A stretch of 64,000 nucleotides of DNA from a virus: positions 60,475 through 124,474 of IMG/VR virus record IMGVR_UViG_3300045988_152007, one strand, 5' to 3'. Shown here one piece after another: positions 1 to 64,000 of the stretch (its first letter is position 1; every line of letters starts with the position of its first letter). The translations under genes and the position numbers were made by a program. Under the pieces are notes generated by a model, which did not search any database, was not told where the DNA came from, and was given only the letters and a program-made list of their open reading frames with translations.

Positions 1-13
1 ATATAATAATTCA

Positions 14-451
14 TCATTTTACAGGTTCCACCTTACAATAACAAGCATTATAGAAATCTTCTTTGTTATCGTATTCATCACGATGTTCCGGCCACCATTC
101 TACTGTTAATTCTGTTTTCATCCCATGTTCAAATTGTTTTATACTATCAGACCCATTCGCTACAATCCAGGTATTAGATTCGCCATAAGGTGTATAACCA
201 ATTAGTCTAAAACAATCTTCATCTTTCTTGTCGCGTGCTTCATCTGTAATAAGAGTCCTATTATAATAACATTTACTTAATACATCAGCTACATTACGAT
301 ATTCCATATAATGCTCATGATAACAATCGCAAGCTACTTTCATTAACATGCTGCCAGTGATATCATACCTTCGTGCTTCAGATGGAGTGGCCCGCACTTT
401 CTAATAATCGCCTTCTGGCGACCAAAATTCGTATAAATAATCTTTATCCAT
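14..451 (-). CDS. hypothetical early protein, N-terminally extended relative to ORF-track 14..397, with one in-frame TAG
   Basis: ATG at 451-449 is preceded by AGGAGG (aaaggaggataatATG) and is in frame with the 14..397 ORF. Codon 17 is TAG (+ 401-403). Stop is TGA. Confidence 0.45.
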
Positions 452-642
452 ATTATCCTCCTTTGCCCAAAATGGCTTGACATAATTAAAATTTTTTTGT
501 ATAATATATTTAGAAAATAGTTCTATATAAAATTTAATCTTCTAAATGTAAACGTAAATAAATAGCTACTCCTAATAGGATTAGACCCGGAATGAGAAAC
601 CATAGCGGGTCTAATGTAGAATGAATAATTGTCAACATTAAT

Positions 643-1104
643 TTAATGACCAAAATACAACCACCACTTTGCCGTAGACACTTCTGCAAGGGCAAGTCTG
701 CAATTCTTAATGCTCACTAGATAACTATTGTAAATTTCCAACTGTCGTTTAACTAATTCACTACTGGACAATTCAGGATAAATAGATGCGAAAATAACAG
801 CATTTTCAGGAGTCAATGCAGCATAGGTATCTTTTTCGTGGTCAAGATAATTAGCGACTACATCATTAATTGTCACTTGGATGGTTTGCATTTCAGTTTC
901 ATATACTTCAATTTTCTTATTGTATTCAGGCACTTTACTAATTGATAGAGCACAAACAATAATGCCAACAGCTGCAACAAATGCAAGGATACCGCCGATT
1001 GCTACCCAGCCTACGCCTTTTCCTTCATAAGAGCCATATCTTAAATTAAGCATGACACCAACAATAATAAGAATAATGCCAATAACAAGAGCCACAATAG
1101 TCAT
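643..1104 (-). CDS. small membrane protein (N-terminal TM helix)
   Basis: 153-aa ORF with hydrophobic N-terminus MTIVALVIGIILIIVGV. TAA stop. Confidence 0.5.
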   Translation of the reverse strand: MTIVALVIGIILIIVGVMLNLRYGSYEGKGVGWVAIGGILAFVAAVGIIVCALSISKVPEYNKKIEVYETEMQTIQVTINDVVANYLDHEKDTYAALTPENAVIFASIYPELSSSELVKRQLEIYNSYLVSIKNCRLALAEVSTAKWWLYFGH

Positions 1105-1458
1105 TTATTTATCCTCCATAATACAATCACAGACGAATTGATTTACCCATTCCCAGAAATGATAACCATTGAACATAGTAAAATCAAGGTCATCAAATCT
1201 CTTATTGCCAAGCAATTTCTTTTCCTTGTCCCAGATAGTTAGATACACAACAGCATAATTCCCGCTGCCATCTTCATAACTGCCATGAAAAATATCATCA
1301 CAATGAATTATAAATCTGCCCCTCCACAGAGGGTCATCATGCAGATTCTTATTCATCTTCTTGATACGATTAACAACCTTACGTTTCAGATTCTTCTTAC
1401 TATTGGAGCTGTGAGAACTTTCCCAATACTTATCATTCTTCTTCATTACTTCTTCCAC
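1105..1458 (-). CDS. hypothetical protein
   Basis: 117-aa ORF tightly packed with neighbours. TAA stop. Confidence 0.45.
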   Translation of the reverse strand: MEEVMKKNDKYWESSHSSNSKKNLKRKVVNRIKKMNKNLHDDPLWRGRFIIHCDDIFHGSYEDGSGNYAVVYLTIWDKEKKLLGNKRFDDLDFTMFNGYHFWEWVNQFVCDCIMEDK

Positions 1459-1781
1459 TCCTTAATTCTGTACTGATACATACCTTTAGAATAATCTGTC
1501 GGGTCTTTCACTACAATGAAAATTGCATCATAATAAGGCGGATTATCAATAACAGTATAATCAATATCTTTATGATAACCGCATCTATCAAGTGCAATCT
1601 TAACTGTCTGTACCATGCCTTCACGTACAATCCAAATGCTATGAGTATTAGCCAGATTTGCCTGTACCATCATTGCACTATTAGGAATAGACTTCAATGC
1701 TTTATAAATAACTCTACTCGCACAATCCTTTTCGCCAATTACGCCTTCTGCAATCAGTCTCTCTTCATCAGTCTTTACCAT
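1446..1781 (-). CDS. hypothetical protein
   Basis: 111-aa ORF that overlaps its neighbours by a few nt, suggesting translational coupling. Confidence 0.45.
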   Translation of the reverse strand: MVKTDEERLIAEGVIGEKDCASRVIYKALKSIPNSAMMVQANLANTHSIWIVREGMVQTVKIALDRCGYHKDIDYTVIDNPPYYDAIFIVVKDPTDYSKGMYQYRIKEWKK

Positions 1782-2107
1782 TGTTTTACATCCTCCACAT
1801 AAATAAATTCAAGATATTTGTCTACATAAGACATAAATGCCAGCTTACCTTCACCCAAGAGACAAGAGGTTTCATAGAGGAACCACTGTTCTGTTGCTTC
1901 CAGACTTGTTTCATACATTTGCTTTTGGATGTAATAGATAAGTTCATCTGCTACATCTTCTACAACTGCCCGCCGCACTTCTTCAATTTCGGCAAATGTC
2001 TCTTTCCACGTTAGTTTGCGTTCAAGAGCAATGAAATCATAGGTGTCCATAAAATCATAATTGCCTTCATCAAGCGGCAAATGATTAATAACAATTAAGC
2101 CATTCAT
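1775..2107 (-). CDS. hypothetical acidic protein
   Basis: 110-aa ORF. Confidence 0.45.
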   Translation of the reverse strand: MNGLIVINHLPLDEGNYDFMDTYDFIALERKLTWKETFAEIEEVRRAVVEDVADELIYYIQKQMYETSLEATEQWFLYETSCLLGEGKLAFMSYVDKYLEFIYVEDVKQW

Positions 2108-2460
2108 TAATATGCCCTTTCTGCAATATAATTGCTAAAAATCGGCGGATATTCGCCAAACACTTCATTAAACTTTTTTTCCATTTCATGTTCCTTATTT
2201 ACATCAATTTCAAGATGGTTAAGACGATTATAATTGAATGACGAATCAAGGTCAATACTAAAAAGGCGATAACCAAAGAAGACATGGTCCAGCCAATCAT
2301 AGCCATAGCAATCAGAAATTACAAGGTCATCTTCTTGAAGAATTTCAAATGTTTCATTCGGATCAATTTTTGCTCGTTCACAATATTCTTTAAATGAAGG
2401 AACATTACCTTCACCAAACATAAAACCGCGGCCTACAAATACTTCATATTCAACACTCAT
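2107..2460 (-). CDS. hypothetical protein
   Basis: 117-aa ORF. Confidence 0.45.
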   Translation of the reverse strand: MSVEYEVFVGRGFMFGEGNVPSFKEYCERAKIDPNETFEILQEDDLVISDCYGYDWLDHVFFGYRLFSIDLDSSFNYNRLNHLEIDVNKEHEMEKKFNEVFGEYPPIFSNYIAERAY

Positions 2461-2566
2461 GATATATCCTCCTTGACAATTTTTTTATTTCTCATTTCTT
2501 TATATAAATATTTTATAATATTTTTTTATAAAAATAAATAAGGCCGATTGGGATAGCCAACCGACC

Positions 2567-3064
2567 TTATGTAATAGGTTTACAAACTCCAGGAGGAAGT
2601 GTAATAAATGTCTCACTATTCAAGGCATTCCAGAGACAGAGCCACTGACGATAATCATCATATTTTGTATAATTAATTGTTTTTACATTAGGTACTTCGC
2701 CATCGGCACAAGTCTTAATAAATACTGAACTATTATCAAGTTTATATGTCTGATAATAGCCATTATCCAAAAGAACAATAACAGAATTATTACTGCCCCA
2801 TTGAATATAAGTATCTTCTGACATAAGTTTAAGTTCGTGATAGTTTTCTACTTCAATTACTGAATGTTCTTTGCTGTCAGGAATTCCACAATAAACAACA
2901 GCAAATAGTGAACTGATAACGATGGCGGCCATACAAGTACAAACGGCTGCCCATAGAAATTCGGCCTTAAACCACTTCCAAATTTTTGAAAAGCTATAAT
3001 ATTTAATATACTGCTGAATACTATAAACAATGGTAATGGCAGCGGCGATCAAGAAAAAAATCAT
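2567..3064 (-). CDS. membrane protein (multiple TM segments)
   Basis: 165-aa ORF with hydrophobic stretches MIFFLIAAAITIVYSI and AAVCTCMAAIVISSLFAVVY. Confidence 0.5.
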   Translation of the reverse strand: MIFFLIAAAITIVYSIQQYIKYYSFSKIWKWFKAEFLWAAVCTCMAAIVISSLFAVVYCGIPDSKEHSVIEVENYHELKLMSEDTYIQWGSNNSVIVLLDNGYYQTYKLDNSSVFIKTCADGEVPNVKTINYTKYDDYRQWLCLWNALNSETFITLPPGVCKPIT

Positions 3065-3263
3065 TCTTCTACTTTCCCTCCCATAAATTCAATAAAATCG
3101 CGGTTTTCGAGAGCATTAATAGTAAGTTTATACCTTTTTGATAAAGATTCAACCATTGTTAATTCGTACAAATTTTTTTCAATTTTAATGATATACATAA
3201 TAGGAATAATAGCAGTATTAACATGAATAGGATATGGATATCCTTCAGCTTTAATTTTATAAA

Positions 3264-3479
3264 TCATATATTACTCCCACAATTTTTACAATAAATTTTA
3301 TCATCTACGATAAGAACTTGATTATTTTGAAGGATAGTGCCACACCTGGTACAATGCGGTGGGTTAGAGCAGAAGAATTTACAGCCTGGATCTTCATCAT
3401 CGACACGCAAGCCAGAGACGATGCGGCATTGACCTTGAACACGATAGCCGCATCTGCCGCATCGACGCAAATTTACCAC
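3264..3479 (-). CDS. zinc-ribbon protein (Cys-rich)
   Basis: 71 aa with CGRCG...CTRCG...CKNCG motifs. Confidence 0.45.
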   Translation of the reverse strand: MVNLRRCGRCGYRVQGQCRIVSGLRVDDEDPGCKFFCSNPPHCTRCGTILQNNQVLIVDDKIYCKNCGSNI

Positions 3480-3705
3480 AGCACATTCTCCTGAATTGCA
3501 TCAAGTGCTTCGGCACTTACTTCAAGACAATCATCAGGGGCGAATGCTTCAAGCTCTACCTTATTAATGCTATCAAAATACTGGTAAATCTTTTCCATAG
3601 CATCAGTATATCCTTCATCAACGTCATTATCAGAATATACGAGTCCTGTCTCATCTTTTGACTTGTCATCATAATTCCAATTTACTTTATATCTAAAATA
3701 CATAT

Positions 3706-3981
3706 TTAATCCTCCAAACTTGGAATAGCTCTAATGTAGTAATTAATTCCGCCAAAGAAAAGAGCAATACATTTATTACTACACTGATATTTCTTCCACC
3801 AATCACGTAATGTATCTGTATATTCTTCAAGAGTATCGGCATCATCAAGTTTATTAATGCCATAATTATATTCGATAAATGCTTCTTCTTCGGCGATAGA
3901 TAGAACAAGTTCTTCGGCGGAGGCTCGGCTATCGCAGCAGATTAAATCATCACTGCAACTATCCCAAACAACATATTTCAT
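3706..3981 (-). CDS. small early protein, paralog family member (MKYV..C..AEE motif)
   Basis: 91 aa. N-terminus MKYVVWDSCSDDLICCDSRASAEELVLSIAEEEA resembles that of 4278..4553 and 4554..4886. Confidence 0.45.
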   Translation of the reverse strand: MKYVVWDSCSDDLICCDSRASAEELVLSIAEEEAFIEYNYGINKLDDADTLEEYTDTLRDWWKKYQCSNKCIALFFGGINYYIRAIPSLED

Positions 3982-4275
3982 TTAATTAAGCTCACTTTCA
4001 TAAATTCCATTTAAATTATATCCGCCCTTATAAAGTATATAACCTTCAAGAGTTTTGTTATATTTAGAAGCTAATCTTTTCCATTCTGTTAAAACATTTT
4101 CTTCAGTGTAAATAGATATTAGATGATTATATGTATTTAAACTTTCTTGTTCTACGCATGAAAGAACAAATTCTTGTGCGTCATTAAGATTTCTAAAAGA
4201 ATATACTTCATAGTTATTACCATAATTATTAATTTCACCATAATTATTACTATCTATAACTGTATAAATTTTCAT
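3982..4275 (-). CDS. hypothetical protein
   Basis: 97-aa ORF. Confidence 0.4.
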   Translation of the reverse strand: MKIYTVIDSNNYGEINNYGNNYEVYSFRNLNDAQEFVLSCVEQESLNTYNHLISIYTEENVLTEWKRLASKYNKTLEGYILYKGGYNLNGIYESELN

Positions 4276-4277
4276 AA

Positions 4278-4553
4278 TTAATATTCTCCTAATTCTTCAA
4301 TAATAAATCGACCACTCATAAACCAAAGAGCTGTGCCGTAATGAGTTTTGCATTTCATTTCTGGATGTCTTGATTTTCTAAATTCAAAACTGTTATTGAA
4401 GAAATTATCTACACCTTCATACATTGCTTGATAATATACATCTTCTTCAGTTAATGCCAGAATAGCTTCTTCGGCATCTGCACGAGTGTTGCAAATATAT
4501 CGAGGGATTTCACAACAAGCATCATCATCAATTTCAGAAATTAAATATTTCAT
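4278..4553 (-). CDS. small early protein, paralog family member
   Basis: 91 aa. MKYLISEIDDDACCEIPRYICNTRADAEEAILALTEEDVY. Confidence 0.45.
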   Translation of the reverse strand: MKYLISEIDDDACCEIPRYICNTRADAEEAILALTEEDVYYQAMYEGVDNFFNNSFEFRKSRHPEMKCKTHYGTALWFMSGRFIIEELGEY

Positions 4554-4886
4554 TTAGTACTCCTCTCCAATAGAATAGTTATAATATTCACCAGCCATAA
4601 GAAGAGTCCAACCATAGAAAGAAATATCTTTATCGTCAAATGGAAATCTAAATTTATTATACTCTTTCCAGTCAAGAACTTTATCATTGAGATAAACTTC
4701 CATAGGATTTTCACCAGGTTTTACTGTAATTTCTGTTTCATTATAATAATAATCATCAAGGAATGCCCTATATGCTTCTTCTTCGGCGGCGGCAAGAATC
4801 AGTTCCTGCACATCAGCTTCAGTATTACAGATACCAAGAATACCAGGATAGAAGTTATCAAAATAATCATAAGCAACATACTTCAT
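4554..4886 (-). CDS. small early protein, paralog family member
   Basis: 110 aa. MKYVAYDYFDNFYPGILGICNTEADVQELILAAAEEEAY. Confidence 0.45.
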   Translation of the reverse strand: MKYVAYDYFDNFYPGILGICNTEADVQELILAAAEEEAYRAFLDDYYYNETEITVKPGENPMEVYLNDKVLDWKEYNKFRFPFDDKDISFYGWTLLMAGEYYNYSIGEEY

Positions 4887-4973
4887 AATTTATTTTCTCC
4901 CTCATTTTTATATATATATTTTAACAAATTTTTTTATAAAAATAAAAGAGCCAGATTTACTCTGGCTCTTTGA

Positions 4974-5273
4974 TTATCTATTTACTTCTTCAACGATTAC
5001 AATAGCATTATGAATTACGACACGATTACCATTATAATCAAAGAATGTTTCATTTTCTGATTCACTAATATCAATCATTGCCGGACCATATTCCCGCAAG
5101 AGATTACCATTGTAATCATAGACAGACACAATACGATAAAGACCGCCAGTGTAATTACTTCTCCAACTCTTTAAGGTACGCTGGAAATTCGCACCACTGA
5201 ATGTAAAAATCAACATACCAATTACAAGAGCCACAACAATAATAACAATCAGGACGCTACTTCTACTTCTCAT
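4974..5273 (-). CDS. membrane-anchored protein
   Basis: 99 aa with N-terminal TM VLIVIIVVALVIGMLIFTF. GGAG RBS upstream. Confidence 0.45.
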   Translation of the reverse strand: MRSRSSVLIVIIVVALVIGMLIFTFSGANFQRTLKSWRSNYTGGLYRIVSVYDYNGNLLREYGPAMIDISESENETFFDYNGNRVVIHNAIVIVEEVNR

Positions 5274-5284
5274 ATTATTTCTCC

Positions 5285-5574
5285 TTATAAATCGTTTGTT
5301 TTACAGAATAAATACATTACGAATGCAATGATTACAAAACCAAAAATAAATATTTTAATCATTGTACAAACTGCCAAGAGCATAAAAGGTAAGACAAATA
5401 AAAATGGTTAAGAAAAATAGTTCCATTAATCAGTAGCCCTCGCTAATACAATTCCAATAACTACACCAATTAAGGTACATAATACTATTACAATCATTAT
5501 ATTTCACTCCCTAATGCTGCTCCAACTAAAACGGCAAATATACAGAGGATAAAAACTCCTATAATTAAATCCAT
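5285..5574 (-). other. cluster of four tandem, overlapping micro-ORFs encoding 23-26 aa hydrophobic peptides
   Basis: Minus-strand reading gives MDLIIGVFILCIFAVLVGAALGSEI, MIVIVLCTLIGVVIGIVLARATD, MELFFLTIFICLTFYALGSLYND and MIKIFIFGFVIIAFVMYLFCKTNDL. Each start overlaps the preceding stop as TAATG or ATGATTAA. Confidence 0.3.
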
Positions 5575-6944
5575 TAATTATCCTCCAAAGTCATTTCTTC
5601 TTCAATTTCTTCCATGTCAGGCACTTCTGCATCAACCTTAATCAGGTTCTCAAGCACTTTAAAATTATAAGATTTATCTTTTGCAACATCGAAACGAGTG
5701 CCGTTCATCTTACGAATAACTACGCCCTCAATAACATGAGAAGAATCAATCGTAGAAGGAATATCCTCATATTTAGCAATTCGTGCTAGAAAATCCTCTT
5801 TAGTGGTGTAAATAAAACGTTCAAGTTCAGGCACAGTTTCAAAACCCATCTGTTCAGCACGTTGCTTAACAAGGTCCCAAGGATATTCAATTACTACTCC
5901 TTCTGGAGTGGTATAAGTCATACGATAAACAAAATAGCGATTAAGATGCTTATTGTCACCAGTAGGAGAACAACCATAAGAGAAGGTAGTGGTCTTACCA
6001 TATTGTTTGATAAATGCTTTATCTTTAGTTTTAGTGTTATCACCCGGCGTCATAATAGGTGCGTTAGGAGCATAGAATCCTGCAATTTCACCGAAGCATT
6101 CCTCATTGGGCAGAAGCTTACCCTTGAAACGTTCGCCCCAAGCTCTACGGAAATCATCATTACCATAGAAACCGCCAACACTATTATTGGTAAGAACAGT
6201 GCGGCGAGTGCCAATTAGATAACGCATTTCAGTTTTAGGAGTAAGGTGGGACTGTGCAGACATACGCCATTTCTTCGGTAACCAATTGCTGTGTGCAATA
6301 AGTTTAGTAAGGAAGAAACCGTTTTCACCAATAATTGCAGTTTGATATGCGTTTCGAGAGCTGGTACCATGAACTTTCTCGGTCAGGCAAATGATATCAC
6401 CCGGTTTAAACATATCCATATTAAAACGAAGCTGCGGAGTATCAATATGTTCTGCGAAGAACGGGTACTTAATGCGGCATTTCTTTGCAGACTTACGGTC
6501 GCGTTCGCCGCGTGCAGTAGGTTGTGAAGCTCTGGGCTTATGCATCGGCACGTACTTCTCGGCAATCACATGACCATTAAAGGTAGATACAATATCACCT
6601 TCAGCTAGATTGCTAATGTCGCCAAAAGAAGCAAGACAAGTAAGCGGAAGTACCAGGCCTTCAGACTTATTGCCGCGTAGACGAATTGCACCAATATTAC
6701 GCTTCACAGGGTCAATGAAACCACCAGCCGGATTACCATTTTCATCCTGGCGGCGGAAGAGATCATTTGCCTTACCAAACTCTTCGCTAATCTGACCATC
6801 CGTAGGAAAATAGACGTAAAGGTCATTTTCATTCACGGATTTATCAACAATGGTAGTAATACCAAATACTTCACAGGTATTCAGACGGTCAGCATTTTCC
6901 GCAGGTCTAATGTTTTTTACTTTACAAATATATACATTATACAT
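5574..6944 (-). CDS. ATP-dependent RNA ligase, Rnl2-like nucleotidyltransferase with N-terminal extension
   Basis: 456 aa. Motif I KVHGTS (KxHGxN-type), motif III FGEIAG, motif IV EGVVIRK, motif V AKDK. Confidence 0.55.
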   Translation of the reverse strand: MYNVYICKVKNIRPAENADRLNTCEVFGITTIVDKSVNENDLYVYFPTDGQISEEFGKANDLFRRQDENGNPAGGFIDPVKRNIGAIRLRGNKSEGLVLPLTCLASFGDISNLAEGDIVSTFNGHVIAEKYVPMHKPRASQPTARGERDRKSAKKCRIKYPFFAEHIDTPQLRFNMDMFKPGDIICLTEKVHGTSSRNAYQTAIIGENGFFLTKLIAHSNWLPKKWRMSAQSHLTPKTEMRYLIGTRRTVLTNNSVGGFYGNDDFRRAWGERFKGKLLPNEECFGEIAGFYAPNAPIMTPGDNTKTKDKAFIKQYGKTTTFSYGCSPTGDNKHLNRYFVYRMTYTTPEGVVIEYPWDLVKQRAEQMGFETVPELERFIYTTKEDFLARIAKYEDIPSTIDSSHVIEGVVIRKMNGTRFDVAKDKSYNFKVLENLIKVDAEVPDMEEIEEEMTLEDN

Positions 6945-6976
6945 TTATGTCTTTTCCTTTCTTAATTTTAGTTAGT

Positions 6977-7129
6977 TTTCTACTGGAGTAAAGAAGTTGA
7001 GGCTTTCGGTTAGCCATCTATTTGCTTCGGGATCAAAGTAAAGGACACGGAAATATCCGCTATCGTCTCGGAAAATTTGTGCGATCGTATAAGTCTTACC
7101 GGAGACATTGTTTTTCATTTTCATAATTA
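6977..7129 (-). CDS. small hypothetical protein (50 aa)
   Basis: MKMKNNVSGKTYTIAQIFRDDSGYFRVLYFDPEANRWLTESLNFFTPVEN, overlapping the start of the upstream gene. Confidence 0.3.
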
Positions 7130-7402
7130 AATCCTTTCGTTATAGGGGATGCGGCTATAGCCCATAATCATAGGCCATATCATTTTAATTAAATCTGGAT
7201 AAGAAGTTAGAGTGCTTAAATACTCTATCTTCTTTTCTTCTACTATTGGTGTATATGCGGGACGAGAATGTTCTTTTTTGAGTTCTACCAAGTTTTTTGC
7301 CAATTGAACTCTTTTGTCCAAAAGGCGTACTATCTTCTCATCATAGGCCGCAATCTCATTCCGCATTTCAGTTGCACGGTCAAGATATTCGTCAAGATTC
7401 AT
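7127..7402 (-). CDS. chorismate mutase (AroQ)-like small protein
   Basis: 91 aa. MRNEIAAYDEKIVRLLDKRVQLAKNLVELKKEHSRPAYTPIVEEKKIEYL aligns with the AroQ pattern LRxxIDxLDxxLLxLLxxRxxLxxxVGxxK...P..D..RE. Confidence 0.4.
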   Translation of the reverse strand: MNLDEYLDRATEMRNEIAAYDEKIVRLLDKRVQLAKNLVELKKEHSRPAYTPIVEEKKIEYLSTLTSYPDLIKMIWPMIMGYSRIPYNERI

Positions 7403-7685
7403 TCGGACGCCACCTTACAATCATCGTATTATTGGTAAAACAAGTTGTAAACTTATTAGAATTAAGAATTTCTTGAAGTTTCTTAACGGTATAATTGCTT
7501 GATGACGGAGTATCATCGGGAGAAATGACAATGGTATAGGCATATGCACCATTTGTTGCCGCTTGTAGCATTGCCGGCGTATTATTTGTGATGATTTCTT
7601 CTGCTCTTTCAGTTGCCGCACGTTCCTTGTTGGCTTCCGCTTCAGAGGTAAGAGTAGTAAGTTTAGCAAATAAGTTTTTATCCAT
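7392..7685 (-). CDS. hypothetical protein
   Basis: 97-aa ORF. Confidence 0.4.
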   Translation of the reverse strand: MDKNLFAKLTTLTSEAEANKERAATERAEEIITNNTPAMLQAATNGAYAYTIVISPDDTPSSSNYTVKKLQEILNSNKFTTCFTNNTMIVRWRPNES

Positions 7686-7745
7686 TTTTTATTTTTCCTC
7701 TATTGTTTATATATATATTTTATAATATTTTTATTTATTTTTCAA

Positions 7746-7946
7746 TTAAAATGGATATTGAATGTTTCGGCGAAGTCTCTCATATGCGGCAATATAATAG
7801 ATTTTATCATCACATTTGTATTTAGCTTTTCTACCACTCCAAAAGGTAACATGAATAGTGTTAGTAGTATTGTCGCCTTTTACGAAGCGAATGTCATTTT
7901 TCACTTGATGTTTGCGTTGAAGGCCTGTATAGATAGTAATTACCAT
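7746..7946 (-). CDS. hypothetical protein
   Basis: 66-aa ORF. Confidence 0.35.
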   Translation of the reverse strand: MVITIYTGLQRKHQVKNDIRFVKGDNTTNTIHVTFWSGRKAKYKCDDKIYYIAAYERLRRNIQYPF

Positions 7947-8236
7947 GGGTCAACATCTCCATAGCTACCGTAATATTTCATATTGGTATTATTTACTGCT
8001 TCATTGCGTGCGGCTCGCATAATATCCATCCATTTATCTTGGGCAGCATCCCAATATTTTTTATCTTTGAAGGAATAAACAGCTATCGTCTCTTCTGTGG
8101 TATCTCCTACAGTTTGAATTTGCATTTTATATTTTTCATTTGGGTCGGTATAAAAACTAACGTAGAGGATGGCCGATGTTTTATAGCAGCAAAAATTTTT
8201 ATTATCTGTTGTAAATGTGAAATATGGATTAATCAT
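7940..8236 (-). CDS. hypothetical protein
   Basis: 98-aa ORF. Confidence 0.4.
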   Translation of the reverse strand: MINPYFTFTTDNKNFCCYKTSAILYVSFYTDPNEKYKMQIQTVGDTTEETIAVYSFKDKKYWDAAQDKWMDIMRAARNEAVNNTNMKYYGSYGDVDPW

Positions 8237-8438
8237 AAGTCATTAAATGTATCTATAGCGTCTTGATAATCTCTTATGTTATCGAATGTAAATGTTTCAA
8301 TACCGTTAGATTTAGTTGTAAGTTCCATTGTTAATTCATTATTTAATTCATTTTGAGTATAGAATTTTACGTTTACAATATCATTAACGACATAGAAAAA
8401 TATATTATTATCATCTAGGGCAAACTACATAAACTTTT

Positions 8439-8906
8439 TCATACAAGAGCCTCCAGATATTTATCCACTGTTTTAGTATAGTCAGCATAATTAATTTGTG
8501 TATTCCACTTTTGGATATCGGCCAGAATGCTGTCAATAGTTGTAAGAGTAGGTGCGTTGCCATAATTAGTGGTATCTATTTCAAATGCGGGCTTAGGAGT
8601 AGGCTTAGGGGCGAGTGCGAATTTTTCACATGCTGCAATATTTTTCTTGAAATTCACTTTTCCATAATTGCCCATAGTGCCAAGGCAGTAAAGATTATCT
8701 TTATCATTGGGGTTAATCATATAGGCATACATGCAGTCGGGCAGTAATTTATGATAGGGGTCATAATCTTTAAGGCAGTAGATAGTAGTAGCACTAAGTC
8801 CGCCCTTGGTGAGTAGCCTCTTCTGGAACTCTTCACCATTAAGGACCCAGACTTTAAGATTGTTGTAGCTACCAACTTTGCCATTTTGTTCACGATAATT
8901 TGGCAT
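8439..8906 (-). CDS. hypothetical protein
   Basis: 155 aa. TGA stop overlaps the ATG of a downstream micro-ORF (ATGA). Confidence 0.45.
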   Translation of the reverse strand: MPNYREQNGKVGSYNNLKVWVLNGEEFQKRLLTKGGLSATTIYCLKDYDPYHKLLPDCMYAYMINPNDKDNLYCLGTMGNYGKVNFKKNIAACEKFALAPKPTPKPAFEIDTTNYGNAPTLTTIDSILADIQKWNTQINYADYTKTVDKYLEALV

Positions 8907-9121
8907 TTAAGATTTTCCTTTCTTATCTTTTATCTTATATATATTTTATCAAATTTTTTTATATTTTTCCACTATTTATAAAACCAATAGGTATATTTTT
9001 ATTTCAACTTATATCAATTAAACTTGTTATAAATTACTTAAAATTTTTTGGGCCACCGCGGTTAAGAATATTATTCATATTTTTATATATAGTAGATTAA
9101 TAAAAGAAAAGGAGAATATAT

Positions 9122-9274
9122 ATGCCAAGTAAACGTGAAGGCTATCATAATATTGCAACTCGTGTTAAGGATGAAGAAAAGGCACGTATTGATGAATTCT
9201 GTAAAGAAAATGATATGAGTGTTTCGCAATTAATTAGAAAAGCCATTAAAGAATATATTGATAAGGAGAAGTAA
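9122..9274 (+). CDS. ribbon-helix-helix (CopG/Arc-like) DNA-binding protein
   Basis: 51 aa. MPSKREGYHNIATRVKDEEKARIDEFCKENDMSVSQLIRKAIKEYIDKEK. GGAGAA RBS. Confidence 0.55.
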   Translation: MPSKREGYHNIATRVKDEEKARIDEFCKENDMSVSQLIRKAIKEYIDKEK

Positions 9275-9469
9275 TACAAAGTGAACAAAGAACAAAATAA
9301 AAATATGATTATTTATTCATTAGCTGTTATGGAAAAGCTAGTGGAAAATGGTCATTTCCCTATATAGACTATGCCCAATCCCAAATATCCTGAATATAAT
9401 TGCTGGATATTTAAGGTTGATGATGATTTTATGAGGGATTTTGTTGAAGCTCAAAGGAGGTAATTATTT

Positions 9470-9991
9470 ATGGCAGTTGAAAAGCCGAATAAAGAAAAAT
9501 TTACCTTCTGGGCTAATATGAGAGAAACTATTGAATAGAATGAAGATGTAGAATTAAAATATAAATTATATAGTGCATTAACTAACTATGGATTGTATGG
9601 TATTGAGCCTGATGAGAATGATAAAGATTATGGAGTTATTATGATGCTGTTATAGTCTATGAAACTTACTATTGATAAGTCTAAAGAGGTTAGTAAATAG
9701 AAAGCAGAAGCAGGAGCAGCTGGTGGAGCATAGTAGAGAATTTATAAAGAAGATGTAGAAAAAGCGATAGTAAAAGCTGTTAAAGATAAAAATGGAGTTC
9801 CTACTAAATAGGAAGCAGTTGATGCTTATTTTAAAATTTTTGGTTAGAAGATTAGTACCAGAGCATTAGACAGAGTAGATTATAAAGCTCCGTAGATATT
9901 TGAATTAGCATAGAAGGTATTAAATGGGACCTATAGGACAAATGCGACAAATGAGACAAAAGCAGACATTTGTCTTGAATGGGACAAATGA
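9470..9991 (+). CDS. hypothetical protein, TAG-recoded (about 9 in-frame TAG), C-terminus overlapping iteron array
   Basis: ATG after GGAGG. First in-frame TAG at 9536-9538. Sensible translation continues to TGA at about 9989. Confidence 0.35.
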
Positions 9992-10220
9992 GTTTTGTCC
10001 TATTTTTAAATGAAAGTATTAAAATGTCGATAGGACAAATGCGACATAACTAAATAAAAATCTAAAAAAATTAGCAAAATGACTTAGTTTAGGACAAATG
10101 CGACAAATGCGACAAAAGCTGAAGAAAGAAAATGTCCTGTCCGATTTGTCCTATTCAGGACATCGAACATAACATATTTGTCCTATTGTGTCCCATTCGG
10201 TCCACAATAGGACAAAACAG
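9934..10220. repeat. iteron-like cluster of direct and inverted TAGGACAAA(TGCGACA) repeats
   Basis: Direct copies at about 9934, 9981, 10031 and 10090 (taggacaaatgcgacaaatgcgacaaaagc). Inverted copies tttgtcctat at about 9994, 10144 and 10176, plus aataggacaaaac at 10206. Confidence 0.6.
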
Positions 10221-10261
10221 GGTATTTTCTTGAATGGCGGTGTTGGCCTTGTGGTTGCAAA

Positions 10262-10330
10262 GAAATGAATTGAAAAATGAAATCAAAAATTGAAAGGAAA
10301 AATTGAATTGAAAAATTATGAATTTAATAT
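10262..10330. repeat. AT-rich tract with reiterated GAAAAATTGAA motifs adjacent to iterons
   Basis: gaaaaatgaaatcaaaaattgaaaggaaaaattgaattgaaaaattatgaa. Confidence 0.4.
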
Positions 10331-10940
10331 GAAATTATAGAATCGTGAGAATTTGTTAAATATTTATAGAACATTAGAACCATTATCATCATTTAGTAAA
10401 TATAATGATTGGTTAGATAGAGAATATATAGCTATGATAGTTCCAGATAATTATAAAGAAATATGTGTAGATGATTAGAAAAAATTAACTAAACCTTATT
10501 GGACATATAAATAGAAATATTATAATTGGTTTGGAACCAAAGATGAATTTGATGCTATGGTTGCAAGATAGTAGGAAGAAAGACGAAAATTACTTGAACG
10601 ATAGTCTAAAAAAAATGTATCATAGGTATGTGATGGTGGAGTATATGGTATATATAGGAATGGATAGTTAATTTATATAGGTAGTACTGTTGATTTTAAT
10701 AAAAGATGGAATGAACATAAAAGAAATATTAAAAATCATAATAATAGTTTATATGTATATAAACTATTAAATGAGTAGAGAGATAATATTGAATTTAAAC
10801 CAATTATAAAAGGAGAGGATTTATTATGTGATAGAAATATAACATCTGCTGATTTAAAAACTATAGAGTTTGCGTTAATTTTATTATATAAACCTTGTGG
10901 GAACATAGCAGGTAGATTATAGCCATTTAGATATAAATAA
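10329..10940 (+). CDS. GIY-YIG homing endonuclease, TAG-recoded
   Basis: Motif VYGIYRNG(TAG)LIYIGSTVDFNKRWNEHKRNI. About 9 in-frame TAG. TAA stop at 10938-10940, followed by hairpin gtaggctaattgtatattagcctac. Confidence 0.6.
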
Positions 10941-11304
10941 AGTAGGCTAATTGTATATTAGCCTACAAGAGATATAATTATAAAGAAGGTATTATAAAAA
11001 TTTAATATAAATTTAATTTAAAATTAATATTAGTTAATATAGAATCATTTATGAATTATAATAATTTGAGAAAAGATTGTTATAAAATTGATATAAATTG
11101 TATTAAATTAGGGAGTGGGTGTGCCCCTACTGCACCAGTGGTACCCCTATTCTCCATATATCGACCGACATCAATTATTCATCACCCTAATGCAATTATA
11201 TCTTTTTTTAATATTATATCATATTTTTTTATAAAAATCAAATTTGACTTTCCAAAATTTTCCAGCCAAAATAAAAAAATAAGAAAAGGGCATAAGCCCT
11301 TCTC

Positions 11305-11700
11305 TTACCACCCCATCATATTAAGGAACTTATCAATGACTTCATCAGCAGAGCCATTGACCTTGTATACCTTAGCCTTTACTTTCTCAGCAGGCTTCTC
11401 AACCGTCTTACCAAGGTCTTCAATAGCACGACCAATCTTATCAGCCATATCAAAAACCTTCATCAGGTCTTCCGGCTTGACCTCAATGTCATAACCATAA
11501 TAATCCTTAGCAAACTTCACCAGGCCAGTGCAGATAGCCTGTGCATCCGCGGCCATTGTCTGATCTCTCTTGGACTTTTCAGCCTGAGCCTTCAACTCTT
11601 CTGTTCTCTTGGCCTGTGCCTTATTCAGTTCCTCAGTGATGCTCTTGGCAATATCCTCTGCGGATTCACCCTTCATCAGACGATCATAAAAATCATACAT
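11305..11700 (-). CDS. hypothetical protein (K/E-rich, coiled-coil-like)
   Basis: 131-aa ORF with a terminator hairpin at its 3' end. Confidence 0.5.
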   Translation of the reverse strand: MYDFYDRLMKGESAEDIAKSITEELNKAQAKRTEELKAQAEKSKRDQTMAADAQAICTGLVKFAKDYYGYDIEVKPEDLMKVFDMADKIGRAIEDLGKTVEKPAEKVKAKVYKVNGSADEVIDKFLNMMGW

Positions 11701-11860
11701 ATGTATATTACCTCTTTATAAAGATTTCCAGAACTCTTTATTCTGTATATATATTATAAAATATTTTTTTAAAAATTGCAAGTTTCGGGAAAAACATGCG
11801 GCATATGAGAGGCTGCTAGATTGAACAAAAAATTGCCATATGAGGGTTTAAACGGGAATT

Positions 11861-11887
11861 CCGACCAAGTCTTGCCAGACCGGTCGG
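11861..11887. terminator. GC hairpin ccgacc...ggtcgg, possible bidirectional terminator
   Basis: ccgaccaagtcttgccagaccggtcgg, followed on + by a T-rich tract. Confidence 0.35.
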
Positions 11888-11943
11888 CTCCAATTTATTT
11901 ATTTAATTAATTGAAGTATTTTTAATACTTCATCATACCCATA

Positions 11944-12519
11944 CTAATTTATCAATCGAGTTGTTTCCTTTGTTATTTCTTTCCTATTCATTAACATCCA
12001 AGCAGTATTCTCTTTATTAGTTCCCCATCTTAAATTTGATAACCTATTATTCCCTCTTTTTCCATCAATATGGTCTACTGTCAAATTTTGGAAATCAGGG
12101 CTAGGGTGCCAAGATTGTAATACAATTCTATTCATTCCATATCTATGATAATCTAATTCTACATACTAATATCCATCTATTATAGTTCCCTATAAAATTT
12201 TTTTATCATATTTTTTTCTAACCCTTCCTAAATCTGATACTTCGTACAAGTTAGAACAATAAGTAGTTATCCATTTTTCATTTTTTAATTCTTCTTCAGA
12301 TAAATGAGAATAATTATCAAGTTCTCGTTTTTTAGAAAAAAATTTTTTATCTAATATCTATGGTTCTACTTCTTGAATAGTATAATCAGCCGTTTCACCT
12401 TTACCAATTTTTGTAATTAAATACCCTTTAGCTAAATTTTTAGAGCAGAGCAAGGGAAAATTGGTTTCTACCATTCCAACTGTTGTATTAATATATTTTG
12501 CTAATTCATATTTGTTCAT
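11944..12519 (-). CDS. HNH homing endonuclease, TAG-recoded (3 in-frame TAG)
   Basis: ATG at 12519-12517 after AAAAGGAGG. N-terminal NLYEVSDLGRVR motif. C-terminal HNH VDHIDGKRGNNRLSNLRWGTNKEN. The in-frame TAG at + 12166-12168 was verified codon by codon. Confidence 0.6.
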
Positions 12520-12628
12520 AATTTTTACCTCCTTTTACATAATACTATAAAATTCGGGAAAAATCAATTTTCGTAAAATGTCCGAATTTTTTTTCGGAAA
12601 ATTTACAATTATCAAATTAAATCAAAAT

Positions 12629-12656
12629 TCCGGTCGCGTCAACTGTACGCGACCGG
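12629..12656 (-). terminator. rho-independent terminator (9-bp GC stem)
   Basis: ccggtcgcgtcaactgtacgcgaccgg, with a U-tract on the minus strand. Confidence 0.55.
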
Positions 12657-12720
12657 TTGAAATTACCATCTGTTCCAATATTTTCCTTGGAAAAATTTTC
12701 CAATTATGATTCCAAAAAGG

Positions 12721-12750
12721 ATGGAAGATGTTTCCATCTTCCATCTATTT
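12721..12750 (-). terminator. hairpin terminator at gene end
   Basis: gatggaagatg...catcttccatc, followed by ctttttgg on the minus strand. Confidence 0.4.
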
Positions 12751-13107
12751 CCTTGGGCGCATCAGGGTCAGCCGGTATTTAATTCCATTGTAAGTAAATT
12801 CCATTTCTCGTTCTGGATTTGCAATGGTAATATTACCCAAATCCAAATCGGGGTAGGCATCTTCCAAGGAACTTTCCAAATACTGGATTAGTTCCCTTTT
12901 ATCTCCATCAGGTTTTCGCTCCCGCCTTACATTTTCCACTTTCTTCCGGTCGGCACGTCTTGCCTTTTTTGCTCCTGCTTCAAGCTCCGGCGGCAACTCA
13001 AACAGCTTTTCGCCCCTATCAATTCGCTTGTCCATTTCCAAAACCTGTTTGGCTTCTTCAATGGAAATTTTAAGCGAATTTGCCAACTTTTCAGCGGTCA
13101 TTGACAT
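12745..13107 (-). CDS. small basic protein, paralog of 15024..15422
   Basis: 120 aa. Shared pattern IEEA..VL..DK.IDR..K...L.PE and C-terminal Y.LTL..R. Confidence 0.5.
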   Translation of the reverse strand: MSMTAEKLANSLKISIEEAKQVLEMDKRIDRGEKLFELPPELEAGAKKARRADRKKVENVRRERKPDGDKRELIQYLESSLEDAYPDLDLGNITIANPEREMEFTYNGIKYRLTLMRPRK

Positions 13108-13199
13108 TTTACCGTCCTATTAGAATTTTATTTACTAGGAACTAGCTAGAACTAGCTGGGAGAAGTAAGGGGAGCTTTCTCCCCTTACTTCTTTTTCGC

Positions 13200-13577
13200 T
13201 CATGCCTTGGTGTAGTAGACACGCCGCTTTTCAGTGGTCTTAATCACCCTGCCATCTTCCACAAGAGTTCTGAGCAGATTCGCCATTCTCTGCGTGGACA
13301 TATCGTTCTCATGGTTGGCATTGAAATCTGCCACAACCGGAAGCTCCTTGAGCAGTTCGGCAATGGAGTAAGTCCGGTTGGCTTCCATCTCCTGATAAAT
13401 CCGCTCCACCATCGTGGCGTTCTCGACCTGCTGTGCAGTCTCCTTCTTTTCGCCGGACTTCTTGGAAACAGAAGCAAGCAGGGCTTCCAGCTTCTCACGA
13501 ACATCAGACGCGAGGACGATGTTCTCATTGTTCAGAACGGTGTTCAGAGCCTGAGCATAGGTAATCTTCTTTTCCAT
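13200..13577 (-). CDS. winged-helix-like protein, paralog of 15469..15855
   Basis: Start moved to ATG 13577 (AGAAAGGAATTGATAATTATG). C-terminus SIAELLKELP...VIKTTEKRRVYYTKA is near-identical to the paralog. Confidence 0.5.
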   Translation of the reverse strand: MEKKITYAQALNTVLNNENIVLASDVREKLEALLASVSKKSGEKKETAQQVENATMVERIYQEMEANRTYSIAELLKELPVVADFNANHENDMSTQRMANLLRTLVEDGRVIKTTEKRRVYYTKA

Positions 13578-13648
13578 AATTATCAATTCCTTTCTAGCGG
13601 TAGGTCGCAACCCTTATTTGTTTTGTGTTCCTCTCTTGGAACAATTAT

Positions 13649-13677
13649 ATTGTATCACAAACCTTTTGATTTGTCAA
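13649..13677 (-). promoter_or_regulatory. sigma-A-type promoter TTGACA-17-TGnTACAAT
   Basis: Minus-strand read: TTGACAaatcaaaaggtttgtgaTACAAT. Confidence 0.5.
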
Positions 13678-13802
13678 TACCTTAATTGAATTTTCCACGA
13701 TTTTTTTTCGGCTGACATTTTATCGCGGAACGCTGGAAGTAATTGTCAGAATGGCAATTTCAATACCGTAGCTATGATAATTTTGGGAGAGTTGGGAGCT
13801 TT

Positions 13803-14660
13803 TTACAGCTCCCAATCACTGTCAAATCTTCCCAACTTCTTGTAGGGGAAATATTCAATGCCCATTTCAAACTTGTGCTTGGTCTTTGCTCCAATAAGGG
13901 CGAACAGCATAGACTCAATAATTGCGTCCTCTAATGCAGTATGACTTTCTTCAAAATCTTCCTGCTGGAAACAATAGGCAAATGCCTTTTCTGCGTTAGT
14001 CGGATAATATTTGCCGCTTGCGGTTCTCCACTCATTATCATAGCACATCTGTTTATATTCAGGATTATTCAACAGGTGTTCACAAGACAGACCCCACAAG
14101 TCAAACAGCGGATACGTCTTGCCATGGAAGCGGAAAACATCCGGTTCAAACTCTTTCTGCGAATGGGGCTTGCTTCCGTGGGCGATTGCTTCACATCTAT
14201 CATTCTGATATGCTTCCCACTCAAAGAAATCAGGGGCATAGAGCTTGGAAACATACAGGTCAGTGAATGGAATAGCTTTCTTAAAGTCAAACATACTGTT
14301 ATATGCTCCAACAGCTACAACAGCGTCCAAATCTTCAATCAGTTCATTGACTGCGGTATTCCAATCCGTCAGCTTGATTTCTCCGGCTTTCAGACGCTCC
14401 AAATAAATCGGACGCTTACTTGCATAATATGCAGTATTGAAAACTGCGGGAACACTGAAAATTTCAGAAATAAGGTAGGACGCACGCTTGTAAACATTGC
14501 CCCGAATATCCACAATCTGCCATCCCAAATCATAAATCAGCGGCTTGGCGATTGCGACATCTTTTTTCTGGTTTGCATTAAACTTTGCGGCATAAGGAAG
14601 TGTCGCAGTTTCACAATCCAGAATCAGGTAATACTTTCGACGCTTATCAAGTTTAGTCAT
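13803..14660 (-). CDS. DEDDh (DnaQ-like) 3'-5' exonuclease
   Basis: 285 aa. Exo I YLILDCETATL, Exo II YNSMFDF, Exo III HTALEDA. Confidence 0.65.
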   Translation of the reverse strand: MTKLDKRRKYYLILDCETATLPYAAKFNANQKKDVAIAKPLIYDLGWQIVDIRGNVYKRASYLISEIFSVPAVFNTAYYASKRPIYLERLKAGEIKLTDWNTAVNELIEDLDAVVAVGAYNSMFDFKKAIPFTDLYVSKLYAPDFFEWEAYQNDRCEAIAHGSKPHSQKEFEPDVFRFHGKTYPLFDLWGLSCEHLLNNPEYKQMCYDNEWRTASGKYYPTNAEKAFAYCFQQEDFEESHTALEDAIIESMLFALIGAKTKHKFEMGIEYFPYKKLGRFDSDWEL

Positions 14661-14900
14661 AGGGTTTCCATCCTTTTAATAATGTCAATCAGGGTTTGCC
14701 ATCGCTCCCTCATTGCTCTTATATATTATCACACCTTGCCCAAAATGTCAAGAAGAATATTTATTCATTTTCAATGAATATTTATGCACGCTTTAACACT
14801 TTAATGTAGTAAAGTGCGGCACTTTAAGGATTTAATACTTTAATCAAATGAAGCAGAGTTTTGGTAAAAAAATTGGTAAAACTGGTAAATATTGGAAATT

Positions 14901-14927
14901 CTGCCCGGCTAGGTCGTGGCCGGGCAG
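14901..14927 (-). terminator. rho-independent terminator
   Basis: ctgcccggctaggtcgtggccgggcag, with a T-rich tract on the minus strand. Confidence 0.55.
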
Positions 14928-15023
14928 CCCAAATGTCAATAGATAAAAATGCACAAAAAATCCTTAAAAATTCATTAAATTATACAAAAATGCTGGAAAA
15001 ATTTTCATTTTCCAGCATTTTCT

Positions 15024-15422
15024 TTAAGTTTTTGATGCTCTCTTTTGTATCAGGGTCAATTCGTAGCGGTTGCCGCCACTTGTAAACATGATTGTACGCT
15101 CTTTATTTGTGATTTCTTCATCAATCACTTCAAAATCTGCCGTTTCTGTCAAATATTTTGACAAACCGGCAATAATCGCACCTTTAATTTCATTAGGCTT
15201 ACGCGGGCGATAGACATTGCTTTTCTTAACTGTATGCTCTTTGACATTAGCAAGTTTCATTGCTTGCTTATGTTCTTCTGGACTTAAATCAAAATCAACC
15301 TTCTGATTGCGGTCAATAGCTTTGTCGGCGTCCAGAATGTCAACTGCTTCATCAATCGAACATTCCAGCTTGTCAACAAGATTATCGACTTTTGCCCATT
15401 CCTTTTCAGTCAACTCTCTCAT
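15024..15422 (-). CDS. small basic protein, paralog of 12745..13107
   Basis: 132 aa. IDEAVDILDADKAIDRNQK...GGNRYELTLIQKR. Confidence 0.5.
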   Translation of the reverse strand: MRELTEKEWAKVDNLVDKLECSIDEAVDILDADKAIDRNQKVDFDLSPEEHKQAMKLANVKEHTVKKSNVYRPRKPNEIKGAIIAGLSKYLTETADFEVIDEEITNKERTIMFTSGGNRYELTLIQKRASKT

Positions 15423-15468
15423 AGGCTCTCCTTAAATAGTGGGGCGGATTTCTCCGCCCCTTGGTTTA

Positions 15469-15855
15469 TCACGCCTTAGTGTAGAACACTCTGCGTTTCT
15501 CGGTGGTCTTAATGACCTTGCCACCATCGACCAGCGGCTTCAACAGGCTTGCGAGCTTCTGAACCGACAGTTCAGTTTCGTGGTTGGTGTTCCAGTCATT
15601 GACCATCGGAAGCTCCTTCATCAGCTCTGCAACGCTGTACTTACGCTCGAATGCCATCTGCTCATAGATTGCATCAGAGTAGGCGGCGTTTTCTTCCTGC
15701 TCCTTGGCCTGCTTCTTGTTTTCCTTCTTGTTGTCCAGCAGTTCAATCTGGTGATTGATGAAATCAATCAGGTCAGTGTCTGCATCATGCTGGGCGAGGA
15801 AGTCAGAAACAGTAGTGAACATTTCCTTGCGGGTGGGGGCTTTAATCTTTTCCAT
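15469..15855 (-). CDS. winged-helix-like protein, paralog of 13200..13577
   Basis: 128 aa. ...SVAELMKELP...VIKTTEKRRVFYTKA. RBS GAAAGGATTGATACC-ATG. Confidence 0.5.
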   Translation of the reverse strand: MEKIKAPTRKEMFTTVSDFLAQHDADTDLIDFINHQIELLDNKKENKKQAKEQEENAAYSDAIYEQMAFERKYSVAELMKELPMVNDWNTNHETELSVQKLASLLKPLVDGGKVIKTTEKRRVFYTKA

Positions 15856-15904
15856 GGTATCAATCCTTTCTGGTTTTTAAGTGTTTCCTTCACTTGTTGA
15901 CTCA

Positions 15905-15933
15905 ATTATAACACATCAGGTACTATTTGTCAA
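15905..15933 (-). promoter_or_regulatory. sigma-A-type promoter TTGACA-17-TATAAT
   Basis: TTGACAaatagtacctgatgtgtTATAAT. Confidence 0.5.
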
Positions 15934-16035
15934 GAGGGAATTTTATTTATTTTTGAAATTTTTTCGGATTTCAAACCGTGATGCTAACTTAATAGCAATA
16001 GGTTTTTCTCTAACCGTTCCCTCTTGACATTATAG

Positions 16036-16064
16036 AGTATATCACATTTCAGGATTTTTGTCTA
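16036..16064 (-). promoter_or_regulatory. promoter TAGACA-17-TGnTATACT; part of a 130-bp cassette repeated at about 20770-20900
   Basis: TAGACAaaaatcctgaaatgtgaTATACT. The same element recurs upstream of the 19663..20727 gene. Confidence 0.45.
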
Positions 16065-16123
16065 TTGGCAAGATGCACAAAATTTGCATGAAAAAATTGT
16101 GCAAAATGCTAAAAAATTAAAAT

Positions 16124-16152
16124 GCCGCCCGGTGTGCAGGACATCGGGCGGC
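16124..16152 (-). terminator. rho-independent terminator
   Basis: gccgcccggtgtgcaggacatcgggcggc. Confidence 0.55.
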
Positions 16153-16173
16153 TCAAATGAACCGCCCAATTTT

Positions 16174-16584
16174 TTAGGAATTTTCATCCAAACCGCAGGC
16201 AATTTCCAGAAGATTACAGATATTCAAAATATCATAAATTTCTGGCTGTTCAAAATCATCATCATCTTCCCGCCACTCCCAGCAAATGCAACCGCAGTAT
16301 TCACCATTGGCATTCAATGGATAGTAATACCAGCCATTGTCAATTCTTGATGCTTCTCTCAAATTTTTCGGAAACCAACAATTCTTTGGTTCAGTATTAT
16401 AGCTTGCAACAGGTGTGCCGTCTGCACCATAAATTGCAACCGGCATTTCATTTCTTTTGAACCAAGCAATAATAACCTTAATAAGAAATTCCATTTTACC
16501 CCTCCACCAGATTTTCCTTGATAAATTCATCATCTTCATAGAAGAACTCGCCCCATGAAAATTTACAAATCCAAAGGGCTTCAT
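16174..16584 (-). CDS. hypothetical protein (Cys/Trp-rich)
   Basis: 136-aa ORF. The true start may be the internal MEFLIK. Confidence 0.4.
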   Translation of the reverse strand: MKPFGFVNFHGASSSMKMMNLSRKIWWRGKMEFLIKVIIAWFKRNEMPVAIYGADGTPVASYNTEPKNCWFPKNLREASRIDNGWYYYPLNANGEYCGCICWEWREDDDDFEQPEIYDILNICNLLEIACGLDENS

Positions 16585-16641
16585 AATGGTCCCACTGGAC
16601 CGCTTGGGCGATGTAACCGCCCTTTCTGAACTTCTTCCCTT

Positions 16642-16917
16642 TCATTCGTTAAAATCCTTCTTTCCATCAAGAATTGCCTCAATCTCCGAAGTGGTCAGGC
16701 AGTCAATCTTTTCTTCAATCTCATGGAGAATATCTCCATCATCTCCGCAGATTTCATCGGTGATGTTCAGCCATTCATCATAGATGTGGAGCAGAACAAA
16801 ATCGCCCGACTCGATTATTGCACCACAACAACCGCAGATAATTTCATCTCTGTCCTGATTCCAGATACCCGCCTGAACAGTTCCCTCGTTATCCATGAAA
16901 ATAACCTGATAATTCAT
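16642..16917 (-). CDS. hypothetical Cys-rich protein
   Basis: 91 aa with CGCCG and CGDDG motifs. RBS AAAGGAAATGATACA-ATG. Confidence 0.45.
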   Translation of the reverse strand: MNYQVIFMDNEGTVQAGIWNQDRDEIICGCCGAIIESGDFVLLHIYDEWLNITDEICGDDGDILHEIEEKIDCLTTSEIEAILDGKKDFNE

Positions 16918-16947
16918 TGTATCATTTCCTTTCCTTTTGATAAATCA

Positions 16948-16977
16948 ATTATATCACAGGTCAAGGGGCTTTGTCAA
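16948..16977 (-). promoter_or_regulatory. sigma-A-type promoter TTGACA-18-TATAAT
   Basis: TTGACAaagccccttgacctgtgaTATAAT. Confidence 0.45.
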
Positions 16978-17384
16978 GCCCCTTGATTAAATTTCTTGCC
17001 AATTTCCTGAATATCTTCAAGTACTTCTTCATAAGACCGCCACTCGCCATAGTGGTATTCAGGGTCATAATACCACAGACCATAGTGGTCAATCAATCCC
17101 ATGACAATTTTAATGGGAACTTCATAGCCCATTTCATCAAAATAATCATTGATGAATTGTGCCCAAGCGTAAGAATGAATTTCAACAGCTCCAATTTCAT
17201 CACATTCAGGATAATCAAAACTATTGATTTCTTTACCAAGGACATTGAACATTTTTATTGGTTCGCAATTTTCAGTTTTACACAGATCTTCGTATCTGCA
17301 TTTCCATTCATGATGAATACATTCCGCTTCATCGTCGAACACCTGCCCGCAAAAGTCGCATTCATAGGTCGTAATTTCAGTCAT
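16974..17384 (-). CDS. zinc-finger protein
   Basis: Start at ATG 17384 after GGAATTGATAATC. N-terminal CDFCG...CIHHEWKC. Confidence 0.45.
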   Translation of the reverse strand: MTEITTYECDFCGQVFDDEAECIHHEWKCRYEDLCKTENCEPIKMFNVLGKEINSFDYPECDEIGAVEIHSYAWAQFINDYFDEMGYEVPIKIVMGLIDHYGLWYYDPEYHYGEWRSYEEVLEDIQEIGKKFNQGA

Positions 17385-17415
17385 GATTATCAATTCCTTT
17401 CCTTTTGGTACTATT

Positions 17416-17444
17416 ATTATATCAAATTTTTTTTAATTTGTCAA
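17416..17444 (-). promoter_or_regulatory. sigma-A-type promoter TTGACA-17-TATAAT
   Basis: TTGACAaattaaaaaaaatttgaTATAAT. Confidence 0.5.
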
Positions 17445-17493
17445 GCCGGTTGGGAATTTTTTTTTATAATTTTTTTCCCAGCCGGCTTGTTTT

Positions 17494-17724
17494 TTATTTC
17501 ATGATTGCATGAAATTCTTCTGTATGCCCGCACTTATCACAAGTGTAATAATAGTTTTTTGAACCACGCCAATTTGTAGCACTAGAAAACTGATACTGAC
17601 CATCACATTCGCAGTATCCATTGTTCCAGCGATTATGGTCTCCCTCTGCTTCTTTATACATAAGAGTCGCAACGCCAAAAGCGATAGCAAGTGCAACTAA
17701 AATAGCAACAATTTGCCGCCCCAA
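17494..17724 (-). CDS. small membrane protein with C-terminal zinc ribbon
   Basis: 76 aa. TM IVAILVALAIAFGV. CECDG...CDKCGH. Confidence 0.4.
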   Translation of the reverse strand: MGRQIVAILVALAIAFGVATLMYKEAEGDHNRWNNGYCECDGQYQFSSATNWRGSKNYYYTCDKCGHTEEFHAIMK

Positions 17725-17819
17725 GTTTCAGGGGCAAGAAAAGCAATCATTAGAGGAAATACGGCCATGACAGCCCATGCAATATAAAAACTAGGATTTG
17801 TAAGCATTTGTATCACTCC

Positions 17820-18131
17820 TTAAATATAAATAACTCTATTGCCACCAGCAGGCGGATTTGTATTATCTACTGTAATGTCAGTTTCCCCGTCCTGACCATC
17901 TTCATCTTCATACTCGACATGGAATGTCAAATCTCCAACATTATCCAGATAATCCTGAATAGCCTTAATAATTGCGGCCATGTACTTTGCTTCTTTCTCT
18001 TGGTCTAACTGGTTAATTCTTGTCTGTGCTAATGCAATCAGGGTCTGTAATTCTTCGGGCTTCATGTTGTTTATATAATTGTGCAAGTCCTGCAAATTCA
18101 TTGCTTCAACAATAGCGGATTCAAAATTCAT
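17820..18131 (-). CDS. hypothetical protein with acidic C-terminus
   Basis: 103 aa. RBS GAAAGGAATTGATATC-ATG. Confidence 0.45.
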   Translation of the reverse strand: MNFESAIVEAMNLQDLHNYINNMKPEELQTLIALAQTRINQLDQEKEAKYMAAIIKAIQDYLDNVGDLTFHVEYEDEDGQDGETDITVDNTNPPAGGNRVIYI

Positions 18132-18160
18132 GATATCAATTCCTTTCTTTTGATAAATCT

Positions 18161-18189
18161 ATTGTATCACATTAGGGGTTGTTTGTCAA
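18161..18189 (-). promoter_or_regulatory. sigma-A-type promoter TTGACA-17-TACAAT
   Basis: TTGACAaacaacccctaatgtgaTACAAT. Confidence 0.5.
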
Positions 18190-18372
18190 TCCCTTATTCT
18201 TCTAATTTTCTAATAATTGCATTGATAAGACTTAAAACGCCTTCAATAATAGCACAGATTGCAAGTGCTACGCCAACTTTAACCCCACAGAGATAGAGAA
18301 TACCTAAAATAATAATAACTAAATCCATTGTATTAACTCCTTTCTTTCATGGTAGGCTGTTAAGCCTACCAT

Positions 18373-18786
18373 TTATTTAATCATCGGGCAAGTGTTCATA
18401 CCATTGTCTTTCATCCAGCGGATAAAATCTTCTGCGGACAATTCTTCTGACAATCTCTTGAAACTCATGTCATAATTCAACGGCTGATACAATGTTTCAC
18501 GTGAAACAGGGAAACAAATTTTTTCGGGTTTGTAGTCTTCGCCTTTCCAGTATCTCATATTTTCGATATGGAATTTTTTGATTCTTCTGTCAAAAGTCCT
18601 ACGCTTGATAGAGCCATTGACATAATTGCTACAAATAGCTACCGCAAGGTCTGTTGTGTTTTTAATTGTCATTGTTTCACGGTCAGGTGGTTCGGAGCAG
18701 TAGACAAGCTGTGTTGACCAATTCAGGATAGGTTCTTGGCCGTCATTCATTTTCATGTAAATGCGTTTCCAGTACAGATTTTTCAT
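18373..18786 (-). CDS. hypothetical protein
   Basis: 137-aa ORF. Confidence 0.45.
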   Translation of the reverse strand: MKNLYWKRIYMKMNDGQEPILNWSTQLVYCSEPPDRETMTIKNTTDLAVAICSNYVNGSIKRRTFDRRIKKFHIENMRYWKGEDYKPEKICFPVSRETLYQPLNYDMSFKRLSEELSAEDFIRWMKDNGMNTCPMIK

Positions 18787-18957
18787 TGTTCATTCTCCTT
18801 TAACCAATCAATAATTTTTTCACCACATTCAATGCAGTCAATGCCTTGGATATCTTCATTATCTCGGCATTTGAACATCAGAGGACAACAAGCACAATCA
18901 TCAAATGTCTCGACCCATTGCTCAATGCAGTATTTAAGTTTTTCGTCAGAAGTCATT
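18784..18957 (-). CDS. small Cys-rich protein (57 aa)
   Basis: MTSDEKLKYCIEQWVETFDDCACCPLMFKCRDNEDIQGIDCIECGEKIIDWLKENEQ. Confidence 0.3.
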
Positions 18958-19076
18958 AGGTATTCCCTCCCTTAACCTTGTACCAATAGTATAACAGGTA
19001 TCGGGAGAAAAGTCAACTGTCATTTTGCACAAAATTTGGGGTAAAAAATTGTGCAATGTGCCAAAAATCTAAAAAT

Positions 19077-19159
19077 CCTCGCGGCTGGACCGTAGCCGCG
19101 AGGCTCAAAAAAATAACACAAGGGACTTATTTTGTTAAGCCCCTTGTGTTATTTTTTTT
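19077..19159. terminator. tandem hairpins; the second is bidirectional with T-runs on both strands
   Basis: cctcgcggctggaccgtagccgcgagg and aacacaaggg...cccttgtgtt, followed by attttttttt. Confidence 0.55.
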
Positions 19160-19607
19160 AATTCTCAATTACAGTGCCAAGGTAGCGAGCAATCATCATC
19201 ACTTCACAGCTCATGTCTTGTGAATCGCAAACTACATAGCCTACGCGGTCACCATCTGCGTCAACCGGGTAAACACCGTAAGTGGCATTGTATTCAAATG
19301 GCTCGTCTTCATCTTCCCATGTCTTCGAGACATAGGACGGAAAGTTTTCCATACCTCGCAATTTTTTATCAGTGTCATAAATTGCAATAGGACGCAAACC
19401 GGAATTTGACGCCATTTTAATAGCAATCTGCAAGGATTCTTCTGCAAATGACCCAAGCGTTGAATACTTCTGAAAACAAACACAGTTATTTTCAATAAAG
19501 ATTTCAAGTGGGTCACCCTCATGAATCCTCAAACTACGGCGAATGTCTTTCGGAATAATTACACGTCCAAGGTCATCAATTCTGCGAACAATGCCAGTTG
19601 CTTTCAT
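19158..19607 (-). CDS. AbrB/SpoVT-type (swapped-hairpin) transcriptional regulator with C-terminal extension
   Basis: N-terminus MKATGIVRRIDDLGRVIIPKDIRRSLRIHEGDPLEIFIE matches the AbrB N-domain. ATG at 19607 after AAAGGAATTGATAAAA. Confidence 0.6.
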   Translation of the reverse strand: MKATGIVRRIDDLGRVIIPKDIRRSLRIHEGDPLEIFIENNCVCFQKYSTLGSFAEESLQIAIKMASNSGLRPIAIYDTDKKLRGMENFPSYVSKTWEDEDEPFEYNATYGVYPVDADGDRVGYVVCDSQDMSCEVMMIARYLGTVIEN

Positions 19608-19637
19608 TTTTATCAATTCCTTTCTTTTGATAGCCCT

Positions 19638-19666
19638 ATTATATCACAATAGGGCTATTTTGTCAA
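19638..19666 (-). promoter_or_regulatory. sigma-A-type promoter TTGACA-17-TGnTATAAT
   Basis: TTGACAaaatagccctattgtgaTATAAT. Confidence 0.5.
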
Positions 19667-20727
19667 GCGTTTTTATTAAAATGTTCAGAAAGATAATTAG
19701 CGTATATTGCTTGGAACTGGAAGCCCAATTCATCAGTTTCCCAATCAACACGATTATTGAAACGTGTCAGATACTGGATGATTTTTCCATCATTATTTAC
19801 TTCGCAAGTGATGTAGGGTTTTTCCGGTTCAGCCTTGTGCCGAATAAAAACAATGTGTGTTTCACGCTTCAATACCTTTGGATAATAGGCACGATAAACA
19901 CAGTTTGACTGATAGTCGGCCTCTGCTTCAAATTCTTTTGCTACCGTTGGCACAAGTACAATAAAATTATTATCTTCAAATGCAAGGTTTGCATTTAACT
20001 GATAGTCTCTGCTTCCTGCTTCAAGAGCAAGGCGTTTTTCCATTTCCATCTGACAAATGGCTAAAAACATATCTTTGTATGTTCTTTCTTTGCCCAATTC
20101 GTTGCAGAGTGTGATATATCTTTCAATGTATTTACTCATAGCATAGAAGCCTTCAAGCAGTTCCCAACATTCATGTTCCATTCGGAACAAAATTTTATCT
20201 GCGTCTTTCAGAATAATTTCATGTACTGCGGGCTTCACATTATTCATCATTCTTAAAATCTGCGGATTGACATTTGAATAACGTACTGCCCGAACAGCAA
20301 CTTCAATTTCATTCCGGCACAGATTTTCAAACTGGCGTTCTTCCAGTGATGCAAGACCTAATTTCAGATATTTAACGCCTTGCTTATCAAGAACATAATG
20401 ATTATAGCTACAGAAATAAGCAATTACACCAAGGATACGCAAATTATATTCTTTGCCGAAGATGCTATAAACAGTTTCTACCATTTCAGTAGACCATTTA
20501 TTAGCATCACTAAAATAAGAGTCATAATCTTTATTTCTTACTACAAAATATCTTGCAAGAAAATTATTATCGGCGTATTCTTTGAGAATCCTTTTTGCTT
20601 CTGGACAAAAATCCTTAACCTTTTTGCCGGTCATACCATAGATACAGCCGTCAGAGAAGTTGAAGCAGGTTGTCTTGCCATTTTCAAGAGTGATGATAAA
20701 CAAGTTCTTATTCTTTTCAATAGTCAT
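19663..20727 (-). CDS. hypothetical protein (354 aa, largest early ORF of unknown function)
   Basis: Long uninterrupted ORF. Its own promoter at 20770-20800 is a copy of the 16036-16064 cassette. Confidence 0.5.
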   Translation of the reverse strand: MTIEKNKNLFIITLENGKTTCFNFSDGCIYGMTGKKVKDFCPEAKRILKEYADNNFLARYFVVRNKDYDSYFSDANKWSTEMVETVYSIFGKEYNLRILGVIAYFCSYNHYVLDKQGVKYLKLGLASLEERQFENLCRNEIEVAVRAVRYSNVNPQILRMMNNVKPAVHEIILKDADKILFRMEHECWELLEGFYAMSKYIERYITLCNELGKERTYKDMFLAICQMEMEKRLALEAGSRDYQLNANLAFEDNNFIVLVPTVAKEFEAEADYQSNCVYRAYYPKVLKRETHIVFIRHKAEPEKPYITCEVNNDGKIIQYLTRFNNRVDWETDELGFQFQAIYANYLSEHFNKNA

Positions 20728-20878
20728 TAGGCTTACCTCTTTCTTATTTTATCTAAACATTTAATTATTATTTCCCTTTGACATTATAGAGTATATCATG
20801 TTTTAGGATTTTTGTCTACTGGCAGAATGCACAAATTTTAGGACAAAAAATTGGTGAAAATGCTGAAAATCTAAAATG

Positions 20879-20905
20879 CCTGCCGCGGCGTTGGTTCGCG
20901 GCAGG
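20879..20905 (-). terminator. rho-independent terminator (ccgcggcgttggNtcgcgg family)
   Basis: cctgccgcggcgttggttcgcggcagg. Confidence 0.5.
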
Positions 20906-20987
20906 CTCAAATGAAAATGTAAATTATTTCCAATAGACAATTAAGAAAAGGGGAATCCAAAATCTGGATTCCCAATTTTTTCAATTC

Positions 20988-21221
20988 TTAAAAAATTTCA
21001 TTTCCTGCCGAAGTATGGACTGTCGCAATGTCATAGCCGCTTTCGCCGATTGTTTCCAGTGCTTTGTCAACTTCTTCCTCGAATTCATCAATGTTATCAT
21101 CGTGATAATCATCCAATTCTTCACAAGTAGGTTCATTGGCCCATCTTTCCATCTTTTTCCACTTATCATCAATTTCTACTATGACAGGAACGCACTTCGT
21201 AATATAAGCTACAACTTTCAT
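20988..21221 (-). CDS. hypothetical acidic protein
   Basis: 77-aa ORF. Confidence 0.4.
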   Translation of the reverse strand: MKVVAYITKCVPVIVEIDDKWKKMERWANEPTCEELDDYHDDNIDEFEEEVDKALETIGESGYDIATVHTSAGNEIF

Positions 21222-21300
21222 TTTTTACCAATCCTTTCAGCCCAAGGCAATCAAAATTTTAATATCTGTTGCTTCTTCAAGTAAAATATCAAGCTGTTCG

Positions 21301-21633
21301 TCATTCATTTGTCGTTTCTTCCTTTTTTACCCAATTGATAATTTTTGTATAAGATTGCAGTCCAAACATCAATTTCTTCATATCCAGAATAAAAAGGTCA
21401 GCATCTCGTTCTGTGCGAAACTCTAATGCATTATTATAATATAATCCTCTTTTATCAACACCTGAATACTTAACAATAATATTTTTAGGAATCATCATTT
21501 TTGTTTCTCCCCTCAAATTTCCAATCAATAGTCTTGATAATTCGGTTAACATCCATTCTATTTTTAATTTTGCCAATAAAGCGGTTAGCTTCTTCTTCTG
21601 TGTCAAAAAGCAGTTCCTCAAAATAGGACACAT
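21301..21633 (-). CDS. hypothetical protein
   Basis: 110-aa ORF. Confidence 0.4.
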   Translation of the reverse strand: MCPILRNCFLTQKKKLTALLAKLKIEWMLTELSRLLIGNLRGETKMMIPKNIIVKYSGVDKRGLYYNNALEFRTERDADLFILDMKKLMFGLQSYTKIINWVKKEETTNE

Positions 21634-21668
21634 TCCAACAATTTACACCAGCATAATAAACTATAATT

Positions 21669-21881
21669 TTAGTCTCCATCATCGTCTCCCCAAATAGCAA
21701 CAGCTAAGGTATAACAATCATAACGTAAATCAGATTGTATCTTGAATAACTTATCGCTCAATTCTTCTGCTTGTGTAAAATCATAAGGATTTGAGATATC
21801 CTTTCTGCTAAGGTACACTTTTCCAGACAATTTTTCAATCTTATTTGCCAAGTCTGTAAGTTCTTTAAGAATATCATTCAT
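21669..21881 (-). CDS. hypothetical protein
   Basis: 70-aa ORF. Confidence 0.4.
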   Translation of the reverse strand: MNDILKELTDLANKIEKLSGKVYLSRKDISNPYDFTQAEELSDKLFKIQSDLRYDCYTLAVAIWGDDDGD

Positions 21882-21905
21882 TTCATTTTCCCCCTATGGG
21901 CTGGA

Positions 21906-22379
21906 TTATTCCAGTCCATTCAAAATTTCTTTCAGCACATCAAGGATGTTTGTGGTCGTGGGGTCGATTGCTCCGCCCAAGTCCCAATCTCTGCGGACTC
22001 TTGCATCATCATCAAAAATCAGGGCTTCTTCATCATCAGCAAGTCTTGCGGCTTCAATCTTATGCTTCGGCGTCCCATAGGCTACACATCGCAAACTGTC
22101 AAATGGAAAACCATATTCTTTCAGCCAAGCTCTCTTTGCTTTTCTGACTTCATCATCATACTGCTTGTTCGGCTCTTTTGACAGCCAAGTGATAACCGCA
22201 ACATTGATACCGCAATTCTGCAAGCTACGGAGTAGACAGGCAAGTTCTGCCATATCAACCAGCGGTTCGGCGGTCTGATAAGGTGTAGGGTCATAGGCTC
22301 GAATCTTATCAAGCCAATCTTCAACCCCATAGAGGTCAACCAGAGTTCCATCAAGATCGAAGCACAATTCCTTAATCAT
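21906..22379 (-). CDS. HAD-superfamily hydrolase, 5'(3')-deoxyribonucleotidase-like
   Basis: Motif I FDLDGTLVD and motif IV LIFDDD. RBS GAGAAAGGAAATGATAAA-ATG. Promoter at 22413..22441. Confidence 0.55.
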   Translation of the reverse strand: MIKELCFDLDGTLVDLYGVEDWLDKIRAYDPTPYQTAEPLVDMAELACLLRSLQNCGINVAVITWLSKEPNKQYDDEVRKAKRAWLKEYGFPFDSLRCVAYGTPKHKIEAARLADDEEALIFDDDARVRRDWDLGGAIDPTTTNILDVLKEILNGLE

Positions 22380-22412
22380 TTTATCATTTCCTTTCTCTTT
22401 TGGAGTATCTTT

Positions 22413-22441
22413 ATTATATCAGATACAAGCGGATTTGTCAA
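22413..22441 (-). promoter_or_regulatory. sigma-A-type promoter TTGACA-17-TATAAT
   Basis: TTGACAaatccgcttgtatctgaTATAAT. Confidence 0.5.
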
Positions 22442-22450
22442 GTGTTTTTT

Positions 22451-22843
22451 TCAAACTAATTTGATATTTTTATAGTTTTCAATAGCCCAAGCACTTGCGA
22501 ATGGCATAATTGACATATCTTTTACACCATTATTTACACTGATTTGGATATTTTTCCCATGGGCATAAGCATACCCGATTTCCCAAGCTGTTCCAGAATC
22601 AGAGTATAGACCATCATATACAGCAAATAGAATATCACATTCTTGAATTGCGGCAACATCCATTTTGAAAACTTCCCTTGCCCAATCTTCCTGCGACATA
22701 TCCCAAGCATTCGGGACAGTATGTTCTTGCGGAACAAATACATCATACCCAAGCCGCCGGAAACCTGCCGCATATGAATCAATTCTTGATTTTGTCTCAG
22801 GGCGGAAGAACGCTCCAGCCATGTAAATTTTCATTTTTATCAT
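22451..22843 (-). CDS. nucleoside 2-deoxyribosyltransferase (NDT)-like protein
   Basis: KIYMAGAFFRPE ... DSGTAWEIGYAYAHGK matches the NDT family. Start moved to ATG 22843 (AAAGGAAAGGAA-ATG), 22 nt downstream of the promoter -10. Confidence 0.6.
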   Translation of the reverse strand: MIKMKIYMAGAFFRPETKSRIDSYAAGFRRLGYDVFVPQEHTVPNAWDMSQEDWAREVFKMDVAAIQECDILFAVYDGLYSDSGTAWEIGYAYAHGKNIQISVNNGVKDMSIMPFASAWAIENYKNIKLV

Positions 22844-22864
22844 TTCCTTTCCTTTTGTATCCTT

Positions 22865-22893
22865 ATTATAGCACAGGGCATACCAGAAGTCAA
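22865..22893 (-). promoter_or_regulatory. sigma-A-type promoter TTGACT-17-TATAAT
   Basis: TTGACTtctggtatgccctgtgcTATAAT. Confidence 0.5.
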
Positions 22894-23001
22894 GCATAAA
22901 ATATTCGTCAAATTACACAAACATTTTGGGAAAATTTTCCAAGGGCTGGGCTGGAAGGATTTGGAAAACTTTTTTACGTTAGCACTTTAACTCGCGAAAT
23001 T

Positions 23002-23028
23002 CCAGCCGCGGCGTTGGATCGCGGCTGG
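23002..23028 (-). terminator. rho-independent terminator (same hairpin family)
   Basis: ccagccgcggcgttggatcgcggctgg. Confidence 0.5.
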
Positions 23029-23211
23029 CTCAAATTCCCCTTCCAAATTATGGGATTGCCAAATTTGCCGCATTTGATTTTTTGACTGGAAAATTATAGA
23101 ATTGAAACAGAAATAAAAATTATTTTTTTTATATAAAAATTATATTATTTTTTTTTATAATTTTCAAAATAGAATTTCCTCCCAAGATATGGGAGGAAAT
23201 TCAAATGGAAA

Positions 23212-23424
23212 TTAGAATTTATCATGCGGAATTTCGGGATAGTCAAGAATTTTTGCAACAAATTCATCGTACTTATCCACCAGCATACAATCTTTTCCAC
23301 AGTGTTTTTGAATATAATGTTCAGCTTCCGAACGACACGAAGCTTCTACAAAAAACAATCGCGGCCAGTCTTTTGTAGGGAGGAAGTTAATTACCAGATA
23401 CTTCCAGGTTTTATATCCTTCCAT
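23212..23424 (-). CDS. hypothetical protein
   Basis: 70-aa ORF. Confidence 0.4.
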   Translation of the reverse strand: MEGYKTWKYLVINFLPTKDWPRLFFVEASCRSEAEHYIQKHCGKDCMLVDKYDEFVAKILDYPEIPHDKF

Positions 23425-23430
23425 TTTTTA

Positions 23431-23658
23431 TCACTCCTTAACATATAATGTAGCATCTACGGCGTAGACTTTTGTATCCTCAGCAAAACAATCAAGTTCT
23501 CCAGTAGATAAATCAATCGAATTGATTTCATCACCGTCATTATCTACGCATTCAGTTTTTATATAAACTGTATCATAGGATGGACATTTGAATACAGTTC
23601 CAATATCCAGAGCTGCGAAGTGGATAACCTGTCTGGGCTTTTCATACTCGATTTTCAT
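23431..23658 (-). CDS. hypothetical protein
   Basis: 75-aa ORF. Confidence 0.4.
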   Translation of the reverse strand: MKIEYEKPRQVIHFAALDIGTVFKCPSYDTVYIKTECVDNDGDEINSIDLSTGELDCFAEDTKVYAVDATLYVKE

Positions 23659-23660
23659 TT

Positions 23661-23984
23661 TTATTTTTCCTTTCTATGTTTGATTAGCTTTTTCGCCATG
23701 TTCTTTTGAATTGCGTCATATACTACTTTCGGCATTTTCATCTGCCCGTTTCGTCTGAAAATTGCAGTTGCTTTGTCCATGTTGACATAATACAAAGTGA
23801 TTAGAAATTCCATCCGGCTATCTGTAATCAAAATCACTCCCGTGCTTGTAATAATCTGCCATTTGTCCTCATATTTGAATTTTGCCACAGGTTCGCCAAG
23901 TCCGGTGTTCATTTGAATTTCAACATATCTGTCCAAGCGGTCTTCCTTGAAATGTTTACTGACTTGCAATTTTGTAATATCCAT
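23661..23984 (-). CDS. hypothetical protein
   Basis: 107 aa. RBS AAGGAGGAAATTAAG-ATG, preceded by a GC stem-loop. Confidence 0.4.
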   Translation of the reverse strand: MDITKLQVSKHFKEDRLDRYVEIQMNTGLGEPVAKFKYEDKWQIITSTGVILITDSRMEFLITLYYVNMDKATAIFRRNGQMKMPKVVYDAIQKNMAKKLIKHRKEK

Positions 23985-24005
23985 CTTAATTTCCTCCTTT
24001 TGGAA

Positions 24006-24023
24006 GAGGGCTTTTTAGCCCTC
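24006..24023 (-). repeat. conserved GC stem-loop GAGGGCTTTTtAGCCCTC immediately 5' of an RBS
   Basis: Related copies at 25585..25604 and 26337..26358. Each sits just upstream of CCAATAGAAAGGA / AAGGAGG and an ATG. Confidence 0.4.
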
Positions 24024-24224
24024 GTTCCTATCATCTTCAATCCAACGGTTCAGAAACTGTTCGCAAGATTCATCCGGATTATCATTAACCGCTTTCTCAC
24101 AAGCCTTTTGGAAAGGACAGGCTTCACAAGAAGGAAGGTGTTTAATAAGTTCAATCAGCATATCCTTATCAAGGACGTTATTTACAAATTCAGACATTTT
24201 CATTTTCATTTCCCCCTTAATCAA
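24015..24224 (-). CDS. hypothetical Cys-containing protein
   Basis: 69-aa ORF. Confidence 0.4.
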   Translation of the reverse strand: MIKGEMKMKMSEFVNNVLDKDMLIELIKHLPSCEACPFQKACEKAVNDNPDESCEQFLNRWIEDDRNEG

Positions 24225-24357
24225 TATAAGTAGACATTAGACAAACCCATTCACGGCTGTTATACTTCGGGCTTCTCTCCCTAGCGTCTGCTAGGGAGTA
24301 GCCATATGCAGTTTCAATTTTTTTTGTGTTGACATTGTACATCTCGAACTCATACAT
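24217..24357 (-). CDS. small hypothetical protein (46 aa)
   Basis: ATG after GAGGAGGG. MYEFEMYNVNTKK... Confidence 0.35.
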   Translation of the reverse strand: MYEFEMYNVNTKKIETAYGYSLADARERSPKYNSREWVCLMSTYID

Positions 24358-24361
24358 GATG

Positions 24362-24544
24362 TTAGCCCTCCTCATCCTCGATGCAACCGCAGACTGTGTA
24401 CCACAGACCCATATACTCGTCATAATTGCGGGCATATGTGTTGCAGAAATCGTTCATAGATTCAGCACTAAAATCATGGTCATTATCAATCCATTCGTTC
24501 AGCAGTTCAGCGATTTTTTCAGTAGTCATTTTTTGTATCTCCAT
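24362..24544 (-). CDS. small hypothetical protein (about 60 aa)
   Basis: MEIQKMTTEKIAELLNEW... The ORF-track N-terminus overlaps the promoter -10 and was trimmed. Confidence 0.35.
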   Translation of the reverse strand: MEIQKMTTEKIAELLNEWIDNDHDFSAESMNDFCNTYARNYDEYMGLWYTVCGCIEDEEG

Positions 24545-24918
24545 TTCATTTTTATCTGTTCCCTTGGAACAATTATATATTACCACACCCTATAGCAAAT
24601 GTCAATAGGAAAGTCAAATTTTTTTATTCGTCAATATGCACAAAGATTCTGGAAATATTTGGTATGGAATTATATACCATAAGCTGGTAGGATATGGGAA
24701 ATGGAATGTAATGTCAAATATGGTAGAATTTGGCTGGAAATATTCGGAATTGATATTAAATGGAAAATGCGGGGCGTGGCGAGCTTGCTGTGGATATATC
24801 AATTTCGCCACGCCCCGGCGAGGCAATTTATTTAATTAAAGTGATAATGAATTAAAGAAGATGATTTGAAAAATGGGCTGGAAACTGTTTCCAATTTCCA
24901 GCCCTTGGAATTTCAGGA

Positions 24919-25236
24919 TCAAACTGCCATATGAGCCAGATTCTGCCATTCATAAATCTTATTTACGCCCATTTCATTTGCAATTTCTCTTGCCTGCCGT
25001 CTGGTGTAGGCGTGTTCAGTGGTGCTGACGTAATATTTTCCATTTTTGAATTGAATACTGCAATTTCCAATCATTCGGTTCAGGGTTCTGGCAATTTCCA
25101 TTGCCTTTTCGGGCTGTTCGCATTCATATGTTGCGATATTCACCTGAAAACCGCCCTTGTACTTTTTGATTTTTCCGTTCTTGATGTTCAGGGTATCGCC
25201 ATCCTGCATTTTCCGAATAGTTCTCACGTTAATCAT
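24919..25236 (-). CDS. small protein, paralog pair member
   Basis: MINVRTIRKMQDGDTLNIKNGKIKKYKGGFQV resembles the N-terminus of 25259..25576. Confidence 0.45.
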   Translation of the reverse strand: MINVRTIRKMQDGDTLNIKNGKIKKYKGGFQVNIATYECEQPEKAMEIARTLNRMIGNCSIQFKNGKYYVSTTEHAYTRRQAREIANEMGVNKIYEWQNLAHMAV

Positions 25237-25258
25237 TTTTTATTTCTCCTCTCAAATA

Positions 25259-25576
25259 TTAAATGTAAAGGCAGGCAGGATTTCCACGCCATCTGTAAAT
25301 TGAAAGCTGATTACATTTCCTGCCAATTTCAACTGCCTCGCGTTTTGTGGACACTCGTTTAGAAATGTCAATGTAGTATCTGCCATTTTCAAGCCAAATG
25401 CCGCATGTGCCTTTGAACTCTCGAACCGCCTGTATTGCCATTTCAGGACTGATGACCTCGACGCCATTAGTAGCTACCTGATAGCCACTCTTGTACCTCT
25501 TGATTTTTCCATTTTTAAGTGTTAGGCCATCGCCGTCAGCCAGTTTCTTGATTGTGCGAATGTTAATCATATCAGA
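25259..25576 (-). CDS. small protein, paralog pair member
   Basis: MINIRTIKKLADGDGLTLKNGKIKRYKSGYQV. The ORF-track N-terminal extension was trimmed to the MINIR start, which has an upstream RBS. Confidence 0.45.
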   Translation of the reverse strand, partial: SDMINIRTIKKLADGDGLTLKNGKIKRYKSGYQVATNGVEVISPEMAIQAVREFKGTCGIWLENGRYYIDISKRVSTKREAVEIGRKCNQLSIYRWRGNPACLYI

Positions 25577-25604
25577 TATTTCCTTTCTATTGGTGGAGGG
25601 CTTT

Positions 25605-25790
25605 TCAGCCCTCCGGTTTATTTTCTTCGTACAGCAGCTCGCCGCGGCTGTATCTCTGGTAGTGGATCTCAAGTAAATCCAAATGGTATTCATAGTAGTC
25701 GGCGTCAATAGGGTCATCGAACGCCTCCTCTATAATCTCCTGAGTATGGTCATTGAACATTTTAATGACTTCGCTATGTTGATTTTTCAT
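25605..25790 (-). CDS. hypothetical acidic protein
   Basis: 61-aa ORF. Confidence 0.4.
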   Translation of the reverse strand: MKNQHSEVIKMFNDHTQEIIEEAFDDPIDADYYEYHLDLLEIHYQRYSRGELLYEENKPEG

Positions 25791-26012
25791 TTTAATCCTC
25801 CATCATCACGAAGAAATTCCAACTACTGTATTCAGGTCTGCCGCCAGCAGGATTATTATGGCGGACCACCTGACAAAATGAAACAGAAATCCAGAGCATA
25901 ATAATTATGCCAGATAATGTTAACGCGAGTTTGAGATTTTTCATTTTGAAATTTTCCTTTCGACTTTTGGATTCATGTGCTCGGTTGAATTGTCAGAAAG
26001 CGGTAGAGGGAC

Positions 26013-26312
26013 TCAAATGTCCCTCACCACTAACGTCAGGTGGTCGGCTGTATGCTCGATTGCCTGTATAATCTGATAGCTTGTGAAATGGTAGGTAGTT
26101 AGCAGACCAGAAGTAAATACCGCAGACCGACTGCCAAACCCTACGATTTCCAGTTCCTGCATGATGTAGAGCTTTTCTTCAAGTTCGCGGTAGAAGGCAG
26201 GCTGCCAAGGGCAGTTGAATGTGCTGGATAATTGCCATTTGCAATAATCAGTTTGAACATTGTTCTTATCAAGAAAACGGATCTCGGCATAGGGATTTCG
26301 TGCAGTTGCCAT
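26013..26312 (-). CDS. hypothetical protein
   Basis: 99 aa. Preceded by a GC stem-loop and CCAATAGAAAGGA RBS. Confidence 0.4.
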   Translation of the reverse strand: MATARNPYAEIRFLDKNNVQTDYCKWQLSSTFNCPWQPAFYRELEEKLYIMQELEIVGFGSRSAVFTSGLLTTYHFTSYQIIQAIEHTADHLTLVVRDI

Positions 26313-26346
26313 ATTGTACCATCCTTTCTATTGGAAGCCAAGGGTT

Positions 26347-26568
26347 TTAACCCTTGGCTCTGTAGGTTTCTTTGCCTTTCTCGAATGTGCTCATGACTTC
26401 ACCAGTCTGCATATCAATGACATCTCTGTCATTCTTTGCCCATATGCTGTAAGCGTGAGCCATACAACGTGCTGCGGTCAGGTTATGGTAGATGGTGCTA
26501 TACTGGCCAGTTGTGTGATTATAGATAGAATACATAATGTTATCCCCTTTCTGTGGTTGGTTGGGCAA
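26347..26568 (-). CDS. hypothetical protein
   Basis: 73-aa ORF. Confidence 0.4.
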   Translation of the reverse strand: MPNQPQKGDNIMYSIYNHTTGQYSTIYHNLTAARCMAHAYSIWAKNDRDVIDMQTGEVMSTFEKGKETYRAKG

Positions 26569-26904
26569 TTAGCCCAACCAAATTTGCTTACTTGTTGCGA
26601 TAGACCAGCGACGCCGACTTGCTGCCAGCCGCTCGACTTCCCACTTGACCCATTCAGAGCAACCGCCTTCGTCCATATCAGCGAAAATATGCTCTACTTC
26701 TTTATGGTCGCTCTTCATAGAGTATTCGGTATAGCTTGCTTCGGCGATCTGCTCAGCGATATAGTCTTTCTGGCCCATCAGCTTATGAAAGGTGGCCTTG
26801 CCATTAGGGTCAGAGAAATTGACCTTGCCCATGGCATTGTTAATGCGGATGATGGTGTTCTGCATAGCTTCCTTACGGATAGCTCTTCTATTGGTTCTGG
26901 TCAT
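26569..26904 (-). CDS. hypothetical protein
   Basis: 111-aa ORF. Confidence 0.4.
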   Translation of the reverse strand: MTRTNRRAIRKEAMQNTIIRINNAMGKVNFSDPNGKATFHKLMGQKDYIAEQIAEASYTEYSMKSDHKEVEHIFADMDEGGCSEWVKWEVERLAASRRRWSIATSKQIWLG

Positions 26905-26960
26905 AATAATTATACCTCCATATATTGTCAGTTGGTTGGTTGGTGGATGGGTGAAGAAGC

Positions 26961-27365
26961 TTATGCTTCTTCACCGTATAGTAAGTCGTGCAGTTTGTAG
27001 AAGAAGTCCTCAAGCATATGCTCGAAGATATCCGCCCATTCTTCGGCCTCGTCTTGTAAGTCTGTTAGTTTTTCATACGCGGCCTCATATGCGACACATG
27101 GGTTGCCGGCTTCCATATCCATATTATAGTCGGTATGTTCCAAGTCATACTCAGCACTATGAATAGCCCATGTAAGATTATCCCATTGCTGAATATTCTT
27201 CGCCGCATACTCATGATACTTGTCCAGCATACCATCATAGTCGAAGCTATTGCCTTGCATATGGTACTGTTTGACATACTTCACGATATCGTCAGCTTGT
27301 TCTGCTAATTCCTCTTTGATTGCTTTCTGTTTGTCCTGTTCACTAGTTTTAATTGCATATACCAT
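26961..27365 (-). CDS. highly acidic protein (D/E-rich)
   Basis: 134 aa with long acidic stretches. First gene behind the 27626-27654 promoter and a long leader. Confidence 0.45.
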   Translation of the reverse strand: MVYAIKTSEQDKQKAIKEELAEQADDIVKYVKQYHMQGNSFDYDGMLDKYHEYAAKNIQQWDNLTWAIHSAEYDLEHTDYNMDMEAGNPCVAYEAAYEKLTDLQDEAEEWADIFEHMLEDFFYKLHDLLYGEEA

Positions 27366-27618
27366 GATTTTACCAATCCTTTACATATTATTTGACTGTT
27401 AGTTGTCACCTATCCGTGTTACTATCTGCCGTAGGCGTTGGATTGCCCTACCGCTTGCACCGCACTTTCCATGTTCTACCATCGCGTCCGCTATGCGGTG
27501 CAGACGCTCGGCTTAGATTCACTTTTCAAGGTTCAACGCCGTTCGGTGCTTCGGCCTCTTTCCGGTCATTCTACTACATTTGCAAGGGCTTGCGTTGTTT
27601 GTGTTCCCTTGCTTTCGT
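27366..27618 (-). ncRNA. long GC-rich structured 5' leader or ncRNA candidate
   Basis: No credible ORF on either strand. Nested inverted repeats include gcaccgca/tgcggtgc and gccgtagg/cctaccgc. Lies between promoter TTGACA-17-TACAAT (27654..27626) and the gene start at 27365. Confidence 0.25.
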
Positions 27619-27625
27619 TGTACTC

Positions 27626-27654
27626 ATTGTACCATAGGACTTCCGACTTGTCAA
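27626..27654 (-). promoter_or_regulatory. promoter TTGACA-17-TACAAT driving the structured leader
   Basis: tgtcaa at 27649-54 and attgta at 27626-31 on the + strand. Confidence 0.4.
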
Positions 27655-27817
27655 GGACTTTTTTCAAAATTTCTTGAATTTTTTTCGCTTGGCGTTTTGC
27701 CTTGCTTGCGTTGTCCCGTGGTCAATTTCTGATTATAGAATAGCACCTATGCACGGAATTGTCAAGTATTTTTTTTCAAAAATCGAAATATTTTTTTTGG
27801 GGGTTAGTCGTATCTAA

Positions 27818-27877
27818 CTCACTTCACTCAAGTAAAGTAAGACAATAGACTTTAACACTTTAGTCAAGTGAAGTGGG
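27818..27877. repeat. long imperfect hairpin flanked by G-runs
   Basis: ctcacttcactcaagtaaagt ... actttagtcaagtgaagtg, flanked by ggggg and ggggggg. Confidence 0.4.
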
Positions 27878-27942
27878 GGGGCAGTGTTTCGTGAAAAACT
27901 TTTTCAATTTAATGTAATAAAGTCTTTCCTGGCAAAATAATT

Positions 27943-28040
27943 TCTAAACTCAATTTCAATTTCAAAAAACGGGACAATAATCTAAACTCATTTTCAATTT
28001 CGGAAAACGATAATCATTTCAATTTTGGAAAACAATTTTT
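27943..28040. repeat. three tandem direct repeats of about 30 bp (TCTAAACTCAtTTTCAATTTCggAAAACG)
   Basis: tctaaactcaatttcaatttcaaaaaacg / tctaaactcattttcaatttcggaaaacg / atcatttcaattttggaaaac. Confidence 0.45.
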
Positions 28041-28053
28041 ATAAAAAAAAATA

Positions 28054-28075
28054 AGCGGGAAAATATTTTCCCGCT
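28054..28075 (-). terminator. terminator of the leftward early operon
   Basis: agcgggaaaatattttcccgct, with a T9 run on the minus strand. Confidence 0.5.
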
Positions 28076-28108
28076 TTAATTTTATTCCTTAATTACTCGA
28101 TACCCATT

Positions 28109-28309
28109 CTATTCTAACGTTTCTTTTGCAAGAGCTACGGCATCACTGGCTTCAGGACATTCAATACATAAAAAAGTTTTACCATCTACTTCGTCAATAT
28201 AAAATTCATAATTATGACCATTTACCATATGCAATTCTTCACGAAGTTTAGAGGGAATCATTAAACGTCCAACTGTATCGAGTTTTCTTGTATAAGCTGT
28301 TTTCAGCAT
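28109..28309 (-). CDS. AbrB/MazE-type swapped-hairpin DNA-binding protein
   Basis: 66 aa. RKLDTVGRLMIPSKLREEL. Confidence 0.5.
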   Translation of the reverse strand: MLKTAYTRKLDTVGRLMIPSKLREELHMVNGHNYEFYIDEVDGKTFLCIECPEASDAVALAKETLE

Positions 28310-28427
28310 TCAACTCACTCCTTTCTTTTTAATTGGGAGAGTGCGAGCCATCCCAGAAATTTCATAACTTATTTTATAAAATTTTTTGTGTTTTGTCAAA
28401 ATTTTCTTAACGAAATCTTAACATAAA

Positions 28428-28865
28428 TTAATCAAAAGGAATAATGCCTTCATTAGGGTCAATTACTCCTCGCTCTTGATGGAACCGATAATTAGTATAT
28501 CCATTTTTAAACTTATAAACTTCTACTTCAGGTATAATATATTGGTCTTCCTTATCTACAATTTTAGAACCAAGAGTAATACCGATTGGATCACCTTCTT
28601 CTTCATATTTAGATAAATCAATAGACATTAAATCTTTTTTATTTTTAATGACATGGACTATTCCAGGTCCAATATATTTTTCTTCTAGCCCTTTATTATA
28701 TTCAATATATTTTTTATCGCTTTTAAAATTCATAAAATCTTCAAGGGCTTTAGTATAGTCTTTATAGATTTTTGCTTCAATAATTTTACCATAAATAAAT
28801 CTGGCCGCACATCCTAAACCAAATGCCGCCCCAGTACCTAAAAGAAGCCCATGGACAAACTTCAT
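28428..28865 (-). CDS. putative lipoprotein (signal peptide with lipobox-like LGC)
   Basis: MKFVHGLLLGTGAAFGLGCAARF. 145 aa. Second gene of the leftward early operon. Confidence 0.5.
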   Translation of the reverse strand: MKFVHGLLLGTGAAFGLGCAARFIYGKIIEAKIYKDYTKALEDFMNFKSDKKYIEYNKGLEEKYIGPGIVHVIKNKKDLMSIDLSKYEEEGDPIGITLGSKIVDKEDQYIIPEVEVYKFKNGYTNYRFHQERGVIDPNEGIIPFD

Positions 28866-28905
28866 TAAATCACTTCCTTCAATTTTTAAATATAATATAT
28901 TTACT

Positions 28906-29059
28906 TTTTCTTACGTTCTTTAACAGGATTATAGGCTCCCTGCTGTTTAGGGTTTTCGCCCCACATAAGTTGATAAATAGCTCTAGTCGCACTATTAGTT
29001 GCTCTACGTTTAGCTTTAGAAGCCATACTACCTAAAATCCCACGAGGTTTTCTCATAAA
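28906..29059 (-). CDS. small basic protein (51 aa)
   Basis: MRKPRGILGSMASKAKRRATNSATRAIYQLMWGENPKQQGAYNPVKERKKK. RBS AAGGAGA. First gene after the leftward promoter. Confidence 0.35.
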
Positions 29060-29085
29060 ATTATCTCCTTTAATTTTATATAAAT

Positions 29086-29114
29086 ATTATATAAAAAATT
29101 TTTATAATTGTCAA
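29086..29114 (-). promoter_or_regulatory. leftward (early) consensus promoter TTGACA-17-TATAAT
   Basis: Minus read: TTGACAattataaaaattttttaTATAAT, then AAGGAGA and the ATG of 28906..29059. Confidence 0.55.
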
Positions 29115-29168
29115 TTTTACATTTTACATAATTTTTTTACTAAATACCATAAAAATTTTTGGCCATGG

Positions 29169-29197
29169 TTGACTTTGCAAATTTTTTGTGTTATAAT
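29169..29197 (+). promoter_or_regulatory. rightward late-operon promoter TTGACT-17-TGtTATAAT
   Basis: ttgactttgcaaattttttgtgttataat. Near-identical 29-mer at 45579. Confidence 0.55.
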
Positions 29198-29225
29198 TTT
29201 TTTAGAAGGATTGGAGGTATTAATC

Positions 29226-30290
29226 TTGATAAAATTAGATTATACTCTTGAAACTCCTGAAGAACGAAATGAATTAGTAAAAAAAATTTTAGAGGAAAAT
29301 CCAAATCCTAATGAAAAGTATTTAGAAATCCTCGCAGATTATTTAATTCTATGTATGGAGAAACAAGAAAAAAAAGAAAAGAAAATATTAACTGATAATA
29401 GATTAATGACAGTTAATAAACGTGAAACTTCTTTTGAAGGACTTGTTTCCCAGTTAGAGAATGGTGAAGATGGTATATATAATTTAATTAATAGTGATAA
29501 AAATATGATATTTTAGCCAAAAGTTACAATTACAAAAAAAGATTTAGAAGAAATTCCTAGCTTAAAACAATTAAAAGACGCTATTACAACTTGGGAAGCA
29601 AAAATGAAAGTAGTAAGTGGTAAAGATGCTTTCACTATAAAAAAGGCATTAATAGAAATGCGCAAAGACCAATATATTATTAAAAATGCTTATCGAAAAC
29701 CAATAGTACCAGTAAAGCTTACACGATCTAAGTATAAAATTAAATTAGATGAAGACGTAAAAGTATTTGATGATGATGGATATCCAATTCCAGAAGGAAT
29801 CTCATTGATGAATCCTGAAATTTGCTCTTGTATCTTATGTAATTATTCTCGATTAAAAGAAGATAGTTGGGATCGTTTTGAAGATGATACTTGGTATCTT
29901 ATTTATGATTTTGAAAATATTTGCGATGAAGCCTTGGCTGATTATCCTATGTTAATGCGCATTGTAGAATGTAAAATTGATGGATTACAAAATATAGAGA
30001 TTCAAAAAATTTTACAAGAAGAATTTAATATTACTCACAGCTTAGAATATATATCAAGTTTATTCCGCAATAAAATACCAAAGCTTATTGCTGATAAAGC
30101 TGTTGATAAATATTTAGAATGGTATTATACAACTCAAGAAAAAGGTAAGTATAAAAAATGCAGTAGATGTGGGCAAATTAAATTGGCTCACAATAAATAT
30201 TTTTCCTATAATAAAACAAGTAAAGATGGATTTTATAGTATATGCAAAAAATGCCGAAATAGTTCTCGTAAAGAAAAAATGAAATCCTAA
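29226..30290 (+). CDS. first late-operon protein (354 aa) with C-terminal zinc ribbon; single in-frame TAG at codon 97
   Basis: TTG start 6 nt after GGAGGT. ORF-track pieces 29169..29516 and 29604..30290 are in one frame and joined across the TAG at 29514-29516. C-terminus CSRCG...CKKC. Confidence 0.5.
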
Positions 30291-30308
30291 AGAAAGGAGA
30301 AATATTGA

Positions 30309-31523
30309 TTGTCCAGCGAAGGTAAACAATATTACTGTGAAAAATGTAATAAAACTATGGATGGAACTTAGTTTTATACATCTAATAATTTAGATAAATA
30401 TCCTAATGATGGTAAATTACCAAAATGTAAAAAATGTATAACAATGCATGTAGATAATTGGAATCCGGATACTTATCTATGGATATTGCAAGAATGTGAT
30501 GTTCCTTACATTCCTGATTAGTGGAATTAGTTAATGGGTAAATTTGCGAAGGATAGAGCGAAAGTCACTGGAATGACAATATTAGGTCGCTATCTCTCTG
30601 CAATGAAATTAAATCAATGGAAAGATTATAGATGGAAAGATAGTCAATTCTTGCAAGACTTACAAAATAAAAAAATAGAAGAAACAATGAAGCAATAGGG
30701 ATATGATGTTCAAGATATTACTACGGCTATTCAACGTGCTTCATTTGCTTTGCCATCAGAAGAATTAAAAGAGCCGCCTCCTCCTGCCCCTCCTCCCCTA
30801 GATTTTGGAAATTCTGCAGAAGATTATTTTAAAGATAAATTAGATTTTGAGGTTCCTGATTTGGGCGCGGAGCTAACAGACGAAGATAAACGATACCTTT
30901 ATTTAAAATGGGGAAAAGGTTATAGCCCTGATGAATGGGTACGCTTAGAGCAATTATTTAATGAAATGATGTAGTCTTACGATATTTAGTCAGCAGGCCA
31001 TATTGATACATTAAAACTTGCCTGTAAGACATCATTAAAATCTAATTAGTTATTAGATATAGGTGATGTAGACGGCGCTCAAAAGATGATTAAAATGTAT
31101 GATTCTTTAATGAAATCAGGCAAATTTACTGCCGCATAGAATAAAGAAGAGTCTGGCGATTTCATTGATTCTGTTGGTGAATTAATAGAAATGTGTGAGA
31201 AACAAGGTTATATCGAAAGATATTACATTGATACTCCAAATGATAAAGTAGATTTTACAATTAAAGATATGCAAAAATATACACGCACTTTAATTGAACG
31301 AGAAACTAATCTTGGCAATATGATTGATTAGGCATTAAAACAAAACGCTAAAGAAGATGAATAGGCTAAAGAAAACGTCGAAGATACAATTGTTGATGAT
31401 GTTGATATGTCTATTGAAGACATTGAAAAAACTTTAGAAGATAAAGATATTGAAGACTTTAGTGAATTTTTAGATAATGAAACAGAGTTAGATATAGATG
31501 CTTTCTCTGATAGGGAAGATTAA
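30309..31523 (+). CDS. putative DNA-packaging protein (terminase small subunit candidate), TAG-recoded
   Basis: TTG start after AAAGGAGA. N-terminal zinc ribbon YYCEKCNKTM...CKKCITMH and acidic C-terminus. Frame verified through about 10 TAG to TAA at 31521-31523, which overlaps the ATG of the next gene. Confidence 0.4.
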
Positions 31524-33274
31524 TGGCGTTACAAGATTTACTTGACCTATCTACAAGTAGGAAAAAAATAGGTCTTTCTGAAGAACGTATTAATGCCGTA
31601 ATGCCAGTCATTCGTAAATATACTGCCTTTTGGCGCGAATATCCAGATTTATTTGTTGATTTTTTAGTACGAGGAACACGTACAGAATAGAAAGAAGGAG
31701 AATTTAAATTTTTCTTCTATTAGCGTGTTTTTTTAAGATGTGTAATGCGCTATCAGTACGTTTATGCAGTTTTCCCTCGTGCCTATTCTAAATCATTCTT
31801 ATCAGTTATGGCATTAATGGTTAGATGTATTCTTTATCCTGGTGTTCATTTATTTGTTACTTCGGGTGGTAAGGAACAAGGCGCGAGTATTCTACATGAT
31901 AAAGTTAATGAAATTTGTGATTTAATACCAAGTTTTAAACGCGAAATTGATTGGGGCCGAGGTAAGAGCCAAGAGAGTAAAGATAAAGTACGTTATGTAT
32001 TTAAGAATGGTTCTGTCCTTGATAATTTAGCTGCGAGAGAAAGTACTCGTGGTCAGCGTCGTCATGGTGGTCTAATGGAAGAATGTGTAGGTATTGATGA
32101 TTAGATTTTACGCGAAGTCATTATACCAGTTATGGCTATTCCTCGTAGAGCTAAGGATGGTACAACTCATGAAGAAGAAGCGGTAAATAAATCATAGATT
32201 TATATTACTACTGCTGGCTATAAAAATACTTATCCTTATGATAGATTAATTGGTTTATTAGTTCGTATGATTACATAGCCTGATAGATGTATGGTATTAG
32301 GTGGAACTTGGCGAACTCCTGTTGCTGTTGGATTACAACAGAAAACATTTATTACTGACCAAAAAAATGAAGGAACTTATAATGAAGCTTCTTTCGAACG
32401 TGAATATGAATCAATTTGGTCTGGTACTGTTGAAGACGCTTTCTTTAATGCAGAAATATTTAATAGAAATAGAATACTGAATTAGCCTGAATACGAAGCT
32501 TCTGGCCGTTCAAGTAAATTATCTTATTATATATTAAGTGTTGACGTAGGCCGTAAAGGATGCGATACTGTTGTTTGTGTATTTAAAGTAACGCCGCAAC
32601 CGCATGGTGAGCCAATTAAAAGTTTAGTTAATATTTATACTATGAATGATACACACTTTGAAGATTAGGCTATTAAACTTAAAAAATTATATTATAAATA
32701 TAAAGCTCGCAGAATTGTAATAGATGCTAATGGACTTGGTGTTGGTTTAGTAGATTTTATGGTTAAGCCATAGATTAATCCTGAAACTTCTGAAGTAATT
32801 CCTGATTTTGGAGTTTATGGTGGAACTCAGGATGATGCAGTTCAAGAATATAAAAAATATAAAACTAATAGTACAGAATTAGATGTTTTATATTTAATGA
32901 AAGCTAATGCACCAATTAATACTGAAGCCCATAGTATTACTTAGTCAGTATTAAATTCTGGTAAGATTAAATTTTTAATTGATGAACGAACTGCTAAATA
33001 GAAATTATTAACTACTAAAGTGGGCTAGAATATGACCACAGAAGCGCGATCTGATTATTTAAGACCATTCAGTTTAACTACTTCATTGCGTGAAGAGATT
33101 ATGAATCTGCGTGAAGAAAATGAAGGTTTAAATATAATTTTAAAACAAGCTAATAAAAGTATTAAAAAAGATAAATTCTCTGCATTAGAGTATGGATTAT
33201 ATTATATAAAAAAAGTAGAAGAAGATAAAAAGAAGAAAAAATTCCGGGCTGCTGATTGGATGTTTATGAATTAA
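31523..33274 (+). CDS. terminase large subunit, TAG-recoded
   Basis: ORF-track fragments 31745, 32291 and 33032 are all in frame with ATG 31523. Motifs GGLMEECVGIDD, ITTAGYKNT, and RNaseH-like nuclease ILSVDVGRKGCDTVVCVF. Confidence 0.65.
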
Positions 33275-33362
33275 GCCGGGCAACTCTTATTATTCTTTTA
33301 AATTAATTTTTAAAAGAATAATAAGAGGAATTTATTTGTAGATAAGAAAGGAGACTTAATAT

Positions 33363-33719
33363 ATGGATGCCAGTCGTGCGGAGATTAAGATTAGAGAAAT
33401 CTTAGAGGAAGCCGGCCTGAATTTTAAGATGGAATATATATTTCCAGATTTAAAAACACATAATGGTCGTCCTTTACGTTTTGATTTTGTCATATTTGAT
33501 GATGATAATAATATTGATTTTTTAATTGAATATCAAGGGAAATAGCATTATGAAGCTAGTAATAAATTTGGCGGAAAACGTGGATTATATCAATAGCAAT
33601 ATAATGATAATCAAAAACGTAGATTCTGTGCTTTACATGATTTACATTTAATAGAAATTCCTTATACAGAAGAAAATTTAATTTCTTATGATTATATAAT
33701 GCGAAAAGCTGGATATTAA
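33363..33719 (+). CDS. small PD-(D/E)XK-type (DUF559/Vsr-like) nuclease, TAG-recoded
   Basis: RFDFVIFDDDNNIDFLIEYQGK(TAG)HY resembles the IEYDGxxH motif. Two in-frame TAG. Confidence 0.45.
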
Positions 33720-33736
33720 TTGAAAGAAGGTGAAGT

Positions 33737-35422
33737 ATGGAATTAGAAAAGGAAGAATTAACCAGAAATGAATAGATACATAAAAAAGGTTTTGACATAA
33801 CTGGAGGAGTACGTGAGTATTCTGCCGTTGGCCCAAATGAGTATAAGAAGATTAAAGTCGGGGTTAAGACATTAGATGATGCTGTCTTAAATCTTGGATC
33901 TTTTAGATGGGACACTTACGGTCGCCGTAGTGAAAAATATAGCCGTGAACGTATTTATACAAAACCTATGGTTATGGATGCTTTAATTCGTAATGATATT
34001 CAAGAACTGCGAAGAATATCACGTTTCTTTTTTAGAGTAAGTGGTATTTATCAAAGAGTATGTAATTATTTTGCAAATATGTATCGTTATGATTGGGCTA
34101 TTGCTATTTAGTCTAATAATACTGATGGTTCTGCTGTTAAAGATATTAATGAAACAAAAGCAGTAAAAGATTTCTGGCGAATTTTAAATTATTTAGATAA
34201 TTCTTATATTAAGAAAATTTGTGGCGATATGGCTCTTGAAGTTATCAAATGTGGAGCTTATTATGCCTATATTGTTCCCTCAAGTACTGGCTTAATTTTA
34301 TAGCAACTTCCTATTGAGTATTGCCGTTCAAGATATTCAGTAGGTAATTTACCTGCTATTGAATTTGATATGAGATACTTTGATACTTTTGTGGATACTA
34401 ATTACCGTAATAGAGTATTAAAATTATTCCCTGATGAATTTACAATAGGTTATCGTCTCTATAAAGCTGGTAAACTTTTACCTGATGTAGCTGGTGATAA
34501 TACTGGTAGTTGGTATTTGTTAGATCCACAAAGCACTATTAAGTTTGCTCTAAATGGTACTAATGATATTCCATTATTTGTAAATGCTATTCCTGCGATT
34601 TTAGATTTGGATGCTGCACAAGATTTGGACCGCCGCAAACAAATGCAGAAATTGTTAAAAATTTTAGTTTAGAAATTACCGCTTGATAAAAATGGTGATT
34701 TGATTTTTGATATTGATGAAGCTCGTGATATCCATAATAATGCTGTTGAAATGCTTCGTAGAGCAGTAGGTGTTGATGTATTAACTACTTTTGCTGATGT
34801 AGATGCTATTGATACTTCTGACAAAAATACTTCTGCCACTACAGATGAATTAGAGCGTGTTGAACGAACTGTATATAATGCATTTGGCGTTTCACGCAAT
34901 TTATTTAATACAGATGGTAATATCGCCTTAGAAAAGTCTATCTTAGATGATGAATCTACCATGCGTAATTTAATTTTGCAATTCAACATATTTTTTGATA
35001 GAATATTATCAGTCCTGAATGTTTAGAAAAAATATAATTATAAATTCTATATGTTAGAAACTACATAGTATAATTATAAAGATTTATCTAAAATGTATAA
35101 AGAGCAAACTTAGATTGGTTTCTCTAAAATGTTACCTTAGATTGCTCTTGGACAATCATAGAGTTTTATTCTTAATACAGCTCATTTTGAAAACGAAGTT
35201 TTACATTTAAGCGAAGTTATGATACCTCCTCTTATGAGTTCTACATTAAATGGTGAAGATATTTTGGGTAAAAAAGATTAGAATGGTTCTAACACTTCTC
35301 AAAATAAAACAAGTGGAAATGCCACTGTGAAAACAGAAACTAAAGAGGGTGGCCGACCAGAAAAAGCTAACGATGAAAAGAGCGAAAAAACAATTGCTAA
35401 TCGTCAAGCTGCTGGTAAATAA
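33737..35422 (+). CDS. portal protein, TAG-recoded
   Basis: 561 codons. Fragments 34370 and 34700 in frame. Position immediately after TerL. Confidence 0.6.
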
Positions 35423-35434
35423 GGAGGATTTATA

Positions 35435-37000
35435 GTGAGACATACAAGTGTTAAGTTAGATACTCCTGTTGAGTTTATTAATATCACTAAAATCAATCCT
35501 TTAATTTCTAAGTGTTAGATTAAGGTCTGCTATGTTAGTGATAAACCAAATCGCAATAGAAGTATTATAACAAAAGAAGTTGCTAAAGATTTAGCATAGA
35601 GTTTACCAGGTAGCCCTATTGTTGGTTATTACAATGAAGCTAATGGAGATTATGAAGAACATAACCGTGTAATTGATATTTCCAATGGTAAATTTGATGT
35701 AAAAGATACCACTGTTCCTTATGGTTTTGTAGATTTAGGGGCAAAAGTTTGGTTTTAGAAATTCTTAGATGATGGAAAAAACGAGCATGAATATTTAATG
35801 ACTGAAGGCTATATCTGGACAGATATCTATCCAGAAAGTAAGCGCATTATTGAAAAAGGCAATAATCAATCTATGGAATTAGATGATGAAAAAATTAATG
35901 CGTATTGGTCGAAAGATAAGAATGGAATGCCCGAATTTTTTATTATAAATGAAGCAATAATTAAGAAACTTTGTATTCTTGGAGAAGATTGTGAACCTTG
36001 CTTCGAAGGAGCTAATATTACTGCACCTACGATGCATTTCTCATTTAGTGATAAATTTAATGAGCAATTATTCTCTATGATGAAAGATTTAAAAGAATTA
36101 TTAGAAGGTAAAGGAGGAACAAAAGTGTTCACAAGATATAGTGTGGAGATTGGTGATTCCATTTGGACTTCTCTTTATTCTTACATTAAGGGCTTCGGAG
36201 CAGGTAATGCAATGATTGAAGAAGTTTGCGAAGACAATGGTAATTTATTTGCTATTGTCAAGGAAGATGATAAGTTCGTTCGTTTAGATTTTTCTATGGA
36301 GAATGATACTTTCACTCCTGGCGAAGTTTCTGAATTAACTGATTATTCTGTTTCTGATAATCCTCAATTCGATCCTGAAAAAGTCGCAGAATTTGCGAAG
36401 AAAAAAAAGGACGAAAAAGATAAAGACAATAAAGAGAATAATGATAATAATAAGGAAGATCCTTCTAAAGACCAGCCAAAAGATGGTGAAAAGAAGGACA
36501 CTCCCGAAAATAAACCAACTGATACTTCTGATGAAGAAGAAGAACCAACTGAGGATGACGAAGAGAAAAAAAAGAAAAAGAAAGCTAAGTACTCTTTGGA
36601 AGATGTAGTTGAATATGGTTTATTAAAAGATGAGTATGCTGCACTTGAAACTAAATATAATGAATTAGTTGAAAAGAAAACACAGCTCGAACAAGAACTT
36701 GCTTCTTTAACTCAGTTCAAAACTGAGGCTGAAAGAGAAAAGAAGCAAGAAATGATTAATAGTTTCTATATGTTATCTGATGATGATAAGAAAGATGTTG
36801 TTGCTAATATTGATACATATTCATTAGATGATATTGAAGCAAAGCTTTCTATTATCTGTGTTCGCAATAAGGTCAATTTCGATACCAATGAAAAGAAAGA
36901 AAATGACCCACTTACATATAATATTAATAATGATGTAAATGACGATAGCATTCCTGCTTGGATTAAGGCAGTATAGGATGTTGCGAAAACTATGGAATAA
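35435..37000 (+). CDS. scaffolding/assembly protein candidate, TAG-recoded
   Basis: GTG after AAGGAGG. Acidic/K-rich coiled-coil C-terminus (EEEEPTEDDEEKKKKKK...LEQELASL). Fragment 35798..36976 in frame. Confidence 0.45.
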
Positions 37001-37024
37001 TAAATTTTTAAGGAGGAAAACCTA

Positions 37025-37801
37025 ATGCTTTTAAAAGATATGCTTAAAGACCTAAGCGGCGTATCTGCTGTTAAGGGCGGCTACGTTGAATATGGCTATG
37101 GTCAGGTTGAGCCTAATCATTTAAGTGCTCAGCGCACTGGTCAGATTTACGCTCAATTACCTGCTAACAAAAATATCCAGCTTCTTGAAAATGGCCAGTT
37201 TGTTAAGTATGACTATGCTGCTGGTGACCTTGGTGAAGTTGATTTCACTGGCAAGGGCGAATGGATGTTAGTTTATAATGAAATTAAACTTTATCGTGAG
37301 GAACAAGCTGATTGCGAATTTGCTATGCGCAAAGACGATTATCAGGCTCGTTATTACAGCCCCTATGATGGCAAGCAGGAAATTGGTACACGTCAGGCTC
37401 GCTATTTAAACGGCAAGGATGCCGAAGGTAATACTTCTATGACTATTACAGATAGTCAGGGTGTACAACATACTTATGAGTATGATGATGTTACTGCTGG
37501 TCCTGATATTCGTGAACTCTTCTATGAAGAAGATCCTTTACATTTTGATGGTCCTTATGAGGCTCGTAGAATGCCTGCTGGCACTAATATGGTTCCTCGT
37601 GTTTTCAAGACCAATGTTGGTGATATTTTTACGACTAATACTATTGCCGAAGCTACTCTTGCAGTTGGCGATGTTTTAAGTCCTCGTGCTGCTGATGGTA
37701 TGCTTTCTAAATCTGGTGATGGCTCTATCCAATGGTAGGTTGTCAAGGTTTATGAAATGCCTGATCATCAGAAGGGCGTTAAGATTATGCGAATCGCGTA
37801 A
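37025..37801 (+). CDS. abundant head protein (decoration/minor capsid candidate); TAG-free for 237 codons, then TAG at 37736 and a 20-codon extension
   Basis: Clean ORF 37025..37738. In-frame continuation to TAA at 37799-37801 was verified. Confidence 0.5.
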
Positions 37802-37818
37802 GAAAGGAGAGAAGAAAA

Positions 37819-38955
37819 ATGTTAGATAGAAAAAATCTTGTTCAATTAATGAAGACTGTCGCTAAGGCTGATCCTTCTACTCCTACTGCTTACAGCTTTA
37901 ATGGCGAAAGCCTTTCTTATGATGCTCTTAATGAAACTCTCCGCAGAGAATTAAATGAACTTGCTGGAACTTATTCTTTATATCGTGATAATAAGAACCT
38001 TATTTTCTCAATGATTGAGGAAACTATTGATGAAGTTCTTCCTAAGAAAGTTGAAGAGCAATATAATCAGTTTGCTGAAGTTAAGACGTTTAAACAGGGT
38101 GACAAGCCTATTTTCCGTAGAAAGTTCAGCAACAATACTCGTGCAAAGCAATTTATCACTCGTGTCGGCCTAGCTGGTATCTATGAAGTATTCAAGCTTG
38201 GTAAGACTGAAGAAAGTTTTGAAGTCCGTACAAGCGCTATCGGCGGAGCTACTCAAATTGGATTTGAGGAATTCCTTGATGGCCGTGTCGATTTTGGTGT
38301 TGTCACTCAGATCGTCATGGAAGGTATGGATGAACTTATCTATAAAGAAATTGCCGGTGCTTTAAAGGCTTCTGTTAACCAGTTACCTCCTGCTAACCGT
38401 TTAGTTGCTAATGGTTTTGATGAACCCGGCTTTGATAAGTTACTTATGATTGCTTCTGCTTATGGTACTCCTACTATTTATTGCACTTATGAATTTGCTG
38501 TTCGTATGATTCCGAAGGATGCTTGGCGTTATACTGAAGCTATGAAAAATGAGCTTTGGAATACTGGCCGTCTTGCTTCCTATAAGGGCTATAAAGTAGT
38601 TATTCTTGAACAGGGCTTTGAAGATGCTACTAATGAAAAGAAAGTCATTGACCCAGGTTATGCTTGGATTATTCCTACTGGTGCTGATAGTAAGCCTGTA
38701 AAGGTTGCTATGGAAGGCAATACCATTGTTGATGAATATACCAATTATGATCGTAGCCGTGAAATTCAGGTTTATAAGAAAGTCGGCGTTATTGCTATGT
38801 TAGCTAATAACATCTGCTGCTATTGTGATACTGAACTTCTTGGTGATATGAAGACATGGCATCTTGATGGCGTAACTGGTAAGGTCCGTGACTATGCTGG
38901 TCAGATTACTGGTTCTCATGATACTATTGATGGCGGTAATGAAGATAAGCCGTAA
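37819..38955 (+). CDS. major capsid protein candidate; contains no TAG codon
   Basis: 378-aa uninterrupted ORF with higher GC than surrounding genes. Followed by a strong terminator. Confidence 0.5.
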   Translation: MLDRKNLVQLMKTVAKADPSTPTAYSFNGESLSYDALNETLRRELNELAGTYSLYRDNKNLIFSMIEETIDEVLPKKVEEQYNQFAEVKTFKQGDKPIFRRKFSNNTRAKQFITRVGLAGIYEVFKLGKTEESFEVRTSAIGGATQIGFEEFLDGRVDFGVVTQIVMEGMDELIYKEIAGALKASVNQLPPANRLVANGFDEPGFDKLLMIASAYGTPTIYCTYEFAVRMIPKDAWRYTEAMKNELWNTGRLASYKGYKVVILEQGFEDATNEKKVIDPGYAWIIPTGADSKPVKVAMEGNTIVDEYTNYDRSREIQVYKKVGVIAMLANNICCYCDTELLGDMKTWHLDGVTGKVRDYAGQITGSHDTIDGGNEDKP

Positions 38956-38991
38956 TTGATATTAACTAAAAATTAATATATAATATTTTTA

Positions 38992-39032
38992 GGGGAGAAT
39001 GGGGAAATCCCCTTCTCCCCTATTTTGTTTTA
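38992..39032 (+). terminator. terminator after the major capsid gene
   Basis: ggggagaatggggaaatccccttctcccc, followed by tattttgtttta. Confidence 0.55.
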
Positions 39033-39055
39033 TGAGTAAAAGGAGAATAAAAAAA

Positions 39056-39622
39056 ATGAGTAAAAAAATTTTAATAGTTACTAATAGAAGTGCTGGAATG
39101 GTTGTTTATACCATTCCTGAAGAAGGTATCCGCAGAGAATTTACACCTGGAGAAACTAAGAAAATTCCTTTTGAGGAATTAGAGAAACTTGCCTATCTTA
39201 GCGGAGGCCGCACTTTGATGGAAAACTTCTTAAAGATTGTGGATACTGAAACTACAGAAGAATTAGGTATTCATACAGAACCTGAATATTATTTAGACGA
39301 CGCTGGAGTTATTAAGCTTCTTACCGAAGGGACTCTTGATGAATTCCTTGACTGTCTTGATTTTGCTCCTATTGGAGTTATTGATATGATTAAGAGTTAT
39401 GCTGTATCTCTTCCTATGAGTGATTACAATAAACGTAAAGCTCTTAAGGATAAAACTGGATTTGACCTTGATCGAGCCTTAGCTAATAAGGAAGCTGAAG
39501 CTGCAGATGATGAACAAATTACTCCAAAAGCTCCTGAACGTAGAGTAAAGACCGAAACTAAGCTCACAACGCCTCCTGGTCGTAGAACTGCTCCTCGGTA
39601 TAACGTTGTAAAAGAAGGTTAA
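39056..39622 (+). CDS. structural protein; contains no TAG codon
   Basis: ATG after AAAAGGAGA. 188 aa. Confidence 0.45.
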   Translation: MSKKILIVTNRSAGMVVYTIPEEGIRREFTPGETKKIPFEELEKLAYLSGGRTLMENFLKIVDTETTEELGIHTEPEYYLDDAGVIKLLTEGTLDEFLDCLDFAPIGVIDMIKSYAVSLPMSDYNKRKALKDKTGFDLDRALANKEAEAADDEQITPKAPERRVKTETKLTTPPGRRTAPRYNVVKEG

Positions 39623-39644
39623 TTATAAATAAGGAGGGTTTTAT

Positions 39645-40256
39645 ATGACATATTTTTATAAGATTTATGAACGCTTTTTAGGTAAAGTAACAGATGATAT
39701 GTATTTAGAACTTACTCCTCATGATACATTTTTAGATTTACGTCAATTACTTGTTGATAGTATTCCTGGATTTGAATTTCCGCGTAAACGATTAGATTAT
39801 GTTTTAGTTGATGAAGATGCTCCTGATTTTATAAAAGGGGAAATTGATGGCGGAAATATTGATATACCATTAGGCGGAGATTTATCTGAAGAAGTAGCTG
39901 GCAGTAACATTGATATAGATAATGCTTTTTAGGAGATATTTTCTGAAGAAAATACCTCCTATTTTAATGCCGATTTGGATGATGAAGAAATTAATATCTT
40001 GGCTTTGATTATGGTTGAAGCTTGGGTAGAACGTCAATTGGCATCTATTGAAGTAACAAGAATGAAATATTCTGGCACAGATTTTAAATTTACTTCATAG
40101 GCAAATCATATGTAGAAATTGTTATCATTGAGAACAGAAGTAAGACGTTAGGCCTTTCATATGCAGAGATTATATAAGCGTCGTAAAACTGATGATAATG
40201 GATATATTAAATCTAACTGGTCTGTTCTAAGGGAGGTAAGTGCCCTTGATGACTAA
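39645..40256 (+). CDS. head-tail connector/adaptor candidate; TAG-free N-terminal 95 codons then recoded
   Basis: INILALIMVEAWVERQLASIEV looks gp6-like. TAA at 40254-40256 verified in frame. Confidence 0.4.
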
Positions 40257-40542
40257 ATATAATTTTAATATAGATAATGATTTAATTAATACTAATATTA
40301 ATAGATTAACTAATTAGATATGGAAATTAATTCCTATGCGCGAAAATGAAGAAGATTGGTTATCTTAGTTAAATACTGTAATTATTGAATTAACTGGTCT
40401 TGGGGAAATTTTTAACGATAGTTAGTATTTAATTCTTTTAAGTAAATTAGAAGGATTAAAAAATATTGAAATTGAATTTCCTATTTATAGAAAGACAGTG
40501 TTTGAAGCTATTACTTTATTAAGGGGGCTTCACATTGAATAA
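40249..40542 (+). CDS. small structural protein, TAG-recoded
   Basis: 97 codons ending in TAA at 40540-40542. Confidence 0.35.
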
Positions 40543-41530
40543 AAATGAATATTTAGATGCAATGTATAACCGTATTCCAAAAGCCAATATGCTTACAAGA
40601 TATTTATATGGCGATGGAGTAACAGGACAACAAGAACGAATGATAAGAGATAAACGTAAAACATTAAGTAGAGCTTTACTTTATTCTTATCAAGCTGCTT
40701 TGGTAAAAAAATTATATGATGATAAAGATACTATTGAACGTCGTGCATTAATTAATCCCGATAAAATAAAATAGGATTATGATGAAAAAATTATTTCAAT
40801 TGGTTTTGAAAGTAATTTTAAAACTGGGGATATTTTTTAGTGGTTAGGTACAAATACTTATTGGTTAATTTATTTACAGGATTTAACTGAATTAGCTTAT
40901 TTTCGTGGTAATATAAGACGTTGTTCTTATGAAATTGCCTGGGAAGATGAAAATAAAAATTATCATAAAACTTATGTTGCTTTGCGTGGTCCTGTTGAAA
41001 CTAAAATTAATTATATTCAAAAGCATGAAATTAGTATAGATACCCCTAATCATTCTTTAAATATATTATTACCTTATAATGATGATAATGTAAAATTATG
41101 TTAGCGTTATAATAAATTTTATTTATAGAATGACCCTAATAAAACATGTTGGCGTATTGAAGCTACTGATTTGTATTCTACCCCTGGAATAATTGAAATT
41201 AACGCTGTCGAGTATTATTCTAATGAAACCGCTGATGATATTGATAATGGTATTGTCAATGGTTTAATATAGTCGGTTCAAGATCCTAATTCAGGTAAAG
41301 AGAATGGCATTATAGGTGATACTTTTATTAAGCCTAAAGTAGTATATGAATATAAATATGATGGAATTAACTCTGGCGAATGGACTTGGGATAAAAAATT
41401 ACCATTAACAGTTAAAGTAAATGAAGAAACAAAGACTTTAAAATTACGATGGGAAACTACATATTGTGGTTAGTTTGATTTATTCTATGGGCCAGAATGT
41501 AAAACCATTGTAGTTGAATCTTTATTTTAA
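40535..41530 (+). CDS. structural (neck/tail) protein, TAG-recoded
   Basis: 331 codons. TAA at 41528-41530 verified. Confidence 0.4.
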
Positions 41531-41551
41531 AGATGAAGGAGAAATCGGAGA

Positions 41552-42142
41552 ATGAAAATTGATAATGTAAAAAATCCAGAGTCAGCATTTTTGGCCCAAG
41601 AGAAAGATATGAGAATTATAGTTGATCGTATGGCCGCGAATCAACGTTTGCGTAAATTACTTTATTATACTACTCCTGATGCGTTAAAAAAACCAGAAGT
41701 AAGTGATTAGAATTTCGCAAAAATGTTTGGCAAGAATATAAGGAATTTACCAAAATTATATATAGATAAAGATGTTTTAAATTATATCGTTATTAGTTTT
41801 GATAATTTTGCTCCTAATGGAGATAATCCTGAATTCAGAGATAATACTATTGAATTTGATATTATTTGTCATTATGATTAGTGGCAGTTAGCTGATTCAT
41901 TTTAGTTAAGACCTTATAGAATTGCTGCTGAACTTGATAGTATGTTAGATAAAAAACATTTAACTGGAATTGGGCAACTTAATTTCGTCGGAGCATAGCA
42001 AATTATATTAACTGATGAATTTGCTGGACTTTGTTTATTATATGATACAATACACGGAGGAGAAGATAAAAAATATATGCCAAATCCTGCTGATGAACAA
42101 ATGTTTATCGAGGATTATTTTAAAATGCCTAAAATGAACTAA
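41552..42142 (+). CDS. structural protein, TAG-recoded
   Basis: 196 codons. TAATG overlap with the next gene. Confidence 0.4.
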
Positions 42143-42876
42143 TGGATTATAAACTTAGTTTAATGTGCGGAACAGATTTACCTGTTCCAGAAATTCCATT
42201 GACTTTTCATTAGCCTAAGATAAAGGAAATAGCATTGATTGGCGAAAAAGAATTTTTTACTGGTGCTCAGTGTCTTTGTATTAATAAAAATAGTATAACA
42301 AATCAGGACAAGAATGATTTGGATACTACTACCAATTTTTAGATATTTATGATGGTAATGCTATAGAAAGATAATGTTAAACGGCGTAAAGCCGCGCAAT
42401 AGGTTCTATCATTACTATTCCCAAATTCAAAGTCTACATTTACTCCTAGATCTATTGTTATTTAGTATAATGAGAGTGACATTTAGATTAATCTTGATGA
42501 TGATAACTTTGAATTATTTTAGTCGGTAGCAAGACAAATTTTTTGTTTTGATACTAATAAAAATGGGCAAGATAACTATAATCCTGCTAATAAGAAAGCT
42601 CAAGAAATAGCTAATAAATTAATGAAAGGGCGTCAAAGAGTCGCTGAACTTAAAGGGGTTACCGATTCAAGCATTTTGAGCCAATACGTTTCTACATTGA
42701 CTATTGGATTAGATTCAATGTCATTAGAAGATTGTATGAATTTAACATTGTATTAGTTATACGATTTAATAGAAAGATTTTCTCTTTACACTAATTGGGA
42801 TATTGATGTAAAGAGTAGATTAGCAGGAGCTAAGTCAGATAAAAAACCTGACAATTGGATGAAAAACATTCATTAA
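42142..42876 (+). CDS. structural protein, TAG-recoded
   Basis: 244 codons. TAA at 42874-42876. Confidence 0.4.
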
Positions 42877-42955
42877 TTTTGTATAAATCGCTTTACTAAT
42901 TTTTGTAGCGAGTTATATAAATAAAATTTAAATTTTATTAAGGAGGAAATAACCT

Positions 42956-44041
42956 ATGAAATTTGGTGTTCGTGAGATATGCGATGTCGTATTAAAAGCT
43001 CGTGCTCCTATGAAGGTTGGTAATAAAGTTTTCTATGCGAACGAACCAGTTCTTTATTTTGATACATTAAAAACTTCTAGCCTTGAAGGTGCTTCTACGA
43101 CCGTATATGCACAAGGCGGACGCGGCAATGCTCGTTTAGTAGCTTGGGATGGCGACCGTACTTTAACATTCACTATGGAAGATGCTCTTATTTCTGCTGA
43201 AGGTTTCATGATTCTTGCTGGAGCAGGTCTTATTGATGCTTCGAAGCAGAATACGATTAAACAGCATGTAACTGAAAAAACAACTGCTGTCGCTCTCTCT
43301 GAAGATAAAAAGAGTGTACAAATTTTTGTTAAGAACTTACCATATGAACAAGTTGATACTACTACTGGTGCGCATAAGGGTGAATTCTATATTTATGCTA
43401 TGCGAGTTGACAATGATGAGCCAGTAACTGAACCTTATCTTCCTACAGTTATTCGTTAGACAGAGGCACCAACAAAACCTCAAAAGTTCTATTTTGATGA
43501 AACTGAAATGAAGTATAAGACCTGCACTGATGAAGAAGCTGATACTAAAGCCAAAGCTGGTACTTAGATTTATTATGGTCTTCAAATTAAGGAAATCACT
43601 TCTACTTACAAAATCGTCGATGAAACTGAAGCCGGGGCAGAACATAAGTTAGAACTCTTTGAAGGCTCTGTTGTTCTTCTTGATTATTATATTGAGAAAG
43701 CCAGCAAGACTCGTCAAATTGAAATTACTGCTGAATCTTTTGGTGGCAACTTCTATCTTGAAGCTTCTACTCTATTCCGTACTCAAGACGGCGTTGATCT
43801 TCCAGCAGAATTTATAATCCCTAACTGCAAGATTCAGTCTAACTTTACTTTCAGCATGGCCGCGACTGGCGATCCTGCGACTTTCACTTTCACGCTTGAT
43901 GCTTTCCCAGGAACTACTCGTTTCAATCCTACTAAGAAAGTACTTGCTGCAATTCAGATCATTGAAGATATTGACAATGATAGTGTCTATCGTACTCAAA
44001 CTATCCATGATCCGATGCACGACAGCTATTTTGATATTTAA
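42956..44041 (+). CDS. major tail (tube) protein candidate; TAG-free for 167 codons, then recoded
   Basis: AGGAGG RBS. The clean 42956..43459 ORF continues in frame through the TAG to TAA at 44039-44041. Confidence 0.5.
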
Positions 44042-44043
44042 TT

Positions 44044-44208
44044 ATGATTATTAGCTCTAATGCTCCACGGCCTATTAAAGCGTTTGAAGTAGAAAAAGTC
44101 GTAATTAAAAAGTCGAAAAAAGAAAATAAAATTTCTCAACAAAAAGAAAATAAAGCTCCTCTCACAGAGGATGAACTTATTGAAAAGATTATTAAAGGAG
44201 AGGGTTAA
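44044..44208 (+). CDS. small protein (54 aa)
   Basis: Followed directly by a terminator. Confidence 0.35.
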   Translation: MIISSNAPRPIKAFEVEKVVIKKSKKENKISQQKENKAPLTEDELIEKIIKGEG

Positions 44209-44230
44209 TCCCTCTCCTTTTTTTATTTTG
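44197..44230 (+). terminator. terminator after the major tail gene block
   Basis: ggagagggttaatccctctcc, followed by tttttttatttt. Confidence 0.55.
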
Positions 44231-44251
44231 TGAAAAAGGAGAGAAAAAGAT

Positions 44252-45571
44252 ATGGCAAAATTAACAAATGCCTAGAAAAATTAGTTAGTTTATTATAAAC
44301 AAAAGGGAGTTTCATATAAAAATGAAGTAAATACTCCTACTTATTTAAATAGTCTTTTGGAAACATATAGAGCAGCAGCTCGACCAAATGATATGATTAC
44401 TAATAAAGAAGTTCAGGACGCTAAATTATTAGAAGAAGTTTTAAATGGAATTAAATAGATACAAAATAATTATAGTAAAAAAATGTCTTTCACTACCGAG
44501 TCTTTAGTAAAAATAGTTTAGGATTAGGCTTTAGCCGAATTATTTAATTAGTTATATATGGTAAATCCTAATTTATTTACTAATGGAGGATTGGTGAAAA
44601 AAGGAGCTAATAGTTCTGAACGTGGTGCTTTATTAGAAAATTTTATGAATGAATTTATTACTACTATTGACTATGCTTTTTAGAATATAGAAATGCCTTA
44701 TGGTCCTTTACCTCAAACACATCGTTCTGGTCAGTTAGTTGATAGTATTAATATGAAAAATTTAATTATTAATGCTGGTGATGGAGCCATAGATAGTGCA
44801 ACAAAAACTGCCATAAATTATTTCTCTAGGCTAGCTTATAAAATTGGGCAGGAAAAAAAAGATTCAGGTAATACTACAACAGAACGTCAAAAAAATAATT
44901 TAAAAGCTGTTACTATTTATACTCAAATTAAAGAAAATGGTAAAGTCGGTGCTATTTAGAGTAAATAGATAAAAGCTGATAATACAGGATTAAATTATAA
45001 TATTTCAATAACAGCTACCGCAACAATGTTAGAACGAGTAGTTAATGCTTTATCATTAGCTACTTTTAGTGATAAAAACTATTTATCAAATAGTTTTATA
45101 GGTTTAGGCCATACTAATCCTTATCGTGTTTTTTTAACCGTAGCCGATGGAGATACAAGTTATAAGTTATATAGATATGCTCGTATGTTAAATTGTATGG
45201 CAAGGCATTCTAAAATGGCCGAGCATAATGATGTACCTAAAATGTTTTTTAGAATTAGAGCTATTTATGAATTAACAGGGGCTAAGCAAAGAGTTGGAGA
45301 TACTAAGTATGCTTATTAGAATGTAATGGCAAATTTTATTAATGATATTGGTCGTACTAAATTTTTAGTTATTAATAATCCTAAAAAAGAAGGATTCTTA
45401 AAAGTTTTATCAACAGCTAAATTGGCAAAAGATATAGAAATGAATTTATATTTTAATAAAAAATAGGGATCTAAAAGTATTTTAGAAAATGATAAAAGAA
45501 GAATGTCCATGGAACAAGCTTTATATAGTCCTATTAGTATGAATTTTGAAAAAATTTTTGAGGATTAGTAA
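44252..45571 (+). CDS. tail-associated protein, TAG-recoded
   Basis: 439 codons with about 15 TAG. Ends in TAG-TAA. Confidence 0.4.
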
Positions 45572-45578
45572 AATTTTT

Positions 45579-45607
45579 TTGACTTTGAAAAATTTTTTTG
45601 TTATAAT
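45579..45607 (+). promoter_or_regulatory. internal late promoter TTGACT-17-TATAAT upstream of the chaperone and TMP genes
   Basis: ttgactttgaaaaatttttttgttataat. Confidence 0.55.
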
Positions 45608-45684
45608 ATATTTGTAAGATAATGAAAATTAAAAAATTTACCTAGATAATTTTTTTAAAATATAATAAAGAAGGAGGCGAGGTA

Positions 45685-46212
45685 ATGGCAAAATTGGCAT
45701 TTTCCAAGCTTACACTTCAAAAAAACTCTTAGGTAAAAGAATGGAGTTTTAATGAGCAATCTATTGAAGTAAAGCAGTATTTGTCTATTAAGGAAAGAAT
45801 GGATATTGCTTAGTTGGTCATTCAACAAGTCATTGATTTTAATAATGAATTTTTGAATGAATTTGCTTTCCATATGTATATGGATTTAGCAATAGTATTT
45901 AATTATACAAATTTATCTTTTACTGATAAGCAAAAAGAAGATTTGTATAAACTTTATGATTTACTTGTTGGATCAGGGTTTATGAAAGAATTGAAGAAGC
46001 AAGTAGATTGTAATCAAACTGATGATTTAGAAGTCTATACTTATGAAACACTTAATGGATATTATAAATATCATAATAGTATTTATGGAATTATGGATGC
46101 TATGAATCAGAATTATTCTAATTTAAACTTAGATGTTAATGAACTGCAAGATAAGATTTCTAATCCTGAGAGTCTATCTTTAGTAAAAGATATTTTAACC
46201 AAGATGGGTTAA
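45685..46212 (+). CDS. tail assembly chaperone candidate, TAG-recoded
   Basis: 175 aa immediately upstream of the tape measure gene. Behind the late promoter at 45579. Confidence 0.4.
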
Positions 46213-46252
46213 AATATTATAATTAATTTCTAATTTAAATAGGAATATTAAA

Positions 46253-46287
46253 AGGCGAGAGGCTTTGTTCCTCTCGCCTTTTCTTTA
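46253..46287 (+). terminator. terminator/attenuator between chaperone and tape measure genes
   Basis: aggcgagaggctttgttcctctcgcct, followed by tttcttt. Confidence 0.45.
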
Positions 46288-46326
46288 TATATATAGAAAT
46301 TTATAATGAGAGAAAGGAGCTATTTT

Positions 46327-49300
46327 ATGGCTAATAACAGTGCTAATTATAATGTTAATATGCGATTTACAGCTGATACAGGTCAAGCTAAATAGCAATT
46401 ACGAGATTTACAAAGTTCATTAGATACTTTAATGAATTAGATAGCAACAAAAAATATTAAATTTTTTGATGTTAATGCCACTAAAAAAGAAATAGATGAA
46501 GCCTCGGCAGCAGTTTAGGAGTTAAAAATTGCTTTAGATTAGGCGACTAATGTTAATACTGGGCGTTTAGATTTATCAAAATTTTCAAAGAGTTTAAGCT
46601 AGAGTGGTTATACTCTTTAGGATTTTGCTACACACTTAGAGAATCTAGGCCCAACAGGTGATAAAGCATTTGTTGCATTAGCATAGTCTGTTATTAATGC
46701 TGAAGTTCCTTTAAAAAGAACTAACGCTATATTAGATAATTTTAAAAAGACATTAGCTAATACAGCCAAATGGCAAATTTCATCTAACTTAATGCATGGA
46801 GTATAGGGTTCTTTATAGAAAGCTTACTATTATGCAGAAGATTTAAATAGATCATTAAATGATATTCGTATAGTTACTGGATAGAGTAATGATTAGATGG
46901 CTGAGTTTGCTGAAAAAGCTAATAAGGCTGCTCAAGCATTAAGTACAACTACTACTAATTATACTAATGCTTCTTTAATTTATTATCAATAGGGTTTAAG
47001 TGATAAAGAAGTTGCTGATCGTACTGAAGTTACTATTAAAATGGCTAACGCCGCAGGCGAAAGTGCTTCTAAAGTATCTGATTAGTTAACTGCTGTTTGG
47101 AATAACTTCTATGATGGTAGCAAATCTCTTGAATATTATGCAGATGTAATGACTAAACTTGGTGCATATACTGCTTCTAGTACTGATGAAATTTCAGAAG
47201 GTATATAGAAATTCGCTTCTGTTGCTAATACTATTGGTCTTAGTTATGAATATGCTACATCTGCATTAGCTACATTAACTGCCAAAACACGTGAAAGTGC
47301 GAATACAGTAGGTAATAGCCTTAAAACCTTATTTGCACGTATTTAGGGTCTGACTCTTGGAGAAACTCTTGAAGATGGTACTGATTTAAATAAATATTCT
47401 AAAGCCCTTGAAAAAGTTGGTATTAGTATTAAAGATCAATAGGGTGAGTTAAAAGATATGAATACTATCCTTGATGAAATGATGAATAAGTGGGATAGTT
47501 TAAGTCGTGCTGAACAAGTGGCTCTTGCATAGACTGTTGGTGGTGTTCGTCAATACACTCAATTAGTTAATCTTATGGAGAATAAAGATTATTTTAAAGA
47601 GCTAGTTGGAGTGGCTAAAAATTCTGAAGGTACTTTACAAGAACAAGCTGATATTTATGCTGAAAGTTGGGAAGCTTCTAAAAAGCGAGTACAAGCTTCT
47701 CTTGAAGAAATTTATAAGCAATTAGTTAGTGATAAATTTTTTATCGGATTAAATGATACATTAAGTGATACATTAAATATTACAAGCAAATTGATTGATT
47801 CATTAGGCGGATTGCCTGGTGTATTAAGTGTTATTTCTACTTTAATGCTAAAAAGCTTCGGTCCTGATATTGTAAATAATATGCAGCGTATGGCTTCCAA
47901 TTTGTTTATTGACAGCGGAGCTGCTGAAAATTAGGCTGCGGTTATGAAGCAGTAGATGATAAATGTTTTAAAGACCTTTACAACTTATGAAGAAAAACCT
48001 GATTTAACAAAATAGGGTTCAGTTGAATTAGAAACAACTACAATGGTTAAAGCTGCAGAGGCTTCTTATGATTTATAGCTAGCAAATAATTAGTTAAATG
48101 AAACAGATAAATTAAGATTATAGACATTATTAAAAATTTCTTAGGCTTATGGACAAATAGCTATAGAATCTAAAAAAAGCATAGAAGCTCAACAAACTTA
48201 GAGTAATAACAATTTACGTAATGCTCGCAATACAATTTTTGAAGATAATAATAAAAAATTTGGTGGAGATAAGGGCGTAATTTATTTTGACAATAACTTA
48301 AAAAAAGGCCAAAAGATTGTTGATAATTTTTATAATGATAAAACAATGCAAGATTTAGAGTCTTTAAAAATTAATTCAAATGGTTCTTTTAAAGATTTTA
48401 TTTCTCAATTTGGTCAATTAGATTTAAATAATCAAAGATATAGTAAATTAAATTAGTTAATTCAATAGGGTAACAATTCTAATCTAAGTAATGGTGCTAA
48501 AGGTACTCTTAGAAAAGATATATTAGCTGAAGTTAATAATTTAAGAGACGTTAATCTTGAAATTGATAATTATGTTAATTAGAAAATTAAAGCAGAAAAA
48601 TTAACAAAAGCTTAGTCTAATGCTTTAAGATAGTGTCTTACAGATTACGTAAATGAGAAAGAGGCTCTTTTGTAGAACAAAGGAGCGGTTGAAAAATATG
48701 AGAGTGCTATTGAAGCTTTTAACGCAGAATTAAAAGCTAGTCAAGGATCTATATATAGTTTTTCTCAAGGATTAGTTTCTAGTTTTTAGGGTATTTCTCA
48801 ATTAGCTATTGGAATCAATAGTTTAAAAGGAATGTTTAATACTTTAAATAATAGCGAATTAGATTTTGGAGAAAAATTAACTTAGAGCATTACTTCGGCA
48901 AGTTTTGCTATTCCTTCTTTAATCAATGGAGTAAATTAGTTAGCTAGTGGATTAAAAGAAATTGGAACTAATTGGAAGGGACTAGGTACTAATATTTTAT
49001 CAATAATGACTGGTTTAGGAGGGTCTTTATAGGGTTCTGACTTATAGGCAGCTTTAAAGACAAAGATAGAGAATAGCTCTGGATTTAGAGCTAAAATTAT
49101 GCAAACTGGTCTTGATGCTTATACCGCCAAGCTTAAAGAATTGGGAGTAGCTGCTGGTTCTGCGGGAACTGCTGAATAGCAATTGGCAGCTAGTGGTGCA
49201 GCGACTCATGCAATGTTTACTAAATCTTTACTTGTTTTGGGTAAATATGCTTTAATAATTGGAGCAGTAGTTGCTGCCATTGCTGTATTGGTTAAAGTAT

Positions 49301-52300
49301 ATAATACAGCTTAGTCTTTTACTATAGAAGAACAAATTAAACGTTCTGAATAGGCTGTTGAGAGTTTTAAAAGTTAGTTAGAAGAAACAAAAAATAAAGC
49401 TGAATAGTTAAAATCAGTATTTGATAGTTATAGCTCTGTTAAATCTGCTTTAGATGAATGTACTGTTGGTACTAAAGAATGGCGTGCATAGTTAACTAAA
49501 GCTAATGAAGAAGCTCTTAATATTTTAAATACTTATCCTGAGCTAAAGAATATGGAAGGTGCTTGGGGCAAGAAAGATACTGGTGAAATTTGGATAGACC
49601 AAAGTGCTGTTGATAAATTATAGTCTATTTATGATAAATAGATTCTTCAATAGCAATATGCTTTAGCTAATGAACAAAGCAATTTAGAAGACTTAAATAT
49701 TGAAAAAGCTAAATAGGACTTAATAAGTAATCTTTAGGGTGTTCTTAATATTTAGAGTGGCAGTACAACTGGAGGATTAACAAAAAATGGACAATATACT
49801 TCAGTAATGCCAGGTATAGCAGATTTAATTTTAAATAATTAGGAAAATTTATAGAATAAAAGTTAGGAAGAACAAGTTAGTATTATTGAATAGGCATTAA
49901 AGAATAATGGATTTGAAACTCTCAATAACAGTACGACTTTAAATGATTATGCCTAGAAAATTGCAGATAAATTTAATACTGATGATGTTCAAGCTGCTAT
50001 ATCTAATGTCTCAAAAGTAATACAAGCAAATACTGATGCTACATTATAGGTTACGAAAGAAGCTTCAGTCCAATAGGCTCTTGGATTAGATACTATGTCT
50101 ACTGAAGATGCTAAAATAACTACTGCTTTGGTAGATGCTAATATTGAAGCTATAAAAAATAGTTTTTATAATGAGAATGGAACTATTAGTTGGGATGACG
50201 GAACTGGTAAGGACCGAGAAATAGGAACTCACGATGAAAATGCTGGTGGAGTTGGTAAAGGAGATCAAGCTTTACGTAATTTATGGGATGCTTATTTAGC
50301 AGCGATTAAAATAGATAAAAATGATAGTGAATATAAATTAGATTAGAAAAATTCTGTAATTGGTGAAGGTTAGAATAGATCATTCCAATTAGAAAATGGA
50401 AAAACTAAATCATTTTCAGAAGTTGCTACTGCGATAGCTACTATGTAGGCTATGGGAAAAGAACTTCAAACTACTTATGCTATGGCTCAAAAATTCTAGA
50501 CTGGTATGAGCAATCAAGGAACTGTAGGCCAAGGTATTTTAGAATTTTTTGGCAATGATGGTGATTTAAGTAATTTTACTCAAGATTAGCTTAAATAGTT
50601 AAAAAAAGATATAGAAAAAGGTTTTGAAGATGAAGATTTACAGAACTTAATTGGATAGAGTTTATTTGGCGAAGATTTTAATTTATTAAAACCTGAATAG
50701 CAAGAAACCGTAAAATCATATATGTCTAATATGATGAAAGAATTAGGCGTAACCAGCGGTAAAGAATTAGGTGAAGCCATAGTAGAAGAAGCATCTCACT
50801 AGATTACTAACATTGAGGATATAAATAATAATAAAGCATTTAAATATATATTAGGGCTTGAAGATGAAGATGATATATCAGAAGCAATTGATGAATTTGA
50901 AGGATATAGTGTTTCATTAAAATCTCGTATTTCTTAGATTGCAGAAGATATATTTAAAGTGGCAGGTAAAAATGGAGTCGCCGCGTTTACTGAAGCGATT
51001 AATACCATAGGAAAAGATTTAACTTTTGATTAGTTAAATAAAATAGCTGATTTTGATTGGTCTTCTGGAACTTGGGAAGAATTTATTGATACCCTAGAAG
51101 ATTTAGGTATTGTTGTGTCAGATGATGAAGGAGCTTGGAAAGGCTTCTATGATATGATGCAAGAAACTGCTAATAAATTGCCTATAGAAGATTTTACTAC
51201 TTTTAGAGATTTGTTAATTGAAATTTTTAACTTGATGGGCCAAGAAGTCGGTAGTTCTATCACTCAAGAAAAATATGATAAGATCACTGAAGGTTTTAAA
51301 GCTGCTGGATTAAATCCTGAAGATTATTATGTTTAGACTGGTCTGGATACCTATGTAAAAGTTAAAGATTTTGATACTGCTGCTAAGAATGCATTAATTC
51401 AGGCTGGAGTAGATAGAGCTGAAGAATAGCATAACGTTGCAGAGGCTCATCAAGAAGCTTGGGGATCCGGTATAAAACAAGGTGGATATATTTTTAATGG
51501 ACAAGAATATACTCAATTAGAGGCAATGCAAAAAGGTTTAACTGATGATTCTGGGGGATCCTTATTACAATAGGCTTTAGATATTTTTGGCAGTCCTGAA
51601 GAAATAGCAAAATTAGTTGGCACCGATGAAAGTGGTAATTATGATTTAGACTTCTATAAACGTTAGGATTCAGCTACTTAGGCTGCTATTATGCAAGGAA
51701 TAATAGATGCTTATATGGCTAATATTGATGGATCATATAATGCTGATTTATTAAGAACTAATGCTTATACTGATGCTAATTCAGTAAAAGAAATGAATCA
51801 AATGACAGGTTTTAATTTAGGTGATGAGGCTAGCTAGCAAGGTTTAGTAAGTTGGGCTGCTAAAAATCAAGATATTGAAGGTAATACTGAAGCTTTAAAT
51901 TAGTATAATTATGAAATGGAGTAGGCTGGAGATAATGCTAATGCCGCCCAAAAAGCTATTAATAATTTATATAATGCTTTACGTAATAATGAAATAAAAG
52001 AAGCTACCAAAGAAATTAGTGAATTAAAAACAAAATATAAAGAGCTGCGTGATGAAGGTGAAGATACTGCTGAAGTAGAAGCTGATTTAAAACAAAAAGT
52101 AAAAGATTTATTTAATTTTTCTGAATCAGATTATTAGATGAATCAACCATTAATAGAAAAATTTTTATGGGGTAATGATGATGAAGCAGCTTTAGCTGGT
52201 CAAGTCTTAGATATGTTTTCTCAAGTAGATAGTGCTTTAATCGAAAAAATAAATGAATCTGCGGGAAAATTAGATTTTTCAACATTATATACTGAAGCTC

Positions 52301-55300
52301 AATCTAAATTAACTGAAATAACTAATCTTTTATCTTAGAACGATGGATTTGTAGTTAATGGTAAAATTACAGCAGATGCTTCTTAGGCTTTAGCTGCCAT
52401 AACTCCTATCAGTGGTTCTTTAGAAGAAATGTGCGGATGGATTAATGCTATGGGCCAAGTAGGCATTCATTTCACTACTGATTAGCTATAGCAATTATTA
52501 GAATGTTTTGCTCAAATGGCTGATATTATGGGCGGTAAAGACATTAGTGATCTTACATCTGATGACGCTGCCAAGTTAAGAGATTTAAAAAGTCAAATAG
52601 GTGATATAGTTTCTGTTGCTTCTGAAGGTTCTGTTGTTACTCAAGGTGATGGCAGCAAATATTTAACCACTGAAAACGGGAATAAAGGTGGTGGCGGAGG
52701 CGGTGGAGGTAAATCTACTAAATCTGCTAATGATATTGGTAAAGAAATTCAAGATGAAGTATTAAAAACAAAAGAAAAGAAACGTGATCGTCTTGAAGCT
52801 TTACGTGAGGGAGCTAATCCAGAAGATTCTGCTAAATATATCCAAGAAGAAATAAAATTATTAAAAGAAGAGCAAGATATTCTTGAAGATTAGATTAAAT
52901 CTTGGAAAAAGTTATTAAAACTTAAAGTAGAAGAATTTAACAAAGAAAATCCAGAATTTGAAATAAAGCTTACTGATGATGGTGAAATTGCTAATGCTTC
53001 TGAGCTATGGGGTAAAGTTTGGGCTTAGTATCAAAAAAATCTTGAAGATGGCATGAGTGAAGAAGACCTGAATGAATGGTTTACTAAAATCAAAGATAGT
53101 CTTGATGGTCCTATGGGTATCCAATAGAACATTGATGAAAATGTCGCTCTTATCGCTCAGAAAGAAAAAGAAGCTGCTGAACTTGAACTCGAAGCCATTA
53201 CAAAAGCTATTGATTGGAAAGTTAAATAGATTGATTATTAGATTAAACGTCTTAATTATTATCAAGAAAAACTTCTTAAATAGGCCCATGGTAATAAACA
53301 AACTATTGAAGCAATGCTTGAAGGATTTGCTTACCAAGAGCAAGAAATGTTATAGCTCTTTGATAAAGGTGCTACATTACGTTAGGGTATTGATTAGTTG
53401 AACGCCGCGAAAGCTAAGTATCCAGGTTATGAACAAATGTTTGATGAATAGATACTTGAATATCAAAGTGATTTAATTGATGTTAATGAAGCTATTCTAG
53501 ATTTACGTAATGATATTGAAGATTTGGTTTAGAATGTTCTAGACTTGGCACTTGATGAAATTGATAAGTAGATAGAACGTCTTGATACTTATACATCGAT
53601 GCTTGACCATCTTAATAATATTATTGATTTATCTGGTCGCTCAATGCTTGATATGGGATTAAAAACTTAGATTGGTGCTACTAAGGTAGAAACAATGTTA
53701 GGTAAAATGAAATCCTTAAAAGCACAAATGGATGGTTTGGCTAAAGCAACTAAAGAGGCTTAGGCCGCTCTCGCTGATCGTCAGGCTGATGGTGATACAT
53801 CTTCTGTTAAATTCTGGGAGAATCAAGTTGAAGTATTAAAACAAGAAACTGAAAAAGCTTCTGATGAATTTTTAGCTTCTTGGGAAGAAACACTTGAAGC
53901 TGCTCAAGATTTATTTGAAATGCGTGTTGAAATGGCCGTTAATGTATTAAGTAATGCATTATCACCATTTGAAACTCTTGAAGATTTCCAAGACAAATAC
54001 GAAAAAGCAAAAACTATCAATGAAGAATATCTTGATGATGCCGAACGCTTATATGAATTAAATAAATTAAATCGTTAGCTAAATTTATAGCTGGCTGATA
54101 CTAATGACCTTTTAGCTAAACAAAAACTTAGAGACATTTAGCAAGAGATTCACGATCTTCAGGCCGATGGCGTCTAGATGAGCCAATATGATCTTGAGTA
54201 TTTGTAGAAGAAATATGACTTACAACTTGCTGAAATAGCTCTTATGGAGCAACAAAATTCCAAAACTTCAATGCGTTTAGTGCGTGATGCCGCTGGTAAC
54301 TGGACTTATGCTTATGATGCAGATGAAGAAAAAATTGAAGACGCCACATAGAAATATGAAGATGCGGTTCATGAATTAGGTAAGTTAAGTAAGGATTATA
54401 TTAATGACGTAAGTGAATAGTTAATTTAGAATCAAATTGATTTTAAAGAAGCCCTACAAGATCTTGATAAAAACTCTGCGGATTATTCAAATTAGCTATT
54501 ATCATTGCAAGAGTATTATGTTGAAAGACAAAGATATTTACTTGATGAATTAAATAAAGGTGTTGTAAATAGTGGATTAACATTCCATGATACTCTCTAC
54601 GGCCAAATGACTGATTTGTATGATTATAATGATGCTTATATGTTATTTGTTAATAATTCTAATACTACAATTAGTGAATTACAAACCAATTATAAAGATT
54701 GGCAAAAAGTTGTTGAAGCAGCAATGAACGTTGCTGGTACATCTTGGGAAAACTTTGGTTCTGATATGGGCGGTACTCTTGATAGTCTTGAAGAACATAT
54801 TCAAAAATTGTGTGATGAAATTGAAGAGCTTGTTAATGTATTAATGGGTTATATTTCTTAGTCTATTGGAATGGTTCTTGATTGGGAATAGAAATATTCT
54901 AAGCGGACTGATGAAGAGTTAGCTAAGAATGAATAGTATATTGATGGTAACTTTGGCAGTAGCGGCGGCGGAAGTGGTGCTAGAAATTTAGTTGGTGTTG
55001 ATTTAAGTGCTATTGCTATTCGTATGAAGAATGGGGAAAGTACTGTTGTTGATAAAAATGGTAACGTTTGGACGAGTATTGATGATGTAGTTACAGCCCG
55101 TAATGAAAAATTAGATAATATGCGTAATGAGGGTCAAGAATTAAAGAATGATTCTAGCACTGATTATTGGACTAAAGACGAAATGAAATAGATTACTAGC
55201 GAAAAAGATGAAAAATGGTTAGATGATATTTTAAACGGAAATGGTGCTGCTTCTGGTGCTTATACTGGTAATTGGGCTAAAGGACAAGGCTTTGGACTTG

Positions 55301-55629
55301 ATAATGGTAAAATTATTAAAGTCCATCCTAAAGAATTAATTCTTAACCAAAAAGATACTTCTAATATACTTCGTGCAGTTGATATTGTTCGTAATATGAA
55401 TGATTGGGTTGATAAACAAGTGCAATCAATGATTAATTTTGGATAGATAAAGTTGGGTAATTTAATTGATAAAACTACTCCACCTGTTTATGAAACTTAG
55501 CCAATTAAGCAAGAAGTTACTATCCAAGCAGACTTCCCAGGAGTTACTGATCATTATGAAATTGAAGAAGCATTGTCTAATCTTAGTAATAATGCGGCTC
55601 AATATATAAGTGCAAATAAATCTAAATGA
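46327..55629 (+). CDS. tail tape measure protein (about 3100 aa), TAG-recoded
   Basis: The N-terminal region matches the TP901-type TMP domain (MTKLGAYTASSTDEISEGI.KFASVANTIGLSYEYATSALATLTAKTRESANTVGNSLKTLFARI). Six ORF-track fragments are in the same frame. I verified 46327-50100 codon by codon: dozens of TAG and no TAA/TGA. TGA at 55627-55629. Confidence 0.6.
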
Positions 55630-55656
55630 GGAGGATTAATTTCCTCCTCATTTTTG
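55628..55656 (+). terminator. terminator after the tape measure gene
   Basis: gaggaggattaatttcctcctc, followed by attttt. Confidence 0.45.
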
Positions 55657-55675
55657 AGGAGAGAAAGGAGTTAAT

Positions 55676-58600
55676 ATGGCTTATAATAGAAAAGAAGAAT
55701 ATTTAGCTACTATAAAAAAGCCAAAAGAAATAACAGATACCTTATTAGAGACTATAGATTATATAGCACGGGCACGTGATGCTGAATTATCATTTGATAA
55801 AACTATAATTGCTGAAGTTATAAGTCTAAACGACGCCAGTACTGGAGAGTATTTTGTTGAATATCAAAAAGGCAAATTCCGTGCTTATGCCCCAGCTACA
55901 TTAACTTATGTATATTCTAAAGGAACTAATGTATATGTAAAAGTACCAGGCGGTGATTTTACTTAGAAAAAAACTATTGAAGGCAAAGCATCTGCTACTT
56001 CTTATACAGAAGAAGAATATAGCGATTTATCTTAGCAAGTAGTTGAAATAAGTGAAATATATAGCAATGGTAATGAATATGGTATCTTAGCTTATGCCCC
56101 AGAACCTAAAAAGGAAGAAGAAGAAACTCCAAAAGATGATAAAGATAATTCATCAAATGATACAAAAGAAGGTACTGCAACTGATACTTAGGCTGAAGAT
56201 AGTAAAGAACCGATAGAAGAGGAAGAAGATAAAAGTAAATATTATGAATAGGTAATTTATGAAAATGATAATCTCACTGAAGATGTAATTTTTACCAGTT
56301 TATTAACTACTTATCCTCGTATTATGATTTAGGCCGATTTTAGAACATAGTTTTATGGAACAATGATGGCTGGTAATTATGGATTAAAAATTGATTTTGT
56401 AGAAAAAGATACAGGTATTGTTTTTAGTCGTAGATTAGATATTATAAATTTCTCTGGTAGTATTTACGATTATGAAGTATTTTCACCATAGTATGTAATT
56501 TATGATTTAACTGGAATTAATTTAATTGGCATAAAAAAAATTACATTTTTTCAAGAAAGATTTTTAAGATATGATACTGTTTTTAACGGTAAAGGTGAGA
56601 TAACTGCGGTTTATAATAAAGAACCTAATCTTTTTGTCAAAAATATAAAACTTAGTTTTGTTGATGTCCAAGATTCTACTAAAGATTTATATTATGTAGG
56701 TATTAGCGCGCCATAGGGTTTATCATTAATTCAAGATACCGATAAAATAAAATTAATAGGCGTTTTTTATTATGCTAATAAAAATATATTAGAAGAAAAA
56801 ACTTGCAAATGTTATTGGTATAAATAGAATCCGGCAGTTCTATCTGGTAGTGAAAAATATGATTAGATAGGCGGCCCTGGGTGGGAATGTATTAATGATA
56901 GTTCTAATGTAAGATTTAATGAACTAACTATTTCGGGCAAAGATGTATATCAATAGATGCGATATAAATTAGTGGTAGTATATAATTCTAATGTTACTTT
57001 ATATAAAGATGTTAGAGTAGTTAAATATTATAATGAACGATTTACTATAATTCCGCAATTTATTAGTGAAAATGAAGTTAAATTATCTATTGTAGATTCA
57101 TTAGAAACTATTAATGAAGCTGATTGGTATGTTGATTTGATGGATGGATCATATTTACCTTTATCTACTGGAGTTAGTTAGATTGATGTAAGTTAGTTTT
57201 TAGAATATGGTAATGTAATATTTTATAGTGTTAGTAAATTAGATACTGGTGATTATGTACCTTGCGAATATAAATTAATTACTTATAAACAAGAATCGCC
57301 CGTGCGAGTAGTATTTAGTGGAACAGATACTTTTTAGTATGATGTTAATGGTAGTATTTCTTTAGATTAGGCTAATAAAGAAATAATTATTACTCCAACT
57401 ATTAGCGTAGATAAGGAAAATATAGGAGTTAAAAGTGTTACTTGGTATTCACCTGATGGAGGAGAACTTTTAGAATATCCTACTACTAAAATTACTAATT
57501 CAATGCTTTCAAAGCTTTGGATAGATAAAACTAATAATGCTTTACATTATTATATTAAACCTAAATATGTAGATACTTATACTAATAATACCTTATCATT
57601 AAAAGTAATAACATTAGCTGATAAAGAATTTAAGTTTAATAAAAGTATTGTTTTTATTAAACCAGGTGACTCAACAGTTAGTGGTTTAGATTATCAATTA
57701 ATTATTAAAGATTGTAATGTTGATGGCAGTGAACTCGATACTAAACCTATTAATAAAAAAAGTGGGTCTGGTTATGAACCGATTTATCTTATGCCAGAAG
57801 TAAGATATAATGGTAATAAAATAATAAATGGTTCTGCTTATTAGGATGCTGTTGGTAATGTCACAGATAAATATAAAATAACTGTTGAAGCAGATCCTAT
57901 CAATTTAGATTGTGAAAAAGTAAATAAAGAAAAAAATGTATTTAAAATTTCAAATCCAGTTGAAGATTGTAAGGGTTAGTATTTTATAAAATTTAAAGTA
58001 ACTATAGGGTTAGAGAATAAAGCTATTACAAATTAGACTTTATATTATTACAAGCCTATAATGGTTAGTACTAATTTTGTAGTTAATAGCATTGGTAATA
58101 TTAATATACCTTCTAAAATTACTTATAATGAAAAGGGAACTCCTTCTTTAATAAATAAATAGATTTCTTTTATGTATAAATATGATGGTAAAAAATTTAT
58201 TGATTTATTATAGGTTACTAATCCAGTGTCTCTTACTGATTATATAATTATAGTTAATTCTACTAATTCTGATAATGTAAAATAGCAATACCTTAGACCA
58301 CAAGAAAATTATCCAGGTGCTTATTTTGCTAAATCCACTGACCAAGTAAAAACAGTTCCTATGGGTGCATTATAGATTTTTTTGCCAGATAATAAAGGTA
58401 GTTTATTTTATCCAATAGTAATGCTTAATAATAAAGATATTACTATTATAACAGATGAAGATAATGATGGTACTAATATACCCGTACTTGATGAAGATAA
58501 TGTAGAATCTGAAAAGCCTCTTGATCCAGGGTTTTCTCATGGTAGGCCTTGGGCGCGAGATGAAGGTAAAACTTATGTAGGTTCTTTGTGGGAAAATAAA

Positions 58601-58972
58601 CGTAGAAAATATACCTTGCCTATCGAAGATCCAGGAAAAGATTTAGAAATTTAGACATTAAGTTTAGAAGCTGAAGAAGAACCAGCGGAAGAATTAGATA
58701 GTTCAGGGTTTGTTTCAGGATTATATCAATATGATATAGATGGTATTCCTACCAATATTTTGCGTTCTGATGGAGTTGTAAAATTAGCAGGAGATGCTTT
58801 ATGTTTTAATGTTGATGGTTCTATTTAGTTAAAAGAAGAAAGTGTGACTAATATTTTAACAGTAGCTAAATTGCTAAATGAGATAGCTACAAATGCTGAT
58901 TTAAAACAATAGTTATCTGATTATATTGCTCCTAAAAATATAAAATTACGTGATTGGTATATTGAAGAATGA
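55676..58972 (+). CDS. large tail protein (distal tail / tail-associated), TAG-recoded
   Basis: Four fragments in frame. 1098 codons. TGA at 58970-58972. Followed by a terminator. Confidence 0.45.
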
Positions 58973-59003
58973 TGGATTTTTATCCATCATTCTTTTTTTT
59001 TAT
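58967..59003 (+). terminator. terminator after the 55676..58972 tail gene
   Basis: gaatgatggatttttatccatcattc, followed by ttttttttt. Confidence 0.55.
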
Positions 59004-59078
59004 TTGGACCAAAATAGTATGTTTACAATATATAATTTTTAAAAATAAATAGAAATAAGAGTTAAAGGAGGTCAATAA

Positions 59079-62000
59079 ATGGCAGCGTCCACAATAAATA
59101 TAAATAGAGTATATCCGCCTATTGTAGATAGTTCAATACCAGCATTTTTAGCAACTGCGGCCTCTATTAATATAAATTTTTCTTTACCTAAATCATTAAA
59201 TTATGAGGATGTAAAGAATATCTCAATTAAATTTGTATAGCAATCCAATAATAAAAGTATAATTAATACTGATAAATATTGGGATGGTATTATTTATATG
59301 GAAAAGCCAACTACCTCTACTGATAATGAAATATATACAGTTACTGTAAATAGTTCAGATATTAAATTAGGAGATACAATAGGTTGGGTTTCTAATACTT
59401 ATTATAAAATTTAGATACGTTTTGGCTATGGGAAAATAGATTATACAGATAAAATTTCATTTTTTAAATGGAAAAAATCTTAGACTGTAGCTGAAGCTTT
59501 TTCAGAATGGTCCAATATTATAATTACTAAAGCAATTGATGATCCAATTGTAGAAATATTAAATAATAAAGATACTTCTTCATTAGATGTAGGATTTATT
59601 TTAATATCAAGTAATAATATAGAAGTTAGCCGTTTCCCTAAATTTGAGGGAGGATATCAAAGCGATACTGAACCATTGGATAAATATCGTTTTAGATTAT
59701 ATGAAGGCAGTTTTAATTCAAAGAATCCTCCAAGTTCTGAGCCATATTTATAGAGTGATTGGCTATAGTATAATGGTGGAGGGAAAGATAAATATAGTGC
59801 TTTAGTCTCTTATAGTTTTAATAGACAATTAGATTAGACTGGAATAAAAATGTATTCATTGATTTTTGATGTTATTACAATGAATAATTATCAAAAATCT
59901 TCTGAATATTATAATTTTACTATTACTGAAAATTATTTAAAATAGTTATAGACTTTAGTATTTACAGTAAAAGATAATACTGAATCTACCATATTATTAA
60001 ATAAAATAGCCGGAGCAAATCAAGTTGCTTTTTAGATGTATAAGGAATATTTTGGATTAAAAGGATAGGCTCCTAAATTTATTAAAGGTTATTATGATGA
60101 TGCAGATGGGTATAATGCGGGAGATATAATTTATCAAACTGGTAATATTAATGAAGATAATATAGAAACTCATGTATTAAGTAAAATTACTAGAATAAAA
60201 GCAATTGAAGATTTTAGTCATAATTTGCGAGCTGATGAAAATGGCAGCTTAGAAATTTATATTAAAAATAATCCTTATGAAGTAAAAGAAAAAATAACTA
60301 TTACTACTATTACTGGTGAAAAAGTAGAACGTGAAATAGATGTAGAAAAATATCAATCTCTTGATGGTACTTTTATTTTATCAAGAGCTTGTGAAACTGA
60401 TAATTATACTCAATGGAAAGATATAGCTCAATTTGATTGGTATAATGAAACTAATTATGATGATAAGTTAACTTTATTATATGAAGATTTTACTGTTGAA
60501 AGTGGAGTTAAATATAAATATGCTTTATAGAAATAGAATGCTGTAGGATTAAGAAGTGCCCCTAAATATGAAAGTGATGATATTGATTCATCACCAGCGC
60601 ATTGGTCTAATTTTTAGTATAGTTATATTTATAATAATGGTATTCAAGTTCGTTTAGATTTTGATTGCAAAATGAATAGTTATAAGCATACTACTTTATT
60701 CCAAAAGCAAGATAGCTTGAATTCTAAATATCCGATTATTTTGCGTAATGGATTGGCACATTATGCAGAATTTTAGTTAGGTGCAAAAATTTCTTTATTA
60801 AGTGATATTGATTCTTCTTTTTTAATGCGTAATGATGCTAAAGGTGGTTATTATCATAGTTGGTATGGAGATATAGTTATTTCAAAAGATAAATATATTA
60901 AAACTTTTGAACGTGATTTATAGAATCCATATAACAATGATTATAATATAAGACAATATAATATTCAAAATGCTTCTACATTTAATACTAATCCAACTAA
61001 TGATAATATATATATGGAACGTATATATAGACATTGGGTAGAAGAATTTTTAAATGATGGTGGTTATAAATTATTTAAGTCACCAACTGAAGGAAATCAT
61101 ATAGTTACTTTAACTAATGTTACTTGGACTCCTCAAGCTTCTTTATATCGTATGATTTATGATTTTAATTCAACAGCTTATGAAGTAGCTGATTGTACCC
61201 CAGAAAATATTATCTTATATTAGATAAATCCATTAACTACTTTGTCTAATAATTCTAAATTAGCAATTTAGAATGCTAGTACAAAAACTAAAACAGTTAT
61301 TGGGCAAGTAGCTCGAACATTTAATGGAAAATATGCACAGGAAATTACTAATAATAAATTATCTATAGTTGATAATAATAAATTTAATCTTACTTATGAT
61401 AACATTTGTAACGCAATAAAACTTCAAGAAGAACAAGAAATAAGTGAAGATAGAAAATATCGAGTAAGAAGAATAAAAGCGATTTGGGTAGAATAGTATC
61501 CTAAACTAAATCTTAAAAATAAAATAGAATATTTAAAAAATAAAACTAGTTCAACTATGATAGGTCAGTTAACTAATGCAGTTGAATTATTAAGATGTGA
61601 ATAGCTTTTATAGGAATATGAAAAAAATTAGACTAATATTATTACTATGATAATAAATGGTAAAGAAATTTCTATGATGCCCAGTCGTATTTATCATTTG
61701 GATGATGCCATTATTGATAGTATGTATTTAAAATTTACTCGCCCTATTTTAATTAATTATATAGTTGATTTAGAGGAAGAAGATTTCTTAGAAATGGTGA
61801 CTGTTATTAAGCGTGAATTTGCACAATGGGGATAGCTTGGTGGAGTATTTACTGATACTCAAGATATTCTTGATAATTATTAGTTCTTTAGAAATGATGA
61901 TACTTAGATAGTTAATGAAAAATATAATTATGGATTATATTCTACATTAAATTTAATGGATATAATAAAAGAAAAAGTACATACTTCTATTTTAAATAAT

Positions 62001-62507
62001 TATAGTGATGAAAAACTTGAATCTACTTTTGATTTATTGTATAATGATATAAATGAATTTTTAAATAGAGTTAAAGATGATACAGAGTCTATTGAAGAAT
62101 TATTAATAACTGGTACATAGTTATTAGAAAATTATAGACCTTTGTCTGGATTAACTTTAAATAAATAGACTGATGCTTGGATGAATGGTTCAGATCAATT
62201 AATTATATATAATTTTACTGGTATTGATAGTATCGAAATTGAAGCAGATGCTAATACAGATTTAGTTTTTTATAGAGAGTATGATCTTGATGCAACTACT
62301 GGTAATTATCATATTAGTTCTCCTGGCACTCATGTACGTATTGGACCTACTAATAAATTAATTTTAAATCCTTTGAAAGATGAGATTGTTAAAGTAGAAT
62401 TTGTTAGACCTACTTATGCAATAGTTAATTATAAATCTGTTTTATCTTTGGAAGTTAAAAAAGGTAAGCAGAAAGAAAAAGATGAATCATAGGAGAAAAC
62501 GGAATGA
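59079..62507 (+). CDS. large tail fibre/baseplate protein, TAG-recoded
   Basis: Four fragments in frame. 1142 codons. TGA stop overlaps the next ATG (ATGA). Confidence 0.45.
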
Positions 62508-64000
62508 GAGAATATCTAAAAGATAGTGAGTTTTTAACTGCATTAGATGAAATGCGTATAAAAAAACATTATATCAAACTTACCATTTTATCTTTTATTG
62601 ATGAAAAACCCATACGAGAAGTATAGGGTATAGCAACGGCAGGCTCTATTACAGTTAATGGGTCTGCCGCCTTGCGCCGCACGATTAGTCTAACAATTAG
62701 CGGTGTAGAAAATGAGAATGACATTAATAATATTGAAAATATTATTTCAATTAATAAAAAAGTAAAAGTAGAGGTAGGACTTGAGAATCCATTTGAAGAT
62801 TATAAAACCTATGGAGATATTATTTGGTTTCCTCTTGGAACATTTGTAATTAATCAAGCTACTTCTTCTACTACAGCTTCTGCTGCAAATATTTCTATTT
62901 CAGGTAAGGATAAAATGTGTATGCTTGATGGTACTTGTGGAGGTACATTACCTTCAGCAGTTACCTTTCATGAGACACAATATGAAGATGAAAATGGAGA
63001 TATTACAATTGAGCAAGTGCCTATATTTACGGTTATTAAAGAATGTGTAACACATTTTGGCAAAGAACCAGAGTAGAATGTTATAATTAATGATGTAGAT
63101 ATGACAGCTAAACTTAGTACAAAATATATGGGCCAAAATCCTATATGGTTTTCTAAAGATTATAAAAGTTTTGTAATTAGTGAAAATGCTCCTGAAGATG
63201 AAAATTTTTTATAGCATAAATTTATTTATGGACAAGACGTAGGATATCAAGAAACAGATTTTACTTATCCAGGAGAATTAGTATTTTCTGCGGGAGATAC
63301 AGTAACTTCTGTCCTTGATAAAATTATTGAATCTTTAGGAAATTATGAATATTTTTATGATTTAGATGGTCATTTTGTATTTTAGTAGAAAAAGAATTAT
63401 TTAAATTATTATTATACTCCTATTACAGAAATAAATGATACTTATTATATAAAAGCTTTTTCAGATAGTAAATATTATTATACTTTTGCAAATGCTAAAG
63501 ATGCATTATCTTATTATAATAGTCCTAAATATGAAAATATAAAAAATGATTTTATTGTATGGGGCGATAAAACTAATAGTAATGGAGTTACTAAAACTAT
63601 ATAGTATCATTTAGCTATAGATGAAAAACCTCAAATTGATTTAGCTAATCAATATATGTGGGATGTAGTTCGAGGTAATGGTGACCATGCTTTTTATTTA
63701 TTTGAGTATAAAAAAAGCAATTATAATTAGACACCTGATAAAAAAGCTTTAGAAATTATTTATTCTGTTAATCATGAAGAAATGGCGGATGAAGTAATTG
63801 AATCTAACATTAAAGAAGATATAATTGAAAATATTTTAAAGAATTATTCTTTTTACACTGGCGATTAGTTTATTTTATATTATAAAATAATATTTTTAAA
63901 TTAGATAAGATATTATAAAATTACTTTATTAGATGGAGAAATTATAGGATTTCAATATCTTGAAGATTTAACTGATATTATTGACTTTACTCATTTAGCT
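62504..64000 (+). CDS. tail protein, TAG-recoded (3' partial; runs off the window)
   Basis: ATG 62504. Fragment 62672..63076 is in frame. Confidence 0.4.

What the first reader, a model, noticed from the sequence alone, without database searches (positions are those of the whole stretch)
46327..55629. Exceptionally long tape measure gene (about 9.3 kb, about 3100 aa) written with more than 150 TAG codons
A single frame runs from ATG 46327 to TGA 55627. All six ORF-track fragments are congruent and the first 3.7 kb was verified. The N-terminal 450 aa is a recognisable TP901-type TMP domain. The rest is low-complexity and coiled-coil-like, with a Gly9 run near 52690 and a hydrophobic segment near 49200. 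At about 0.15 nm per residue this implies a very long tail, or additional non-ruler domains in the C-terminal third (for example lytic or penetration functions).
Basis: partly seen in the sequence, partly recalled or inferred. Interest (0 to 1): 0.55.

Follow-up and report, generated by a model that had tools for sequence, protein, structure and literature searches.

The report
Long TAG-recoded phage tape measure gene
This is a real 3,100-residue tail tape measure gene of a roughly 188 kb gut phage that reads TAG as glutamine, but genes of this size and coding are normal for its clade and already published for related phages, so it is a solid yet ordinary find.

Summary
The ORF is real. Positions 46327-55629 form one frame of 3,100 sense codons from ATG to TGA, with no TAA and no internal TGA. 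It contains 108 in-frame TAG codons, not more than 150. TAG behaves as glutamine: in two relatives it exchanges mainly with CAA/CAG, and conserved blocks show many synonymous and few non-synonymous changes in this frame. The N-terminus is a TP901-type tape measure core (TIGR01760, PF10145). The gene lies between an SPbeta-type tail tube gene and large distal tail genes.

The length is not exceptional. Among the 150 best cluster representatives sharing the N-terminal core, the 125 of at least 2,400 aa have a median of 3,013 aa. Lactococcus phage phiL47 has a 3,275-aa TMP and a measured 480 nm tail. Published TAG-recoded gut phages (phAss-1 group) have 3,149-3,209-aa TMPs; I counted 110 TAGs in phAss-1. 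Thermus phage P23-45 has 5,002 residues.

No lytic domain is detectable in this allele. Sister alleles (77-94% identical) carry an NlpC/P60 peptidase inserted near the C-terminus. The rest of the protein is helix-rich, not repetitive, and only 4% low-complexity. The predicted tail is about 455-465 nm.

Verdict: new member of a known kind; interest is low to moderate.

The parts
46327..55629 (+). Tape measure protein (TMP) gene: 3,100 sense codons plus TGA; 108 TAG codons read as Gln
   Evidence: frame continuity; TMP families; identical 3,100-aa protein in public data; TAG exchanges with CAA/CAG; purifying selection in this frame.
46313..46319 (+). Ribosome-binding site AAAGGAG, 7 nt before ATG 46327
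   Evidence: Read from the sequence. The in-frame ATG at 46306 lacks such a site.
46250..46282 (+). Terminator-like hairpin (13-bp stem followed by a T-rich tail) directly upstream of the TMP gene
   Evidence: The SPBc2 record annotates stem-loops on both sides of its TMP gene yomI. Function is inferred.
46828..47817 (+). TP901-type tape measure core (aa 168-497; PF10145 covers aa 199-406)
   Evidence: TIGR01760, 118.6 bits, cut-off 28.8; PF10145, 97.6 bits, cut-off 33.2. It is 98-100% conserved in the family.
49210..49320 (+). Strongly hydrophobic, transmembrane-like segment (aa 962-998)
   Evidence: Kyte-Doolittle 19-aa mean up to 2.35. The surrounding region aligns with phAss-1 TMP aa 945-1087.
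52687..52710 (+). Gly8 run (aa 2121-2128) at the border between a variable block and the conserved helical block
   Evidence: The run length varies in relatives. AlphaFold places a helix break here. PolyG tracts are common in TMPs (PMC13585406).
52774..54876 (+). Highly conserved helical block (aa ~2150-2850)
   Evidence: It is 97-100% identical across 119 relatives. For aa 2251-2750, synonymous changes run at 0.17-0.23 per codon against 0.012-0.04 non-synonymous. AlphaFold DSSP gives 90% helix at low confidence. It is homologous to phAss-1 and VRE9_3 TMPs.
54979..55239 (+). Small alpha/beta module of unknown function (aa ~2885-2971); relatives carry an NlpC/P60 insertion at its C-terminal edge
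   Evidence: pLDDT is about 80-89 in the 261-aa model. No PDB fold match was found, all E>1.
55243..55626 (+). Conserved C-terminal end (aa ~2973-3100), presumed tail-tip anchor
   Evidence: It is nearly invariant in the family. It is shared with VRE9_3, SPbeta YomI and phiL47 TMPs and with distant clade members. The tip location is inferred from general knowledge of TMPs.
55628..55646 (+). Weak terminator-like hairpin overlapping the TMP stop codon
42956..44041 (+). Tail tube gene (SPbeta YomU-type), only 2 TAG codons
   Evidence: phrog_2729. PF27173 YomU_Tube is recorded for the same gene on the source contig and in relatives.
44252..45571 (+). 439-aa protein with no family match, between the tube and TMP genes
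   Evidence: no hits. It is conserved in position in relatives.
45622..46212 (+). phrog_30570 protein, possibly a tail assembly chaperone. The ORF opens at 45607; the first ATG is 45622; the public gene call is 175 aa (start about 45685).
   Evidence: The same PHROG sits between the tube and TMP genes in Enterococcus phage VRE9_3. No overlapping frameshift ORF was found. The role is inferred.
55676..62507 (+). Two large distal tail genes (1,098 and 1,142 aa), followed by a tail protein gene starting at 62504
   Evidence: The genes have 25 and 27 TAG codons.

Best explanation
This is the tail tape measure protein gene of a siphovirus-type gut phage with a genome of about 188 kb. The phage's virion module is related to Bacillus phage SPbeta, and its late genes are written in genetic code 15 (TAG = glutamine).

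Shown: one 3,100-codon ORF with a TP901-type core at the N-terminus, a transmembrane-like segment near aa 962-998, a long helix-rich body, and a conserved C-terminal end. It lies between the tail tube gene and the distal tail genes.

Inferred: the extended helical protein sets tail length during assembly, giving roughly 455-465 nm. The C-terminus sits in the tail tip. On infection the protein is expelled, and its hydrophobic segment helps form the passage for DNA.

Inferred: the 108 TAG codons mean the protein can only be made once TAG is decoded almost completely, at 99% or better per codon. In related phages this is done by a phage suppressor tRNA(CUA), which is not in this window.

Shown: this allele lacks a recognisable cell-wall hydrolase, whereas sister alleles carry NlpC/P60 at the same place.
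For: Single ORF: 0 TAA and 0 internal TGA in 3,100 codons, against 158 and 499 in the other two frames.

Translated in this frame: in the conserved blocks, synonymous changes against two relatives run at 0.14-0.23 per codon and non-synonymous at 0.012-0.04.

TAG = Gln:
- Of the window's 108 TAGs, 73-76 align to TAG in relatives that are 77-81% identical. The commonest replacement is CAA/CAG (12-16 cases), and the same holds in reverse.
- Gln in this gene is written TAG 108, CAA 108, CAG 7.
- All 18 late genes checked end in TAA or TGA, and 52 early minus-strand ORFs have no in-frame TAG.

TMP identity:
- TIGR01760 and PF10145 score above their curated cut-offs, and ten PHROG tape measure families match.
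- The upstream gene is YomU_Tube, and other SPbeta virion families are in the same module.
- There are collinear N-terminal, middle and C-terminal matches to the uninterrupted standard-code TMP of Enterococcus phage VRE9_3 (2,673 aa) and to the phAss-1 TMP (3,150 aa, 110 TAG).

Ruler behaviour:
- Family length stays within 3,060-3,285 aa.
- Variable blocks reach 0.40-0.53 non-synonymous changes per codon but only 2-3 gap codons per 250.

Calibration: phiL47 has a 3,275-aa TMP and a 480 nm tail.

Helix content: 85-90% over aa 1901-2873.
Against: No suppressor tRNA was found in the 64 kb window or in 10 kb beyond its left end. The decoding agent is therefore inferred from related phages.

No virion, proteomic or microscopy data exist for this phage, so the tail length and the single full-length product are predictions.

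The AlphaFold models are low confidence (mean pLDDT 45 and 53). Only the secondary structure and one small module are usable.

Alignment to distant standard-code TMPs showed no Gln enrichment at TAG positions, though this test had low power at about 25% identity.

No canonical frameshifted chaperone pair was found upstream.
Confidence: 0.9

Rival explanations
1. TAG is only leakily suppressed. The gene would then mainly yield a ladder of truncated N-terminal products, with full-length TMP a rare species, so that TAG density acts as a throttle on expression.
For: TAG use is uneven. The capsid-like gene (37819-38955) has 0 TAG and the tube gene has 2, while the TMP has 3.5 TAG per 100 codons, the highest in the window. 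That pattern would fit copy-number tuning. A terminator-like hairpin also precedes the gene.
Against: With 108 TAGs, full-length yield is e^108: 34% at 99% decoding per codon and 0.4% at 95%. A tail cannot be built without the conserved C-terminal end, which is under strong purifying selection. Decoding must therefore be nearly complete. Relatives keep 110-120 TAGs in the same gene.
Confidence: 0.06
2. The ORF is a fusion or read-through of two or more genes, for example a TMP plus a separate tail or lytic protein, or a degenerating pseudogene whose TAGs are true stops.
For: PHROG and Pfam matches cover only about the first 550 aa strongly. The standard-code annotation of phAss-1 in GenBank splits its homologue into many small ORFs.
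Against: There is no TAA or TGA anywhere in 9.3 kb. The N-terminal core and the C-terminal end lie in single uninterrupted standard-code TMPs of cultured phages (VRE9_3, YomI, phiL47) and align collinearly with this ORF. More than 100 protein clusters keep the same 3,060-3,285-aa architecture. Purifying selection extends to the last block.
Confidence: 0.02
3. TAG encodes an amino acid other than glutamine in this phage.
For: No tRNA was recovered, so the anticodon and identity elements cannot be inspected. At TAG positions, distant TMPs show generic polar residues (T, E, S, N, K) rather than Q.
Against: Among close relatives, CAA/CAG is by far the commonest partner of TAG, even though TAG to CAA needs two base changes. 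Conversely, 13 of the 47 window CAA codons that differ in L001 are TAG there. Late genes are depleted in CAG relative to early genes, as if TAG had replaced CAG. Code 15 has metaproteomic support in other gut phages, according to the abstract of PMC9523058 (listed).
Confidence: 0.03

Closest known systems
Tape measure proteins of phAss-1, ctckW2 and ct6IQ4 (proposed Phassvirus; TAG-recoded human gut phages, PMC10607447)
   Same: They use code 15, and their TMPs are 3,149-3,209 aa. My reading of the phAss-1 record gives 3,150 aa with 110 in-frame TAGs. Similarity is collinear in the N-terminal core (32% identity), the hydrophobic region (31%) and the C-terminal helical block (27%). They belong to the same wider group as Enterococcus phage EF1.
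   Different: Their genomes are about 133-136 kb, against about 188 kb here. Sequence similarity is only 27-32% and patchy, so this is a different genus-level lineage or further. phAss-1 has three tRNA-Sup-CTA genes; none has been recovered here so far.
Lactococcus phage phiL47 / 949 group TMP (orf166)
   Same: It is a very long TMP (3,275 aa) in a large virulent siphovirus of a Firmicute, with a measured 480 nm tail (PMC3888941). It shares the TP901 core and the C-terminal motif.
   Different: It uses the standard code with no TAG. The core sits at aa ~570-1007 rather than at the N-terminus. Identity is about 24%. The genome is 128.5 kb.
Enterococcus phages VRE9_3 / EF1 TMP (phrog_34405)
   Same: These are the best cultured relatives over the N-terminal 540 aa (26% identity), with further matches in the C-terminal helical block and the C-terminal end. 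The structural genes are syntenic (phrog_4088, 31155, 2729, 30570).
   Different: The TMP is 2,673 aa, in standard code, in a genome of about 140 kb. The order of the genes between tube and TMP differs.
Bacillus phage SPbeta YomI
   Same: It is the TMP of the phage whose virion protein families (YonD, YonB, YomW, YomV, YomU) also make up this phage's structural module. It shares the TP901 core and the C-terminal motif. Hairpins flank the gene in both.
   Different: It is 2,285 aa and in standard code. It is annotated as a transglycosylase in some records, whereas no hydrolase domain is detectable here.
Thermus phage P23-45 TMP
   Same: It is a giant TMP that sets an extremely long siphovirus tail.
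   Different: It has 5,002 residues, an 800 nm tail and an RNA polymerase fused at the N-terminus (abstract of bioRxiv 10.1101/2022.12.01.518664, listed). No homology with it was tested or claimed. It shows that 3,100 aa is not a record.

Membership tests
Phage tail tape measure protein, TP901 family (TIGR01760 / Pfam PF10145) | Match to the family profile above the curated cut-off | tested here: met
   TIGR01760 scores 118.6 bits against a cut-off of 28.8, at aa 168-497. PF10145 scores 97.6 bits against 33.2, at aa 199-406.
Phage tail tape measure protein, TP901 family (TIGR01760 / Pfam PF10145) | Gene lies between the tail tube or chaperone genes and the distal tail genes | tested here: met
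   A YomU_Tube / phrog_2729 gene lies upstream. Large tail genes (phrog_1887, phrog_32343) lie downstream.
Phage tail tape measure protein, TP901 family (TIGR01760 / Pfam PF10145) | Long, mostly alpha-helical body with hydrophobic segment(s) | tested here: met
   AlphaFold DSSP gives 85-90% helix for aa 1901-2873, at low pLDDT. The hydrophobic segment is aa 962-998. Only the C-terminal 1,200 aa were modelled.
Phage tail tape measure protein, TP901 family (TIGR01760 / Pfam PF10145) | Length is conserved even where sequence is not (ruler constraint) | tested here: met
   Variable blocks have 0.40-0.53 non-synonymous changes per codon with 2-3 gap codons per 250. Family lengths are 3,060-3,285 aa.
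Phage tail tape measure protein, TP901 family (TIGR01760 / Pfam PF10145) | Protein length proportional to measured tail length | not testable with these tools
   No virion images exist. Only an analogy is available: phiL47 at 0.147 nm per residue.
Genetic code 15 (TAG = Gln) phages with recoded late genes | Many in-frame TAGs in long ORFs bounded only by TAA/TGA, concentrated in structural genes | tested here: met
   There are 233 TAGs in 18 late genes, all of which end in TAA or TGA. There are 0 in-frame TAGs in 52 early ORFs.
Genetic code 15 (TAG = Gln) phages with recoded late genes | TAG positions correspond to Gln codons in homologues | tested here: met
   Close relatives have CAA/CAG as the main alternative to TAG in both directions. 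The test against distant standard-code TMPs was inconclusive.
Genetic code 15 (TAG = Gln) phages with recoded late genes | Phage-encoded suppressor tRNA(CUA) or other code-change machinery | tested here: inconclusive
   No tRNA is present in the 64 kb window or in 10 kb beyond its left end. About 115 kb of the genome could not be reached. Some recoded phages lack such genes.
Tape measure proteins carrying a cell-wall hydrolase domain (as in the NlpC/P60-bearing sister alleles) | Recognisable peptidoglycan hydrolase domain within the TMP | tested here: not met
   Pfam, NCBIfam, PHROGs, PDB sequence and Foldseek searches find none in this allele. PF00877 is present in about 35 of 119 close relatives, as an insertion of about 145 aa after aa ~2953-2972.
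SPbeta-like virion module | Structural genes match SPbeta-derived families in conserved order | tested here: met
   YonD_N, YonB, YomW, YomV_2nd and YomU_Tube are recorded on the source contig upstream of the TMP, from precomputed Pfam hits. YomI shares the core and the C-terminal motif.

The most novel reading that the evidence does not exclude
The code switch may work as an assembly gate with the TMP as its most sensitive element. The high-copy proteins (capsid-like protein 0 TAG, tube 2 TAG) are almost free of TAG. The low-copy tail initiator needs 108 consecutive TAG decodings, so tails could only be nucleated once termination at TAG is essentially abolished. That would imply active neutralisation of release factor 1 rather than mere suppressor competition. 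Separately, the small alpha/beta module at aa ~2885-2971, which occupies the place where sister alleles add NlpC/P60, could be an undescribed cell-wall-binding or penetration domain.
Probability: 0.2. Interest if true: 0.55.

Novelty: new member of a known kind. Interest (0 to 1): 0.25.

Why it matters
It is a clean worked example that annotation in the standard code breaks this gene at 108 internal TAG codons, so the largest structural gene of a widespread gut phage lineage is lost. It adds a lineage of about 188 kb to the group of SPbeta/EF1/phAss-related siphoviruses with tails of about 450 nm. Two features could be tested. One is an NlpC/P60 presence/absence polymorphism at a fixed site near the TMP C-terminus. 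The other is the inverse relation between TAG density and expected protein copy number. It does not change what is known about tape measures or about recoding.

Tried and rejected
- Megablast of window 40000-64000 against 50,697 phage records found no match.
- phmmer of the whole protein against PDB sequences found no hit.
- Foldseek of the C-terminal model against the PDB gave nothing below E=1.
- Rfam at gathering thresholds gave no hit in the window.
- ARAGORN found no tRNA in the window or in locus L010.
- Self-BLAST and TRF on the TMP found no internal repeats, so the length did not arise by tandem duplication.
- Testing for Gln enrichment at TAG positions against distant standard-code TMPs was uninformative at about 25% identity.
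- A search for a G/GT-type frameshift ORF between the tube and TMP genes found none.
- Pfam on the neighbouring tail genes gave no domain above its curated cut-off.
The search for a suppressor tRNA stopped there.
- I considered that the higher-GC stretch at 12-28 kb, with its short ORFs, might use another code or be non-coding. It is a dense array of small minus-strand early genes, so I dropped the idea.

Full report
**Observation**

The stated frame is exact. Positions 46327-55629 make 3,101 codons beginning with ATG and ending with TGA. There is no TAA and no other TGA.
- The other two frames of the same stretch contain 158 and 499 TAA/TGA codons.
- From base composition, the chance of 3,100 codons free of TAA/TGA is about 1e-92.
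- The count of in-frame TAG is 108, not more than 150.
- ATG 46327 is preceded by AAAGGAG at a 7-nt spacing.
- The identical 3,100-aa product is already present in public protein data, on contigs of about 188 kb.
- The glycine run is Gly8 (aa 2121-2128), and the hydrophobic segment is aa 962-998.
- The body of the protein is not low-complexity. SEG masks 4%, and there are no internal repeats at protein or DNA level.

**Is TAG sense, and which amino acid?**

I codon-aligned the gene with two relatives fetched as DNA: L001, whose product P0120 is 77% identical, and L003, whose product P0100 is 81% identical.
- Of the window's 108 TAGs, 73-76 are TAG in the relative. Where they differ, the commonest partner is CAA/CAG (12-16 cases). 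The same holds in the reverse direction.
- In this gene glutamine is written TAG 108, CAA 108 and CAG 7 times.
- In the conserved blocks, synonymous differences (0.14-0.23 per codon) far outnumber non-synonymous ones (0.012-0.04). The sequence is therefore translated in this frame across the TAGs.
- Across the window, 18 plus-strand late genes carry 233 in-frame TAGs and all end in TAA or TGA. Fifty-two minus-strand early ORFs carry none.

This is the pattern described for code-15 phages (bioRxiv 10.1101/2021.08.26.457843; PMC10607447). No tRNA gene lies in the window or in 10 kb beyond its left end. The decoding agent is therefore inferred, not shown.

**What the protein is**

- TIGR01760 (tape_meas_TP901) matches aa 168-497 at 118.6 bits against a cut-off of 28.8.
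- PF10145 matches aa 199-406.
- Ten PHROG tape measure families match the N-terminal part.
- The upstream genes are a terminase, a portal, a capsid-like protein and a tail tube protein of the SPbeta YomU type. On the source contig the module also carries the YonD, YonB, YomW and YomV families.
- Downstream lie two genes of about 1,100 aa and a tail protein gene.

Local BLASTP shows collinear matches to three parts of the phAss-1 TMP. It also matches the N-terminal core, the C-terminal helical block and the C-terminal end of the uninterrupted standard-code TMP of Enterococcus phage VRE9_3. SPbeta YomI and phiL47 share the core and the C-terminal motif. That rules out a fusion of separate genes.

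**Architecture**

Alignment of 119 close relatives gives the layout:
- The N-terminal core (aa 1-550) and a block at aa ~2150-2850 are 97-100% conserved.
- The regions aa 650-1000, 1700-2150 and 2880-2975 are variable.
- The variable blocks reach 40-53% non-synonymous codon differences yet have only 2-3 gap codons per 250. Length kept while sequence drifts is what a ruler predicts.
- The only large indels are about 43 aa before the hydrophobic segment and about 145 aa near the C-terminus.

AlphaFold on aa 1901-3100 is low confidence (pLDDT 45). Its secondary structure is 85% helix for aa 1901-2873 and 90% for aa 2134-2873, with a break at the Gly8 run. The last 227 residues are mixed. In a separate 261-aa model, a small alpha/beta module (aa ~2885-2971) is confident (pLDDT 80-89). 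It has no PDB fold match.

**Lytic domain question**

No hydrolase domain is detectable in this allele. However, about 35 of 119 close relatives (for example P0046, 94% identical) carry Pfam NlpC/P60. It is inserted right after that small module and before the invariant C-terminal end. In a sample of 14 distant clade members, one has NlpC/P60 and three carry Hint/intein domains. I did not map which members those are.

**Is the length exceptional?**

No.
- phmmer of aa 1-536 against 1.84 billion cluster representatives gave 2,817 hits at E<=1e-30.
- Among the best 150 (44-88% identity), 125 are at least 2,400 aa. Their median is 3,013 aa, the interquartile range 2,844-3,113 and the maximum 4,156. 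Thirty-three of the 150 are 3,100 aa or longer.
- Cultured phages match or approach it: phiL47 at 3,275 aa with a measured 480 nm tail, VRE9_3 at 2,673 aa, PBC2 at 2,304 aa and SPbeta YomI at 2,285 aa.
- Published TAG-recoded gut phages have TMPs of 3,149, 3,150 and 3,209 aa. I counted 110 TAGs in the phAss-1 gene.
- Thermus phage P23-45 has a 5,002-residue TMP (abstract).
- PolyG tracts are common in TMPs.

**Mechanism**

Shown: this is one long helical TMP gene in code 15.

Inferred from general knowledge of tape measures and from the phiL47 calibration:
- The protein sets a tail of about 455-465 nm.
- Its conserved C-terminus sits in the tip complex.
- It is expelled at infection, and the hydrophobic segment may help form the DNA channel.

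Inferred from arithmetic: full-length yield is e^108, that is 34% at 99% decoding per codon and 0.4% at 95%. TAG decoding must therefore be nearly complete late in infection.

**Noticed along the way**

- TAG density is lowest in the presumably most abundant proteins (capsid-like 0, tube 2) and highest in the TMP.
- Late genes are depleted in CAG relative to early genes.
- Terminator-like hairpins flank the TMP gene, as annotated around SPbeta yomI.
- No G/GT-type frameshift ORF was found.

**Verdict**

The claim of exceptional length is not supported, and the combination of a long TMP with TAG recoding is already published for a related group. It is a new member of a known kind.

Noticed in passing
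window 29355-62507 (late genes) versus 1-29000 (early genes): TAG use is uneven among late genes. The capsid-like gene 37819-38955 and gene 38999-39622 have 0 TAG, genes 35798-37000 and 37025-37801 have 1 each, and the tube gene 42956-44041 has 2. The TMP has 108, which is 48% of its Gln codons. Early ORFs write Gln as CAA 60 / CAG 99 with no TAG. Late genes write it as CAA 238 / CAG 50 / TAG 233, as if TAG had replaced CAG.
   Followed up: partly
window 11944-12135, 12745-13107, 28109-28309 (minus strand): Three of the 52 early minus-strand ORFs I picked end in TAG. If they are real genes, they would be read through once the code switches.
   Followed up: no
window 44194-44220, 46250-46282, 55628-55646: Terminator-like hairpins lie after the tail tube gene, immediately before the TMP ribosome-binding site, and over the TMP stop codon. 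The SPBc2 record annotates stem-loops on both sides of yomI.
   Followed up: partly
relatives P0046-P0119 (for example L003 3001-12858), site equivalent to window ~55186-55242: There is an NlpC/P60 presence/absence polymorphism (about 145 aa) at one fixed site in otherwise 77-94% identical TMPs.
   Followed up: yes
distant clade TMPs in alignment A3 (P0122-P0263): Three of the 14 sampled TMPs carry Hint/intein-type domains, so inteins are probably inserted in tape measure genes. I did not check which members they are.
   Followed up: partly
window 44000-46330: No overlapping frameshift (G/GT-like) ORF lies between the tube and TMP genes. A 439-aa protein with no family match (44252-45571) sits there instead. 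Cultured relatives have a 330-450-aa gene directly before the TMP, annotated as integrase-like in phiL47 and PBC2.
   Followed up: partly
window 1-29000 and locus L010: The early region is a dense array of small minus-strand genes. It includes an RNA-ligase-like gene (window 5574-6944) and a chorismate mutase-like gene. An S-adenosylmethionine synthetase gene lies just beyond the window's left end, and a GIY-YIG gene is also on locus L010. The window is reverse-complemented relative to the 188,411-bp source contig and wraps its end.
   Followed up: no
window 12000-28000: G+C is higher here (0.38-0.43) than in the rest of the window (0.25-0.36). GC skew changes sign near 29-30 kb, where gene orientation flips from minus to plus.
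   Followed up: no
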